A stretch of DNA of 64,000 bases from positions 12,223 to 76,222 of the forward strand of contig JAUXSB010000033.1 in the NCBI GenBank assembly GCA_030681595.1. Reading direction: 5' to 3'. This DNA is from Candidatus Omnitrophota bacterium (GTDB lineage Bacteria > Omnitrophota > Gorgyraeia > Ghiorseimicrobiales > Ghiorseimicrobiaceae). The notes beneath the pieces were generated by a model, which saw only the letters and a program-made list of their open reading frames with translations, was not told where the DNA came from and made no database searches. Positions 1 through 64,000 of this stretch are shown here, in pieces. Position numbers and translations under genes: made by a program. Every line of letters begins with the position of its first letter. Positions within the stretch are counted from its first letter, which is position 1.

Positions 1-3000
1 GGGCGGTTGTGCTTAAGTTTTTCTACCGTAGTAAGCTTGATCAAGCGCTGCTTATTCAGCGGACTTGCGCCGCTAGATACATACCCTAAAGAAGCTCTTA
101 ATAAAGGAAGATCTAAGTTGGCGTAGTAATCCCGGAGAAAATCCCTTACTCTATTCTCCGCATGGCTCATCTTTATACGCTGGATGAATAATTTAAGATA
201 ATACTCGTTTAATATATCATGGCGCGTTTCTTGGCTATCTACCTCATCCAAAACCAGCACTTCATAAATACGGGCGAATACCTCTTGAGCTATCCTGCTT
301 TCTGCGTCTTTAAAACCGCGGAGGCGCTCAAATAAAAGATTATAAGCTCCATTAAGCATAAATTCGGCAAAAGCATCTTCTTCTTTGGTAAAATTATAAA
401 GTTCGGAAAACTGCGCTAAGGCATTTATTTTTGCTTCTGACAACATACCTTCAGCGGCTGTGCCGTAAACCTTATATACCCCCGGAACACGGATAACCTT
501 GTTTATTTCCTCATTACTCATAAGAGACGTGCGTTCCGGCAGGCTATGGCTAAGAGAAGAATATAAATTATGATACATCCTGATATGGCTTAGGATATAG
601 GCATGCGTACCTATATTGTCGTAGTCTTTATCTATAAAGACTACCGGGCCGAAAGGAGTAATTATGTGCATGGCCCGCGGATTAAGCGGCGTTAATTTAT
701 ACCGCTCTACGATTTCTTCAAATTCTTGGCTTGTGCTGACCTTAACAAAAGATTCATTCCTTAGCATCGTGGTAATCCGGCTATAACAGGCAGCACCGTT
801 TGTGCCAAAGTTATCCCACTCGAGGAAATGCGGGCTTTCATCCCTGGAGTTTATAGCGCCGACTCCGCCGCTGCCTGCCCAAAGAATACCCATATTAGAA
901 TTAGAATACATCTCATCGGCGTGGGTTTGCGCCCGGGGAAACTCTTCGGAAATCCTTAAAAACAGCTCGTTAATAATTTTATTCTGCCCAGGAACTAACT
1001 CACTATCTCTGTAGGGATAAATCAATTTAAAGAAAATCTTTAAATCCGTGATATTGTTTTTATTTTTTGCCAAATACTCATTTATCGGCCAGCGCAAAAG
1101 TGCCTTGTGGGAAAAATGTCCCAGAGCTATAAATTGCTTTCTGCGGCTTTTCCAGCTGGCCGCAAAACCGGTGCAAACAGCTAAATCAGGCGTTAAAATC
1201 AGCTCGTTATCATCTACCTCCATTATCAAAAACGGGTCTGCCCCGCCCCAGGAAAGGATATAGGTTTTTACTCCACCATAGGCAGTAACTTTTATCATCT
1301 CATTTACTAGCGTTGGATAATTAAAATTTCCCTTTAGCGCAGTTACTTGCGATAAAAATGAACGTGTAAAAAATAATTCAGCCTTTCTCTTTAGAAAAAC
1401 AAAATCTTTTTCTGTCAAATCGCCTGAATTTAACTGGATATGCTTCTTAAGCCCGAAGTATGAGCCGTTTATTCTATATATGTTATTTTCGGAACTTTTT
1501 TTATCGCTTGATTTAAACGGCGAAGAAGACGCTAAAGACCCGTTAGCCTCCGGGATGGCGGATACTTCTTTCTCAACTAATTTTATTACTTTACTCAATA
1601 GAACCTTCCAGCCCTGCAAAGAATCCGCGCTTTCTAACTGGTCATCTTCTATATACAAAACATCATAAGCATTTAATAATTCTCTTAATACTGCTTTACG
1701 CCGATCTATTTCTTTGATTAAATTAGGGGGATTACTATTTTTCTCTTTTATGCTGTCCAAGCGTCTATATTCATCAAATATCTCGCTGCCAATTTTGCCA
1801 ACTTCTTCTTTAAGCGCGGCCATGCTTTTACTGGAATCTTTTTTATTTTCAGCAATAGCTTTTATTTCCAGTGTTTTCTTCTGAAGGCCGATCAGCCATC
1901 TGTCAAAATCGCCGATTTTAGCAAATTGTAATTTTCTAGCCTCTTCCCAGAGAAGTTTCAACCTAAAATCTTCCTCCTGCTTCTTTGCTTCTCGATGAAG
2001 TTTTGATTCAAATTCAACCTGTTCTCTATTTTTTATTACCCTTATGCTTATGCGCGGCATTTTTAATCCGCCCAATACGGCCATAAGTTCTTCCGCAGAG
2101 CTGCTATTTATATTGAAACTCTTAAGGATACCGGCTAAATGCTTAAGATTATTGTTAAAATTCGCGATTAAACGATGGTCAATTGTGATATTATTTAAAA
2201 AGATGTCCTCAAAATTCCGGCGATGTGAAACAAAATAATCTTTAATAATGGACACCGTAGATTCTGTTTTACGCAGGCGCTCATCAATATCTTTCATATA
2301 CCCTGCCAGAGAATACGTATATTCTCCTGTCTTCTTTACATCCATATACTTATAATCGGCGCTCATTATTGAAAAAAGCGAAAGCAGATTATAGGCTCTT
2401 TTTGCGGAAAGGTTACCGCCTTTGGCCAGTTTATATACTATCTTTGCCATAGCCATCTTCGATAGTTCGCTTAGGCTAAGAATAGCCATCAGATAATTTC
2501 TCTGCGAATAAACGCTCAATAAATTTAATTTTTCATATCGTCTTCCTATGGTATTCTCATCTTCTAAATAACATTCGCCTCCGGCTATCCTTAGCAACGT
2601 TTCATTTGTTACAGCGGGAGCCGCAAAGAACGACCTTATATCGGCCAATACCCTTTCCACTGTAACCGGCTTTATGCCTAAAATTTTGGCAATAGAGCGT
2701 ATGCTTTCACCATTATTAAGAAGCCTTAAAATCTCTATCCTTCTGCCGTATAGCTCATTCTGTTTTATGCGTAATTTTAGCCGGTATAAATCTGCGTCGG
2801 CATCAAGGAAACCTTCCTCTATGGCCTTCTTAACAATCGCAAGCGTCGACTTATTTGGGAATACCCTATCGTCCTTATCTAAATTAACCTCGAGATTCCT
2901 GGCTATCTGCCAAAAACTTTCCCTTACATTGCTTTCATCTCTTTGAGTTATAAAGGCAATCTCTTCATAATCTAAGCCGTCTTTAATAAGGCTGAGTACC

Positions 3001-6000
3001 CTATATTGCATATCGGTAAGAATAGGCCGCTGAGGCTTAAATTTTATTTTCTTATCCCACCAGATTTTATCCTCTAATCTAATGGCAAGCTCGCGACGCG
3101 CTGCTTCATCCATCCTTTGGCCTGATTTACGTTTAGGCATGCCGGTTTCTTGCAACGCCCAAGGAATAACATAATTACTTGCCCAATCCCTATGCGAGGT
3201 TAATTCATCGTCAATCTTATAAAGCGCCCACCCCAGTATGTATAACTCAAGCGCCTCAAGTTTTTCTTCGCCGATTTCTTTTCTGGTAAATACAATGAGT
3301 AAATCCTCTAAGCTTGTTTTTAATTTAATGTATTGTTTATTAACGGAAACTTTTACAACATTTACCAGTCTTTGAGTGGTTAGATGATTAACTCCGCCGG
3401 CTCTTTTAATCCCAAGCTTATCTTCTGTTTTCATAAAATAATCATAGATATGCTGCCAGGAATTCTGCGTCTGCGGCATCTTGCGCAGTTTTACAATATC
3501 ATGCAGGTCTTTGCCGCTAGCCAAATAATTAAGTATTTCCTGCTCAAGCGGAGTAAACGGGTTTACCATAAAATTTAACCCCGCCTCATTGGCTAACTGT
3601 AATAATTTTGCATTTACTTTTTCCTTGGGTATATATTTCCTGCTAACGCCTACTTTTCTGCGGAGAAATCTAAGCTCTTTTCTGTAGTCACTACTGGTTA
3701 TATTTAGCGCGCGAATAATCTCTTTTGCTTCTTTTCTTTCTCCTGCCTTAAGGCGCAATATTTCTTTCTGCAACGGGCTGAGCTCTAGCTTATTAGCAGA
3801 ATTACTCATTGTCGCCGCGTCTTCTTTTATAGGGCTGCTTCCAAATGACAAAGGATAATCTCCTTGCTTCTGCCAGCGCCTGCGCATCATTATCTCAAAT
3901 TCTCTGGCAGGTATGCGCCCGGCTGAACGCGCTACGATTATCATTTCCGTTTCTCTTGCTTTAGCGATCCGTCCTAACCTCTTCTCTATTATTCTCTTAA
4001 CAATTACTCCTTTTTTTATCAGAACATAATGGCGCACCTGGAAATCGTTATTCCTATAGGCATATTTTTTATTTATACTGCCTTTTCTAAACAGCCAATC
4101 TTCCAACAATTTCATCGTATCGAGCGAAACATCCAACTCTAATTCTTTAATTCCTTTTAAATTAATGAGTCTATTTACCAAGCTTTCAAATAACGCTAGG
4201 CTCACCTCATTTTTATTTTTCTCTTCCGTATATAAAGGACCGGCCTTTGCCGCCCTTAGGGCTACCGACATTTCAATGCCTAGATAACCTTCGATACCAT
4301 GCCCGCCAAACGCCGCCAAAACAATTTTCGGAATATGTTTTTCAAAATACGCGTCTAACTCAAGGCTGCCTGCATTAAAAGGATAGCGGCGCTTGATAAG
4401 TACCATAAGGCTCCCTTTTATATCCTCTTTTTTATAGAGTTTTACAACTATCGGCGAGGCGGAAAGCCCATTTCTGTTGATAGCGTTTTCTATCCGCTGA
4501 ATAATCTCTCCTTGTGATAAAGATTTTAAAAATATCACTCGGTAATCCTTCACTCTAAATATATTCTTTAATAATATTCTGGATAATTCTCTTCTTGTCT
4601 TATCAGTTATTTTTTCTTCTTCAATACTCCTCAGTATATTTATAGCCAACCTATCCTCTAACGCCTCCAATACGCCTTGAGATGCCGCCTCTGGGATGTT
4701 CCCGCTGTCGCTATCAGCGGTGCATCCTATGCCTATGTGTATGTATGAACCTGGCCTAGCATGAAAATCAGTGCCTACGGCAACAATTAAATCGCGCCGA
4801 AAAGCAAAATCCCCCAACCACTTTATTTGCTTATAGGTATGGGCGGGATGATAAACTTCAATTCCGTCTAACGCGGCGTATTCTTTATACATAAGTTTTA
4901 CTGCTATTTTTTCCATCAAAGATAAATCTTCTAGTTTACCCGGATGCGCCCAAACAGATGCTCCGCCGATTGCTCTTATGATTTTAAGAGTGTCTATACT
5001 TACTAATGGCTTCTCGACTTCTTTCCTTGGAGTCCTTTTACGGCTTAGATTACGCCGCAATATACGATCAACCCTCACTAAAACCTTCCTTAACTCTTTA
5101 ACTTCTTTTAAAGTCAACCACATCCTTAGATCCCTGCTGCTCATAGGCATAAAATAGTAAAGCAGATGCAGCGGCTTAGTAGCGCCTTCAACCACAGGGC
5201 CTATAAACAACTCGACTCCCGGTAAAACCTTAATTTCATTATCCAAAATCTCAGCCGCCTTTATTGCTTCATACAGCCCTTCAATACTATTATGGTCGGT
5301 TATAGAAATAGCGGCTAATCCCTTCCTCCAGGCCTCATAAACAATCTTCGTCGGTGACCAATGGCCGTCAAAAGAGAATATGCTGTGTATCTGTAAATCT
5401 ACCCTGCCCTTTAATTCAGCTGTCCTTGCCTCAAGTAAACCTTGTTCTTTTGCTGCTTTAAGCGCCGCTAACCTGCGCTCCTGTGCTTGGGGCGCGGTAG
5501 ATTTATCGTCAAGAATAGAGAGAACATCGTTTTGCTCATCCTTTATCGGTGAATTAGAAGAAGCCTTAATTATCCCCGGCCAATCCGCAAAAACTTCAAG
5601 AATTTTAACCTTATGGTGTTTTGCTGTGTCTCGTAATGAGCGTAATTTCCTATCCTTATTAAAATCCAGCTCCCATATTCCGCCGCCGATATACCTAAAA
5701 CCAGAAAGAAGCCTCTGGTAAACTTTGTGCTCATCACACTTAACATAAATTATAACTTTTTCAACGCCGTCTATCTTACCTGCATAAATAGCGGCTAAAT
5801 TCACCAGCAGCGAACCATACCCTCGCTTGCGGTATCCACGCCATATTTTTATAGGCCTATCTCCTTTTGAAGCCATAACCGGATGCCTATACATACCTCT
5901 GTAATTGTACGATGGCATAAAAGCTAAATACTTACGCGTATATCTACTGAGGCCGGAATTCCTCTCTTTTTCTACCCAGACAAACTTAACGCTATTATTT

Positions 6001-9000
6001 AAGCTTCCTACAAGATATTCATCATTATTTTCCAAAAGATAAATATTAAAATACCTTTCCTTCCCCACTTTCTTAAACCGCACGACCGATAAATTACCTG
6101 ACTTATCTCTAAGCGCTATCACTGCCTCTTCCCCATTTTTATTTATCCTATCTATAGATATATTTAACTTATCCATTCGATATCTTTTTAGTGGTGAATC
6201 GGCGTTTTGTTCCTCTTCATCTATATCTTCCGGGTTACCGTTACCATCTAACTTATCCATATAATACCCTACTAATGTACCCACCTCTTTACTATCATGA
6301 AGCATTAGATTAGTTATTATAAAATCGTCGAGCCTATCTTTATCGAGCTCAATGCCGCGGATATGATTAAATAATGCTGCTGCCTCTTTCCAATCGGAAT
6401 CTTTACGCGCCAGGCGCAACATATCATAATATTCACTTAAAGTTTTATTTTGCGGAATCTCGGTATCGCCCAAACTTAAAGCCAGTAACCCGGAAAGCAC
6501 CATCCTTAACCCATCTCGTAAATACCGCTCATCTTCCTGCCTTGAAATAGCTCTATAATCTACCGGCTCGCCGCCAAGATCATCTCGGTTGGCTTCTTCT
6601 ATCTCGATAGTTATCGGTTCTTGCTCCAAATTCAATTCAAGAACCTTTTCTCTAATGCCTGGTATCTCGGCATCAATCTCTATGGCCTTTTCAAAATTTT
6701 TAAGCGCAGCGGCATGGTCGTCTTTTTGCAAACTTTCTTTACCCAGCTGTACATAACGAAACATACTCAGGGCTTTTTTCTTTTCCTCGCTTAAATTCCG
6801 CTCAAAATTTCTCTCTACAAACCCTAAGGCTTTCAATTTATCATAAACACTCTTATCTTCTTTCAACCCGAGGAAAAAGCCTAATTGTCCAAATGTTAGA
6901 ATATTACGATATCTTTTTATAAAACTTAACTCCCCCTTTTTCCTTAATACCGATTCTTTAGATTTTCCCAACTCAAATGCTAATGTAAGCGACTCTTCAT
7001 CCATTCTCTTAATTAGTTCAGCCTCCTCCTCATAAATCCATTGATGGAGCTCAAGCGTCTCGTTAATCAATCTTCTTATATTCCTGCGCTTCATACTGTA
7101 TTCGTCTTTATTATACCCATATAATTCATACAATGATTCTAAGCCATGGTCAAAATAGACTCTGGATATATCCTCATAGAGCTTAAATAAATCAAGCAAC
7201 GCCTCTTCTGGTTTCTTAAAGTCATCGGCTAGTTTGGATAAATTCCCTTCAATTATTCCCCTCTGACAAATATTCCAAGACTCTTTATACTGCTCTGTAT
7301 CCCAACGTTTATATTCAAACCAGCTTAACCGCCTTTTAACGGCGCTTTTGTTCCATCCGGATGAAAATTTTTTCTTAAGCGCGCTGGCCAATTCATCATT
7401 TGTTAATTCTAAAAAGTTATCCCGGATAAAGACTAACGGATTTAATATTTTTTTTACTGTATTCTCGGGCCTTCTTAAAATCTCGGATAATTCCCTTATA
7501 TTCTTTACGGTAGGCTTTGAACCAAAAGGCAAGCTAGCTTTTATCCAGTGAATAAGCAGTTTTTCCCGCCAAGACCTTTTGTCTTCATGTTCCTTGATAG
7601 GTGACACGCCGGCGCCCAGAGGCTGTTTCATCGGCGAGGCGGCAGGGATATCGAAAATACGCGCCCTGAATAAAGTGCCGCTATTTTCCGCTACAAAGAC
7701 AATGAGCTGGTCAGAATTATCAAAAATAAAAGATAATCCCTCTCCCGCCCCTCCTAGAATTCCGTCTACAGGCAATAAGCTACCGCTAATAGGAAAAGGG
7801 AGGACATCATCTCTGAACTGCGAATTAACTATTGTATTAAAATGCGCAATCCCCCGCCCTTTATCTGCGGCATTAATTTCAACTACCTGTAATCCCTTTA
7901 TATTGATGAGCCTTGTTATCAATATCCCCCATTCTGTATGCATCCAGATATTTCTAGCTAATTCGGAAAAAATATTGCAGGCTTTAAGAGCCGCTTCTTT
8001 ATTAATAAATCTCTGTTTGATAAAAGAAGGCGAATTAAAAATATAGTTTTTGCCTTTACTAGAGTCGAGAAGCACTGGGCCACAGGTAAATAAATCAGAG
8101 GTAAGGGGGTCATTTTTCTGCCCTAACTGGTCATCAATTATAAGGTTCTCAACAATAGAAAATTCTTTCGTTGTATCTTTAACTAATCTGTTAAATTTAT
8201 CTCTGGTTGTAATTCCTAACAAATTCTGCCAAATTTCGAATATTTTCAGGTTGAATTTATCTTTGAATATTGTCCAAGTAGTAATATAATCCGCTATTTT
8301 GTAAGCAGTTATGAAATTCATCGGCGAAGCGGTAAAGCCAGGCTCCTTGAAACCAAATCTATAGATTCTCCCTACTTTAACCCCAAAAGAAGACGGCGAA
8401 GGAACGTCTTGCGATAATTTTGTGGCCGCGCCTGCAATAGTAAGTGCCCGCTCGAGCGTAGTTATTGCTAATCCTAAGTTCTTAGAAATAGTTTTTCCGG
8501 CAGCTATGTTATAATCAACATCCGCGCCGACATCCGCAAAGTAAATTGTGCCACCCTGGGGGTTCTTTATATTAACGATGGTTTCAACTACCTTATGATA
8601 CTGAGAAGTGGTGTTAGGGGATCTTTCTTTGGAATTTACCACGCTTAACGCAACGACGTGATCAAACTTTCCTTCAGTATCGGCTATCCCATAAATCTTT
8701 TCTTTTACCGCGTCGCTAATCATATCTACTTCTATATAGGTTATCCTGCCTCCGGAAAACCCGATTAAATCAATAAGCTCATCTGCCGCTTTTTTTATCT
8801 CTGCCAAATAATCTTTGTTTATATCAACCGCAAAGACGTCTAACCCTTTTAAGGCCGCATATATTATAAAATTACCTTGCCTTCCGCCAAAACCGGGGCC
8901 GATTTCGATAAGTTTTTCTCCCTTTCTAAGATTTAAAAGCCCAAAAACTTCTCTGTATCGAAGATTTAACTCTGCCGGGGTTATTTCTGCGCCTTCGGTT

Positions 9001-12000
9001 ATTCTTCTTAAATTCGCATAAAGTTTTCTTGTAAAAGGCGGGACATTCTCATCGTTAATATCAAAAAATATTAAGGATTCCTGCTTTTTAATTTCGTTTT
9101 CTAATAGTTTAAGGATATATGCATCATCATTTATGAATTTATCCGCCTGCGCCTTATTTAGAATTTTTTCAATTTGTTCTACAACATGCTTTAGCTTATT
9201 AACATTGGCTAAAATTATTGTTAATATATTTTCACGTGAAACATAATAGCCGGACAAATCTCCTTTTTTAATCTTTATTGCCCGGAGGCTATCTTCAAAG
9301 GCGCCCATATAACGAGGTAATCTATCTCTGATTAAATTTTTTATATTCTCATTGGTAATTCTGCCGTCAAATTCGACTATAGGTGAGGCGGCGGGTTCTC
9401 TTTTTCCTTCAACCTCATGTGCACTGCGGGAGTGCACACGGTTTATGCCTTCTGAATTCACCGGCGAAGCGGCGAAATGCTTTTCTTCGCTCGGAATAAA
9501 TAGCATAGAGTAGCCGCTATCCTGCTTAAAAATAAGCACTGCGGCAGAACCAGAAACAAGGACCCACCAGCCACGGAAGGAATCTTGTCCTGTATTAATT
9601 GCTCTCTGCCGCAGTGAAATATCCGAATTTGAAAGCGTTTTCTTATTTCCTAAAATAAAAATGAAGGGATAAATAACTTCTGCCGCGCTGATAAACGAGG
9701 CGGAAGAAGGAAGGATAAAGCTATAACTTGTAACTAATTTTTGCGGCGGGCTGTGCTCGGATAAAGAAAACCATCCAATCAGTTGATATATTGCCCCGGC
9801 GCCGGGAAATCCCCCACCAGCCACGGAGAGGTAGACTTCCCTAAAGAACGAAGCGCCGGAGACAAACGTATTTTTTAATGGAGAAGAATTACCTGTTTTA
9901 TCCCCCAAAAGCCTATTCTTATACTCATTTTCAAAGCCGGAATAATCATCATCGCAAGAACAATCTTCTCCGGCATCGAGGTCTTCTTCTGACAAGATGT
10001 CATCATATACATTAGTTTTAAATAACGGCTTAACAGCCTTCTTTTTTTCTACGCCGTTAATCTGCTTAAAGATTTGCTCCCTATACTCTTTTTTTAACTG
10101 GCATCCGACAAGATAAAACTTTATAATCTCATCTCGCTTTTTTTCTTTCAGAAACCTAATAATCTTTTCTTGTTGTTCTGCGGTTAAGATCTTTGAAACA
10201 GCTAATTCAAATACAGAGTACTTAGGTTCATATCTTTTCTTTAAATGTGCCTTAAATTTTATTAATCCGTTCTCAAGGGCAATCTGATACTGCGTAAACC
10301 TGTAAAGCCCGAACTGATATATAAGTTTATCCCTGCCAAAAATTATATTATCTTTATTTAACCCTAATCTATATTTTAGAATTTCGCGCTCTGTTTCATT
10401 TAAAGCATCTAAACTATCAAGGCCCCTGGCTAACTTGCCCTTAATTACGATAAACTCTTGGGCGCATACCCGGATAAAACCATCTATAACGTTATCAATG
10501 ATGCGCGGCGTAAGATTAAAAAACTTTTTCTTCTCTAATGCGGCAATCAGCTTCTCATGCCTATAGCCGTTTCTTATCCCTTCCTCAATAAACCTTAAAC
10601 GCAAAAGTTGCTCGTTGCGCTTAGCTATGCCTTCCATGTCATCTTGCCTAACGCTCCGGGAAAAAATAGGCAGCCTTTCTATATACAACTTCATCAATCT
10701 GTCTAGCTCAATGGCAGGAATGACCCCATAGATAAGCACATTTGTAATTACCTTTTTCTCAGCAATAGATATTTCCCTTATATCGCGAACCTGCTTCTCA
10801 TTAGAACGCTCCTCAATATAAGCCTTTAACTTATTATGGGCGTTTAAGGTTGGATTAACTTTTAAAATCCTAAGCAGGCCTTTTTCTATTCTGCGTATCC
10901 TATCACGCAACTCATGCTTTAGAGGGATTGAACGCGGCATTTTACTAAAAAACCTTGCTAAGTCATTTCTGACTAATTCTATATCCTCGCCAGATACGGT
11001 ATTTTCTTTAATATATAACTCTAACAAGATATTTACCTCCTGGTAATCTAAGCCCAAAAGGTTAACCAGTACGTCTTTTATGCTAGAGGCAAAATAATCA
11101 GAGTCTATCTTTATTTTTCCTTCGAATAAATCATTAAGTAAATAATAGTATTCTTCATAATCATACGACGCAAGCAAAATGGTTGGTATTTCTATAGAAC
11201 AGATATTATTCTTTAGGCCCCAGGCAATGCGTTTTAACGCTTCTTCAGCCGCATCTCTTCTGCCGATAATATCGTATCTCTCTGGGTGTTTTATGCCTAA
11301 TCCCTGCGGCCCTAATAAGGCATACAGCACCTCTTTATGGCTAGAGCGATGGTGCCCTATGCTGACAATCCGTAGTAAAATATGCTCAATACTCATTGTT
11401 AAATCATCCGCATTTATTTCGTAATGTTTAAAATAGTTTAAAATACTCAACTTAAACCAGAAGATAAACTGTTCAATATAATTATCAAGGTTGTCCAATG
11501 ATTTTCTGCGCTTTAAGAATTTAAGGGTGCGGGATAATTCATGTTTTATGTATTTTCTACCTGTATGGACAGCGATGGAATTATCTTTAATTATCGCTGA
11601 GCTGGAAGAGCTATGTTTGATATCAAAATCCCTGCCTTCCCAGCCGGGTTTGGTGTACCAGTAGAAGGTGAAACGTTCCGCCCAAGAAGGCAGATATGCC
11701 CTAAAGGCGCCTGCTTCATCACTCCATTCCAAGCGGACTCTGCCAAGATTATGCCAATCGCCATCTTCGCTGACTTTGGCAAATTGCACAAAACCAGGGC
11801 CATTAACTTGCACTTCCACCTGCTCAGTATCCGGATTAATCTCAATCGAATTAGCTTCGTATTCGGGAAAGGCCCAAGCCTTAGTCTTCTCTTGCGTCTT
11901 TATATTTCTGAAGAAATTAATATTTGCGCCAAAATCTACACCTGCCATCTGACTAATTTCTTCGCTGGCTTCATAGAGATTTAAAACTTGGCGGCTGTTT

Positions 12001-15000
12001 GCGCCGATTTCGATGTAAAGTTTATTCGCCAGTAAATTTTCTCCCCTTGTCAGGTGTAAACCGCGGATTTCACCGTTTGGCAAAACTTCCTCTATTAAAT
12101 AATCTTTCTCCGGGCTAATATGAAAAAATTCCGGTAGGGGTAGCCAGAAATTCTTTGTTTCCTGGTCGGTATTGTAAACCACTATACGCGGCGTAAGACT
12201 CCCTCCATCTTCTCTCGCCATATCAACATCAACCTGCACGCCATATGGCGCTTCACTTACTTCGCCTTTAACAATTTTCCATAAATAATCTTCGCGGCTG
12301 TTTGGCACCGGATAAAATGATTGGCCAAATTTACTACCGGCTATATTGCCATCTTCCTCTAATATCAAGACTTCCCTTCCATAAGGCGCAAGCACTAAAG
12401 AAACAAAACCTTCTCTAAATAATCCCTGCTTAATCTCGCGAGCTGAAATACCATGTTTCAAAACTTCACCACTTAAAATATTGCGCAGGCGATAGGCCTT
12501 ATTTTCATCTAAATCAGAGAAGAACGCGTCCGGCACGCCAAACCAGGCGTTCCTTGAGACACCGTATATATTCATATTCGCCACTACAAAAATCTTAGCC
12601 ATTTTATTCCCGGTTCTTGCGCTCCAGCCAATTGCCGCGATATCACCCAAGCGGTTATCAAATATTTCCGGCCACATCCCTCTTAACAAAGGAAGCTCAT
12701 GCTCTAATTTTTTCATAATTTCTAAAAATCTACTCTCTTTAAAGAGCGCGGGGATTCCGCCTTCCGTCTTTAAAATCATATCTACGTCTTCGGCCGATGC
12801 AAGCAGTTTATCGGGGACACTGGAAACTACTGCGCCGCGATGGCCTAAGGCATCGCGCATATCCACCCAGACAGATAAACCAAAATACGACATCGCAAAG
12901 AGGAAAATTAAATGGTTAAGGATAAACTCGTTTTGGTATTTATGGTAGTGCTTTCCAAAAAAACCAATAAAGATATCCCTGATTTTTGCCGAAATTGCCT
13001 GTTCGTCAAAATTGCTGGAGAAGCCATGATTGGCCGACCTTTTAGCTAAATAAAGCATAAACTCTAATACATTGCGGTACGTTAAGTCCCATTTGCCGGT
13101 GAGCCATTCCTCAACAAGATCATAAAGTTCTTTACGGTAGAGCCGGTCAAAGCCCACCTTTAGAGCGTAGTCGTAATGTGCCGGGTCTTCTTTTCCATAG
13201 ACTTCCGGAATGACTAATACTTCTATACCGATGAGTTTAGCCGCATCTTTTAACATAGAAATTACTTCCTGATAAAACTCGACGCGGCTATTGCTTAATT
13301 CGGGATATTCCTTAAGCAGAGAATTTAAATAGGTAATGATTTCTGATACCGAATCCATCTTTTCTGCGGTTTCAATCAATGAAGAAATAAAATTATTGTA
13401 ATCTTGCGGGGTCCTTAAGAAATCTTCCCTGCTTCTTAATTCCGGAGGCAAAAGATGGTACACGCAACTAAGCATTCCTTTTAAATGCGCGGTACTGGCA
13501 CGTTGTGCTAAGTCGCAGCGGAAAAACATCCGCGTATGGCCGGCATCTTTAAACCTTTTGGCCAGCCTTAGAAGATAATCTATGTAATATAGGCGCAATT
13601 CTTTGTTGAATAAATTGGGAAATGCCTGATCCGCATGCAAGACTTGCCCGATAAAGTTTGCCACCCAGACACGTTTATAACAATATCCATTATCATCAAA
13701 GTAACGCACGATAAAACCGCTATAATACTGCGGGTAAGTAAAGAGCCACTGGTCAATGAAGTCATTTAGTTCTTCATCGGTTAAGGAAACGCCTTTATCT
13801 CTTGCCTTTGTAAGTAGCCCATTAAGGAAAACATCACAAGAAACATTTTCCACATTTTCGCCGTTTTTGGCCCGGTTAAAGATGGCTTCAAGCCACTTAA
13901 CCTCTTCTTCTCTGACTTCTTTATGGAAGAATTTATCATAACCAAGCTCTAACACTGCTTCCGGAGCCATCCACGGGACAAAATCCCATACAATGGCAAT
14001 ACCTTTTTGCGCGGTTAATCTCAATAATTCGTCAAGGTCAGCATCATCGCCAACCACAGGATCAATTTCTACTTTCATGCTACTTTCTTCGACTCTACGA
14101 TAAAGTACCGAAAAGTTATTGCCGTAACGCGTATATAACTTCATCCCCTTACCGCGGCCATAATTAATAGTATAATGTTGTTTAATAACATAATCGTTAC
14201 CGGCATTAAGGTATATCTCGGCGCGGCCTCTTCTTATTTTAAAATATTTATTCTCCGGTCCCGTAATACCGCCTCTATGCAATTCCTTGCCTAAATCTCC
14301 TGACTCAAGCATGCCAAAAAGATAAATCACATTTCCGACTATATCGCCATCTCTAATAGCGCTAATAAGCTTTTTTAAACCATCCTTACTTTCAAACTGG
14401 CCTTTCCCGGCTTGTGCGCCGAAATCTTTTACATCCACCAAAAGCCCGAAGTCCGGCTTATCCGCGCGCCAGTACCAATTGCCATATATATCGTTTAGGG
14501 TGAAAATAAAATTCTTTAATTCCTCACTAAGGCGCGGATAATCTCGCAACTTTGCGATTAATTCGCCTATTTTTTCAAAAACAATATCATATAAACCGAT
14601 ACTGTCACTATATCTTTGCATCAAGTCCAGTAATAAAATTATTACTTCCTCATCAATTTTAGCTGTCTTCCTTAGGTCATTTAATTCTTTGTGAATGTTG
14701 AATTGGCTTATCGACTCTTCCATTTCTCTTAATGGCCGCAAGGATTCCAAAGCTTCCTCTATTCTCCTGCGCTCGCTATTGAGCCACCGGTCAGGCCTGA
14801 TATGCTCAATAAGCTTTTCAATCATCTCAAAGTTATTCTCAATAACTGATAATGCCGGTGCGTCTTTTACTAAAGACATTGCTTCGTTAAATAGCTCCGT
14901 AATACGAGGGTGTTCTTTCCTTGCCAATAGGCGCTGTTCCCTGCCGTCGTTAAGCTCAATATAGCGGCTTTGTTTTAACTCACGTCCGGATACCGGATAA

Positions 15001-18000
15001 TGGAAAGTTAATCCGGAAACTAACTCTTTCATACAATAAACTTCGTCATCTTCAATCCAGTTGATTAATCCTTCAGGAAATATAACTGTTCCTTCTGTGC
15101 GGCCGCCGTATTTACTCTTTGCGACAATCACCGGCCCCTCATCGGAAACATCAATATATACGATTAAGTTATCTGAAGACTCAATCTTCTTTTGGATATA
15201 TAGTTCCTGGACACCCACCACTCTTACCGAAAGGCCATCCTCTTTTAAGTTACGGCCTGAATATTCTCCATAAATTGCGCCTTTATCTTTGTCAATTATA
15301 ACGTAGGCCGCGTTATCATCAATTCCACCAGCCATATTCTCAAGCAGGAAAATTTTATCCTCTACCGGCTTCTCGCCATGATTTTCCAATATCAAATGCA
15401 AGCCCGCGATATTTTCCTTAAATGTAACGCTAAATTTCGCTTCATCTGAAATCGGCGAAGAAACCTCTTCGGCTAACCTATGCAGCTCCTCCTCAAACTT
15501 CTCTTTTGAGTAAGGCGGATGGATATTTTCTGCTTGTAAAATATGGCGAAGCGGCTCAAAAAATATAGCCATGGCGTAATTACCGAATTCCGCCCTGAAC
15601 CCGGGGAAATTCAATAAATCCTGGTTGTAATCCTTAAGCATTCTCCGCCATAACTCATTTGCCGCTTTTTCTATTTCATCGTAATTATCGGCATTCTTAA
15701 AATATCCCTTGATAAAAGGAAGGTACGGATTAACTCCTTTTTCTTGCGTATAAATATATTTTACTGCACGCAGCACCATTAACTCATGAATGCCCAAGAT
15801 TGCGCTTTCAATGCCAAAAAGCTGAGCAAGAAAAACCTGTTTTTCGCTTACCTCAGATTTTCTTATCACTGAGTCAAAATCCAATAAAACTAAATCCTGC
15901 GTTTCCTCATCAAGCTGATAATTGCCAGCATGGCAGGCAAGGCGTAAGAATCCCGCGTCATGAAAACGGCGTAATGCCTGTCCCAAGCTATAAAATTTAG
16001 GTTGTAAGAAATCTATTGCCTCATTATTATTGAGCCGATGCGAACGCCTGTCTTTTCCTAAAAGATGGTAAAAATAATCGGAGCAACCGTTAAATTTAAT
16101 CTTTTGCCAACCATTAATTCTTATAAACTCCGTATCAAAAAGATCGGCGAATCTTCTGTCTTGGCTGTCTCTTACTGCCAGCACAACAAACCCTACATCT
16201 TTATCTGCTAATTTATCCTCGTATTTACCCCATGCCATAGGAATATTCGCTGGGACACCCCTTAACATGGCTTCGCTTGCAATATCGTATTCCCTTTTTG
16301 CCCTTTCGAATAATAATGCTCCTTTAAGCCTTGATTGAGACTTGACCCGCGTAATTTTTCCTGCTTCATCAGCAGATAAATGATATGTCCTATCAACATA
16401 TGTTTCGGCTAACGGCATACTTACGCCTTTTCCAGAAAAGCTACCTATGCCTTTTATCTTTATACATTTTATTTCAAATGCCCTGCCAATATACACTATC
16501 TTCAACGGCTCTGAGAGATTAATATAAGCGCTTCTGCCAAGTGATTTAAACCTGGGTAAAACATTCCAGCTGGCTGTATTTTCTATTTGATTTCTTAAAT
16601 CTCCCGACAGAGCGATATCGCTGTTATAACTAATATATTCAATTTTGAATTGGTTATCGATAAAACAGCGCTGCATCAAAACGAGAATATTGGACTGGCC
16701 TATCCCGCGAATACCCCTAATTTCTTCCCAAGAACTAAATCTTTGGTTTGGTTTTTGGGAACGTGCTATTATTAATTGCTTTATTGCCCCCTTGGTTAAT
16801 AGGCCCAATCCTTTGAGTTCTGTTTCCGTTGCGCTATTTAAATCTAACTTATTCAGTGGTGAAGCACTTATACCTAAGAACGAATCTGTATCTGCAAAAG
16901 GTACAAATTTAATCTCAAAACCCCATTCATTAACAATATCTAAGAAATCACTTATATTTTCTGTTTCCAGCAATGCCTCTAACTCTGGAGGCAGTTGCTG
17001 GCCAAACACGGAAATCTCTTTATTTAACGCAAAAAATTCTTTGATCATCTCCCGCATTTTTTCACTGCCACGATAAACAATATGAGTTATTCCCTTGATT
17101 GTTATAATCTTATGTTCGACTAAGGCATTCGTTAGGTCGTATATACCTGCTATCAACACCATATCTGTCGGCCCCGGCAAGTTGCATTTCCAATTTTCTC
17201 CAATAACAGGATGGGTATGGCCCAAATCTTCAATAACTGCATGGGCTTTTTCGGCTATATTTCCCTTAAAATCGTTAAATACTGCTAAGTCCTCCCCTAA
17301 GGGCATAATTTTCTCTCCAGACAGAACATATCGTGCTAACCCTTGAGCCACCCTGCCTTCCTGCACTGTCCTGCCTTTTCTAAAATACCAGATGTCGCGC
17401 GCTTTAAGTTTACCAAAAACTACTTCTGCGTCTTTACCTTTATCGGCAATCATCCGATAAAAACTTTCTGATTTATGTACCGAAGACGGCATATCTAAAA
17501 CTCTAATTTGCTCACAAGGCTTTAAATTCTCTATTAAATCGGATAAGTCGGAAAGTGCTCCGAATCTAATAGTTATTGTTCGGGGAATATACGTTGCTAT
17601 TTTCTCAATGGTATATCTGATAATTTCAATCGGGTCGCTGCCTTTTATTAAAATATCAAGCCCCATGCCGGGGACATTTTTCTGATAAGGGCTTAAGACG
17701 GCCATTCCCCCATGTTTTAAAGGCCTAAATTCCTCTGACTTCGCGAAGAAGCTTCTAATATTCTGCCTTAAGCTTTCTCTGTCTGTTACAAATAAGTTAA
17801 CATTAGCCAGCTTATTAAGCTGATTAGTAAGTTCCTGCCTAGCCACCTCAAATTCTTCATCTGAAACCATAATGCCAAATATGCCTTTAGAACCCTGCCT
17901 TAACAGAGCAATCAACTCATCAATCTGCTGTTGTAGATTTTTTTCGAGCGGGGAGGCGGATTCACGGGAAGAATTAGCTTTTAAATATTTAACCAGCGCG

Positions 18001-21000
18001 GTAGCTTTTTCTGCCTTATCAGTAGACGGCCTACCCAATGCCGCATCCAATAAATCATCAAGTGTGGCATCTATGGGCATGCGCGCGCGCCAGTTGGGAT
18101 GCGTTGAACCCGGCGCGGGGTCATTAACCATACCTTCCTTACCCTGCATAAGGATATCGGATAAAGAAAGAACGGCTATCCTTGCCGGAGACTGATAAAC
18201 CTTAAGTAATATGTCGCGAAGAATTATTTCAACTGCCGAGCCTTTCGCCGTAGAATCATTATAAAGCCAGCTTAAAACCGCTTCGCGCTTATCCGGCTCC
18301 AATTCCTGCCACCACATTAAAAGCGTCCGCGAATCATGCAGGCCGAATGTGGCATAGGCATTTTCTTTATGATTAGGGAAGAAATAAGGATTAGCCGGAT
18401 TCCAAGGGGTAGCCCCAAAAACTCCGGGCAGATAATTCATTACCCCTAATTCTTCGAGAATCGGCGGCACAAAATCCGGTACTGCGCCTAATGCCTCGGT
18501 AATCATCGCGGCATTATTTTCTTTGGCTGTTGCAAGGAGAACTCTTAGCGTTTCCTTGCCCGGAGAAAGCTTAAAGAATCCTGCCCTTAAGCCGTCCGCG
18601 GGCTTGGGTGATTTTTGCGGGTCATCCGGAAAAAGGTACTTCATCATCTTATGCATATGGAATATCTTAAAGTGCTCCTGCAGCTCAGTAGATAAATCGG
18701 AAACCGCGATAAAATCCCAAACAGGTTGGCCTTTGAATACAGCCTTCTCAACCACAAAAGGAATCCTAAACCAACTATTCGGCTCTTTCTCGCTTTGGGC
18801 TTCTCTGGCAATCAATATCATATTATCCGGCCTTAAATTTCCTTCTTCATCAAATATATTGGTGCGCACATCTGCTAATCCGCGATAATTCTTAAGAACT
18901 AAAATCATCGCTGTATAAACTTTTTCTGCCAACTCAAGCCGCCTGTCAGGATAAACCATTCCTTCTACTATCGCCGCTTCTACCATATCCCAAAGGTTTA
19001 ACTTCTCTAAAGTCATTTCATCATCAACATCTTCTGTGAATAAAAACGCGCGGAAAAACCCTAGGGCATGGTCTAACCTTCTATAACTGACTTTATCTAA
19101 CTGGTATCCAAAACGCGCCTGCCAGAAACGAATAGTTTTTATATATTCCCAAAGATACGGGAAGAATTGCCAGTATTGGCCGTTGTCGCTAAAGGCATCG
19201 GGCGGTACCCCTTGCGAGAAACGACGCTTAAAATCAGGAGCACGTAATCCGAATACCTCTGGTGTAATCCAAAGGTCAGCGCCTTCGACGGCAAAAGGCA
19301 CGTCGTCCATAATATCTACGCCTTTATCTTTTCCGCATTTGATTGCCTCGCTCCATTGAGAATCGAGAATCCACTGGAGGAATATTTGGTAGGAAATTTC
19401 TTCTTGGTGTTCTTTAAGTGTGGCTTCTAATGCCTCTTTCTTTCTTAGCCGTAAATCCATCGGCCACCTGCGCCAATCCCAGCCATTGGGAATTTCAGAA
19501 CCGTATTTCTGCTTAAGAATTAGATAAAGTATGTGGTCAAAAATCCATTCTTTATTCTTACGCGCGTATTCACCCATCGACTGCTTAAGCGCGCTATTTT
19601 CCGAATATTTCCTAAACTCTTGCCAAACCATACGCAGTGCCAGATATTTAATCTCTCTGGCAAGGCTATAATTAACTAACTCCTCTTTACGCGCGTATTC
19701 TATTTTTTCTCGGATTAACTCAAGATAACGCTCTGCCTCTTTAGAGGGGATTAATTTTAACAATTTTTCAATGCTGATATAAAGCGGCTCTTTAAGCTTT
19801 GTGCTTGCCACTGAATACGGTGAATCGTTATAACTTGATATAATCAGCGGCAGCACCTGCACGATTCTCTGCCCCCAAGCCTTGGCAAGCTCAATTGCGG
19901 TAAATAGCGAACCCATATCGCCTATGCCTAAATCATTTTTGCTTCGTAAATAGGATAACGGGCCAAAGAAGCCGTCGATTTTCTTATTCAGCGGCGAGGT
20001 GGAGGTTTGGATTTTTTCTCCGGCGGGGCCAGAGGAAAAAATTAAGATATCGCCAAGGGCAATATCAAGCACAAAAATATTATTTTGGAAAATTGCGACA
20101 TTCATCGGCCTTTGTAAAATTCCTTCTCCAACCGTTCCTATTAATTTTCCTTCTGAATTGAATTTTACAACATGGCTAATCCCTTCAATGCAAGTATATA
20201 TATTCTTTTGTTTATCCGGCTCCATATCTAAAATAGCGCCCTGTGCCTTAATAACCAGCCTGCCTTCATCATCACCCTGCTTATGATACGAAAAAACCTC
20301 ACCCGAAGCATAACCCGCATAAATACCGCCTTCAATATCGGCAGTTACGGATACGGCTACTCCCTGCATTATATTTATAGCACTTCTAACTATACTGCTG
20401 TCGTTATCGTAAATATTTACTTTATTACCCTTATCATCCAAGATATAAATGAAATCATGGTTATCTACATAAATATCGCTTAATGAATCCGCCCCAGCGC
20501 CAAACATAGACAGGAATTCGCCTGTATTCCTAAAGAAAACTAACCATCCATTGCTTGCCGCTACCAAGATATCGGTAAACGGTTTTTTCGTTTCAAGATA
20601 TTTATAGATTAAAGACTTACTTAAAACACCTATTCCTTCTATCTCGGATAGCCCAAGGTTTCTTATTCCCGATTCAAGAAATTGCGCGCTGACTTCCTGC
20701 TTAACCTGCCTGCCGGTATTAATATCAAAGATAATTAATCCTTGAGCGCCATCCAAAACATAAACCTCCCCTTTATATACGGCCATTGCCGCGGGTTTAA
20801 TTATCTGCCTTCTTCCGTTTTGCTCACCAAGAATCCCTCTAAATTCAAAATTATTCCAAATAATAGGCAACTGATTATTATCCTCCGCTGGAGAAGAGAC
20901 AGGCTTATCTTTATTTTGCGCCGCAGGTAAAGAAGAAATTTGAATTTGCTCATAGAATATATAGTCCTTAAGCGTTAACGGCGTAAAGTATTCCTCGTGC

Positions 21001-24000
21001 CTATAGAACCAATCAACGCCGATTAAGTAAGGCCCGTACGCATTAGACCACTTGGGGATCCCGCCATACTTTAAGATTTTCTTCACTAAATCTCGCGCTG
21101 GCCCTTCGACATACTTATTAATTTTTGCATCGCCGTTCAACAATAATTTTTGTGATTTTTCAAAATCGCCACCGGTTTTAAATATAATTCTAAACTTGCC
21201 ATCAATGGCCTCTAACTCATCGAAACTCCCCCAATAATTCGACACCGCGATAGTGCCTGGAAAAACCTTCTTTATTAATGGCAATTGAGAATCCCAGTCT
21301 CTATCGAGCCTGCGCATTAATCTATCTGTAGTCTTCTCTAATATATTAGTGATACGCTTTATCCGTTCCACTTCCATCGGCGAGGCTGATTTTTGCAATA
21401 CATAGAACTGAAACGGCTCACCGTTGAAAATATCACGCTCGGTCGTATTTAAAACCCTAAAACCGTAATCTTTAAAATCATGGCTATCAAGTAAAACGGG
21501 GGTTGCGCCGGTAACAAATATAAAGCCGTTTCTTTTTATCGTCTCCCCGACTTTCTTAAATAATCCTAGCGCCTCTTTCTTAGAAGACACAACTTGCCAA
21601 TTAAGAAATCTTACCAAGCTAAGGTCAAATTCAGATTCATATCTAACGGCTAAATCACCTGCATCATAATTACTAAGCACGCGCGTATCCAAGCCCGCTT
21701 TTTTAAAATTTTTGGCGGATTTGGCGTACATATTGATTGAATAGTCATTGCCATAGAGATCTACTGCATGGTTATATCTTTCATAAACAGAAAGCAGCAC
21801 TTCCGCAGTAGAACAAGCCGGATCGATAATTTTTATCGTCCTTCCTTTTTTCATTTCACTGCCAAAGATGCTTGCAATCCATTTATTTATGCCATGGGTT
21901 ATCGAAGGATTTTCTTTAAGGAGATCATCCATTGCAATTACATCCCATTCATCACGGTTAAACGCTGGCTGAATATCCGTATTCTTAGATATCAACTCGT
22001 ATTCTGTTTTTGAATTTACTAAGAAAGCGCGTAACTCTGGCCTATCGTGATGCTCAAGCATTATCCTGCCTAAATTAGGGACAATAATCGAATCCATATA
22101 CCGTGTACCGGCATGGCGCTTTATTATTATCGTTAGGCCTTTAAAGGGCGCTTCGAAATAAAGATTTAATGCCCTGGGCAGCGCATTAGTTATTTTTCTT
22201 CCGGCCTTTAATTTATTCATGAAACGCTGCCAAGACAAATTAAATTCCTCGCTATCAGCATCTATATTTTTCTCCATAAATTTCATCGGCGAGGTGGCAG
22301 CAGTTTCTTCAATATTCTTCTTAATATATTCAATCCTCTCCCTTGATGAAGGGTGATATTTTAATCTCGAAAACGGCGTTATCTCCATTTTCCCTGCTTT
22401 CATCGCCATTTCGCGCAAGCGCGGAAGATTATCTATGGCGCTTATTGCATCATCAATAGAAAAACCCAATTGAATCGTTAATCGGGTTGCGCTCAAATCC
22501 ATTTCGTGCTCCATCGCGCGCCCTTTTTCCTGCAAACTAACCTTCTCCTTTTCTTCTAATTGTTCAACTATACAATATATAAGGTCGATAATAAGTACTC
22601 TGTATTTATCGTTATTTTTGACATGGAAAACCTCATGAGCCAATAGAAAAACAAGCTCTCCCTTCTTTACCGTGCCATTGGCATATTGTTCAACCAGCCA
22701 TTTAAGTAATAATATTTCCCCTGTTGACACATAAAAACCAATCAAAGCCACGGATGTTTCTATAAAATCTAAGGCTGGGATAACAGAAACGCGCGCTAAG
22801 GACAATATGGAATTAAACATCTCCCTGATATCATTTTCTAAATCCTTAGAGCTTTCTTTTAAAGGTGAGGCAGTAGCGCAAAATTGGCGCATCGCCTTAT
22901 AGGTTTGTTTAATAAACCGCCTGCGGGATTCGGGTGTTTTAGTTTTAAAATGGGAATGAATAGCAACGAAAAGATTGTCGAAGCAGCAACCGGGGGACCC
23001 TTGAGCTATATAGCCATGGGTAAGAGAACTTCTTGTTACAACGGTTAATGTTAGCCTAAATTCCGGCGGGCCTGCCCGAATGAAGTCAGGCGGGCCTGCC
23101 CGAATGAAGTCAGGCGGGCCTGCCCGAATGAAGTCAGGCGGGCCTGTCTTAAATCGCTGCAATTCTTCAATCCATTCCTTGAGGAATCCTCTATATTCAT
23201 CAGAATACCTTCCCTTCATCTCCTTAATTATTCTATAGTTCCTTCCGGAGGAGAATACTTCAAATTTAGCCAGTATTGATTCTTGTCCGTATTCAGCGAC
23301 AGCTTTTTTATCGGCATCTTTCGGAAGCTTTCCATGCCCAACAGGACTGCTTGCCCAATCGGAATAGGCCAAATACTGAATAATTGGGTTTAACGGCCTA
23401 TTTTTCCCCAGCGGCGAGGCGGCATGTTTGGTTAACCGGTTATCCTGTTGACCGGTTGTCCGGTTAAAATCAAAATAGTCTTTTAACTGGCGAACCGGCA
23501 AACTGGCTAACTGGCAAACCGATAACACCGGCGAGGCGGAGATTTCTTTCTTGCTCCCCAACAAAATTTCTTTTATTGCCGCATCCTCCAATAAATCACC
23601 TTTAAGCTGAACGATAATTTCCTGATTTTCTTTGGCGCGGCTTACAAAAGACAAGGTATCACCATTTATGGGTGAACCTGAGGAGCGCCCCCCTTCCTCG
23701 CCTGTTTCCTCTGCCTCATCAGCATATATTTTGGCTTTTTCGTAATAGTGAAACGCGTTGATAATATCTTCGCTTGCGGGGGAATCTTTTCGCCAAAATC
23801 TGGCTTCTAATATTCTTGCCCGCAACGTAAAGAAGAGGCTGAGGTTACTGCGGCTTTCTTGAGTCAGTTGATAAAAACTGTCTATCTGGCGGGCATAATA
23901 GTTAAAAGTTTCTTTCTCCAGTAGTTCCGCTAAAGCTACCTCTTCAGGATAAGTGTATAGTAATACCTCCGTGTATTTTAACGCCAACCCTGTCTTACCT

Positions 24001-27000
24001 TCGCCTAAAAGAGAAATAATCTTACCCATTTCTACTTCAATATATGAGGCGCTGCCTATCTCAGAAAGCTCTATATTCAATTCTTGCGCCCTTGCCAGAT
24101 AATTAAAGGCCTTTGCGTAAATTCCGAGTTTATTATTTAATTTTCCGAGTTTAAGATGTATATCCCTTTCAATTTTATCCATCAAGTCCATATCATTAAT
24201 TAAGCGATAATAATTACCCCTTAAATTCCTTAAATGGCGCAGGCTTTCCCGATAAATCTCTTCGGCCAATACAAGATTATCTCTTGCTTCATAAACATAA
24301 GCCCTTAAGGAAGCAATGATGACATTGTAGATAGAATTTTTGCCTGTCTTCGCTTTCGCGATGATTCTTTCCGCTGAATCTATATCATTATTTGACATAG
24401 CGCTATACGCCTTTCCCAACAAATCAAACAACCTCAGATTACGCAGGCCTATAACGCTCTTATCAAATTTTCTCTTTATCGGGCTGGAGTTAGCTTGCGG
24501 CGGGTTTTCTTTATCTTCAGGGATATTCTCTAAATAGAACCTTAAATTCTTAGGCACAATCTGAGACCCGCCGTAAATGTTATCACGAATAAACCGTAGA
24601 TAAGACTTGTAAAAGACATTCCTTACATCATACAAGGAAACACCTAATACATGCGCCAGGCCTGGAATAGGGCCTATACCCTTAATGAGAAATTCGCAAT
24701 CTATATATCTTTCATAATCTGGATCGGGAAACCAACTTTGTCTTGCAAAAGTTTCAAAATCGCCTACGAATTTTATCTGAATTTGGTTATTTTGTATTAG
24801 AAGGCGTAAATTCCCTATATGATGGTCACCCCCAGAATCGAGCTCATGTCCCGTGTAGCCCAAAATATGGATAACCGCTGTAAGTTCTGCTGCCTGTTTA
24901 ATAATAATCTCGTTTAATTCGCCTTTTTCTAAATTTAACTCTTTCGTTAAATTGTTAAGGAACTTTTGCGATAGAAAATTTAATCTTTTCCCGTCTTCAT
25001 ATTCGAAAGCGATAATCCGTAAAGGGCATTCCAAGTTGAATTGTATTTGTTTTGAATAAAATTCATAAACGCCTTCAGCAAACTCTTTATGATAGAACGG
25101 CTTAACACAATATCTATCGTGAGGAAAATGGCTTAGAATATCTAAAGATACATTTTGACGTTCCTTGATAAACACTTCCCGTTTATGTAATTTTTCTCCG
25201 GGGATTAAAACTTCAAACGCAAAATTAATATTATCTTCATTATCAAAGCTAAAAATTATGTGACGGCGGAAAGACTCTGTGATAGGAGTTATAAAAAGAT
25301 TGCGCCCTACCTTAAAAATTATTTCTTCATTCTGCGCATATTCAAAAGGAAAACAGGAGTAATTTTGCGTCAAATCATAAGGATATGCCCTTCGCAATAA
25401 AGTTGATAACTTAAAAAATTCCTTTGCATTTTTTTCATCTTCAAAAAGCACATTGCATGCATCTTGTATAGTATCTATATCTGAAGATATGAAAAACTCT
25501 GTCGCCAACAAATTACTGAAATTCATATTTACCGGCGAGGCGGAAACATTAACAAGGAATAAAGAATAAATTACGGCTTTGCCGCTTCTGCTTACGCGGG
25601 CATCAAAAGTAGAAAAGACGAGCTCTTCAGGAACATAGCCGTCCTTTATTATGCCCGGACAATATAAAATAAAATTTGCTCCGGGCCTAAGATTCTCGGC
25701 TAATTGATAGAAAAATTCATCTTGATCCTCCAGGCTTCCGGCTAAATAATAATAAATTACGTCGAATTTACCGATATCCGCCTGTAAACCATTCCCGAAA
25801 GATCCTAAGAATCCGTAATCCTTAAATTCCGGCGAAAGCGGCGCCACCTTATCTCTATAAACTTTTTGCGCGTACTTAAATACATCCGGATTGCTTTCGT
25901 ACCCTGTTACTTCTGCGCCGAGTGTTTTCCAAATATACAAGTTTCTTGCATCGCCGAAACCAAAATCCAACGCTACTTTATCCGGCCCAACGCCTGCCTC
26001 TAAAGCTAAATAAATTAGATCAAGCATGGGTGCCGGTATAAATGGCCCTTGGCTTGGGTTTTCTACATCATCTATGACCACGCGCCGATAAGATTCATTC
26101 CTATCCAGCTCATTGAACGTTTTCATCAGCATATTTAACAGTTTATTCTCTTGAGAATTCTCAACGAAAGAATGATCCGTTAGGGGTGAGCCAGTAGCGA
26201 ATTCTGAAAGATTCAAGTGCCACAATTCTACCTCTCCGCCAAGACGGAACTTGATAAAACCGAATTTTTCTTTTTCAAGCAAGTGCGACCTCTCTAATTC
26301 CTCATCACTTATAAATAAATTTTTAAATCTGACTTGTTTTATCTTAAATTTATCCCTATAAGGATTATGGTAATAGCGCCGCAGGCTGCCTTGGTCAATC
26401 TCGCGATGCTGTATTTTGACTAATTTTCTTGGCTTGGCATAAAGATCACGGATTCCAGAAGTTTTAGCGGCTTTGATAATCGCGTAATTTAAATGGTTCT
26501 CCCATCCGCTAAACTTTTCCTGAATATCCTTAATCCTGCGAAACGCATATGAAGGCTGCACTTCTTCAATCAGCACTGAAGGCGTCTTCTCAACGCCAAT
26601 AAGAGATATGGCGGAAAAACCGATAGTTCCCGGCGGTACTTGAATCCGCGTAGTTGCCGCTTCATATTCCATTGCCCTCATGTAGTCTTCTATATCGGAA
26701 TCCCCGGAATAGATATTAAGATGAATTTCTTCGGGGAAAGCACTCAATGCCTCTAAACGAAAACCCTTTGAATCAAGATAGCCGCCGGCCACTTCCTCAA
26801 TGTGCCTTATAACCCGATGATAAAGCTCTTTATGCTTTTCGTAATCTTCATCATGTGTTGGTGAAGCACTATTTTCGCCCTCCATCTCTGAAATTAACTC
26901 TCTGGTGAAATTATTACGCCGCCTCCTTATGTCAACAAAACTTCCTCCGTTATCTATATATGTGTTTATTAAAGAACTCAAGGGCGAACTGCTTATCTGC

Positions 27001-30000
27001 TCTTTATATACCTCGGTAAACCAAGAATACGGATGTTCGGCACAGATTTCCCCTAAATGCTTCTTGATCTCTTCGCTAATAGCCGCATTCTTCAGCGAAG
27101 CGGAAATAATCTCGGAAAAGATGAATTCTCCCCAAGGCTGCCATAATTCGGCGCTGAATGTCGGGCTGGTCAGACTGGCCAAAAACTTCTTGAGGCCCGT
27201 TAAATCAGCTCCCTTTTTAATAGCCGCTATATTACATGTCAGGATCTCAACATAACCTACTTCATAAATGCTGTCTTTTTCCGCCCACTTTGCCATTGCC
27301 CAGGTAATAACCGCAGGATTATGTCTAGCGTTATTCTCTAAGATTTTTACTGCCGCGGGATTATCCAAAATCATGCCGACTATTTTTTCAACGTCCATCT
27401 CTGTAAACATATCCGGGTATCTCTTTTTTATATTCTCAAGCAACGCCACCCTATCAAAGACAATATTATCAATCCAATTTGCCGGCCGCGACGCTTCCGT
27501 TGCCGCGCAAAGAAAATCAAGTATCATAAGCTTGTTTATAATATTAACCATCTGTTTTTTTCTTCTGGGAGACAATTTATTGTAATCCGGGTCATTTAAA
27601 AGCAGATCCTTACAGGTGCCCCCTTTAAGCAAAAAGCGGTGGTGGTTACGTATCGCAATCCTTAACCTTAGGGGGGCTTTAAACTTGAGGTTGTCTAATG
27701 TGTTTTCTGATTGAAACGCATGCTCTATCATTAAATCCTGCAACAAAGGATCATCGTATTCCAGCTTGCGCGGTGTCAGAATAATAGAAAGGTATTTATG
27801 ATTAATACTTTTGCCTACGTCGTGCAGCCGTGCCGCAATATCAAGCAGCCTGAACTCGCTATAACTTAAACCCAATATGCCCTTAACGGCGCCTAAAAGC
27901 TTAGCCACATTCTCAATATGTTGCAGAGTAATAAAATCATAAAGCCCTAAAATATCGTCCATTCTTAAAGAAGAAAAATAATTTGCCCAGCCAACCAGGC
28001 GTAAATCCCTCATTTTTGACTTAGTGTGTTTTAGGGCCTGGGAAATAACAAAGCTTATCTTTTCCAGCGCGTCAGAACCTTTTTTGCTAAGCGGGCTTGA
28101 GCCATGTTTATCCTTAATTGGAAGCGCTTTCAATTTAGGCAAAATAAAAACGGGGCGGGCAAATTCTGAAAAACCAAGAGGCGAACTGCCATTTTGCTTA
28201 GACTTAAATTCCGTAACGAACTTACTTGCTTCCTCGCGGGCAAGAATAAGGTCTTTGACTACCCTTTCTCTATCTACATTGGCATAGACCACCTGATTTA
28301 CGGCATGCTCAACAATCGCTTTAAATTGCTCATCAGAAATAAAGCTAAATGCCTCTAATATCTTAATGACATACTCTCCCTCTTTCTCAACAAACGGCGC
28401 GTAATTCACTATATCGGGAATAACGATATTTTTGCCCCAGACATGCACGAATACATGGTCCTTTAAGAAGTCTTTTACTATTAAATCCAACGCCTTTAAA
28501 CCATGCATAACCTTCATATGTTCGCTATCTAAATGCTCGCTCGCAGTAAGATGTTTATGCTGGGAAGAAAATGGTAAAACAATGTAGGGCAAGCTATCGG
28601 GCTTAAGATGATTGATATAATGGCTCTTTTTAACAGGAATGCCCAATAATATAAGCAAATCTTCGATAATCATATGCGCCACAAGGCGCTCGCGTTTTTC
28701 CGCCTGATGCAGGACAATCCTGCCTTCCGGATTCATATGCCTTATTTCAAATATAAGATGGCGCATCAGCCTGTAAATGCTTAAATCATCCAAACTCCTT
28801 ACCTGCGTTACCCTGTATCTTCTCTTTAATTGCTCAGGCGTCAATTTACTAATTTTAGCCTTAATTTCTTCCCTATTATCCTTTTCAATATTAGGATAGA
28901 TGGAAGAAGCGCGTAGCAGCAAAAATATAGACTTAAGCCACTGCTCAACGCTTAAAAAGACAAATAAGGCAATATAAACAAACCGATATTTTGAAAGAGT
29001 TACTAATTTCGTGGAAATAATCTTACGCCCATTAATATATTCGCCTGTTTCTATCGAACTAACTGTCGAAAGCTTGGCGATTTTATAAATCTTTCTTTGC
29101 AGCATAATGGAATGCAATCTTGCCTTGATTCTGTATAATTCTTTCATAAAGCGGTATAATTTTGATTTTTCATCAAACCATGCCTTTTTATAGAAACCGG
29201 GTATTGTTTTCCTCAAAAATCCCCAAATTATGCCTCTCTGCGCTTTTTCTTCCAGATATGCCTGAAACTCCTTCAGATTCAATTTATCATTGTGGTCTAA
29301 GAAACCCCAGAATTCGCCTGTTCCGATAATCTGCTGGTAAAACCTTTCTTTTATCGCGGCATCTGTTATTCTATCCAAGTTATCCATATATTTAAGAAAT
29401 TCTATGACGGTTCCATAATATATGCTCCTCTGCTTCTTTTCACTGAGCCCATAAAACTTAGAGAGGCTGTCTATCCTGTCGCCGTATTTAATGATAAGCG
29501 CGCCTTCGTTTCTGCTTCTTGCTAATTTTATAAGATATATTATGTCTCTTAAACTTTCATTCCAGAGATTGCACCAGCTCAAATCCGGCTTGGTAAGAAG
29601 CGTTACCATCTCGGCAACTTCACTGCCGAACTTATTTCTTATGTAGTCTAAGGTATAATCCGTATCCTCTAAGACATCATGGAGAATAGCCGCGATAATA
29701 GTATTTTTATCTTTAATTCCCAGTTCATTTATTATAAATATGGCTAAGCCTATAGGATGAACGGCATAAAATGCAGTCCCGCTCTTACGTATCTGCGCAA
29801 AATGCGCCTTTTTCGCCAATTCACAGACAAACTTAATATCATACATATCATCTTGACTAAACTTAAGATTATGCTTTTCTATAGTTTCCATTAATAAAGC
29901 TATCATTTCGTCTATGGTAAGCCGCATCCCTCTTATCTTTGCTAGGGCATCCTCAAAAGAGAGCTTTACTGAAACGCGCCTGAAATCTCCGCGTGTCTCT

Positions 30001-33000
30001 GCCCAGTTAATAAGAAAACGCGAGATAATTTTTGTTGATTTATCCAATGCCTCTAAATTACTCTTGGCTTTTTCTCCCTTAGCTGCCTCCAGCGCAATAT
30101 TAACAAACCTAAGCGTCTTAATTAACCTGCGCTTGTATAGTATTCTTGTAAGAGCAGGCACTTTTTTATAAAGAGCGTGGCTGCCGCTTAAGATAAGTTC
30201 TAAAATGAAATTCCTGTATTTAATCATCGCGGCGTCTATGGATATATCTTTCTTGTTGTGGCCCAAGTTATAAAGGGCATTCTCTACCGTCCCAAGCGGA
30301 ACAGCGTCTCCGTAGTATAATCCTATAAAGAATAAGACGCGGCGCGCACGCACGATATCAACCCTTGAGCCTACGCCCCTTAAATTACTATTTTCGGCTT
30401 CTTTTATTAATCTTTGCAGAGGCGCAAAATTCCTATCTTCAAGATTTGTAAATATGTTAATAATTTTGGTTATGCTAGCAATATCGGGAATGCTTATCCC
30501 TGCCGGTTTTAACAATTTATTTAAACTACCGTCCCGATAGGACTTTCTTAGCTTATCTACCGAAGAGATGATATTTTCAAATTCTATATGTTTATCTTGC
30601 GAAAGAGGCGAATTAGCGGAACTTTCAGATAATCCCTTTAAAGATATTTCATAATTTAATACTAAATTCAACCATTTGTTGTATTCTTTCGCCTGTTTAA
30701 TCAGTAAAAGTAAATCATTCTCTGTCTGAGTCATTTCTTCAAAAAGTCCTTCAAGTCCGTTAATAATAAAGTAATCTTCCAAAACTCTAAAGATCCATTT
30801 ATTTTTGCCGGATATTTCGGCTATCGCACCCAGGATATTACTTCCCTTGCTATCCTTATCATACAAACCAATAACCTCATCTAACTGATACAGGCCGTCA
30901 GCATCTTTAAACTCCATCATTTTTCCGCTTAATCCAAACAGCGGATCTTCCTTATCCTCAAGCCGCTCCATAATTCTTTCTATGCGCGCGACCAGATAAC
31001 CGAAGAAGATATAGCGCTCTTTCTTTGTTATTATTTTCTTAACGAGCCTAACGATTTCACTTCGCTGTACTTCTGATAGAGCACCGATCACCCCTGATAA
31101 ACCTTCAGAAACCATACTGTTAAATATATCGTCTAATTCAATATATGGCCCTGCCTCTTCTTCGTTAAGCTCAATCCGCCTTAAAATATCTCTAAGCCCA
31201 TCAACATTTTTCTCCAAAATGCTCTCTTTTGACGGCATTGCCCTTACCTTAACTTGCGCTAAAGATAAAAGTTCTTTTGCGTAATCTAATTTACGGATAT
31301 CCTTCGCTTTAACTTTGCCCTCTTTCTTTTTCTTCTTATTTATCTCTTGCAGCTTCTTTTCAACTATCCCTTCTAATACTTCTGCAATAGCCGGCCAGTC
31401 TGCCGCAAGAACACCAAAAGCCTCTAAAAAGGCATGATATATATTTTCATCCTTTATATTATCAACCGATATCTCCAATAAAATTACCCATTCAGCTTTA
31501 GATTCCACCGCGTTAAGCAAATTCGTAAGATACGCTGGATAAGAGGCTATAATTTCCCTTATCGCTTCTTTCGCTTCTTCCCTAAGCCTGCTTGCATCCT
31601 CTGCCTCTTTTGTCTGCGCCACGCGAAGTGCGGATAAGGCCAGATTGTTGTACATGCTGCCTTCTTTGACCCCCAGCTTCCTTGCTAATCTCCAGTGCTC
31701 AAGGCATTTTTCATCCTCCAAGCCAAAATATGCATTTCCTAAGAGAAACTGCAGATCCGCGCTTTTGGTATTTATTTTTTCTGCTTTTAAAAGCTCAACT
31801 TTTGCTTCCTCATATCTCTTTAAGCTGATAAGGCATCTCGCCAAATAAATTAAAACATCAAATTCACTGGTTTCTTTATCGCCATATTTATTCTTTATAA
31901 ATATCCCAAACTGCTCTAATGCCTTATCAAACTTACCCCAGTTATAATACACACGGCTCAACATGTTATATAGGAAAGATTCATCGGGATAAAAGCTGAT
32001 TACTTCAAGAAGCGTCCGTTCTGCCTCTTCGTATTCTTGCTTGTTATAATGCAGGACAGCCCTGCTGTCTGCCAGCTTTATCTTGAGATCATCTATTAAA
32101 CCTGTTAAATCCGGTGTTAATGTTTTGGCTTTCTCCAAGGCTATTTTAAAAAGCTCGATAGATAACTCATAGCTTTCTTTGAGATAAAAATATTCCCCCA
32201 TTTTGCCTATAAAAACAGGGATGAGGCGCGCATCTTTAGCAACTATTTGTTCTTGGATGATTACTTTTTCCACAGCATCTGTCAGCGGATCGCCGTTCTT
32301 AAGTGCAGACTTTATTTTAGCGGCAAACCCTGCTATCATCCGCTCCATAGCCGCCTTCTTCTGGTAGTCGATACCTAACATTTTTTCTGCCTGCTTTTTA
32401 GCGTTAGTGTCCATCGGCCCGCCAGAATGACATTGTCGGGCTGGCGAGGCGGCAAGAAATTCCTTGACGCTGATAAATTTATCAATGATATCTTGAGTAA
32501 TTTTAAGATGTAAATTTACTTCTTTGGTATAAAAGAATATGCTAGACACGCCCTTCTTCAATAATTCCATCCTTATCCAAGTCACAACATCTGCCTGAAA
32601 CTCAGATAATTCGCCAAAAAGCATTTTTTCTTCATATTTTTTAAGATTGCCCCTAATGAGGTTAGCTTCTTTTAGGATATCTACCCTATTATATTTCTGA
32701 AGGAGAAATTCTTTTATAGGCACATAACCGTATTTAGGTAAATTATAGGTATCAACCAATATCCTATCCTTAAGGTTGGGATCAAACTGCATACGCGTAG
32801 GGCAGATCAACGACTGGGTATTATATTTATCCGTGGCGCGAGTCCAGACATGCGCGCGTTTTTGACCATCATAAATAAAATATCCGCCTTCAATAATAAA
32901 ATTGATTTCGGGGCTGCCGCCACCTATTATGCCGGATATTTCAGATAACGCAGGAGTAAGTATATTGTTAAAAGCAGCGCATATCATTCCCTGCTCTAAA

Positions 33001-36000
33001 ATCAATTGGTCAGCCTTACTTTTATAGACTCCTCTTAAGTTTTCGCTGACTACGCCCCAAATATCCCGTCCGTATTTGGTAAGAAATTTTTTTATAATTA
33101 AAATGGCCCTTGGCTTAGCGCGCCTTCCTATCGCCTTATTCACAAGGGGCGAAGCTGATTTTCCTGTAAGGATATTCTCTATTTGCGTAAACAGGGCATC
33201 TACCTTCTCGAAATTTATTTCGCTATTATTACTTAATAAATCCCTTGCTATGCCTAAATTAACATAATAATCCTGCGGAGATTTCTTGATCAAATAATGG
33301 ATATAGTTCAAAAATCCTTGGTCGCCTTTAAGCAGCCTCCTAAATGAAACCGCCGCCTTCTCAAGGATATCTTTACTTCTGTTATCATTTTTATATCTAT
33401 TTATGCTCTTAAGAATTAGCTGCTTCTTTACCAGCCTTTCCTTTAATAATTTCCAAAGTTCTGTAAAGGCGAATACATCCTCTTTGGCGCGAGCAAATTT
33501 AGCCAAGACATCAATGGCATATCGCTGATAAAAACTTTCTTTGGGGATAAATGCGCAAAGTGCCTTTATTAATTTCTTATATTCATCTTCACTTACTATG
33601 ATATTATTTTCTCTTATAGATTTTATTAAATCATGAGCCTCATCTAATAGTTTCTTTCTTTCGCGTAGCGAGACAATTAGGGGATTTATATCATTTAATT
33701 CCCGTGTTAGGCCAAAAATCTTTTTGGTTATTTCAGATTTTTGGTCTGGAATGTTGTTAGATCCATAATAAACATCTTCGATATGCAAACGAATTTCGTT
33801 GCCTTCTTCGATAACCCTAATTTTATAAGGCGGCATTATTTCGCCTTTTAAACGCGCCTCAAAATAAGTGCGCCGCAAAACACTCCGATAAATCGCCCAC
33901 AGTTCTTTGAAAGTTTTTTCATTTAAGCTCGCATCATTGGGATAATACTCTAGCAGCCACTGGCGTACCTTGATATCGCACTGAGGTTCCCATCCGGGCT
34001 TATGGTCGGCATAATAAACAGTTGCCTTTTCTATATTTTTCCCGGCTAACTTTTCCTCTAATCCCTTTATAATTAGTTTTCTTAAATGCCGCTTTACGCC
34101 GATAAACTGAAAATCAATAGGAGAAGAGCCGCCTTTAGCATTAACGTAAAAAATTAGAGCGTAAAGAGAGACGGTGCCCACCGGCTTTATCCCGTTAGAG
34201 AGCGATTGTACCCCACCAGCCACGGAAGGTAATACAATCTCTTTATGCAGCTTCTCTCTAACGGGACACGCCCGCCAGAACGACGTAGTCGGGCTGGCCT
34301 GTCCGCCAAAGTATTGATGGCGGAGAGAGGTCAACCATCTGTTTAAATCCTCCTTACGCCCTAATTTTAATAGAACATAATTATATGAAATTACATCCGG
34401 CCCGGCGCGCAGTTTACCTGATTCAACCAAAGCTCTACCCCTCTGCCAAGCAATGATACCTACGGCGACATAACCTAGCGGCCCGCCTGACTCCCGCCCG
34501 ACCCGCCAGACCGAAGTCGGGCTGGACGACATTCTGTCGGGCGCGGTCATTCGGGCAGGCGAAGCAGAAATGCCTGAATTAGTTTTAAGCGCTAAAGCTG
34601 TCTTTAAAACTTTCTTTTGGTTTTCTTTTTCAAAACCTCTATACAGGAAGAAATCTTTTATATACCACGCTACCATTTCATAATCTGCTGTGCCTTCTGT
34701 ATCCCTAAAAGACCCATCAATAGCACTTGTCAACAGCTTAATATAATCTTGGCCTGGCCAATGCTTACTCAATACGTAAACTAATATTTGAGTGGATGAA
34801 TTAAATAGTTTTCCTATTTTTTCATCGAGGTCATTAACTGCCTTTTCATCTCTAGGCCAGGCAAGCTTTTTTAACATATCCCTGCTATGTAGATAATAAT
34901 CTATTGCCTTACCCCAAACCCCTCTCTTTTGATAGATCTCTCCCAGATATGCTAAAATCTGGGCGGTCATCCTCTTATCGCCGACTCTTTCTCCTCCGGG
35001 AGCTACTATATATAAACTTTCCATAAACGCTTCTTCCGCCTTATCTAACTTATTTCTCTTCAATTCAAGGATGCCTCTGTTAAAATAGCTTTTTGCAAGG
35101 CCTATCCTATCCCAGCCATGTTTTCTCAATTTAAGGCTCAGGTCAGAATATATTTCTGCCGTATCATAATCTGTGAGGTTTGTGAAATGCGCCGCAAGAC
35201 GGTTATAGACCTTTGCCAGCATACGATTATCGCCTATTATTTTAAATATGTCTTCGCTTATCTTTAAGCTCCTTTCGTAGTCTTCTCTTGCCTGCTCGCT
35301 CTGCCCTAATCTATCGTATAAGTCTCCCCTGCGGAAATAGCTGTTTGCCAACCCCTCTAAGTTGACGACATCTCTGATATCTTTTGAATGAATGGTAAGT
35401 TTTTTTCTTATATCTATTGCTTTATTAAAGGCTCTCTCGGCTTTATCAAACCAGTAATGCCTTTTCATCACCCTTTCCTTCTCTCCCTTTACCATATAGA
35501 CAACGCCTAAATAATGCTGAGAAAGGACAAGGCCAAAATTTGCCTCTATATAAATAAGGTTGAGGTCTGTGCGGCTGATTATACTTTCCCAGAAATAATT
35601 ACTTAACATCAGGTAATCTTCCGCTTCATCTAACCTCTCTATATCCAGATAAAAACTGCCAAGTGTACGTAGTGTCTTAGCAATCTCTAACATATCTCTA
35701 ATATCTATTGTTATCGAGTGATAACGGACTATTGAATTTAAGGCATCTTTTACCGCAGAGCCCTGAAGCTTAGACTCCACATCAGCAATATTAATTGCCA
35801 ATTCCAAACTATCCAGCAGCCAACTTTCCGCCCCTTTAATCTCCTTTGCGTCTATTATGTTCCCCCTCAGCCACTCAATGATGCCTTTATACTTCTTGTT
35901 AGTACGCTCAAGCCTGCGGAATCTATGCCTCTGAGCAATCTCAAGAGCCCCTGTAAATTTTATGTTTTCTTCACCCATGATACCCATAATATTTACATCT

Positions 36001-39000
36001 GCCTCGTCCAGATATCCGGTACCCATCAATAGGCGCGCCTCTTTAAGCAGATTTTCGCAGATTGGGCGTTCATCAGGGTTATATTTCGCCTTGCGGAAGT
36101 CTATTAGCAGGTTACGAATATCATTTCTGTATAAATTTATCGCTTTTTTCAAATGCCATATCGCCGTATAAAGTTCAGCCAGGCCGGCGCTGGCAAGATA
36201 AAACACAAACCACTCCTTATTCCTGTGGCTTAGCGTGCGGCTCTCTATAAAATATTTTTTCGCCTCTTCCCAACTGCCTTGCCTCCATAAGCTCAGTGCT
36301 CGAGTATAATATGACATAGAGGAAACCGGCTCGTTAGCTTCAAATTTTTTCCTGCTAAAAGCCTTAAGCCTCTCTGCTACCACATGCCATCTTTGCTGCC
36401 ATGCCCATAAGGCGCACTGGATATTTAATAACACCTCTTCTGTGTCTATACCCTGCTTTTTTAGTTTATCTGACAATTTACTAAACCACTCATTAACTAT
36501 CCTGTGGTTTATAGCATCAATATTTTCTCTAGTGGTATCCGTAATCATTTTTTTTATCCATTCCAGTGCCTGTTTGGCGGGATGCGCCAAAAGGAAACCT
36601 ATGCCTAAGGCGACTGCGCACATTAAGGTAATCGCCTCCTTGTGGTCAAGATGCATGTGCAGAGACCCTGCTATCTCTATCAACCTATCAAAAGATACAA
36701 CATAATGTAATCCCGCCACCAACAAAGACGTTAAAACTATATGGGCGCCGTATTCAGTAATTATGCCTGCTGCATAATCGACTACGCGCATGAACAGCCC
36801 CTTTGCCCGATGAGAACCTGTTTTCTCTTCATCTCTATGTTTTTCTAACGCATCCTCGAGACCTGATTCATAGAAGAATAATAAATCCTCTTTATATTCC
36901 TTACTCAGCTCCTGACGCATCCTTTCTGCGCTCTTTACAATTTTACCTCCTTCTTTATGCAAGAATATATGCAAAGAGGTATTCTTTTCCCTGACTATAT
37001 CTTTATTCCTTATGATTTCAGAAAAGATGCTGTCTTTGCCGCTATAGCCAATAGCCAGTAAATGATAATTAGACATAATGTTCTTTAATAGGCACGTCTT
37101 GGCAACAGATAACCCCTCACCCTCCATTCTATAGGCATTGTATATTGAATCAGGGTTAGTAAGTGTGCCGTTAAGCTTAAATATCAATATCTTTTCGCCT
37201 CTTGCCTGGGCAAAACCGCTCTCTTCAACCTCTTTATTAAATTTCTCTATTTCCTCATCTGTTGCGTAAACCTTAAAGTCTCCGACTTCTTCTATTGCAT
37301 CTCTAAAAATACCAACCCCTTCCACTACTTCTTCTTTGTATGTCACTACCTGCTTGACTTCGCTTAACCCTTTATCTTTTAACGCCTGCTCAAGAAGCGT
37401 ATGGATATTGGTAGTAAAGAATAGGTTCATTTCTTTCCTTTTAGCTCTTTTGGCTAAATCAAGATATAAATCGCCTGGTTTTATCAGCCGCCTGAAGCGG
37501 GTTTTAAAATTATCCGAGTCAAAAAGCTCAGTCAATCCCATAATCCCCCTGCCAAAAGCGGTTATAAGCAGGCTATAGAAAACATCCGGCGGTAGATCCT
37601 TAGGACATTCAATCCCCATTTCAGTTGACACCAACTTCAAAAATCCTCTGTAAGTAAGCATGCCGCCTCCGCCTGCGCCTAAGAGAACGCCCATCTTACT
37701 TTGCTCGTTAAGCCCTCTTAATCCGTTACCGCCTGCCTTATTCAGCTTGTTATTGAATAACCGCTTAAGTGGCGAGCCCACGGAGCTAGAATCACCGTCT
37801 TCCTCTTCGCCGGATAAGTTCTTTAAGATGCCCTCAATTTTTCCAGCTTCTTTCTCGCCGAATAAATCCGTTAATATGGCTTCTTCTGGTGTTATTAAAT
37901 CCGGGAGGAACTTGCGGGCGTTCCGCCTTAATTCTCGTAAAATATCCACTGTCTTGCCAAAGGCATCTTTAATCACCAAGTCATCTTCTTCTAAATAATT
38001 CGGTGAATATTTGTCTTCGGCAAAATAATACAGAGCTTCTTCTGCCACGCCTTTATCTAATTCCATAAGCTTGCGGATAGAAACTTCAAATTTAGCATTA
38101 AAATGTATTAAGAAAAGATAAATCCTTACAAGGCTAAAAATTGCTGCCCTCTTATACTGTTTTACATGCCTAAATAAAATATCTTCAAGATATTCCTGTT
38201 TAGAAAGTTCTTCTTTGGCGCCTTTCTTTAATAATGCCTTTTGTTTGGGTTCATACAACCTCTGATACACTCTTGCGATTACCTCTATCAAATTAGAATC
38301 TAGCCCACCGGATAAAGCCGATACCTTATCAAGTATAAGCCTAATAATATTAAATAATTCCTTTACAGGATAAATAGAGACAAGCTGTTCAATGATTTTA
38401 TATCTCTCTACTGTTATATATTTTTCCACTGCCCGCTCAATAGAACTTAAGGTTGCCAAATAAGCGGATTCAAAGTCGGGATTTGTTGTCAGCGCCCCAA
38501 AGAATGTCCTCCAGAATAAATCCTTACCTAAAGCTAAAGAGTGTCTTTCTAAGAATCTTCTGAAATCGCTTAATTGCTCCCTGCTAAACTGCGCCTTGTG
38601 TTTCCCTAAGAATTTATTTATCTCTTCTTTGGACACGGGGCTAGCGGATTCCGCTTTAGATGAAGAATATAAAAGATTAACCGTTACCCTATATTCATCC
38701 GATATATAGCCTTTACCGGGGATTAAGCCTAGAATTTGCTCTATATATTCTTTTCTAGTTAATTTAGTAGAAGCCTCTTTAATCTCTCTTATGCTCTTGG
38801 AGACAACACCTACTTTATCCCTTGTAATGTTCTCTTTATAGCCGCCATCATACATGTATAATTTACCGCCCGTTCCTTCGCCTTTTCTTGTTTTTCCCCA
38901 TCTTTCTTCTTCCTTTGCAAACGCATAAACAAATTTTATAAAGCCGGCTGGCCCAAAATCAATTCTGCGCGCGGCATAATTTAAGCGTATCATCTTATTA

Positions 39001-42000
39001 ATGTCTAACCACTTAATTAAGACGCTCAGATCGCCCAATTCGTGAATTTCACGAAGCGCATTATAAGCTTCTCGATATTGCTTAGCATAATCTCTAGATT
39101 TTCCTTTGCTTAAGTCATTGGCGGTATCTAAGAATGCTTTTTCTAAATTATCTTCTTTCCCCCTAAATTTATCTATTGTCTTGGCTAAATCAAAGGTTTT
39201 TTCTTTCTTTATCACCGCGCCCATAAAACCATAAAAGAGGCGCACCGCCGGCCAATATTTCTCAAGCACCCTTAACTCTTTAACATTACCTAAGTCCAAT
39301 ACATAGAGGATATTGCTTATGCGCTGATTTGTAAGCGTGCCTATTCCTCTCGCCGCGTAATAAATAAAATCTAAGATAGCGGCGGCCTTAAAATAACGGT
39401 TTACATTTATTAGGTATTCATTATCAATAATAAGCGTTTCAGAGTTTTCGCCGCTTAAATAAACGATAAACCCTATCCTGTTTAAATATTCTATCAGTTG
39501 GCTTTCGCTGAATTTGGATATATTTTTTTCGTCAGTTATAGCCTTAAGCATATCTTTGATAAACTGCCGGCTCAACTGGGCAAGCCTTCGGGAAGCAGTA
39601 AAATCAAAACTCTTAATTCGCCCGCCTGATGCCTTATAAATTGTAAAAAATAGCTCAAGCACCTTTAACGTCTCTTTATCCGTTAGATTTACAAAGACGT
39701 CCATAGCATGATCCATCTGAACAGTCTCCATAAATTCCTTAAAATCACTATCATTTCTTATAGCTATATCTAACACGGTGTATTTTGCGTCAATTCTGGT
39801 TCCGGAAACATCAGAAGAAAATCTTTTTTTGCGGTGTTGGGTAATAGAAAATTTCCTTAAGTATTCCAAATCGAGCATCTTAGTCATAAATTCTGCCGCA
39901 GAGTTATTAAAGAAACTGCCGTCTCCATAAGAGAGGATATCCGCGGAATTAACTATTATCAAAAACTTAAGTAGCATTTGTCTTTCATCTTCGCTATCGA
40001 ATTTATCCAAGGCCTTTAAAACCGTATTCTTTGGTCGTTCGCCGCCTCCGATTCCGCCAAACTCCGGATGATACTTAATAATAAATACCGCCCACTCAAT
40101 TACCTGTTTATCGGTAATACCAAACCTGCCTAAAACCGCCGGGATAATCTTTGCTCCTCTGTCCTCATGGGCTCCGCCTTTAATTATATCCCCGATATCA
40201 TGCAGGAAAGTAATGGCATTGATGATAAAGTAAATTTCGGATGTATTTTTCCCCTGCTTTTTCATAAACCGGACAATATATTCCAAGGCATCAGAGAGCA
40301 TGTCGAAATATTTCTTATCTATATTAAGCATGCCCTGCCTTAAATTTTTAAATTCCGCATAGTCTCTCCTGAAAAATATCTCCGTAAATTTATTCAATTT
40401 AATAGAATGTTCTAATATCGTAACTTTTGGTTCTTTTGTTTTTACCCTCTCCAGGAGCTTTAGGTAGGATAGCGCCTTAAACAGAATTCCTTCCTTAGCC
40501 TTTGCGTTTTTATATAGTTTTTCTAATTCCTCACCTGAATTTAAAGTTTCAAGTGCTTTCTTAAGTAAAGATATGGCATGCGGGTCAGAATCAAAATCAG
40601 GTAGTCGCTCTTCTTGCGCAGATTTATCTTTTAGCCTGAATTTATTAGTTATCTCGTGAATACCGCCATCGCCTGAATCAATTACGCGATGGACACGGCT
40701 TTCACAGACAAGCGTAATGATAAGATTTATATCTTCTTCCTCAATATCAAGTTTTTCTAAAAGCGGCAATAAAAGCTGTTTAGCGCTCTCTGCATCATCT
40801 CCCAAGAGAATCCTCGAGTAATCTCTCAACAGGCCGCTTAAGAAAAGGATTTTCTTAATCATTTCATCTTTGCCATGCTGGCCTATATCACTAAACCGGT
40901 ATTGAAGCCTTCTTAGTAAGTCACGATTTAGATTATCCTCTCCGGGAAGTTTGCGCTGGTTAAAATACTCATACCAGCTGTCTTCATCTACAAGGCTCCC
41001 ATAATGCTCAAGGAAGCTCAACTGATTAGCGGATTCATTAACCAAATCCCAGCGGCTATTTTGCGCCCACCAAAAATCTGAATGGTCGGTGATGAAATCC
41101 AAAGCGCTGATATTTGTGTTCTTTATAACCCAGTCCCATAATTCTCTGACATTGCCTCTCTTCCAAAATATCTTAAAGTCGTTTATTTCTGTATCGGGAA
41201 TTAATTCGATTCTCGCCAAGAGCGCGTTCAACAAGCTTAAACGAATCTTAGAATGTTCGCTGTCCTTCGGCTCATGCCTCATATATTGCGTGAATGCCTG
41301 AATTTTTTCGTCATATCTGGCTGCCCTTAAAGCATGAAAATAAACAGTCGCGGCCTTGGCGTATTCGCCTCTCTTGAAAAATTCATCCGCCTCGCCAAGC
41401 AAGAATTTCATCAATGCCTCTAAATCAACTGTTTCTGTTTTATCGCCGCTCGCCGCCTTTATATAACGCACCTCATCTACGATATTGCCTTTTACCTTAC
41501 TCTTAGGCTTGCGCGGGTCTTTCTCTATTTTAAATTCCTTATGGATAGCCGGATACTGCCCTTTATTCTGCCTCAAAATCACATCCAAGAAAATCTTAAA
41601 GTTCTCGTTATTTGTAAGCGGGCTGGCGGATTCTCGGGTTGAGACTGCGGCAATAATCGCAGCGCCTATGCCCGAGCCATCATGAGTCAAAGTTAACTTA
41701 ATCCTGCCTGCCTTTTCAAAACCAAATATTTCTACGAATGCTTCTTGCATCCGCGCGGCAAAACCGGGGTATTTTTCAAAAAGTGAACCATCTACGGCAA
41801 CCGTATGCCTCTTGGATAAACGCGGGTCGATTTTGGTAAGCGCGCCTGCTAACGCGGCAGTTGCTATACGCGCCGCACGGATAGAAATAATCTTACAGAT
41901 TTCTTGTATCGCCTTTCTTTCTTCAAAAGTTATGCCTTTAATCTTAAGTTTACTTAGCACTGTATGCGCGCCCCAGAGATTAGAGGAGCCATCACTTTCT

Positions 42001-45000
42001 ATCTTTGCCATATCTTCTGTGCTTAAGCTGTGAATCTTTCTAAGCCGAGACGGAATCTTGCCGCCAAACAACAGGCCATTAGAAACAAAATCTAGTAAAA
42101 TTAAACGGGCAAGTTCGCCTAAATATTTACCGGAAACCATCTTCTCTTCTAAATGCGAACCGCGGTTTTCTGACTGTTTATCTAACATCTCATCATATTT
42201 AGTCTTGGACAGACTCTTATTAAAATTCCCTGACTCCATATTGATAATCATAGATTTACCGGAATATGGACCGATTTTTTTCTTAATCTTGGATGCCTTC
42301 ATCCTTGCGGACATATTTGTGCCTGTGCCTAGGATTAATGCTATATCGCAACGCAAATCAAGATAAGCCTTTGCTACCTGTGTACCCGTAGTATCATTAT
42401 CCAAAGAAACAATCTTAACATTATTAACGTTCTGACGTTTTAATGCCGCCTCAAGTAAAACAACCACGTCTTTGCCTTTGACGCCTTTTGCCGTAAAGCC
42501 TTTACTCCAACTCATAAGAACACCTTGGTCAATAGCTGTCTGATGAACGGCAAAACTAAAGGTATAACCTAAGGAATATTCGCCCGAATAACCATGCTTC
42601 CTTAAGAAGCTCTTTAGGAACTTAGCTAAGGCGTCAAATAAAATATTTCCTGTCTGGGTAATATCTCTCTTCTTGAGCCTGTATTTCTCAACTATAATTT
42701 CCGGGCCGGAAGAATCGCCTTTTAACTCCACCATCAGAACGCGGAAGTTCGTTGCGCCTAAATCAAGCGCCAAAAATAGGCCTTTTTCTTTACCTGTGGG
42801 ATTATCGACATATGTTGGAAGCATCTTTAATGAGCTTTCTTCGCCTCGCAGGCCTTTTTCCATCTCCTTATGGAACGCCCGCATAATATCCCTTATGCCT
42901 TTAGGCGTTAAACCAAAAACGCTTCTTAAATTATTTAACTCGACTTCTAATACATTGTTCTTTAATCCAAGCGGGCTGGCGGATTTTCCCCGGCCTGTTT
43001 TCAGATGCTGCCTTGCTTTATTGAGTAAAAACTCATCTGTTCGTTCTAATAAATTGTACTCATCGGTATCAAATGCATCCGCGGCATCTATGGCGACCAC
43101 AGGCCCATAAGAAGAAACCAGCATATTAGGCTCTGCTGTAATTCCATACTTTTCCAGCTGTTGCATAATAAAAGGGGCTTGCAGATTATATCCAGTTAAA
43201 TACTTACCGCCTACAGCCTGCATTGCGTAATTAAGCCTGCCGGATTCATCTATAAAAAGACCATAAAATTCCGGATAAATGCCGATCATGCTAAGTAATT
43301 GGGCCGCATAAATTTCTCTTTCCGCATATTCATAGCTCTGACGTTGCGAAATAACCTTTACGACTACGGGAAAATTCTTTTGTTCAATAAAGCTTAGGTA
43401 TACGCCATCGTTACGCATCCCGCCGCAAGAGTCATCGGATTCAAGCCGAACCGATAAAGTATCAGCCAAAGAAATAGGCCTGTCCATTAAATCGCTAATT
43501 CCGATAATATCTGCCTGCAGATCTTCCGTACGCCATTGATGCATAACCCAAAACTTCTTGGGGTCTTCTGCTCCGGTTACTTCTAAATGCCGAGTATTAA
43601 AAATATACCTACCTTGACCCGGCCATTTTGTATTAATTTCGATACCGCTTTTTTCTACGCCAAATTCAACCAGGCGCTGGATAATTCCGGAGGAGCTGAC
43701 GCGGACAGCAAGCATGTTTAAAAAATCTTCTTTACGTTGTGCGGAAGCTTCATCTTTGAATCTAAGCGGCGAGGAATTGTTTTGGAGGGAATCGGATACG
43801 GCGGAAGCGAAAAGTGTATTATTAGGATAGGCTTGCCTAAGATATTCTAGGTAAGTTTTACTTTCTCTGCCAAAGTTATTATGCCTGAGTGAGGCGGCGA
43901 AAATCTTGCTCAAAATCGCCCCTGCCTGGCCGTCTCCTAAAATATCTTCTATTTCAGGGTCTGTCAGAGAGCGTAGGAATCTTTGCAATGCCTTTTCATC
44001 CCCTGTCTTTTCTATCCTTTCATAAAGCGCGCCCAAATAACGCTCAAAATATCCGTTGCCTAGCTTACGCCAGCCGGAAATTGTCAGGGCAATAACAACG
44101 CCTTTTAACCTGTTGTTTTTGTCTAAAAATCTCTCTCCTCTTTCATGATTTAAGAGCTCATAAGCTAATTTCTCGGCATTCACGAGGCGGCGCGCTTCAT
44201 ATGCCGACTTCTTCTCGTACTTTCTTACTGACTCTATAATATCTTCAATGCCTAAGGAGCCGTTTTTCAGCCAATGATACGGCCTGAAGGTTTCGCTGGA
44301 GGCACTGATGATGTCGCAGACCATAAATATCTCAAGCAAATAGCGCACCTGCCTCTGGTCATGTTTTGACATCTCCTTGTAAATATGGTCATTGAATATA
44401 TCGCAAGGCTTATGATGATAAAGTATAATCAGCCGAACTTTATCCGAAATCATAATGCCTTTATCTATCAAGCGCGTTATTGAATAATGCGGATGCATTA
44501 TCCTTATATCTTCTAATTCTTCTTCAGCAAGGTCTTCGGGCGAATTAACCAGATAAATAAGTTCTTCTTCTGACTTGCCTATATCGTGCAGTATCGCCGC
44601 CCTTTCCAATATTTCCTTTGCTTCATCATTTAAGCCCCGCAGCTTTGCCGCAAGCCGCACAAGCCAATGCACATTCTTTACATGCATCCGGGTATGGAAA
44701 ATAGTAGAAGGATATAAATCAAGCAACTTTTCCCGTTCAGTCCCGCTCAGGGGGCTGGCGGATTCAGGCTTAGCATTAAATCTATAAATATAGCTATTAT
44801 CTGGAATATCCGGGTAATGCGGCTCATTAGATTGATGAACATCTCTAATTTTTAAGCTGCTATTCTTAAATGCGTCTGTCAATGCTTGTTCCATTTCTTC
44901 ATTTATCAGATTTATATCATCAAATCCTTCTGAACTTGGCGGCCTTATCCAGCTTGTCCAGATAAACCCGGCTTTGCTAGACTTAAGCCTTGCCAACCAA

Positions 45001-48000
45001 CTAAACGCCTCTTTATAGCCGCGGAACGATATTTGCGACATTCCTAAAGGATCTGTTATTCCAAATGCAATGATATGGGTGAATTTATTATTTCTTACTT
45101 CTTCTCTGGTTTCGGCTAAATTAATATCCCCCGCTATAACCCTAAGCGCACCACCCTCTAATCTCTTAATTATTCCGCGATATTGGCCGATATGCTCTTT
45201 CAACATCTTTGCCTCTATTGAATTAGGCACTAAAACAGTAACATCTACACCGTATAACAGCGCGATTAAGGCAAATGAGTAATAGTATCCGGCTGAATAA
45301 ACCTCCAATAAACTCTCGCCCTTTCTAAAATCTAATAAGCTATATGCGGCCTCTCCTAAGCGCAATCTCTCCTTATCCGTAAGCCTCTCTACGCCAAAAG
45401 CGCTTAAGAAACCGCTTTGGAAAGCGGAAAATGCCTCAATATGCTTATGCTCAACCCTGCCGTATTGCAGAAAAAGCCTCTTTAGTTCACTTTCGATAAT
45501 TTCTTTTCGTAATGCCGATAACCTATCTTCCTCTTGCTCTTTTTTCTGCAATGCCTCGATTTCTTTTAGTTTTTTATTCAGCAGTTTTACTGCTTTTGAA
45601 GCAGGACTCATATAGCGAATAGCTGTCCTGATTTTATCCAAGGCGTTTTCCCGTAAAGCTATTGTAGATATATCTATTTCTTTTAATATTGCGTTAGCTT
45701 CCTCTAAATCAGCCTTTTCGTTTTTCGCTTCTGCAAAAATCCTTAATTCTTGGTGCTCCCTATCTATCTCTCTAGCCAATTGTATTTTCTTATCCTGTAA
45801 TATCTTTTCCATCGGGGCTAATTGATAATACTCCCTTAAATTCTTATCCATCCCGTTTATGCGCCCAAGTAACGCGTTTACTTCTTCTATGGATAAATCT
45901 TTTTCTAATTCCGGAGTGATTTCATTAACCAGCGCAAGTAAGGCTATTTCTTTTTCCGCTAAATCTTTTGAGCGCGACGCTTCATCTCTTAATTTATTAA
46001 TTTCTTTATCATCTACGGTTATTGAAAGTATCTCGGATTCGATAAGCCCTAATGCCTCTTTATACTGGCCTTCATAATAAAATTCCCGCGCGATGTCTAA
46101 GGCATCTTTAGCCTGCCTTAACAGCGTATTTCTTAAATTATAGCCTTCCCTTATCGCATTAAGACGCTGCGAAATCTCCGAAGTTAGATTCTCAAGCCAA
46201 ATCAATTCATTTATTGCATTTGGATTATCCTCTGAAATGCTATTTTCGTATTCTTTAATTTTCGTAAGCGCAATACCTAAAGAAACCTGGCTACCTGTCC
46301 TGACAAGTTGCTCTAATGTCTTCATGAATTCTTGGCGCCTGCTATCTATAGGAGAAGAATTCATCCCGCCGATAATTTTATTTATAATATTTATGTCGGA
46401 TTCTAGCTCTTCATGATGAGTTTTGTACTTTAAAATTACCGCGCCGTTAAAGTTTCTCTGTAGCAGATTAGCAATTGTCAACTCCGCAACGCTTATCATC
46501 TCTGGATTGGAAAGGTTCCCCGGAAGATAAACTGCCTTAATAGGCACTGTTTTATCCAACCATTTCCAGAATTCTTCCATGTTATGCCCGCCTTCTAATA
46601 GATGCTCTACATTTAGACTAAAGCCTATATTTTCCCGGTTATGCAGAAAATCAAAAAGGTTAGATATGTCGAGCCAGCTGTGCACTGGTAGATTCTCGAT
46701 ATTGAGTTTGACCTTTTTTTCTTCCAATAGAGAAATAACGCTTTGTATCATGCCGAAAAATGCGTATCTGGCATATTCTGACTTTACTATTCCGGGCAGG
46801 TGAACGTTTACGGCCCTGGCGTTAATGCTGGCGCCAAATTCTATAGCTTTCAACCATAATGATATATTCTTGAAATCCTTAAAAATGTCGATATTGTTCG
46901 CGTGGACAAAAATAGTCCTATCGGAGGCTTCCTGATTAAACCAGCCCCTCCAAGATTCCAATATATCATCCGGAGTAAAACCATCAAAATGAATCACAAA
47001 TACCTTTAAAGCCTCGGGAGTAAATTTATAAGTATCTTCGATTTTTTCATGCGGCCTGTTTTTCCTTCCTAGCAAAATACCCCTGTAATCATCCGGCGTC
47101 TTTATTGGGCTTGAGGCATATTTTCTCTGCACGCGCATGATAAAACCGCCTGTGCTTATAAACGGAATCCTTAAATCGTGTATGACCTGCCTATACTGTT
47201 CTTGGGTTAATAATATCGGGGAGGAGGAAACCGGCAATTCAATAGTGAATTCCGCGCCCATGCCGAATTCGCTCTTGACGCTCATATCCCCGCCTAATAT
47301 ATTCAGGATTTTCTTAGCGCGGTAAAGGGTAAGCGATCCGGCAAATGTTTTGGTAGAAAACAACGGCATAAAAATATAAAGGATATCTTCGGCAGTTATG
47401 CCCGCGCCATTATCGCTTATGGAAATTTTGATTCTATCTCTCAACTTAGAAACGCGTATCTCTATCTTATTTGCCTTTGCCTCAAGGGCATTCTTAAACA
47501 TATGTAAGATAATCGTCCCCAAATCTTCGCTAACCATAACCTTTACCTCTTCCTTCAATTCCGAAACATAGCCAATCGACGCCCCAAAAGACTTTACAAT
47601 TTCTTGCAAGAAGCTATCAATCTTAACTTCCTCTATATTTTTCTTAATTGCAGACTCATCAATTTTTAACGAAGAAAGCACATTTGATACTATGAATGTT
47701 ATGTTTCCGTGATCCCGGAACATACCCGCTATTAACTCTTGGGAATATCGAATAAATTCGTTATTATTGGTTTCATTTACCTTCTCGGCCAAATTGTTTA
47801 ACGATTCAAGAATCTGTTTCTCAATAGCCTCAACATACTTTGCTACCGAAAATAAAGCATCGTCTAATTCCTTCTGGGTATCGCGGTTAATACCTTTATG
47901 CAGCTTGAAATACCTTTCTACTTTTCCCTCTAAATAAATAATCCTTTCCAACAATTCACCTACAATATCTTTAGTATTAAACTCTTCAGCTTTCTTCAGT

Positions 48001-51000
48001 ATGCGCCGCGCGAAACCACCCAGACTCGTGAAAGGATTACGCGTATGATGGTGCAAACCATCAAGAACGCGCCGGCCGGCAAGGATATACCGGGTTTTCT
48101 CCGCTTCTTTCCTTACTTCCTCATTGCCATCCTCAAGGGATATCCTCAAAAACCATGACGCCTTCTTATTGCTGATAGCGCGTAAATCTATCGCCATCTG
48201 CCTCCTTATCTCTGGGTCTTGCGACCTTATTAATTCAAGTATTAAATCCCCGGCTAATTTATGAGCGGGATAATAATAAGCAAGTATGACTATAGCCGAA
48301 TGTTTTTCTAGCTGGTCTTTGGTCAGATACCTGTCTTTCTGCTTATGTAATAATTCGTTAATATTCTCCTCGCTACGCGCTTTTACTATCAACCTTACTA
48401 AATCATCAGGCCCTTCGGACGCCCATTTATAATCCTCCTCTTTATTTCCCTTATGGCTAAAATATATAGTAAATTCAAAAAATCCTTCGTTCTCTTCCGG
48501 GATATCCGTCGGAATAATTTGCAGCTCGATTCTAAAGATATTACCCTTTTCATATATATGTTGCTTGTAACTTATGCCCGGTTTCCTGCCATACACCTTC
48601 CTATTGTCCTTGTAGATATTCACTATTTCTATATTTTCCCTGACAACTTTTCTACTTCTATGCGGCCGCACGCCTACCTCAATATAGCCATCACTAATAA
48701 ATCCAAGAAACTCCTCCATGCTTACGTCTCTGTCGAATTTTACCGTAGCATAAGCAAAGAAAGCATCGCCTACTATTACCTCATTCGTATCTTCCCTATC
48801 ATGAGCAATATCCCAGGCACCGACTATTTTCGGTAACTCGTTAGCATTATTGTTCTTAATCGGCGAAGAAACTTTGCCAACAGATATTTTCGCTGTAACT
48901 CCCTGCTGCTCTTCGACTGATATATTATTACCCCTTAGAGAGCGATTGTATCCCGCCAGCCACGCCCCGTTAGAAAGTGACGAATACCCACCACCAGCCA
49001 CGGAAGGTAAGATATCGCCTTTAAAAATTGTCTTTCTAACGGGGCACGGAAGGTAATACAATCTCTTTATGTAGCTTCTCTCTAAAGGGTTATTTAAATT
49101 TAACGGACTGGAGTTAGCCTTTGAATTTATCTTTATAGCAGCGGGCTTGCGACTTTCCCAATATATCTCGGATAAGCCCAAAAGCCACCAATACCTCTTC
49201 TTATAAACTCTATGGGAAGTAAACCCGGCTGAATGTAAAGCTTTACCAACAAAAGTGCGCTTGAGTAAATTAGCGTCTATAATAAGCCTTTGCTTAAGAG
49301 CGCGTTTTAAAAATTTCTTTGTCCTATCCTCTCTTATCATCATGCGAATCGCAATATCATCACGCAGCCTTGCGAATAATAATTTTAGGGCGCAAGCAAC
49401 CAAATTAAGCCCTTTAGGATAGTTCTCGGTAGTATCCGATGCCACTTCCAAGACAACCTCTTTATTTTTCAACATGAAATCCATTCCTATTTGCGCAAAG
49501 AGATTACTGTTTTCGTCAACGATGTCAATAACTACGCCCTTTCCTGATAATATGCCTTTCCCTAATAAAGAATAAACCTGCAGTTGGTACATCTTCTGGT
49601 CGTTAGCCTTAAGCCACTGGCGGTTTAGGCCTTCTGATATTTCTTTTATTTGCTTAGCAATAGGCGTGAGTTCTTTTCCGGCATTATCCTTTTCGTAAAC
49701 AGAAATTATGCTCTCTAACAACTGCCCCTGCTCGTCTTTGCTAAGCTTCATTATATCCGGCGCAAATATCTTAATTATGCCGGTCTCGGGGTCAATGTAC
49801 GCTGTATCACGCCCAATTCGTAAATCCTCCCTCTCGGCCTTATAAAATTCGGGAATAAGCGCTTCTTTCTCTAATTTATCGTTCGGTATCGGCGAACTCA
49901 TTTTTCTATCTTTTACCTGCCTGAATTGTTCCGGGGCCGTAAAACGCATCTTGGTGCTAAAGTAAGTGCCAAAATAACCAAAAGGTATTTCTATATTCAA
50001 CAAATTAATGACTTCATAAAACCTCTCTACTAAAGATGCCGCTTCCCTAATCTGATGCGTGCTTGAGACACCCTCAAAAATCAGCACTTTTTTACGGCTT
50101 ATAATAAAGCTGGAAATAATTTTGGCCAACTTCTTTGTTGAGACTACCCAATCCCCTTCAATATGTATTACTACATCCCTCTTTTCTGCCCTTAATCCTA
50201 ATCCGCCTCTCTCCATATAAGAGGACAACTCTGTTTTTCCAACACCCTGGTCACCATCTATGACTAAAATTACTTTCTTATCGCTTCTCTCGATAAAAGA
50301 ACGAATCTTCCTAATTCCTTTGTCTACCGGCATCATAACCCCGGATTTTCTCTTTGGCAGCCGGGAAATCTGTTCTCGTAAGAATATAGCGTTTCTTAAT
50401 CTATTAATATGCTCTTCTTTGTAAAGCGGCGAGTTGGAGGGGCCTTTGCCGATTTGAACAACCCATTCTTTTTCGCTCATAAGAAGAAGGGACGTAAAAG
50501 GTAGGACAGGCGTAGCATAAGTATCACCTTTGGAATACACGGTATCGATAATCACTCCTTTAACGCTGTCAGAACCAGGATTGCATATACATAAGAGTAT
50601 CTTTGAAATTTTCTTTTCTTTCGCTAACCAATTCACAACCTTAGCTGCGGAAATTTCACCAATATACACTTTTCCCTGTTTTTTCTCTCCCCTTGCGCCC
50701 AAGAAAGGTCCTTCGTATTTAAAACCTTTCTTGAATTCAGAAACGGTAATGAGTGTGGCTTTGACTTCTCGAACAAAAACAGCAGAACCTGGATTGTTCA
50801 AAAGAATATATTCCATCTGATCAATACTCTGTTGGGGCTCTAATTCAAAAATAAGAATTGGGAATTTGGTTAATAATATAGGGGAGGAGACGATGACTGA
50901 TGGCTGATGACCTGGTAACTTTTCTTCCACCGGCGAACTGCTTAATGCCTCTTCAGCGAAAGATATTTTTTCCCGGATTGAGGAAAGGCTTGCTTCTGTT

Positions 51001-54000
51001 TCTTTTCTTTGTTCGAATAGGCTGATCTTCAGGCCGGTTTGGGACCCAATCAAGTCGGATTCCTGTTGGCGAATGTCACTGAGTTTAGCTTCTAGTTTAG
51101 CTTCCTTGGCTTTGAGCCAAGCGATAATTTTTTTCCCTTCCCACACCGCCCTACCAAAATATAAATCAGCTAAAATTGCAATATAAAAGTCGGTTATCTG
51201 CTCATCAGTAAAACCTAATTTCTTTAAATCTCTAACTGCTTTAAGGCGGAGATCAAAGTTTGGATCAACTAATTTCTTAATTAATCTCGATACTCGAGTT
51301 ATTCTAAAAGAAATCCATATTCCCAACAGCTCTGCGATTGCGATACTAATATACGAATGCAAGGTTCTTACCAGCGCACCGGGAAAACCGGAAGACCCAT
51401 TCTTTCCTGCAAGTTTTGAGCTATGCGGATTAGAAGTTGAGTTATTATCGATATTATTCTTCTTATCGGGAGACTTGCTTGCCATTGAGGCAAAAACATT
51501 AAGGGTTAATAAAAACATCCAGACGAGATTAAATAGATTGCTGGTAGCAGCATAAGAATAATATATGGAATTTGCCGTCAAAGCGGATATATAAGTTAAT
51601 AAACCTATTTTTGGCCTTGACATAAAAAATCTTTCCGCGAAGAAAAATCCTTTTGGCATCATTTTTCTAAAAAACTCATAGCGGCCGTAGATAAATCCAG
51701 CTATGACTGCCGTGGCACTAAAAAGATGTATAGGCATCATATTGAATACCAATACAAACATTATCCCCGGTTTATAAAAATTTATTTCTTTATTAAATAA
51801 CTTGGCGGCAACCAAACTTGCTATTCCGCTTACGGCAAATGCTAATAGAGCATTAACAGCACTTTTGGTTAGAGCATAACCAATTAGAACATAGTCAAAA
51901 GGATAACCGCCAAGGCTATATGCAATAGTTAAAACCGCAAGTATCCCTAATACAATCTTCGTTTTTGTTGATATTTCTTGCGTCGTTATGTTATCATCTT
52001 GCGTCTTTTTCGCCATGGCGGGCCTGCCCGACTTATTTGTGGCGGGTGAGCTATTAGAGATAGTCTTATTAGCGATAATGAACTTCACAAAATTAGAAAG
52101 GATTTTTAATTGCGTATTCTCTGAAAGCTCAAAGAAATAAGGGTGGAGGATTAATGTTTCGCTAGAAATAAAACGGTTAAATGCGGCAGTATAGGGCAGA
52201 TTGGTTTTGAAATCTTTAATTAATTCGTATCCTTCGGTAAGGATTTTAACATAGAAGTAAAAATCAGGCGGCGCGCGGATTTCCTGACTTAATAAATGGG
52301 CTTGTTTCGTTAATATTTCCTGCCATTTAAGATAAAGCTTGCCTTCTGCCAAGGTTACTTTAATATCTTTGCCTAAGCTTATCTTCACAAATGCTATGAA
52401 GCCGCTTCCCTCATTAGAAATTATTCGTTTATGCTCCGCTTCGAGAACAGGCAAATTTGAAAACGGTAAACCAAGCGGGCTGGCGGATTGGCCCAATGCC
52501 TCAGCAGTAATAAAGTCCCGCCTTTGCCTCTTAGCAGCAGATGACAAGTCGTTTTTGTCCACCGGCGAGCTGGATGAAGATGGATACGAGGCATTATCTT
52601 TAGGTATTACTCTGGACGCCTCAATGGTTTTTAATATCCTATTCCCAACGATAATATTAACCAACAACACACCCCACGATACAAACACTATATCTCTTAT
52701 ACCCGTCGGCATCGCGATGTTTTCGGTCATAAAAAATAGTATAGCCCCCAAAGAAGCCGCAGACGCAATCAGTGCTGCCGTGCCCAATTTCAGCATCACA
52801 TCAACGATGGCTTCTAATTTCCGCACCCTATCACCTAACGCCGCCGGAGAGTTAGATTTTAATTCCTCTTCGCTTTGATTATCTTTTGTATATTTTACGG
52901 TGCTGTTTGCTTTTATCGCTTTTATTGTCTCTAGTGTATGCTTTACAAACGAAACCATGGCGGCAATAAACACTACCGACTCCGGTATGCCAAGCGAAAG
53001 AGGGCTGGCGGATTGGCCCAGGAAATCAAATGTCTTCCTGCCAACCAATTCCCAGATAAACTGTGACTTGGATTCCTTAAAACCTTTATAATCAACAACG
53101 TTATCAACTATAAGCATAATGCTCCTGTAAAGGGGGATACCGTATTTACCGGATGGCGCCTCATTCATGACATGCCTAAACAGACCCCCATAATCTTCAT
53201 AATCAAGATTAAACTCGGAGATATTTCCTTTTGCAATCACCGGAATAATAATATAACCTTCCTTTGAATCCGCCTGCTTAGCCAAAGCGGATAATCTTAC
53301 GATAAGCTCCTCAGAGTTCATTGTTACATCTAACTCAAAATAAGGAGTAATTACTTTGGGTAAGAGATTACGGGTTGCTTGGGCAAACTCTTTAGGATGG
53401 CTGACCGCAACAAGAGAGCTTTTACAATAAGGATTACGGTGCTCATCTAGTATTTGAATAACTTCGCCTGCCTGCTGCCTAATCTTTTCTTCTTGCTCTG
53501 GAGTAATAGGCGAAGAATTTCCTTGAATAGAATCGAACGGATTATAATATCCCTTGCCTTCTTTTTCCCACTGCCTAATATCATTCGTGATATTTTGAAT
53601 AATCGGAGAAGATAAACTAAAATCTTTTTCGCCTACCTTTTTATTAATGCCATAATATTTTATATTGATCCCTCCCTTATTATCTACAGTTACGATTTTT
53701 CTAAGCAAAGAGGTGCTTGGTTTTTCAAAATTTTGTTCAGGAATCCCATTTTGATCTTGTAAGTATTTCTGAATATCTTCTACTTTCCATCTTCTTAAAG
53801 GAGCTGTATCTTTCGGTGTGGGAGTCATTGGATCGTCAGAATAAACAATCATAATTATCCAATCTTTCCCTCTAATATCCTTAAATGAACTTTCCATAAA
53901 ATCTTTCTCTTTTTGCTTATCTTCATCTTCATGCCATCCATAAATATGAACCACTTTCGTTTTGCCTGTTTTACTATTGTAAGCTATTGTTGCTAAACAA

Positions 54001-57000
54001 ATTTCTAGAAAAACTAGTAGTTCCATATTATTATCTTCAGGCCCTAATTCTCCACAGTCCCATTCTTTTATGGTCTTCCATTCCTTGCCTTTTGCCTCTT
54101 GCGAATTCACCGGAGAAGATGGATTTTCACTGATTGGGCCGAAAATAGTGTCGTTTCTGCTTAACTCTTCTATTTTCAAATAGTTAGGATTAAATTCACC
54201 ACTATTCTTCACCGCGGGCGAGTCTGCGATAGAATTAAACAAAGAATCATAAAGCTGAACTAAGATATGCTTAATCTCATCTACCTGCGCATCGCTTAAG
54301 ACAAAATAAGGATAAGTTTTTAAATGTTGACGTTTAGCTTCTATAAAACCCAAGAGGGAATCTAATGTTATTTGCCCCCTGCTAATAATCTTTCTTGCGC
54401 CCTCTGTCAGATAGAACTTTGCAAGCCTGCGTACCCAGCCCTGCAAAGCTAAATTAGTTACCCCGTCTGATTCTGAATAGCGAAGATTGTTTTTAATCGC
54501 GTTTAATCTATCCTCCAGCGAAAACTTATCATTGAAGAATTTATTAATGATTCTGCGTTCTTTTTTTGACAGCTCTTCTGACCAGCTCACCCAAGTTTCA
54601 TAGATTCTATCTAAATCGGATACGGCACAAAGCATATCCGCATCATGCAATATTCGCGCTTCGGAGAATTTAAGATGTTCTTCTCTGGGCTGGCCATTTT
54701 CTGCTTTTTCATGGCCTTTTACTATCTGCTTAAGTTCTGGCCTGACGGCCTTATTAAATCTTTCCTCCTTAGTTAAGATTGCACTCATCCATATGGCTGA
54801 ATTCTCTACATGGTTATCCCTGTGCACAATGCAAGCTAAATCGTGCATAAGGATAGATATAATCAGCTTTTCCATATCTACCCCAGCCGCTAAATCCGGC
54901 TCCTCTTTGATAATTTCTAAAGCGACTCTTAAAACCTCTAAAGCATGAGGCAAACCATGTTTAGCAACAATGCCTCTATCAAGATAAAAACGCTTAAACA
55001 AATTAAACGGCATCCAGCGATGAGCTACTTCTATATAATTCCATATATAACCAACAAACTGCGCTGTCTTATCACTATCGCTAAAGATAGTTTCTAGAGA
55101 AGGTTGAATTTGTTGTAAGAATTCTTCTATTCTTAAATAGGCGTTAGATAATTCTCTATCGGAAAGCTGGCTTAAAGCTACTACTTGCGGCACATCGCGC
55201 ACCAAATTAGAGAAAAGATACTCTTCATTTTTCTTATTTAATGCTTCATCGTCGGTTAGCAGGAATTTATCCCTAAAGTCGCGAATTTCATGATCCGTCA
55301 GATCTTTATTTTTCAGCGAATCAATGGCTTTCTGGAATTCTTTTTCCGCCAGCGAGCTGGAGCGGACACGGACAAAGGAAACAACTTGACCTGACAATAA
55401 AGATATGATATCTTCGGTAAGAACTACTTGATAAGGAGGCGCTGAATGAACAATAGAATCATGGAGCGGTTGGAAATACTTGAAGAGAAAATTGAAAATC
55501 TCAAATGGCTGGTCATCACGCCTATCTCTCTTGGTAAAGCCGATATTTCTAACGCTGTCGGCATCATTAGAAAAAGTTCGGGTCTCTTGAATAAGTCTCT
55601 TACCAAAGGAATTGTCTTTGAAAACAAAATCCGCAGGCAATGGACGGCTGATTTCCTTAAAAGAAGGGGTTAACCAATGAGATACCTCATTGATACCAAT
55701 ATAATTATTGACCACCTGCGGGGAGACAAATCCGTTACTGCTTTTCTTGAAGAGATAGAAAAGCGGCAAGCTAAAGCGAGTATCTCTGTAATTACCGAAT
55801 ACGAACTCCTTATTTATCCCTCGCTTAATAAACAGCAGGAAAAAGAAATAATTTCCTTCGTAAGAATCTTTGCTCTGCTTAACATCACCCCATCCATTGT
55901 AAAAACCGCCGCCCGCCTTAAGAGAAAGTATAGCGGCATTGGCATCGTTGATTCCCTCATCGCCGCTACCGCCTACAAAAACAAGTCTATCCTTATCACC
56001 CGCAATATCAAACATTTTAAAGATATTAAGGAAATCCAAATAAAGTCTATTTAAGAAATCCCTGATTCCTTCCGCCGGCGAGCTGGAGCGCATTAACGCC
56101 CATGATAAAGAATCTATTATGGCGTTATAATTAGGCGAATAAGACGTGATACGTTTATCATTCTTCGTATCATAGAGAACATAGCGCAGCTCACCGTCTT
56201 CCAAAGAATGCCTTATAATCACCTCTACGCTTTCAATCCTATATTCAGCACCGTCAAGAGCTCTTAATATGCTGCCGGCCTTATAGGGGATTTGCGCTAA
56301 AATAATCTCTTCTATTGATTCCCTTAATTGAGTAATCTCTTCGATAGCTGATTTTTTCATCGCCCCAAGTTCAAGGCTGCAGCCAACGCACGCACCGCTA
56401 TCTTTTAGCTTCTGCTCAAAATCTTTAACTTTTTTCTGGATATCAGCTATCTGTTCTAACGCGACCTCGATAGACTGCGCCTTATCACCGCTTATTTCGG
56501 GTAATTTTTTAAGAATAGGGCTGGAAAAACCCTTGGCCTGCATTAACTGACGGGGTACAGTTTTAAAATCTCCATCCAGAAAAGACTCAAGCAACATCGC
56601 AGTTTCTTTGTCAGATAGGATTATTTTCCCCCAACGTACAGCATGTAAAAATTTAATAATATCGTAGCTACCGGCAGAAATTAGTTCTCTGCCAAAGCGC
56701 CTATCAATAAAATTTGCCACTTTAGAAAAATCAATAATATTATCTTTTAATTTCAACCGCATAATGCTATCTTGTAATATTTCCTCTGTAAAATTCTTCT
56801 CTTTACCGTAGTTTTCCAAAGAATCAATAAATGATGAAAAATTGCCTTCCGTAAACTTATATGCATCCTCCAAAATCCACTCCAGAGAAGATATTAAATG
56901 GTATGTTCTTGGCCTATTCCAAGCACTATGATCGTCTATTGTAAAAATAAGTATTGAAATATTTTTAACAACACTAAAGAACCGGTCTATCCTTCTGACA

Positions 57001-60000
57001 AAAAGGTTAAATTCTTTGGCATCTTCATCTGAAAACATCGTCGTTGCCCCTGATTTAATCTTCGCAAAAGGAGTCCTTAAGTAAAAAGGCATGGAAAGAT
57101 CTTCCGTGATTAACTTAGCCTCGCCTTTCCTCGCATAAGTAATTTCATAAGTTTGATATATACTGGCATACTCACGCTCTACATCTATAACCTCCAAATC
57201 TAATACCTCATAGCCTTGTTCTTTTAAACGAGCTCTCTCCTGACTTAAATAGGTGCATTCAACCGTCGTGGTCAGGATGCCCTGACCGGTTAATTCTTTA
57301 TACTTTTGGATATCCAATCCAGCATACCTTAATTCTAAATTGATGGCATATCTGAGGGTTTCAAGGGTGTCGCTTATATCTACTATATCTAAAATAACCT
57401 CTCTTAACCTCTTGTCGCTGTAACCTTTGTCCCTCGTGGATTTCATTAAGGCCGGTATCAAACGCGCTGTCTCTAAAACCGGAACAAACGAACTTTCATC
57501 TGTAAGGAACTTAATAATGGCCGGCCTGCCTTCTTCCAGTGTTCGGTAGGCGTTTATACCCTCTTTGTCTAATATAGATGCCAACGCCTCAAGGAATTCC
57601 AAATATAAATTATATTTACCTACATCTCCTTTCGCCTTTTCTATAGCTATTGGAACACCCCACTTTAACGTAGAACAGAAAGGAACTAATTTCTCTTTTA
57701 ATCTCAAGCCGAGGTTTAAAGCCGGCACAAGATAAAGATCCTCACTCCCCGTCTGTTGTAATAATGCGGGAACAGCGACTTTTCTTGCGTATTCAAGATC
57801 ATCATCCGGGTTCAATTTCTTTAACAACTGCTCAATTAATTGTCCACTTATTTCACTCACCGGCGAGCTGGGGAGAGATTCTGGCCCTTCTTTGCTTTGA
57901 TTATTTTTAGCGTCTTTCGCCGCACCTTTTGCTTTTATCGCTTTTATTGTCTCTAAAGTATGTTTTATAAGCGAAACTATGGCGGCACTAAGCACGGCTA
58001 ATTCCGGCATACTAAGCGAAAGAGGGCTGGCGGATTGGCCCGATGCCTCAATCGTCTTATTTATCAAAGTATTTCCTTCTTGGATATCCTCCGGTAAGTC
58101 GGAGGTAGTATCGTCAAAAAGAGAACCGCCACCCTTTTCAACATCATACAGTCCTTCATATTCGAAATAATCCTCTTCGCTTAACGGCGTAAAATAGGAC
58201 TTGCGAGAAACAATATCTCCCCACTTTACTCCATTGAGATAAGGCCCGTACGCATCAGACCAATAGGTTTCATGTTTGGGGTTTCTATTAATTCTATCCA
58301 CTAATACTTGAGCCGGGCCTTCAATTAAACCTCTCTCTACGGGAGACTGATGTGGATCCCCCCACTCATCTCCGGAAAAACAATATATTCTTTTTTCAAT
58401 ATCAATGGCTAATTCATTATCTACCATTATAATATCTTTAACGTCGGTCGCCCTCACAGTTCCGGGGAAAATTTTACTTATTTCGTGAACAACCGGAATC
58501 CCGGCCAATATTCTTCTTTGCTCTTTAAGCCTGGCGGTAATAAAAGCCCGCCTTTGCCTCTTAGCAGCAGATGACAAGTAGTTTTTATTCCCCGGCGAGC
58601 TGGAGCGTATCCACTCCTTAGGCCTAAAACTAACTCTGACTATAGGGTTAATTAAAGCGTTGTTCCTTCTCTGCATATTCTTTATTCCAGACTCATAGGC
58701 TGCAGCCATAAGTTTTATACCTATGCCATGGTCGCTGGCTAACGATACTGCTCTATCAAAAGGCTTACCTTCAAAAAGGATGTCTAAAAATTCTTTACTT
58801 GGGGACTTATCATCTTCTAACTTTGGTGTTTCTTCTAGTATTGGCTCGCTATTTTCAAAAATAAGGTTGCTTTTAAACGTCCTCATATAGCGGTGGTTTT
58901 CCCCTCCTAATGCCTTTGGTTTTTTGTGCAGTTGAGGATCAAAAATCCTGGCTTCTCTCGTATATCTAATATCTAAAGCTTTATGAAGAACAACCCTGAC
59001 ATCCTCAATCTTTACAAGCCCTGAACGAAGCTTCATTTCTTGAGAAGGATGACGCATTGTAACGCCTTCATGTTTTAGGCTCAAATGAACAGTAGTTATC
59101 AAGTTACCTTTGCTAAAAAAGTCTATAACAACATCTGTATTCACATCATAGAGGTCTTTTACGGGACGATATTGATTAATTTCTTTATCAGCAATACGAT
59201 GCACTATGCCATTGCTATCCCTTTTGAAAGGAAAGGCTTCATATAAATCAAGAGGTGTTTTCCAAACAGTATTTACATCCGCATAATCAATGATAATGTC
59301 TGAATACCTTAACAACCAAGGAATAATATCAAAAAAGTGGTAGCCGGAATGAGCCATTTTGCCGCCCCAACGAGAATAGAGCGCATTGTATATCCCATAA
59401 CTGCCGGGCCACTGGTCTTTGCTGAATATAGGGTATCCATCATTTACCTGATATACAATACTCTCTACTGGAATCTTCTTGTTGTTTAAACGCGCAGAGG
59501 AAATGTGGCCTGCCATTCTTTTAAATATATCTCCGTAGCGCTTCTGCGTAGCAAGCATAAAAAGTACGCCCTTAGGACACTTACCACGCAGCTCTTTATA
59601 ATCTTTATATATTTTTCGGGCAGCAGCTATATCTGTGTTGCATTTCTTTGGAAGAGTCAGCGGCTTATCAACTAATACGTGAAAATTATTTTTTAGCGCC
59701 CATTTCACATATGTTTTATGCGTATCCGCGCCTGTAGAAACCACAATCGCCTTTTTAGCATAGGACTGTAACCTTTCTTTCGCCTCATCTTTCCACCGCG
59801 TTGATATAGGTATCTCTATTTGCTCCCGGTTCACACCAATACTTCTATAAAATTCCTCCAGTTCTGCCTCGTGTTTTTTATACCAACTTTCATTTTCACG
59901 CTTTCTGCCTTGCTTTTTATTATAATATTTAAGGTCAACAACTCCCACTAACCTACTTTTTCCTTCTCGCTGATATTCCCTTATGGTCTGTAAATGCGCT

Positions 60001-63000
60001 GATAACGCATATCTTCCTGCCCCGATAAGAACGATTCCTACTTCCTCCGCCGGCCTGCCCGACTTCTTTGTGGCGGGCGAGCTGACAGGCGTAAGTTTTT
60101 TCCTTGCAATTGCTGATATACGCTCACCTCTCCCTTCCTTCTCAATCTTTTCCTTATCACGTTTTATTCGTATAAAATCAGCATCGCTGATTCTTCCATG
60201 CCTATGCTCACGCTCTACTTTCTTAAGATTAACTTCTGTTTCTAAAGCCACAACTTCGAATCCATTGCGTCTCAATAAATTACTTAATGAATCCGGGGAA
60301 AAGAAGTAGAAATGGCCAATCATATGATCATAGAACTCTCCCTTCTGCAATTCAGCCACTTCGCTATCCAAATTAGGAGATCTGGTTATATAAATATATC
60401 CACCTTCTCTTAATACACGGTGGGCTTGTTTAATCTCGGCATTAGGATCAATCAAGTGCTCCATAACGGCAAAATAGCACAACAAGTCAAATTCTTTATC
60501 CTTGCGATCTTGTAAGGTTCCTACAAAGCCATCAACTCTTTTTTCCTTTAGGCTTGCTACGGCAGTAGGCGAGGGATCGATGCCTATAGTTTCAATTCCT
60601 TTTTTTGCTAAAAGATTAATGTAATCCGATACTGTACCGCATCCTACATCTGCCGCTCGTTTTATTTGATGATTACCTCCTATTATGGAAAATAAATGAT
60701 TTAATTCTGATTGCGCTCTTTCTAATCTCCTCTGTGACGCGGTATAGCCGCTAGTCCAATTCCTAACCCACATTTCGCTAACGTACTTTAGATGACAACC
60801 TTGACACTCTACAATAATATGAAGCTCAGAAGCTCTATATCCTACTCCTTTAACGGCGGTCTTTCCTTTGGGGACCTCATTACTACCAACGATAGGGTGT
60901 ACTTTGAGAAATTCTTTCTGTCGGGACGAACCGCAAACACAACACCTGTCAGTCTTTATTATATCCAGATATTTGCGTCCCTCTGTATCCCGCATTGCAT
61001 CAGTTTCATTCCTTATGCCTTTATAAAGATAGCTGATGAATTCATGGTAGAGAATTTCTACAGGCAGGCTAAAGAAATACGGATGGATATAAACAGTTTT
61101 TGATGAGATATCGCAGGCGGCGACATTGCCGCGGGTAAAGATTTTTTCGGTGCTGACAATTACGGTAACCTCCGGCGGGCCGCGGGCTATCTGGTTAAGT
61201 TTGGCTAATTGCGCTTTTAATACTCCTTCCCAATTTTCATAGAACCTGCCTTTTTCTAGAACCAAATCATAACCGTCTTTGGTTAACAGGGCTTTTGCTT
61301 TAGTTATTGTGCCTGTGCCGTATTGGGATATGGCCTTGTCATGCTCTTCTTCAGGCACAGGTAAATCATAGGACAGACTTGAAGCAAGGGGGCTGGAGGA
61401 TTCTTTTATTGTATTGAGGAGGCTGGCGGGGGTCAGTCCGGAGATAAATCCAGTCGCCAGCCCATCCCCAATAGCCCCTATCTCTCCTGCCACGCCCGCC
61501 AGACCGAAGTCGGGCTGGGAAGAAGTTAGCAGCTTGACATTTGATAAAATAAGCCCCGTTAGAGAGCGGAAAATACGCACCACCAGCCACGGAAGGTAAC
61601 GTATAACCGTTATAATCATCTCTAACGGGGCATTGAGATTTACTGGCGAAGATGGATTATTTTCTTTTGAATCCGCAGAATGCTCAAAAGTAATAAAACT
61701 TAGTTCTCTACCTGTTATATTTAACCTTGTCAAATCCCCATAGCGCAATCCTTTTTCTTCGGCATCCAAGAAATATTTCAATATCGGCCCAAATCCGGAA
61801 TGCCGAACATTATCTTGGCCGCGTTCATTCCTAGCCACAAGAATATCAGAATTTTTGGCTATGCTGTCAAAAGCTGAACCCAGATAAATAGGAATATAAA
61901 CGCGCTCTTTGCGAGTTAGCAACAGAAAATCGTCAAGGTTGGAATCCCCTATTGCTAAAACAGCGCCTTCGGATTGCAAAGTATCCAATTCTTCCCTAAT
62001 AACATCCCGTTTACCTCTCAGGACAACCTCTGTAAAGCTTGTACCTCCAAAGAATAAATATTTATTTTCTTTATCAAATTCGCTGTTCCGTCCAAATAAG
62101 ATTCGCTGGGTTAATGCTGGGATATCCGAACCGGAAATCGGTGTGTTCTCTTTATAGAAAACAAGAACTAATGCGCTTCCAAAAGGCCAAAATTGGATAC
62201 CTTTAATATGTGTAATATGGGTGGCTATTTTTTCTAATCTCTTCAATTCTTCGTTAAGGTTCCCGACCATATCAGTAGACCATATCTCTTTTGCTTGAGG
62301 CCCCGCCAAGAAAGTTTCCAAAGACATATTTTTATGCAGTGCGCAGAAAACAGATATCATGGCTCGTCCGATTTCTATTTGGATATTTTCCGGGATCCCC
62401 TTCTTTTCATCCTCAGATATCCTTTCCTCTCCTTGCTCATTAAAAATAACAACCCCCTTATCGTTAACGTAATATATTTTAAGGTTCTGTATATGTTCCA
62501 TCTTACCTAAAGCTTTTAAAGTCTTTCTGACAGGAATCGCAATACGTTTCTGAAGAGATTTTCTCCCGAAATTCATTCCTGCATATTCAGCCAAATAAGG
62601 ACTTCCGCTGATCGAGATGAATCTCTTATCGCTCAGTAAACACCGCAGGGTTTGTTCTAAGTTCAACCCGCTCACTGGGGTAATATTATCCGTCATGGTG
62701 TAATCAACATCACTAACAACGGCGGCTATTTTAACTTTCTCATCTTGGATCGGACTGTTGCCGATATTCTTTGTAACCACAAAGACAATCCAGCCACGGT
62801 CTTTTTCAAACTCAATCCGTGTTTCTTTACTGATCCTCTTGCCTTCTCTATCAAGCAGGAATATCTGTTCACCTTCCACCTCATAACTATGGACTTTGGA
62901 CAGAACGTCATTCAACCAATACAAATATTCATCCTTGTTAGAGAGCTTATAAATTTCAACGCGATCCTGAGTCAAGACAGCCACGCGCCTATGATGGGGA

Positions 63001-64000
63001 AATTCTTTTGCTGTCTGAAGGAGAAGCACGATCAGTTTAATCACATTGAGATTGATCTCATTGTCCTGTTTAATATCCCTATAATTTTCCGTGGTATTTT
63101 TAAAAACATGGTAATCAGCAGTATCTATGGTCCATGCCAACGCATTGATAATATTGTCGGCATAATCAAAATCTTCCTCGGCAATAGTGTTCACCCGATT
63201 GCCAATATCTGAAAAGAGGGTAACGCCGGTTTGCTCTATCCGTGAAACAGCTTGATCCCACTTCGTCTTGTATGAAACGGGCTGGGGATTGCCATCATTA
63301 TAAGCGAACAAACGCAAGACTCTGCGCGGGGTGTCTTGCCTGCTGATTTCAGTTAAGAAACTCTCAACTTTTTCTTGTGTTGAAATATCTATATTTTTTA
63401 ACAGATCGCAGGAATAATTTATGAAATCTGTCTTTGTTTGAGTGAATACATTGATTGTGGCCGTGGTATCAAAATAAGTAATCCAGCCGATATCTTTCAA
63501 TAGAGGATAAAGATGCTCTTTTTGTTCCTCTTTCGGATAAGAACCAAGCCAGGCCGCCAATCTTGCGTCTTTGAAAAATGGCAACCAGTGCGTATAATTG
63601 ACCCCGCCCGTAAACACAAGGTGGTGGAAAACATGATATCGTACCAATAATGCAATAGTCAGACCTTCTCTTTCGCTCAAACGGCCTGTTTCGACGAAGT
63701 GTTTTATCAAACCATATTTTTTTATAATCTCGTCGCTGATTGCATCATGCCCTAGCCCTTGCACAACCTTGCCTATATCATGCAACAGAAGAGACGGGAT
63801 CCAGACCTTGGGATTATCCGAAAAACTAGCGTCTTGTGTTTTCAACCATACTTTAAAAAGTTTGCCTGTATGCTCTATCGCTGTCTTAATTCTTTCGTCC
63901 TCCTGATGCCCTCTTGTATCAAGCTCAAGAGAGGCGACCGCATTGAAAATTTCATCTATTTTTAATGCCTTGAACAACGCTTCTTCGGAAATAGAGCTCT
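1..64000 (-). CDS. Giant multi-module ORF, partial at both ends. It is a single stop-free frame across the whole window (at least 21,333 codons) encoding a polyprotein-like chain of enzyme and regulator modules.
   Basis: Minus-strand frame anchored at 8 points (228, 9459, 19989, 23049, 29673, 42804, 52560, 58038), all with codon low ends divisible by 3. No tta/cta/tca plus-strand triplets in that frame in any stretch walked: 9459-9830, 34140-34380, 48900-49118, 55350-56073. Translations contain canonical catalytic motifs. The ORF track lists no complete minus frame-0 ORF, consistent with no in-window stop. Confidence 0.8.
2640..2760 (-). other. LuxR/FixJ-type helix-turn-helix segment
   Basis: NELYGRRIEILRLLNNGESIRSIAKILGIKPVTVERVLAD matches the LuxR-family HTH pattern. 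Confidence 0.5.
9537..9616. mobile_element. Related hairpin element with a different TIR (CACTGCGGCAGA/TCTGCCGCAGTG) and inner stem AAGGAC/GTCCT around the same loop core.
   Basis: Perfect 12-bp inverted repeat flanking the conserved core. The core is read in codon phase 0 (S-F-R-G-W-W-V). Confidence 0.55.
9797..9856. repeat. Third variant of the core-in-hairpin motif (outer CCGGCGC/GCGCCGG, inner GGGAAATC/GACTTCCC, core CCACCAGCCACGGAGAGG).
   Basis: Imperfect inverted repeats around the conserved core. Core phase is 1 (S-V-A-G-G-G), 250 bp from the phase-0 copy within the same ORF. Confidence 0.45.
18400..19988 (-). other. GH77 4-alpha-glucanotransferase (amylomaltase-like) module starting immediately after linker TSTSPL; lower bound approximate.
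   Basis: Minus translation from 19988 reads NKKIDGFFGPLSYLRSKNDLGIGDMGSLFTAIELAKAWGQRIVQVLPL, matching the GH77 N-terminal signature (GIGDxG ... WQ.LPL). Confidence 0.65.
22284..22860 (-). other. Small HExxH zinc-metallopeptidase-like module between linkers TASPL (22863) and ATSPM (22284).
   Basis: LLAHEVFHV at 22623-22637 (HExxH). About 190-aa module in a linker-dense zone. Confidence 0.5.
23056..23137. repeat. 24-bp tandem repeat GGCGGGCCTGCCCGAATGAAGTCA, about 3.4 copies, in-frame, encoding (GPPDFIRA)n in the giant ORF.
   Basis: Exact tandem copies at 23056-23079, 23080-23103 and 23104-23127, plus a partial copy. The unit length is a multiple of 3. Confidence 0.85.
29300..29760 (-). other. 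RelA/SpoT-type HD hydrolase-like module; bounds approximate.
   Basis: LIIAAILHDVLEDTDYTLDY at about 29645-29700 (HDxxED signature of (p)ppGpp hydrolase HD domains). Other HD motifs at about 27850 (RLHDVGKS), about 40190 (ITFLHDIGD), about 44600 (AILHDIGKS) and about 63740-63800 (HDIGKVVQGLGHD). Confidence 0.5.
34191..34265. mobile_element. 75-bp MITE-like hairpin element. TIR CCCGTTAGAGAG/CTCTCTAACGGG, inner stem ATTGTA/TACAAT, loop core CCACCAGCCACGGAAGG.
   Basis: Perfect 12-bp terminal inverted repeats and a nested inner stem. Length is exactly 25 codons. In-frame and stop-free in the giant ORF (core read as S-V-A-G-G). Confidence 0.7.
34502..34525. repeat. GC-rich motif CCCGCCAGACCGAAGTCGGGCTGG. 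Identical copy at 61495-61518; variants at 34271-34297 and 32418-32444.
   Basis: Exact 24-mer shared by two GC-rich islands, each adjacent to a MITE-like element. It has internal CCCG/CGGG and CCAG/CTGG dyads. Confidence 0.6.
35000..36400 (-). other. TPR-like repeat region; bounds approximate.
   Basis: E.g. SYFRRGDLYDRLGQSEQAREDYERSL at about 35280-35340 and similar 34-residue periodicity nearby. Confidence 0.4.
41633..42972 (-). other. Hexokinase-family module (about 443 aa) of the giant ORF, bounded exactly by two GGGCTGGCGGATT linker sites.
   Basis: N-terminal region ...NPTGKEKGLFLALDLGATNFRV (hexokinase phosphate-1 signature). C-terminus ...HDGSGIGAAIIAAVS. Linkers KSASPL at 42973-42985 and ESASPL at 41620-41632. 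Confidence 0.75.
47250..48080 (-). other. Histidine-kinase module (HisKA H-box plus HATPase_c); bounds approximate.
   Basis: H-box DGLHHHTRNPFTSLGGFA at about 48030-48080. N/G1 box IKISISDNGAGITAEDI at about 47390-47440. Confidence 0.65.
48931..49089. mobile_element. Composite: a 75-bp element of the same family (outer) carrying an 80-bp copy (48965-49044, TIR CCCCGTTAGAAAG/CTTTCTAACGGGG) inserted into its own loop core, with a 4-bp duplication CACG.
   Basis: Outer halves match the 34191 element almost base for base. Removing the 80-bp insert plus one CACG restores the 75-bp element. The total of 159 bp equals 53 codons, and the giant ORF remains open through it. Confidence 0.7.
51480..52017 (-). 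other. Multi-pass membrane module starting with Met-Ala-Lys-Lys immediately after the linker SSPATNKSGRPA.
   Basis: MAKKTQDD... followed by hydrophobic stretches (KIVLGILAVLTIAYSLGGYP...). It looks like an intact N-terminus of a membrane protein fused in-frame. Confidence 0.45.
52476..52488. other. Representative copy of the conserved linker 13-mer GGGCTGGCGGATT (encodes S-A-S-P on the minus strand). Other exact copies at 41620, 42973, 44752, 53001 and 58024; variant at 61390.
   Basis: Six identical 13-mers in an AT-rich 64-kb ORF, all in the same codon phase and each at a module boundary. Confidence 0.8.
52507..52574. repeat. Dispersed direct repeat B (left copy). Right copy at 58536-58605, about 90% identical. 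Encodes SSSSPVDKNDLSSAAKRQRR...
   Basis: Near-identical 68-bp segments ending in the GGCGAGCTGGA linker motif. The order of B and C is swapped on the two sides of the vapBC segment. Confidence 0.65.
52905..53020. repeat. Dispersed direct repeat C (left copy). Right copy at 57927-58042, about 85% identical over about 115 bp. Encodes ...HTLETIKAIKA...GQSASPL.
   Basis: Alignment of the two plus-strand segments by eye. Both end in the GGGCTGGCGGATTGGCCC linker motif. Confidence 0.7.
55386..55445 (+). promoter_or_regulatory. Putative vapBC promoter (-35 TTGACC 55386-55391; TATGAT/TGATAT -10-like hexamers 55404-55412) plus Shine-Dalgarno AAGGAGG 55433-55439.
   Basis: Consensus -35 hexamer and AT-rich -10-like hexamers, but the spacing to TATGAT is short (12 nt), so the exact -10 is uncertain. 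The SD is a perfect 7-mer at optimal distance from the ATG. Confidence 0.45.
55446..55673 (+). CDS. Putative type II antitoxin (VapB-like partner of the downstream PIN toxin); family uncertain.
   Basis: 75-aa ORF ending 4 nt before vapC. Strong SD AAGGAGG at 55433-55439, 6 nt upstream of the ATG. The size and position are typical of a TA antitoxin. No confident fold assignment from sequence alone. Confidence 0.6.
   Translation: MNNRIMERLEILEEKIENLKWLVITPISLGKADISNAVGIIRKSSGLLNKSLTKGIVFENKIRRQWTADFLKRRG
55677..56054 (+). CDS. vapC: PIN-domain ribonuclease toxin VapC
   Basis: 125 aa. N-terminal YLIDTNIIIDHL, central ITEYEL, C-terminal GIVDSLIAATAYKNKSILITRNIKHFKDI. This acidic-residue spacing and length are typical of VapC PIN toxins, and the gene is tightly coupled to an upstream small ORF. 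Confidence 0.85.
   Translation: MRYLIDTNIIIDHLRGDKSVTAFLEEIEKRQAKASISVITEYELLIYPSLNKQQEKEIISFVRIFALLNITPSIVKTAARLKRKYSGIGIVDSLIAATAYKNKSILITRNIKHFKDIKEIQIKSI
58620..60063 (-). other. Gfo/Idh/MocA-like NAD(P)-dependent oxidoreductase module beginning right after the long linker SSPATKKSGRPA.
   Basis: Rossmann start EEVGIVLIGAGRYA at about 60005-60046. Family assignment from the motif plus later DKPLTL-type sequence; moderate. Confidence 0.5.
60100..61300 (-). other. Class I SAM-dependent methyltransferase module with a preceding Cys-rich (zinc-ribbon-like) segment; bounds approximate.
   Basis: Motif I AADVGCGTVSDY at about 60625-60660. Cys pairs upstream. Confidence 0.55.
61555..61629. mobile_element. 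75-bp MITE-like hairpin element. TIR CCCGTTAGAGAG/(T)CTCTAACGGG, inner stem ATACG/CGTAT, same loop core.
   Basis: Same architecture and the same 75-bp length. The core is read in a third codon phase (L-P-W-L-V-V) with no stop. Confidence 0.65.

Follow-up and report, generated by a model that had tools for sequence, protein, structure and literature searches.

Giant proteins of Omnitrophota have been described as 'Archaeovorins' (West-Roberts et al., 2023, bioRxiv 10.1101/2023.11.21.568195) and a 'multi-enzyme metabolic cluster' class of giants has also been described (bioRxiv 10.64898/2026.06.07.730766). Hexokinase domains in such giants have already been reported, including one giant with 9 copies. 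Cleavage is an explicit question in the literature on these proteins, which contain peptidase domains of the S8 and C39 families but have no known cleavage points. Missing cleavage-point information prevented the splitting of the proteins in the 2023 paper (10.1101/2023.11.21.568195), and no junction or cleavage motif is described in either giant-gene paper (10.1101/2023.11.21.568195; 10.64898/2026.06.07.730766).

The minus strand of the window (the whole 64-kb stretch of DNA analysed in this work) is one stop-free frame of 21,332 codons that is open at both window ends. Stop codons number 714-2191 in the other five frames, and minus frame 2 has none. The frame exceeds the 10,000 uninterrupted codons that denote a giant protein. 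The Pfam domains along the chain are methyltransferases, GFO_IDH, five HD domains, HATPase_c, hexokinase, SIR2_2, TPR, HD_4, Peptidase_M48, GH77, PHP, and HTH. At least 15 distinct families were identified, with TPR and HEAT included, together with 8 transmembrane (TM) segments from a crude prediction, and many enzyme families thus lie on a single chain that also has repeat scaffolds and TM segments. The window frame is a multi-enzyme giant gene of the Omnitrophota type. As in Omnitrophota giants, a single ORF of tens of kb carries tiled unrelated enzyme domains (methyltransferases, HATPase_c, HD, glycoside hydrolase, TPR/HEAT) and a few TM segments. Unlike most related Omnitrophota giants, it has a junction motif that is present in a subset only. 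The features are listed in Table 1, where codon i (0-based) of the giant frame begins at window position 63998-3i.

Table 1. Features of the giant frame and their positions in the window.
Feature	Position	Strand	Evidence or remark
Continuous open reading frame, multi-enzyme giant gene	1..64000	-	No stop; Pfam domains along the chain
Domain X copy 1	60957..61403	-	Starts at SSSPL motif
Exact 13-mer copy, GQSASPLSL (aa 1988)	58024..58036	-	Directly before TM-like hydrophobic segment
Exact 13-mer copy, GQSASPLSL (aa 3662)	53002..53014	-	Directly before TM-like hydrophobic segment
Exact 13-mer copy, SASPL (aa 3837)	52477..52489	-	Starts copy 2 of recurrent domain X
Domain X copy 2	52062-52487	-	Starts at SASPL (aa 3837)
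SSSPI junction right behind histidine-kinase ATPase domain	47214..47228	-	Pfam HATPase_c ends at aa 5590, profile 109/111
Exact 13-mer copy, SASPL (aa 6412)	44752..44764	-	Starts HD-domain module ending at NSSPL (43778-43764)
Upstream junction 17-mer AATCCGCCAGCCCGCTT	42969..42985	-	TCC GCC AGC CCG CTT = SASPL (42983-42969), Lys before
Hexokinase module, 446 aa between two pentapeptides	41631..42968	-	Pfam, PDB, alignment, AF2
Pfam Hexokinase_1 (PF00349)	42363..42938	-	Profile 2-201/201, E 4e-60, 203.6 bits (gathering cut-off 24.3)
Pfam Hexokinase_2 (PF03727)	41643..42344	-	Profile 2-242/242, E 7e-71, 238.9 bits (gathering cut-off 24)
Downstream junction, identical 17-mer AATCCGCCAGCCCGCTT	41616..41632	-	SASPL at 41630-41616, Glu before
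SASPV junction (aa 8450), next one downstream of hexokinase	38634..38648	-	Closes unannotated 989-aa segment
Domain X copy 3	22884-23369	-	Recurrent-domain comparison
Peptidase_M48-like segment with HEVFH, putative in-chain protease	22437..22739	-	Sole HExxH in the window

The initial annotation had claimed a full hexokinase between two linkers, and had named failure of an HMM search to support the fold as grounds for giving it up. The HMM search supports the hexokinase fold. Both lobes (PF00349 and PF03727) are matched end to end and score above the Pfam gathering cut-offs, and the PDB search matched the module to the solved structure of human hexokinase-2 (HK2) with E 2e-153. The N- and C-terminal signatures that had been pointed out, LALDLGATNFRV and GSGIGAAIIAAV, are both present. 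The nucleotide-binding, sugar-binding, and catalytic motifs (LDLGGTN-type phosphate loop, NDT(V/T)GT with the catalytic Asp, GTGxN, NxExG, EKMxSG, and DGSG..GAA) were found in the alignment of the module with 12 bacterial homologs. The residues D114, G116, N119, K201, N236-D237-T238, G259-N263, N288, E290, E320-K321, D438-G439-S440, and D475-G478 are invariant among the module and these homologs. The window hexokinase exhibits one conservative change, LDLGATN instead of LDLGGTN. The window hexokinase is full-length and probably active.

The size of the module also agrees with that of a free-standing enzyme, as had been proposed, since the free-standing bacterial homologs consist of 438-458 aa. 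From the first S to the second S of the SASPL pair, the unit consists of 451 codons (1353 nt). The free-standing homologs start with their own Met about 1-6 residues past the upstream SASPL, and relative to the first residue of the downstream ESASPL their stops range from 1 residue before to about 15 residues after. The AlphaFold2 (AF2) model of the module has a mean pLDDT of 78.8, and most 10-residue core blocks (residues 51-490) are at 80-97. The confident fold covers query residues 44-489, with the last helix at 476-489. The upstream SASPL corresponds to residues 41-45, where coil with pLDDT <50 is found at 36-43 and the first helix begins at the Pro. The downstream SASPL (residues 492-496) is within a stretch of pLDDT <50 at 491-506. 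Both SASPL are therefore in or at the edge of low-confidence stretches and the hexokinase domain does not cross the linkers. Hence, the two checks suggested with the initial annotation, structure prediction and the search for free-standing orthologs, both came out in its favour.

The closest relatives of the window hexokinase are other giant-embedded copies with 57-65% identity, and the giant-embedded hexokinases cluster together in the tree. Candidatus Omnitrophota MAGs are the source of these closest loci and of nearly all named proteins with the recurrent domain X. The window itself contains no phylogenetic marker, and the searches gave no near-identical public sequence. The homology with the hexokinases of other giants is confined to window aa 7017-7458 and their neighbours are unrelated. 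The segment that ends at SASPV (aa 8450) was also searched for PDB relatives and none were found.

The minus strand carries the 13-mer AATCCGCCAGCCC at 42973-42985 and at 41620-41632, as the initial annotation had stated, and the identity reaches 17 nt. However, these repeats are not a module-specific DNA feature, and what recurs at dozens of junctions is a peptide motif. The first two bases of the 13-mer complete the preceding codon, which puts a translation of its exact coordinates out of frame. The window has 6 exact copies of the 13-mer and 8 copies with at most one mismatch (0.08 expected), and SASPL occurs 9 times in the window chain (0.02 expected). The surroundings of the site at 58024 are a repeat of those of the site at 53002, with 57% identity.

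The motif x[AS]SP[LIVMA] was identified at 53 sites in the window chain, where about 2 are expected and the maximum in 200 shuffles is 9. The median spacing of these sites is 291 aa, and 33 of the 52 intervals are at 140-700 aa. Seven intervals are above 900 aa, not every domain boundary has the motif, and some linkers have two. None of the 53 sites is inside a Pfam match (6.7 expected, P=7e-4). Domain avoidance was repeated in independent giants, where 0/22 and 0/20 sites are in Pfam domains, and the total over the window and five independent giant fragments is 0/95.

Many of the motif sites are 0-20 residues off the ends of full-length family models. In the window, GFO_IDH begins at profile position 2, 11 aa past the motif, and full-length NCBIfam histidine-kinase models stop 1-2 residues ahead of the motif. 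In independent giants, GGDEF (161/161) ends 9 aa ahead of the motif, AlaDh_PNT_N and GT5 both begin at position 1 (22 aa and 20 aa past the motif, respectively), and GNAT modules are framed by the motif at 192 and 221 aa. The HD module from aa 6412 to NSSPL is a 26%-identity paralog of aa 11965-12335, and each carries the motif at either end. Short homologs of domain X are predicted to have a Met start of their own at the place where the window has S[AS]SPL. Linkers in the chain are very short, with 0-9 aa between the upstream domain and the motif.

At the core of the motif, enrichment was observed for Ser only (53 vs 2.0) and for Pro only (53 vs 2.0). The one-step mutational neighbours of the motif, including the Thr and Ala substitutions, are at background (Thr, 2 vs 1.1). 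All six Ser codons are used at the invariant Ser across the 53 sites. These three observations indicate that selection acts on the peptide, and the conserved unit is the peptide and not the DNA. The information content of the motif is about 13-14 bits. We are highly confident that the hexokinase is complete and in-frame in the giant chain, and that a clade-specific motif is located in apparently unstructured linkers at the native termini of the modules.

The same core restriction was found in other giants (80 vs 3.9), and two giant genes of one genome have 4 sites vs 0.27 and 9 sites vs 0.89, where the other motif-positive proteins were picked by motif density so that their enrichment figures are partly circular, unlike the domain-avoidance results. 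The ordinary genes neighbouring a motif-positive giant have no motif in 3,248 aa. The motif is absent from most related Omnitrophota giants, the closest hexokinase carriers among them, and no substitute was seen there. Only a subset of Omnitrophota giants has the motif, and giant proteins therefore cannot generally require processing at such a site.

We tentatively propose that the short unstructured linkers carry the motif as a recognition site, and its most plausible role would be in the endoproteolytic release of modules. One ORF of tens of thousands of codons would be translated once into a giant chain, and a trans- or cis-acting enzyme would recognize the motif. The motif is regarded as a recognition element because it is sharp, has an invariant Ser-Pro, and is limited to giant genes and inter-module linkers. 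The endoproteolytic cut would probably be made just after the aliphatic residue, a placement suggested by the resemblance of the small-small-Pro-aliphatic pattern to the P4-P1 preference of subtilisin- or elastase-type serine proteases and by the S8 domains reported in such giants. The hexokinase and the other modules would then be released as near-native free proteins. An internal restart is opposed by the absence of stop codons in the window frame and of any Met enrichment after the motif. As in polyproteins, the functional units are bounded here by a short conserved motif. More speculatively, a subset of Omnitrophota might have swapped operons for cellular polyproteins that are cut at x[AS]SP[LIVMA] by a lineage-specific protease. 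If this is true, dozens of near-native metabolic and signalling enzymes, including the hexokinase, would be produced in fixed stoichiometry.

Several observations bear on the enzyme that would make such a cut. The 21,332 aa of the window contain no protease domain of the S8 or S1 type. The only protease-like elements in the window are the M48-like HExxH segment and three degenerate copies of domain X. The domain X family consists of 134 member proteins, nearly all from Omnitrophota giant fragments, and conserves the signature H...HExxxH. Its best fold-search match is not significant (E 0.04), and the top matches are minimal metallopeptidases. Protease access may be limited by the very short linkers. 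Classical subtilisins are not well suited to the beta-branched Ile and Val at the putative P1, which fit elastase-like enzymes better than subtilisin-like ones.

An uncleaved structural linker is a rather doubtful alternative. The motif would be a selected spacer (Ser-Pro kink or helix N-cap) that separates folds, may include a translational pause that aids co-translational folding, and would leave the hexokinase working within the intact chain. The start of the first hexokinase helix exactly at the Pro of SASPL in the AF2 model is consistent with such a spacer, since Ser at N-cap and Pro at N1 is a classical helix-start arrangement. However, the downstream SASPL and the motif ahead of domain X are both modelled as coil and not as helix starts. 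Passive linkers also normally vary in sequence and length, whereas Ser and Pro are invariant here and Thr and Ala stay at background. The codon TCG, the rarest Ser codon of the ORF (about 11% of Ser codons), is used at 24 of the 53 invariant Ser (5.6 expected), ahead of a Pro codon, and a pause would agree with this usage. Nevertheless, the last 30-40 residues of the upstream domain would still be in the ribosomal tunnel during a pause at the junction, and the codon choice at the motif sites of L007 is not uniform. The related giants without the motif count for the structural linker, as the motif may then be a dispensable refinement.

It is unlikely that the motif is a modification site, in which the Ser before Pro would be phosphorylated by a proline-directed Ser/Thr kinase or O-glycosylated and the linkers would be regulated or protected. 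The minimal motif of proline-directed kinases is [ST]-P, a Pkinase domain is present in two motif-positive giants (P0251 and P0253), such giants are rich in glycosyltransferases, and the sites are in exposed linkers and sometimes in doublets. However, no Pkinase domain was found by Pfam at E<=0.01 in the window chain, and Thr, which most such kinases and O-glycosyltransferases accept, is not enriched. Known bacterial sequons also do not typically have a strictly aliphatic residue behind Pro and a small one ahead of Ser.

We consider it highly unlikely that the junction acts at the DNA level, with the 17-mers as direct repeats from or for cassette insertion or recombinational module shuffling and the peptide as a by-product. 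A perfect 17-nt direct repeat does flank the hexokinase, which behaves as a shuffled unit as judged from its confined homology, unrelated neighbours, and clustering in the tree. Seven SASP sites in aa 1988-8450 share TCC GCC/T AGC, and the occurrence of these codons at 6 of the 9 SASPL sites has P = 7e-11 from codon usage alone. However, all 8 near-matches to the 13-mer share one reading frame, and the codons are heterogeneous over the 53 sites, where AGY and TCN Ser codons are not silently interconvertible. An independent motif-positive genome has quite different codons and never TCC GCC AGC. In two relatives (L001 and L002) the edges of the same shuffled module are free of the motif, which is thus not needed for shuffling. 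By inspection, the 17-mer has no inverted-repeat structure, and it has no Rfam match. A recombination cassette (integron attC-like or repeat-bounded) was rejected, since the single frame, the heterogeneous codons, and the relatives' module without the site do not agree with a frame-independent DNA site. The identical 13-mers and 17-mers are a local codon subfamily of the chain-wide peptide motif, and short-patch conversion or junction duplication on top of the peptide constraint is a better explanation of the local DNA identity. Translational recoding at Ser-Pro (2A/StopGo-type peptide-bond skipping, with the modules leaving the ribosome as separate chains) agrees with the X-Pro bond, the module-boundary location, and the unusual codon bias only, and its probability is close to negligible because the conserved upstream residues that nascent-chain mechanisms need are absent (0.3 bits or less at positions -12 to -2) and, to our knowledge, it has no bacterial precedent.

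Returning to proteolytic release, the motif is the first concrete candidate for the sites at which such giant proteins might be divided into separate enzymes, and the hexokinase module is a good test case for the excision of modules from giant chains. Like the free-standing bacterial hexokinases (Aminicenantes/Acidobacteriota type) and the tandem vertebrate hexokinases, the window hexokinase belongs to the two-lobed family and has conserved catalytic columns, with 48-54% identity to the bacterial enzymes and 37-39% identity to the vertebrate halves. Unlike the free-standing hexokinases, it is in-frame between unrelated modules and lacks its own start and stop codons.

The pattern [AS]-S-P-[LIVMA] can also be compared with protease substrates. 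Subtilases usually cleave AAPL and AAPF substrates (PMC5177683). The motif and the subtilase/elastase pattern A-A-P-[LFV] share small-small-Pro-aliphatic residues, which is a resemblance only. Unlike those substrates, the motif has an invariant Ser at P3, and the S8 domain is lacking in the window.

Short conserved peptides also mark boundaries in polymorphic toxins (VENN in CdiA and PxxxxDPxGL in Rhs), and the Rhs motif is a cleavage site as well. As with these motifs, the window has a short conserved peptide where the homology of relatives ends and a swappable module begins. However, the toxin motifs occur once per protein before one variable C-terminal toxin, whereas the window has its sites between housekeeping-type enzymes, and its relatives shuffle the same module without the motif. 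In viral polyproteins, the boundaries of the mature proteins are marked by short motifs that proteases recognize (picornavirus 3C, potyvirus NIa, and coronavirus Mpro). The window differs from these polyproteins in its bacterial host and its dozens of metabolic enzymes. Both exhibit one long product, a short recurring peptide at the termini of functional units, exposed linkers, and variable flanks.

Minus-strand frame 2 runs through the whole window without a stop (21,332 codons), and the other five frames have 714-2,191 stops each. No conventional gene was identified in the 64,000-base window, where the only other ORFs are three short plus-strand ones of 155-179 aa. The base composition is approximately 40% GC with uniform strand skew. 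The Pfam domains along the chain include several methyltransferases, GFO_IDH, five HD domains, HATPase_c, HEAT/TPR, hexokinase, SIR2_2, HD_4, Peptidase_M48, GH77 4-alpha-glucanotransferase, PHP, and one HTH. This architecture is the multi-enzyme giant-protein layout that has been described for Candidatus Omnitrophota. The few predicted transmembrane (TM) segments are clustered at aa 1992-4385 with one extra at aa 9122, and the hexokinase belongs to the long stretch free of TM segments that separates this cluster from the last one. The coordinates of the features are listed in the table. The 68-aa repeat includes GQSASPLSL, which is immediately followed by a hydrophobic TM-like helix. The Peptidase_M48-like segment is located just downstream of copy 3 of domain X, a recurrent unannotated domain, and of a TASPL junction; the segment between motif sites that holds it also holds a methyltransferase domain.

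Coordinates of the features in the window and in the loci compared with it
Feature	Nucleotides	Amino acids	Strand	Remarks
Upstream SASPL	42983-42969		minus	K-SASPL
Hexokinase module	42968-41631		minus
Downstream SASPL	41630-41616		minus	E-SASPL
68-aa repeat	58034 and 53012 regions	1981-2048 and 3655-3720		57% identity
Domain X copy 1	60957-61403		minus	~140 aa, no Pfam match
Domain X copy 2	52062-52487		minus	~140 aa, no Pfam match
Domain X copy 3	22884-23369		minus	~140 aa, no Pfam match
24-nt tandem repeat in domain X copy 3	23065-23146	13618-13645	minus	perfect, 3.4 units
Peptidase_M48-like segment	22437-22739	13754-13854	minus	sole HExxH (HEVFH) in 21,332 aa
Domain X in locus L001		1181-1307		giant ORF
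Domain X in locus L002		3219-3323		giant ORF
ORF of locus L005 (Ga0172364_10006031)		1299-2632		1,333-aa protein, hexokinase domain directly ahead of stop
Break in locus L007 (JGI Ga0376277_0000553)	9850-10150			stop of 47,181-aa giant 56 nt ahead of 6,713-aa giant

The initial annotation had described a hexokinase framed exactly by two identical 13-mers (42973-42985 and 41620-41632). Both 13-mers are present and identical, and their identity extends to 17 nt (AATCCGCCAGCCCGCTT); the 13-mers start two bases out of codon phase, and the in-frame reading gives the two SASPL sites. The 446 residues between these sites match Pfam Hexokinase_1 and Hexokinase_2 from end to end and solved hexokinases with a best E of 2e-153, and an alignment of the module with bacterial homologues shows no variation in the catalytic and ligand-binding columns. 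The closest database relatives by identity are free-standing bacterial hexokinases (438-458 aa, 48-54% identity) from Aminicenantes, Acidobacteriota, and metagenomes. Such homologues and a structure prediction had been proposed as checks, and both agree with the annotation. The initiator Met of the homologues aligns a few residues past SASPLG, and their stop codons align from 1 residue before to approximately 15 residues after the start of ESASPL. An AlphaFold2 prediction for the module plus 40 residues on either side has its confident core at residues 44-489; the upstream SASPL (41-45) is in a low-confidence coil leading into the first helix and the downstream SASPL (492-496) is in a low-confidence stretch right past the last helix. 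The hexokinase fold is thus supported by the Pfam and PDB matches and does not cross the linkers, since the core is confident, both SASPL sites are in or at the edge of low-confidence linker stretches, and the native termini coincide with the motifs. The flanking modules (260 aa upstream and 989 aa downstream of the hexokinase) have no sequence relatives in PDB and no Pfam matches. The order of modules across aa 6412-8454 is HD, unknown, hexokinase, and the next module.

The two junctions are members of a motif that recurs along the chain. SASPL occurs nine times in the window (0.02 expected), [SAT][AS]SP[LIVMA] 30 times (0.34 expected), and x[AS]SP[LIVMA] 53 times (approximately 2 expected; maximum of 9 in 200 shuffles). 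The median spacing is 291 aa and the mean is 395 aa; the 52 intervals consist of 33 at 140-700 aa, seven above 900 aa, and 12 short doublets. Pfam matches contain none of the 53 sites, against 6.7 by chance (P=7e-4). The distances from motif to domain end are +1 for HATPase_c, +5 for Hexokinase_2, -10 for Hexokinase_1, and -11 for GFO_IDH, and an SSSPI motif is located 1-2 residues past the ends of full-length NCBIfam histidine-kinase models (PrsK 679/679, PnpS 390/390, and WalK 594/594). Three sites are the exact starts of one internal repeat family. Each end of the HD module at aa 6412-6740 has the motif, and so does each end of its paralogue at aa 11965-12335 (26% identity).

The core of the motif is strict at the peptide level. 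A substitution scan exhibited enrichment of only Ser and only Pro at their respective positions (53 vs 2.0 for each). The core is preceded by Ala or Ser, an aliphatic residue comes next in 53 of 58 [AS]SP sites, and the flanks are polar with low information. The codons TCC GCC AGC are found at six of the nine SASPL sites (P=7e-11 from codon usage alone), which are among the seven SASP sites at aa 1988-8450 that form a local subfamily. The invariant Ser outside this subfamily uses all six Ser codons from both the AGY and TCN families. A conserved DNA or RNA word is rejected because all copies are in a single frame, six Ser codons are used, and an independent motif-positive genome has quite different codons at the motif; in addition, no Rfam family matches the window and its tandem repeats are only trivial. 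Internal translation starts past the motif are rejected as there are zero stops, no Met enrichment downstream of the motif, and no Met after the upstream SASPL until 29 residues in. A decaying fusion scar is also rejected, given that one-step mutational neighbours of the motif are at background level and related giants have the hexokinase module without the motif. Codon choice at the motif is biased. TCG, the rarest Ser codon of the ORF, encodes the invariant Ser at 24 of 53 sites (5.6 expected), and GCC encodes the preceding Ala at 16 of 23 (5.9 expected) with GCA and GCG nearly missing. A translational pause is one possible cause of this bias.

No near-identical protein or locus was identified with the hexokinase as probe in the protein database, GTDB genomes, and JGI metagenomes. 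The nearest hexokinase loci are from Omnitrophota MAGs (57-65% identity), where the hexokinase ORFs are open to both ends of each locus sequence (up to 7,082 aa) and have no copy of the motif. What these relatives have in common with the window is limited to the hexokinase (window aa 7017-7458) and the recurrent 140-aa domain; the neighbour modules are unrelated. In a crude NJ tree, the giant-embedded hexokinases form a group whose sister is the clade of free-standing bacterial enzymes. Since the embedded copies group and share these two domains without sharing neighbours, the hexokinase module looks like a cassette that entered giants in a single capture and has since been shuffled among them. 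One lineage appears to have gained the motif on top of this, or the others to have lost it. The hexokinase of locus L005 has 43-45% identity to the window module and is C-terminal in an intermediate-sized fusion.

The recurrent domain was used as a hexokinase-independent probe, and a full HMMER scan identified 134 proteins that are nearly all partial Omnitrophota giants. The motif is enriched in P0213 (20 vs 0.74 expected), P0142 (16 vs 0.78), and P0253 (9 vs 0.89), and also in P0225, P0135, P0251, and P0155. It is at background in the remaining proteins, where no alternative tripeptide is enriched. A motif universal to giants is thus rejected, as the motif is at background level in most of the 134 proteins and in every relative with a hexokinase. 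The motif-positive proteins repeat the boundary pattern, as 0/22 and 0/20 of their sites fall within domains. Motif sites bracket GNAT modules at 192 and 221 aa; GT5, AlaDh, AA_kinase, and AKR begin at profile position 1-2, 13-22 aa past the motif; GGDEF and HATPase_c end 3-9 aa ahead of it. On a 195-kb contig, the motif is enriched in a 47,181-aa giant (4 vs 0.27) and a 6,713-aa giant (9 vs 0.89), and is absent from the eight ordinary neighbouring genes (3,248 aa). The called Met of the 6,713-aa giant in locus L007 is within a protein-kinase-like domain (IRELKPGN), and a kinase hinge-like stretch (YLVTNYFQGTSLEERI) is located just upstream in the same open frame. Both giants may be one ORF of approximately 53,900 aa that is either genuinely split or interrupted by a frameshift or sequencing error.

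Domain X has 165 copies in the window and the 134 proteins, and a single protein has up to five. In the signature of the domain, TVY[LI]-H-PYFF...LEILY-HELISH-I.KG..DE..A, the three His and the Glu are 85-93% conserved, a pattern suggestive of metal binding with HExxxH spacing. A fold search ranked minimal metallopeptidases (selecase, jannalysin, and abylysin) first, but these matches were not significant. The three window copies have partly lost the signature. In L002, domain X is located 10 aa upstream of the hexokinase. The tandem repeat in copy 3 encodes GPPDFIRA three times and then GPPEF, and its unit includes IRAGP, the same residues with which the SecM arrest peptide ends. The repeat is probably simple slippage, and SecM-like arrest at GPPDFIRAGPP was set aside because IRAGP is part of this perfect repeat.

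The motif is short, linear, and strict; it is found in short linkers where modules have their native termini, is restricted to the giant genes of some lineages, and is maintained at the peptide level, and therefore has the signature of an enzyme-read site. Proteolytic processing is our tentative first choice, because cutting at these positions would release near-native enzymes, cleavage has already been suspected in such giants, where S8 and C39 peptidase domains have been reported (bioRxiv 10.1101/2023.11.21.568195 among the sources), and the small-small-Pro-aliphatic pattern resembles the AAPL/AAPF substrates of subtilases (PMC5177683). No subtilase-type protease domain was identified within the 21,332-aa window, and most giants are without the motif. 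An uncleaved structural or pausing linker is conceivable but rather doubtful; the helix that begins at the Pro of SASPL in the AlphaFold2 model and the excess of the rare TCG codon speak for it. Modification at the Ser is unlikely; Pkinase domains are found in two motif-positive giants. A DNA-level recombination junction accounts for the 17-nt direct repeat but leaves the codon heterogeneity unexplained, and is improbable. Translational recoding at the motif can practically be dismissed.

The giant-gene setting and the embedding of hexokinase in Omnitrophota giants are already known, the latter having been noted in a 2026 preprint (bioRxiv 10.64898/2026.06.07.730766), whose collection includes roughly 5,700 Omnitrophota proteins at least 10 kaa in length. 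Neither giant-gene paper reports the junction motif, its restriction to a clade, or its agreement with native termini, and a search for the pentapeptides in the literature covered returned nothing relevant. It has been reported that no cleavage points were known in such giants (bioRxiv 10.1101/2023.11.21.568195), and one chain or many proteins is stated in the literature as an open question, for which the motif is a precise, testable candidate cleavage point. Proteomics data can be searched for semi-specific peptides that end with ...SP[LIVMA] or begin right past it. The motif also provides rational split points for structure prediction and expression of giants, and the motif-positive and motif-negative giants are a natural experiment toward the enzyme that reads it. 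If cleavage is ruled out, the motif remains an unusually strict linker code in need of explanation. If cleavage is confirmed, it would parallel, in bacteria and for core metabolism, the polyprotein expression of viruses.

Follow-up and report, generated by a model that had tools for sequence, protein, structure and literature searches.

The segment at 48931-49089 of the window (the whole 64,000-nt stretch of DNA analysed here) probably represents two members of a small family of hairpin-forming, non-coding mobile elements, which lie in frame and in sense orientation within the giant genes of Omnitrophota. Insertion is specific for the family's own hairpin tip, recurs in other genomes and stacks several levels deep, and it is recent in at least one genome, which bears two identical inserts. 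We read the family as a variant of the in-frame palindromic mobile elements, with an enzyme that is unidentified. It is apparently undescribed, and the family, with the same nesting, is present in the giant genes of dozens of Omnitrophota genomes. The published accounts of these genes that we examined do not mention the element, and an Rfam search of the window returned nothing at the gathering score and, at a relaxed threshold, only one chance-level match (E = 6.5).

Omnitrophota have only recently been found to possess giant genes, which run to tens of thousands of codons. The window is occupied by one such gene:

1-64000, minus strand: host giant gene, a single open frame of 21,332 codons without a stop, running off both ends of the window.

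Frame 2 of the minus strand contains no stop codon over the 64 kb, the remaining frames having 714-2191 stops each, and it forms part of a multi-enzyme gene of more than 64 kb with Pfam matches to methyltransferases, HD, GFO_IDH_MocA, hexokinase_1/2, HATPase_c, SIR2_2, TPR, GH77 and PHP. No hairpin was found in the extra ~170 aa within the GH77 domain, where an insert was sought. A search for protein homologues of the 432 aa surrounding the nest found none, and there is therefore no orthologous empty site; when orthologues of the window were sought among the fetched loci, only the hairpin elements themselves matched.

The nest consists of the two halves of an outer copy (D) and an inner copy (C) between them:

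48931-48964, minus strand: sense-strand 3' half of outer copy D; CCCCTTAGAGAGCGATTGTATCCCGCCAGCCACG on the plus strand, beginning on the sense strand with CGTGGCTGGCGGG, the right half of the core.
48961-48964, no strand assigned: one copy of the CACG (CGTG in sense) that flanks the insert, placed by alignment of the halves.
48965-49044, minus strand: inner copy C, a type-1 hairpin element of 80 nt, intact and inserted into copy D at its apical loop.
49045-49048, no strand assigned: the other copy of the flanking CACG, placed in the same way.
49045-49089, minus strand: sense-strand 5' half of outer copy D; CACGGAAGGTAATACAATCTCTTTATGTAGCTTCTCTCTAAAGGG on the plus strand, ending on the sense strand with ACCTTCCGTG, the left half of the core.

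As the original prediction had claimed, an outer member is split by an intact 80-bp member with a perfect 13-bp inverted repeat of its own. The sense strand of the inner copy runs CCCCGTTAGAAAG...CTTTCTAACGGGG, and the repeat formed by these two ends lengthens to 14 bp when the flanking G and C are included. Two further claims, that the outer halves are homologous to a 75-bp element elsewhere in the window and that CACG is present on both sides of the insert, are borne out by pairwise alignment of the joined halves to 34191-34265. The only gap comprises 4 bases and falls on the second CACG; deleting one CACG leaves a join of 75 nt that matches copy A without gaps at 70 of 75 bases. Copy A shows the pre-insertion form of copy D. 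The inner copy is ~70-77% identical to copies A and B, and a covariance model built from 32 copies scores it at 76.8 bits on the minus strand (E = 1.5e-18) against 22.1 bits on the plus strand. Its RNA fold reaches -41.8 kcal/mol (z = -5.8), and the outer and inner copies together fold into one continuous 169-nt hairpin of -74.1 kcal/mol (z = -6.9). In the host frame the inner copy is translated as PVRKTIFKGDILPSVAGGGYSSLSNGA.

The window holds six copies, all sense-oriented and using all three codon phases. Chance is excluded by the 17-mer core, which occurs five times with at most three mismatches where 0.04 occurrences are expected. The copies outside the nest, with one associated module, are:

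34189-34267, minus strand: copy A, uninterrupted type-1, 93% identical to outer copy D; 74 bits; read as PVREKLHKEIVLPSVAGGVQSLSNG.
61553-61631, minus strand: copy B, stand-alone type-1, in another codon phase (APLEMIITVIRYLPWLVVRIFRSLTG); 76.6 bits.
9536-9617, minus strand: copy E, type 2, with the same core and a different outer stem (CACTGCGGCAGA/TCTGCCGCAGTG); 54.5 bits.
9627-9661, minus strand: conserved 35-nt AT-rich module directly 5' of copy E.
9793-9862, minus strand: copy F, divergent, with core CTCTCCGTGGCTGGTGG and a GC-rich outer stem (CTCCGGCGC/GCGCCGGGG); 29.1 bits, E = 2.9e-5.

Copy E is read in the third phase (..DSFRGWWVLV..), and the AT-rich module beside it is ~94% identical to the upstream flanks of type-2 copies elsewhere (twice in L013, and at 4179-4213 of L010). 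The flanks of copy A, GGCGGGCGTG before and ATAAAGCCGGTGGGCAC after the element, suggest a location inside an older, decayed core.

The proposal that insertion targets the conserved core is supported by other genomes. When further insertions at CACG within cores were sought, the sense-strand junction in which ...CCTTCCGTG is followed by CCCCGTT...AACGGGG and then by CGTGGCTGG... recurred in different assemblies, namely in L015, L097, L101, L053, L118 and, at two sites, L120. Nests outside the window come from seven other assemblies, occupy the same loop nucleotide and are up to three levels deep. At every locus, including the window, the insertion point lies between CCGTG and GCTGG; the inner copies are always type 1, and the outer copies are type-1, type-2 or type-3-like. 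A metagenome scan for nests of any subtype gave 79 loci, 77 of them chance matches in high-GC DNA and only L118 and L120 real. L120, from sample Ga0265297, contains two 80-nt inserts that are 100% identical and sit in different outer copies of one ORF, which supports the suggested transposition-like movement and marks it as recent.

Frame preservation was a further element of the original prediction, and the observation behind it stands: the insert adds 80 + 4 = 84 nt, or 28 codons, and no stop interrupts the minus-strand frame at the site or anywhere in the window. Each of the seven clean inserts lengthens its host by 84 or 87 nt, and the host ORFs stay open. The accompanying inference of selection needs a caveat: the frame rule is a survivorship filter inside an ORF, and there is no demonstration that the insertion mechanism itself imposes it. 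A rule by which every type-1 copy would have a length of 2 mod 3 was rejected, being true in only 11 of 18 copies; it fails in the other 7 because the ends of stand-alone copies are ambiguous.

The 4-bp duplication claimed at the nest likewise requires qualification. The CACG repeat is real in the alignment, and clean nests have CGTG on both sides (L101 and L053 each show a single mismatch), but a target-site duplication produced by a staggered cut is not established. Stand-alone type-1 copies (n = 12) have a conserved YRTG on the 5' side, observed as CGTG, TATG, CATG and TGTG (position -2 is T in 12/12, position -1 is G in 11/12), and C-N-T on the 3' side, with no matching 4-mer in any. Because these 12 copies lack a matching repeat, a generic transposase making 4-bp duplications is not supported. 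Units of 80 nt plus CGTG, of 82 nt (G..C) plus GT, and of 84 nt without duplication all fit the data.

Members of the family measure ~75-85 nt and have no ORF of their own, the host frame reading through them. In mRNA sense, each is laid out as a GC-rich outer stem of subtype-specific sequence, an asymmetric internal loop, an inner stem whose sequence is free and an invariant tip, ACCUUCC-GUGGCU-GGUGGGG. The invariant core CCTTCCGTGGCTGGTGG caps the hairpin, and outer stems comparable to the inverted repeat of copy C are present in all copies. The type-1 ends read CCCCGTT...AACGGGG on the sense strand, and are also given as GCCCCGTTRNAAAG ... CTTTNYAACGGGGC. The most conserved part of the element is the tip and not the termini, which is unusual for a MITE. 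The stems vary with compensatory changes: a consensus fold derived from 32 aligned copies has 23 base pairs, and 18 of them show such changes. In this alignment 91.7% of cells are paired, compared with 73% in shuffles, and the covariation score is 0.561, compared with 0.216 in shuffled alignments (reached by 0/500 shuffles) and 0.10-0.18 when the partners are slid. Across ~50 MAGs, covarying stems carry a loop that is invariant. Within the window gene alone the same DNA is translated as ..LPSVAGG.., ..LPWLV.. and ..FRGWW.., and the core phases of 59 in-ORF copies are distributed 30/18/11. All three codon phases are used, so the conservation lies in nucleotides and not in protein.

A public scan gave ~60 structured copies in ~50 MAGs, mostly labelled Omnitrophota; the host MAGs carry the label Candidatus Omnitrophota or 'uncultured Planctomycetales'. 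The core is absent from the viral contigs searched. Sense frames open for at least 1000 codons contain 59 of 68 structured matches, and the median open frame spans the whole 8-kb locus. None of 52 copies is antisense, although 38% of the frames free of stops in these copies run antisense (P about 1e-11). G.T pairs are more frequent than A.C pairs (42 against 18, p = 0.003), which favours the sense strand. Two copies lie outside ORFs, one intergenic (L041) and one 45 nt past the stop codon that ends an ORF longer than 2479 aa (L097), both co-oriented with the neighbouring genes.

From this anatomy we infer that a type-1 member integrated into an older one, at the point in its six-base apical loop where CCGTG meets GCTGG, leaving CGTG on both sides and adding 84 nt. 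The recognised unit is presumed to be the folded single sense strand, an inference made because the orientation is strand-exclusive, G.T but few A.C pairs occur and pairing is kept by compensatory changes. A recombinase or transposase acting in trans would bind the conserved tip and join the element ends there, although no such enzyme has been identified. Only stop-free events that add a multiple of three bases are seen; on translation the element consequently yields a neutral linker peptide, with the phase determining its sequence. A search of 1.2 Mb of DNA for an autonomous partner revealed no long unit bounded by type-1 ends, and a search for an allele without the element, through homologues of the module beside the copy shared by L083 and L044, gave 2 matches, neither useful; no stand-alone copy yielded a pair of empty and filled sites. 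Homology breakpoints between related giant genes lie within 90 nt of elements at 5/62 ends against 1.8 expected, the 5 coming from two or three pairs counted twice; this signal is too weak for a claim of clustering.

The orthologous copies in L083 and L044 are 94% identical and their flanks 50-58%. They evolve more slowly than the flanks, and their differences are mostly non-synonymous and include one compensatory pair. Such conservation is unlike that of a purely selfish, decaying insert and indicates host-level constraint or gene conversion. It agrees with a reading that we regard as possible without favouring it, and which is compatible with mobility, in which the hairpin serves mainly as a cis-element through which the host expresses or maintains its giant genes, the spread and nests of the hairpin being secondary. 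A structure in RNA or in non-template-strand DNA would present the invariant loop to a trans-acting factor serving, for instance, processive transcription, mRNA protection or translation pacing. The near-exclusive occurrence in giant ORFs, always in sense, the invariant loop over covarying stems in ~50 MAGs, the G.U pairs and the orientation of the two non-ORF copies are all consistent with this function. However, insertion into the loop would destroy the supposed binding site of the outer copy, yet nests persist, and hairpins of -35 to -74 kcal/mol within an ORF would be costly for translation; an Rfam match, a known factor and expression data are all lacking. Somewhat more doubtful still is the proposition that giant genes need the hairpin as a cis-structure, with a dedicated factor reading the loop on sense RNA or non-template DNA and self-insertion propagating the hairpin. 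Such a factor would keep transcription or translation of a 60-250 kb ORF going, or would mark module boundaries for in-frame recombination, and the family, if this were true, would be mobile DNA with a regulatory or architectural role, specific to the largest known bacterial genes.

Hairpin tips are known fragile sites, which raises the possibility that the nests formed without a dedicated enzyme, through break repair, template switching or short-homology gene conversion, an existing nested copy being copied into other cores via 10-14 nt of core homology on each side. Identical short core sequences do flank the insert in all nests, and CGTG could act as microhomology. In L019 the core is also split elsewhere, after GGCTGG, by unrelated small GC hairpins, which makes the tip a general hotspot. 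We consider this origin improbable, since the first nest of each lineage would still require an insertion. Moreover, the inserts end exactly at type-1 termini, their position is identical to the nucleotide in eight assemblies, the inner and outer subtypes differ in L118 and L120, and the inner copy of the window is only ~70-77% identical to copies A and B.

A conserved peptide motif (e.g. LPSVAGG) in a repetitive giant protein, with incidental DNA palindromy, could account for the seven adjacent units of L084, which share one phase and read ..SVAG.., and for phase 0 being the commonest (30/59), but this is ruled out by the use of all three phases for the same nucleotides, within one gene and across genomes, and is also opposed by the nucleotide-level covariation of the stems, the 94% DNA identity of orthologues that differ mostly non-synonymously, and the copies outside ORFs. 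Chimeric or collapsed palindromes are an equally negligible explanation: palindromes are hard for assemblers and all data come from MAGs or metagenomes, but an identical junction was recovered in independent assemblies, made in different studies with different assemblers, and an artefact would not respect multiples of three in every nest or keep ORFs of several kb to more than 64 kb open.

Read as a mobile family that nests in itself, the element is a specific, phylum-wide nucleotide signature of Omnitrophota giant genes. It is tolerated in any codon phase, strand-specific, kept in its fold by compensatory change and still mobile via its own tip, and it provides a tractable example of a gene-less element integrating site-specifically into a hairpin loop. 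It can serve as a marker to find and compare giant genes in metagenomes, and it ties mobile DNA to the growth or expression of giant ORFs in a way that can be tested.

Integron attC sites are folded single-strand recombination sites in which structure is conserved, sequence is mostly free and one strand is used. The Omnitrophota element is likewise conserved in its fold. In attC, however, the conserved boxes lie at the base and not at the tip, and the sites stand 3' of cassettes beside an integrase gene and are untranslated. The boxes RYYYAAC...GTTRRRY fit the type-1 ends CTCTAAC/GTTAGAG at 6/7 positions; the fit fails for types 2 and 3 (GCTGCGG, GGCTCCGG), and the attC reading was rejected on these boxes. 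Elements of the IS200/IS605 single-strand type and their small derivatives insert 3' of a fixed tetra- or pentanucleotide without duplication. They resemble the family in part, being strand-specific and hairpin-dependent, with a short 5' motif (here YRTG) and no general target duplication. They have two subterminal hairpins and no terminal inverted repeat, whereas the Omnitrophota unit is one hairpin with inverted repeats and its nests have CGTG on the right as well; no TnpA was found.

Insertion of one MITE into another member is known in plants. With the bacterial MITEs (Correia/CREE, ERIC, BOX) the family shares short length, lack of coding capacity, terminal inverted repeats and many copies. 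MITEs have conserved termini and a target-site duplication at every copy, in contrast to the invariant tip, the several unrelated terminus subtypes, the absence of a duplication at stand-alone copies and the strict strand specificity seen here. Integration of a mobile element specifically into a repeated genomic hairpin also occurs at REP/BIME palindromes, the targets of IS1397 and ISKpn1 (IS3 family) and of IS621/ISPpu9 (IS110 family) (PMC1525189). In those systems the REP that is targeted differs from the invader, which is a full IS encoding its own transposase, and both lie outside genes, whereas the Omnitrophota invader is a gene-less member of the target family within an ORF. REP/REPIN sequences with RAYT are extragenic, while 59 structured Omnitrophota copies lie within long ORFs; they carry a conserved GTAG or CGTC tag at one palindrome end (PMC3733652), and the YRTG 5' flank of our element is neither of these.

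Yeast mitochondrial GC clusters such as GC42 are mobile GC-rich hairpins in AT-richer DNA, with an AG target repeat, constrained stems and an unknown enzyme (PMC4478555). The Omnitrophota elements are likewise short, GC-rich, mobile hairpins without a known enzyme. GC clusters are mostly intergenic, organellar and ~42 nt long, and the loops of GC42 vary more than its stems, in contrast to the invariant loop here. The Rickettsia palindromic elements (RPEs) are small palindromic repeats found in frame in protein-coding genes and translated as extra peptide segments (PMC10969869), and it is this in-frame position that the Omnitrophota element shares. RPEs measure ~100-150 bp and encode one conserved peptide per family in one frame, whereas the Omnitrophota copies measure 75-85 nt and occur in three phases. 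We know of no report of an invariant loop over covarying stems or of self-nesting in RPEs. RPEs are spread over many ordinary Rickettsia genes, whereas the element described here is found almost only in giant ORFs of Omnitrophota.

The nested site consists of two of the window's six hairpin copies (A-F), with inner copy C splitting outer copy D. The sequence reads out as follows:

48931-48964, plus strand, outer copy D, part 1: CCCCTTAGAGAGCGATTGTATCCCGCCAGCCACG
48965-49044, plus strand, inner copy C, 80 bp: CCCCGTTAGAAAG...CTTTCTAACGGGG
49045-49089, plus strand, outer copy D, part 2: CACGGAAGGTAATACAATCTCTTTATGTAGCTTCTCTCTAAAGGG

Aligning the joined D pieces to 34191-34265 opens a single 4-base gap that coincides with the second CACG; once one CACG is deleted, the remaining 75 nt match without gaps at 70/75 positions, confirming the original prediction of an outer copy interrupted by an 80-bp family member. 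The predicted 13-bp terminal inverted repeat of the inner copy is perfect, lengthening to 14 bp when the G and C at its flanks are included, and the alignment places CACG on both sides of the insert as claimed (48961-48964 and 49045-49048). C and D together fold as one unbroken 169-nt hairpin (-74.1 kcal/mol, z = -6.9). The 17-mer of the core, the near-invariant apical part (tip) of the hairpin, occurs five times in the window with up to three mismatches, against 0.04 expected.

On the minus strand, one ORF of 21,332 codons spans the whole window without a stop and runs off both ends; the remaining five frames contain 714-2191 stops. Unrelated enzyme domains are strung along it in Pfam searches: methyltransferases, several HD domains, hexokinase_1/2, HATPase_c, GFO_IDH_MocA (Rossmann oxidoreductase), SIR2_2 (SIR2-like), TPR, GH77, PHP and a weak match to an M48 peptidase. 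The ORF is a member of the 'multi-enzyme' class described among Omnitrophota giant proteins (bioRxiv 10.64898/2026.06.07.730766). Its GH77 (4-alpha-glucanotransferase) domain (~18075-19958, minus strand) takes 628 aa for 458 profile positions and thus carries ~170 aa of insertions, within which no hairpin element was found. Internal duplications link 52504-53036 with 57876-58604, spaced 5.0-6.0 kb (183 nt at 77% identity, 71 nt at 90%), and the short GC-rich motifs GGGCTGGCGGATT and CCGCCGGCGAGCTGGAG recur six and four times in the window.

With a covariance model trained on 32 members of the family, five copies are detected intact in the window, each of them on the minus (mRNA-sense) strand; the plus strand scores only 20-22 bits at these places. 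The split copy D is the sixth.

48964-49045, minus strand, copy C (inner), 76.8 bits
61553-61631, minus strand, copy B, 76.6 bits
34189-34267, minus strand, copy A, 74 bits
9536-9617, minus strand, copy E, 54.5 bits
9793-9862, minus strand, copy F, 29.1 bits

Every copy shares a sense-strand fold (z = -3.6 to -5.8) with an outer stem, an asymmetric internal loop, an inner stem and the tip ACCUUCC-GUGGCU-GGUGG. Compensatory double changes occur in 18 of the 23 consensus pairs of a 32-copy alignment (A1), where 91.7% of cells are paired versus 73.0% in shuffles. The covariation score (0.561 versus 0.216 shuffled) was reached in 0/500 shuffles, and sliding the partners by 1-3 columns gave 0.10-0.18. 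Seventeen core positions are invariant in this alignment, in part because the search itself used the core. G.T pairs exceed A.C pairs (42 versus 18, p = 0.003, two fixed U.G columns left out), which favours folding of the sense strand. Three subtypes have outer stems unrelated in sequence: CCCCGTTRG.. (type 1), GCTGCGG.. (type 2) and GGCYYCGG.. (type 3).

Further modules accompany the hairpins. The AT-rich 35-nt module TTTTTATTTTAGRAAATAAGAAAACGSTTTCAAAT, a small hairpin in its own right, is located directly 5' of type-2 hairpins (L-numbers denote loci of other assemblies):

9627-9661, window
1148-1182 and 3719-3753, L013
4179-4213, L010, before a decayed copy

Given this position and ~94% identity across three genomes, type-2 units are probably composites of ~130 nt. 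A second GC-rich hairpin family contains the exact sense-strand 20-mer CCAGCCCGACTTCGGTCTGG twice, 35 nt downstream of copy B (61499-61518) and ~240 nt upstream of copy A (34506-34525); related to it is a 24-nt in-frame tandem repeat, GGCAGGCCCGCCTGACTTCATTCG, of ~4 units at 23059-23146.

The window junction, ..CCTTCCGTG/CCCCGTT....AACGGGG/CGTGGCTGG.., recurs in other assemblies:

L015, left junction repeated three times in succession at 46-nt spacing, right side beyond the locus end
L097, one nest
L101, one nest, left repeat copy CCTG
L053, two insertions stacked within a third copy, repeat partly decayed
L118, one nest (metagenome scan)
L120, two nest sites (metagenome scan)

The junctions in L015 imply at least three nesting levels. 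As the junction falls at the same tip site in all six loci, the suggestion that insertion is aimed at the conserved core holds. The inner copy is type 1 in every nest; the outer copy is type 1 (window, L015, L053), type 2 (L118, L120) or has a type-3-like left arm (L097), so the target is the shared tip and not the stems. L120 has a single open frame in which two separate outer copies, spaced 3.9 kb, each hold an 80-nt insert; the two inserts are 100% identical, a signature of recent movement. All seven clean inserts measure 80 or 83 nt (84 or 87 nt, multiples of three, with the repeat) and their host frames contain no stop. L109, L087, L041 and window copy A resemble inserts whose surrounding cores are older and have decayed. 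On the reverse strand of L019 (6440-6580), the core of a type-1 copy is split after GGCTGG, six bases off the usual site, by ~60 nt formed by two further small GC hairpins; the tip seems to attract inserts of more than one type.

The proposed 4-bp duplication survives only in part: the CACG repeat is present at the nest, but a general 4-bp staggered cut is unsupported, since none of 12 stand-alone type-1 copies is flanked by a matching 4-mer. Nests define the inserted 84 nt only up to rotation, and three descriptions fit: an 80-nt element with CGTG duplication; an 82-nt element (G...C, longer inverted repeat) with GT duplication, as from a 2-bp crossover; or an 84-nt unit such as GTG+E+C without duplication. 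The stand-alone type-1 copies do support a short conserved motif, YRTG, on the 5' side; their flanks show T at -2 (12/12), G at -1 (11/12), C at +1 (10/12) and T at +3 (9/12). No empty site for a stand-alone copy was found among homologues of the nest-flanking protein, window orthologues among the loci or the L083/L044 module.

The core scan, with one genome per species, returned at least 117 loci. Among the matches listed, ~50 loci have the full hairpin, in MAGs labelled Candidatus Omnitrophota or Omnitrophica, 'uncultured Planctomycetales' or unclassified. High-GC matches (Streptomyces and others) were discarded as chance since they lack the hairpin; the core was absent from viral contigs, and no Rfam family matched the element. 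Of the 68 structured matches listed, 59 lie in a sense frame that stays open for 1000 codons or more (median, the whole 8-kb block); no antisense frame reaches this length. Seven of the other nine are probably chance matches in other phyla; the two real copies, between two ordinary genes (L041) and 45 nt past the stop of a >2479 aa ORF (L097), are co-oriented with neighbouring genes. Antisense copies number 0/52 although antisense accounts for 38% of stop-free frames at them (P about 1e-11), so the orientation bias is more than a stop-codon filter.

Two blocks of contig JAKPTF010000035.1 (L004, 152001-160000; L093, 80001-88000) hold same-strand copies separated by 64-72 kb, each within a fully open 8-kb block, and adjacent blocks of CAYHBB010000040.1 (L019, L072) are both fully open; each pair is probably a single giant gene with several copies. 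L084 (1480-2020) contains seven hairpin units in tandem, ~75-90 nt apart, all in one codon phase (..SVAG.. each) with very different stems.

We consider it likely that the family consists of gene-less hairpin mobile elements kept in frame in giant genes, with type 1 integrating site-specifically in the apical loop of any member. The window nest would represent one type-1 integration into such a loop, the folded sense strand presumably being recognised by a trans-supplied enzyme; this recognition and the joining chemistry are inferred. Anatomy, site specificity, recurrence, recent duplicate insertion, frame-neutral outcome, strand exclusivity and covariation are shown by the data.

A host cis-element role for the hairpin is possible though rather unlikely, and is compatible with the mobile-element reading. 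That nests spread enzyme-free, by repair or conversion, strikes us as improbable.

The orthologous giant genes L083 and L044 (57% protein identity over 700 aa) carry the element at one shared position; DNA identity is 94% in the element versus 50-58% in the flanks, and the few element differences are mostly non-synonymous, with one compensatory pair (GTCGG/CCGGC versus GTTGG/CCAGC). Element identity is 93% for L012/L110, and 72% versus 54-67% for L004/L017, with many compensatory changes. Two accounts fit: selection acting on fold and tip at each site, or conversion that keeps the copies alike. The pattern is not that of a selfish insert that merely decays. In several pairs of related giant genes (L083 versus L044; L012 versus L110 versus L078; L052 versus L015), homology ends at or within ~50 nt of the element, and L044 has an extra ~210 aa segment directly upstream of the element it shares with L083; enrichment of breakpoints at elements is weak (5/62 ends versus 1.8 expected).

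A protein repeat is refuted, with virtually no chance left to it, by the same DNA being read in three phases: copies A, C and F translate as ..VLPSVAGG.., B and D as ..YLPWLV.. or ..YLPC..WLAG.., and E as ..SFRGWWV.., and the core phases 0/1/2 number 30/18/11 among 59 copies in long ORFs from all sources. The family is a nucleotide-level element. An assembly artefact is just as firmly refuted, since independent assemblies show the nest with frames preserved.

As far as we found, the combination of stems that covary beneath an invariant tip, exclusive sense orientation, residence almost only in giant ORFs and self-targeted, stackable insertion is undescribed, and the element departs in defining features from every family compared. 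A general target duplication is not supported for it, and it is not extragenic and lacks a GTAG or CGTC tag and attC boxes. Like Rickettsia palindromic elements, palindromes translated in frame (PMC10969869), these hairpins are translated within their host ORFs, but they use three phases and not one conserved peptide. IS elements targeting REP hairpins work similarly (PMC1525189), and the family also resembles yeast mitochondrial GC clusters (PMC4478555).
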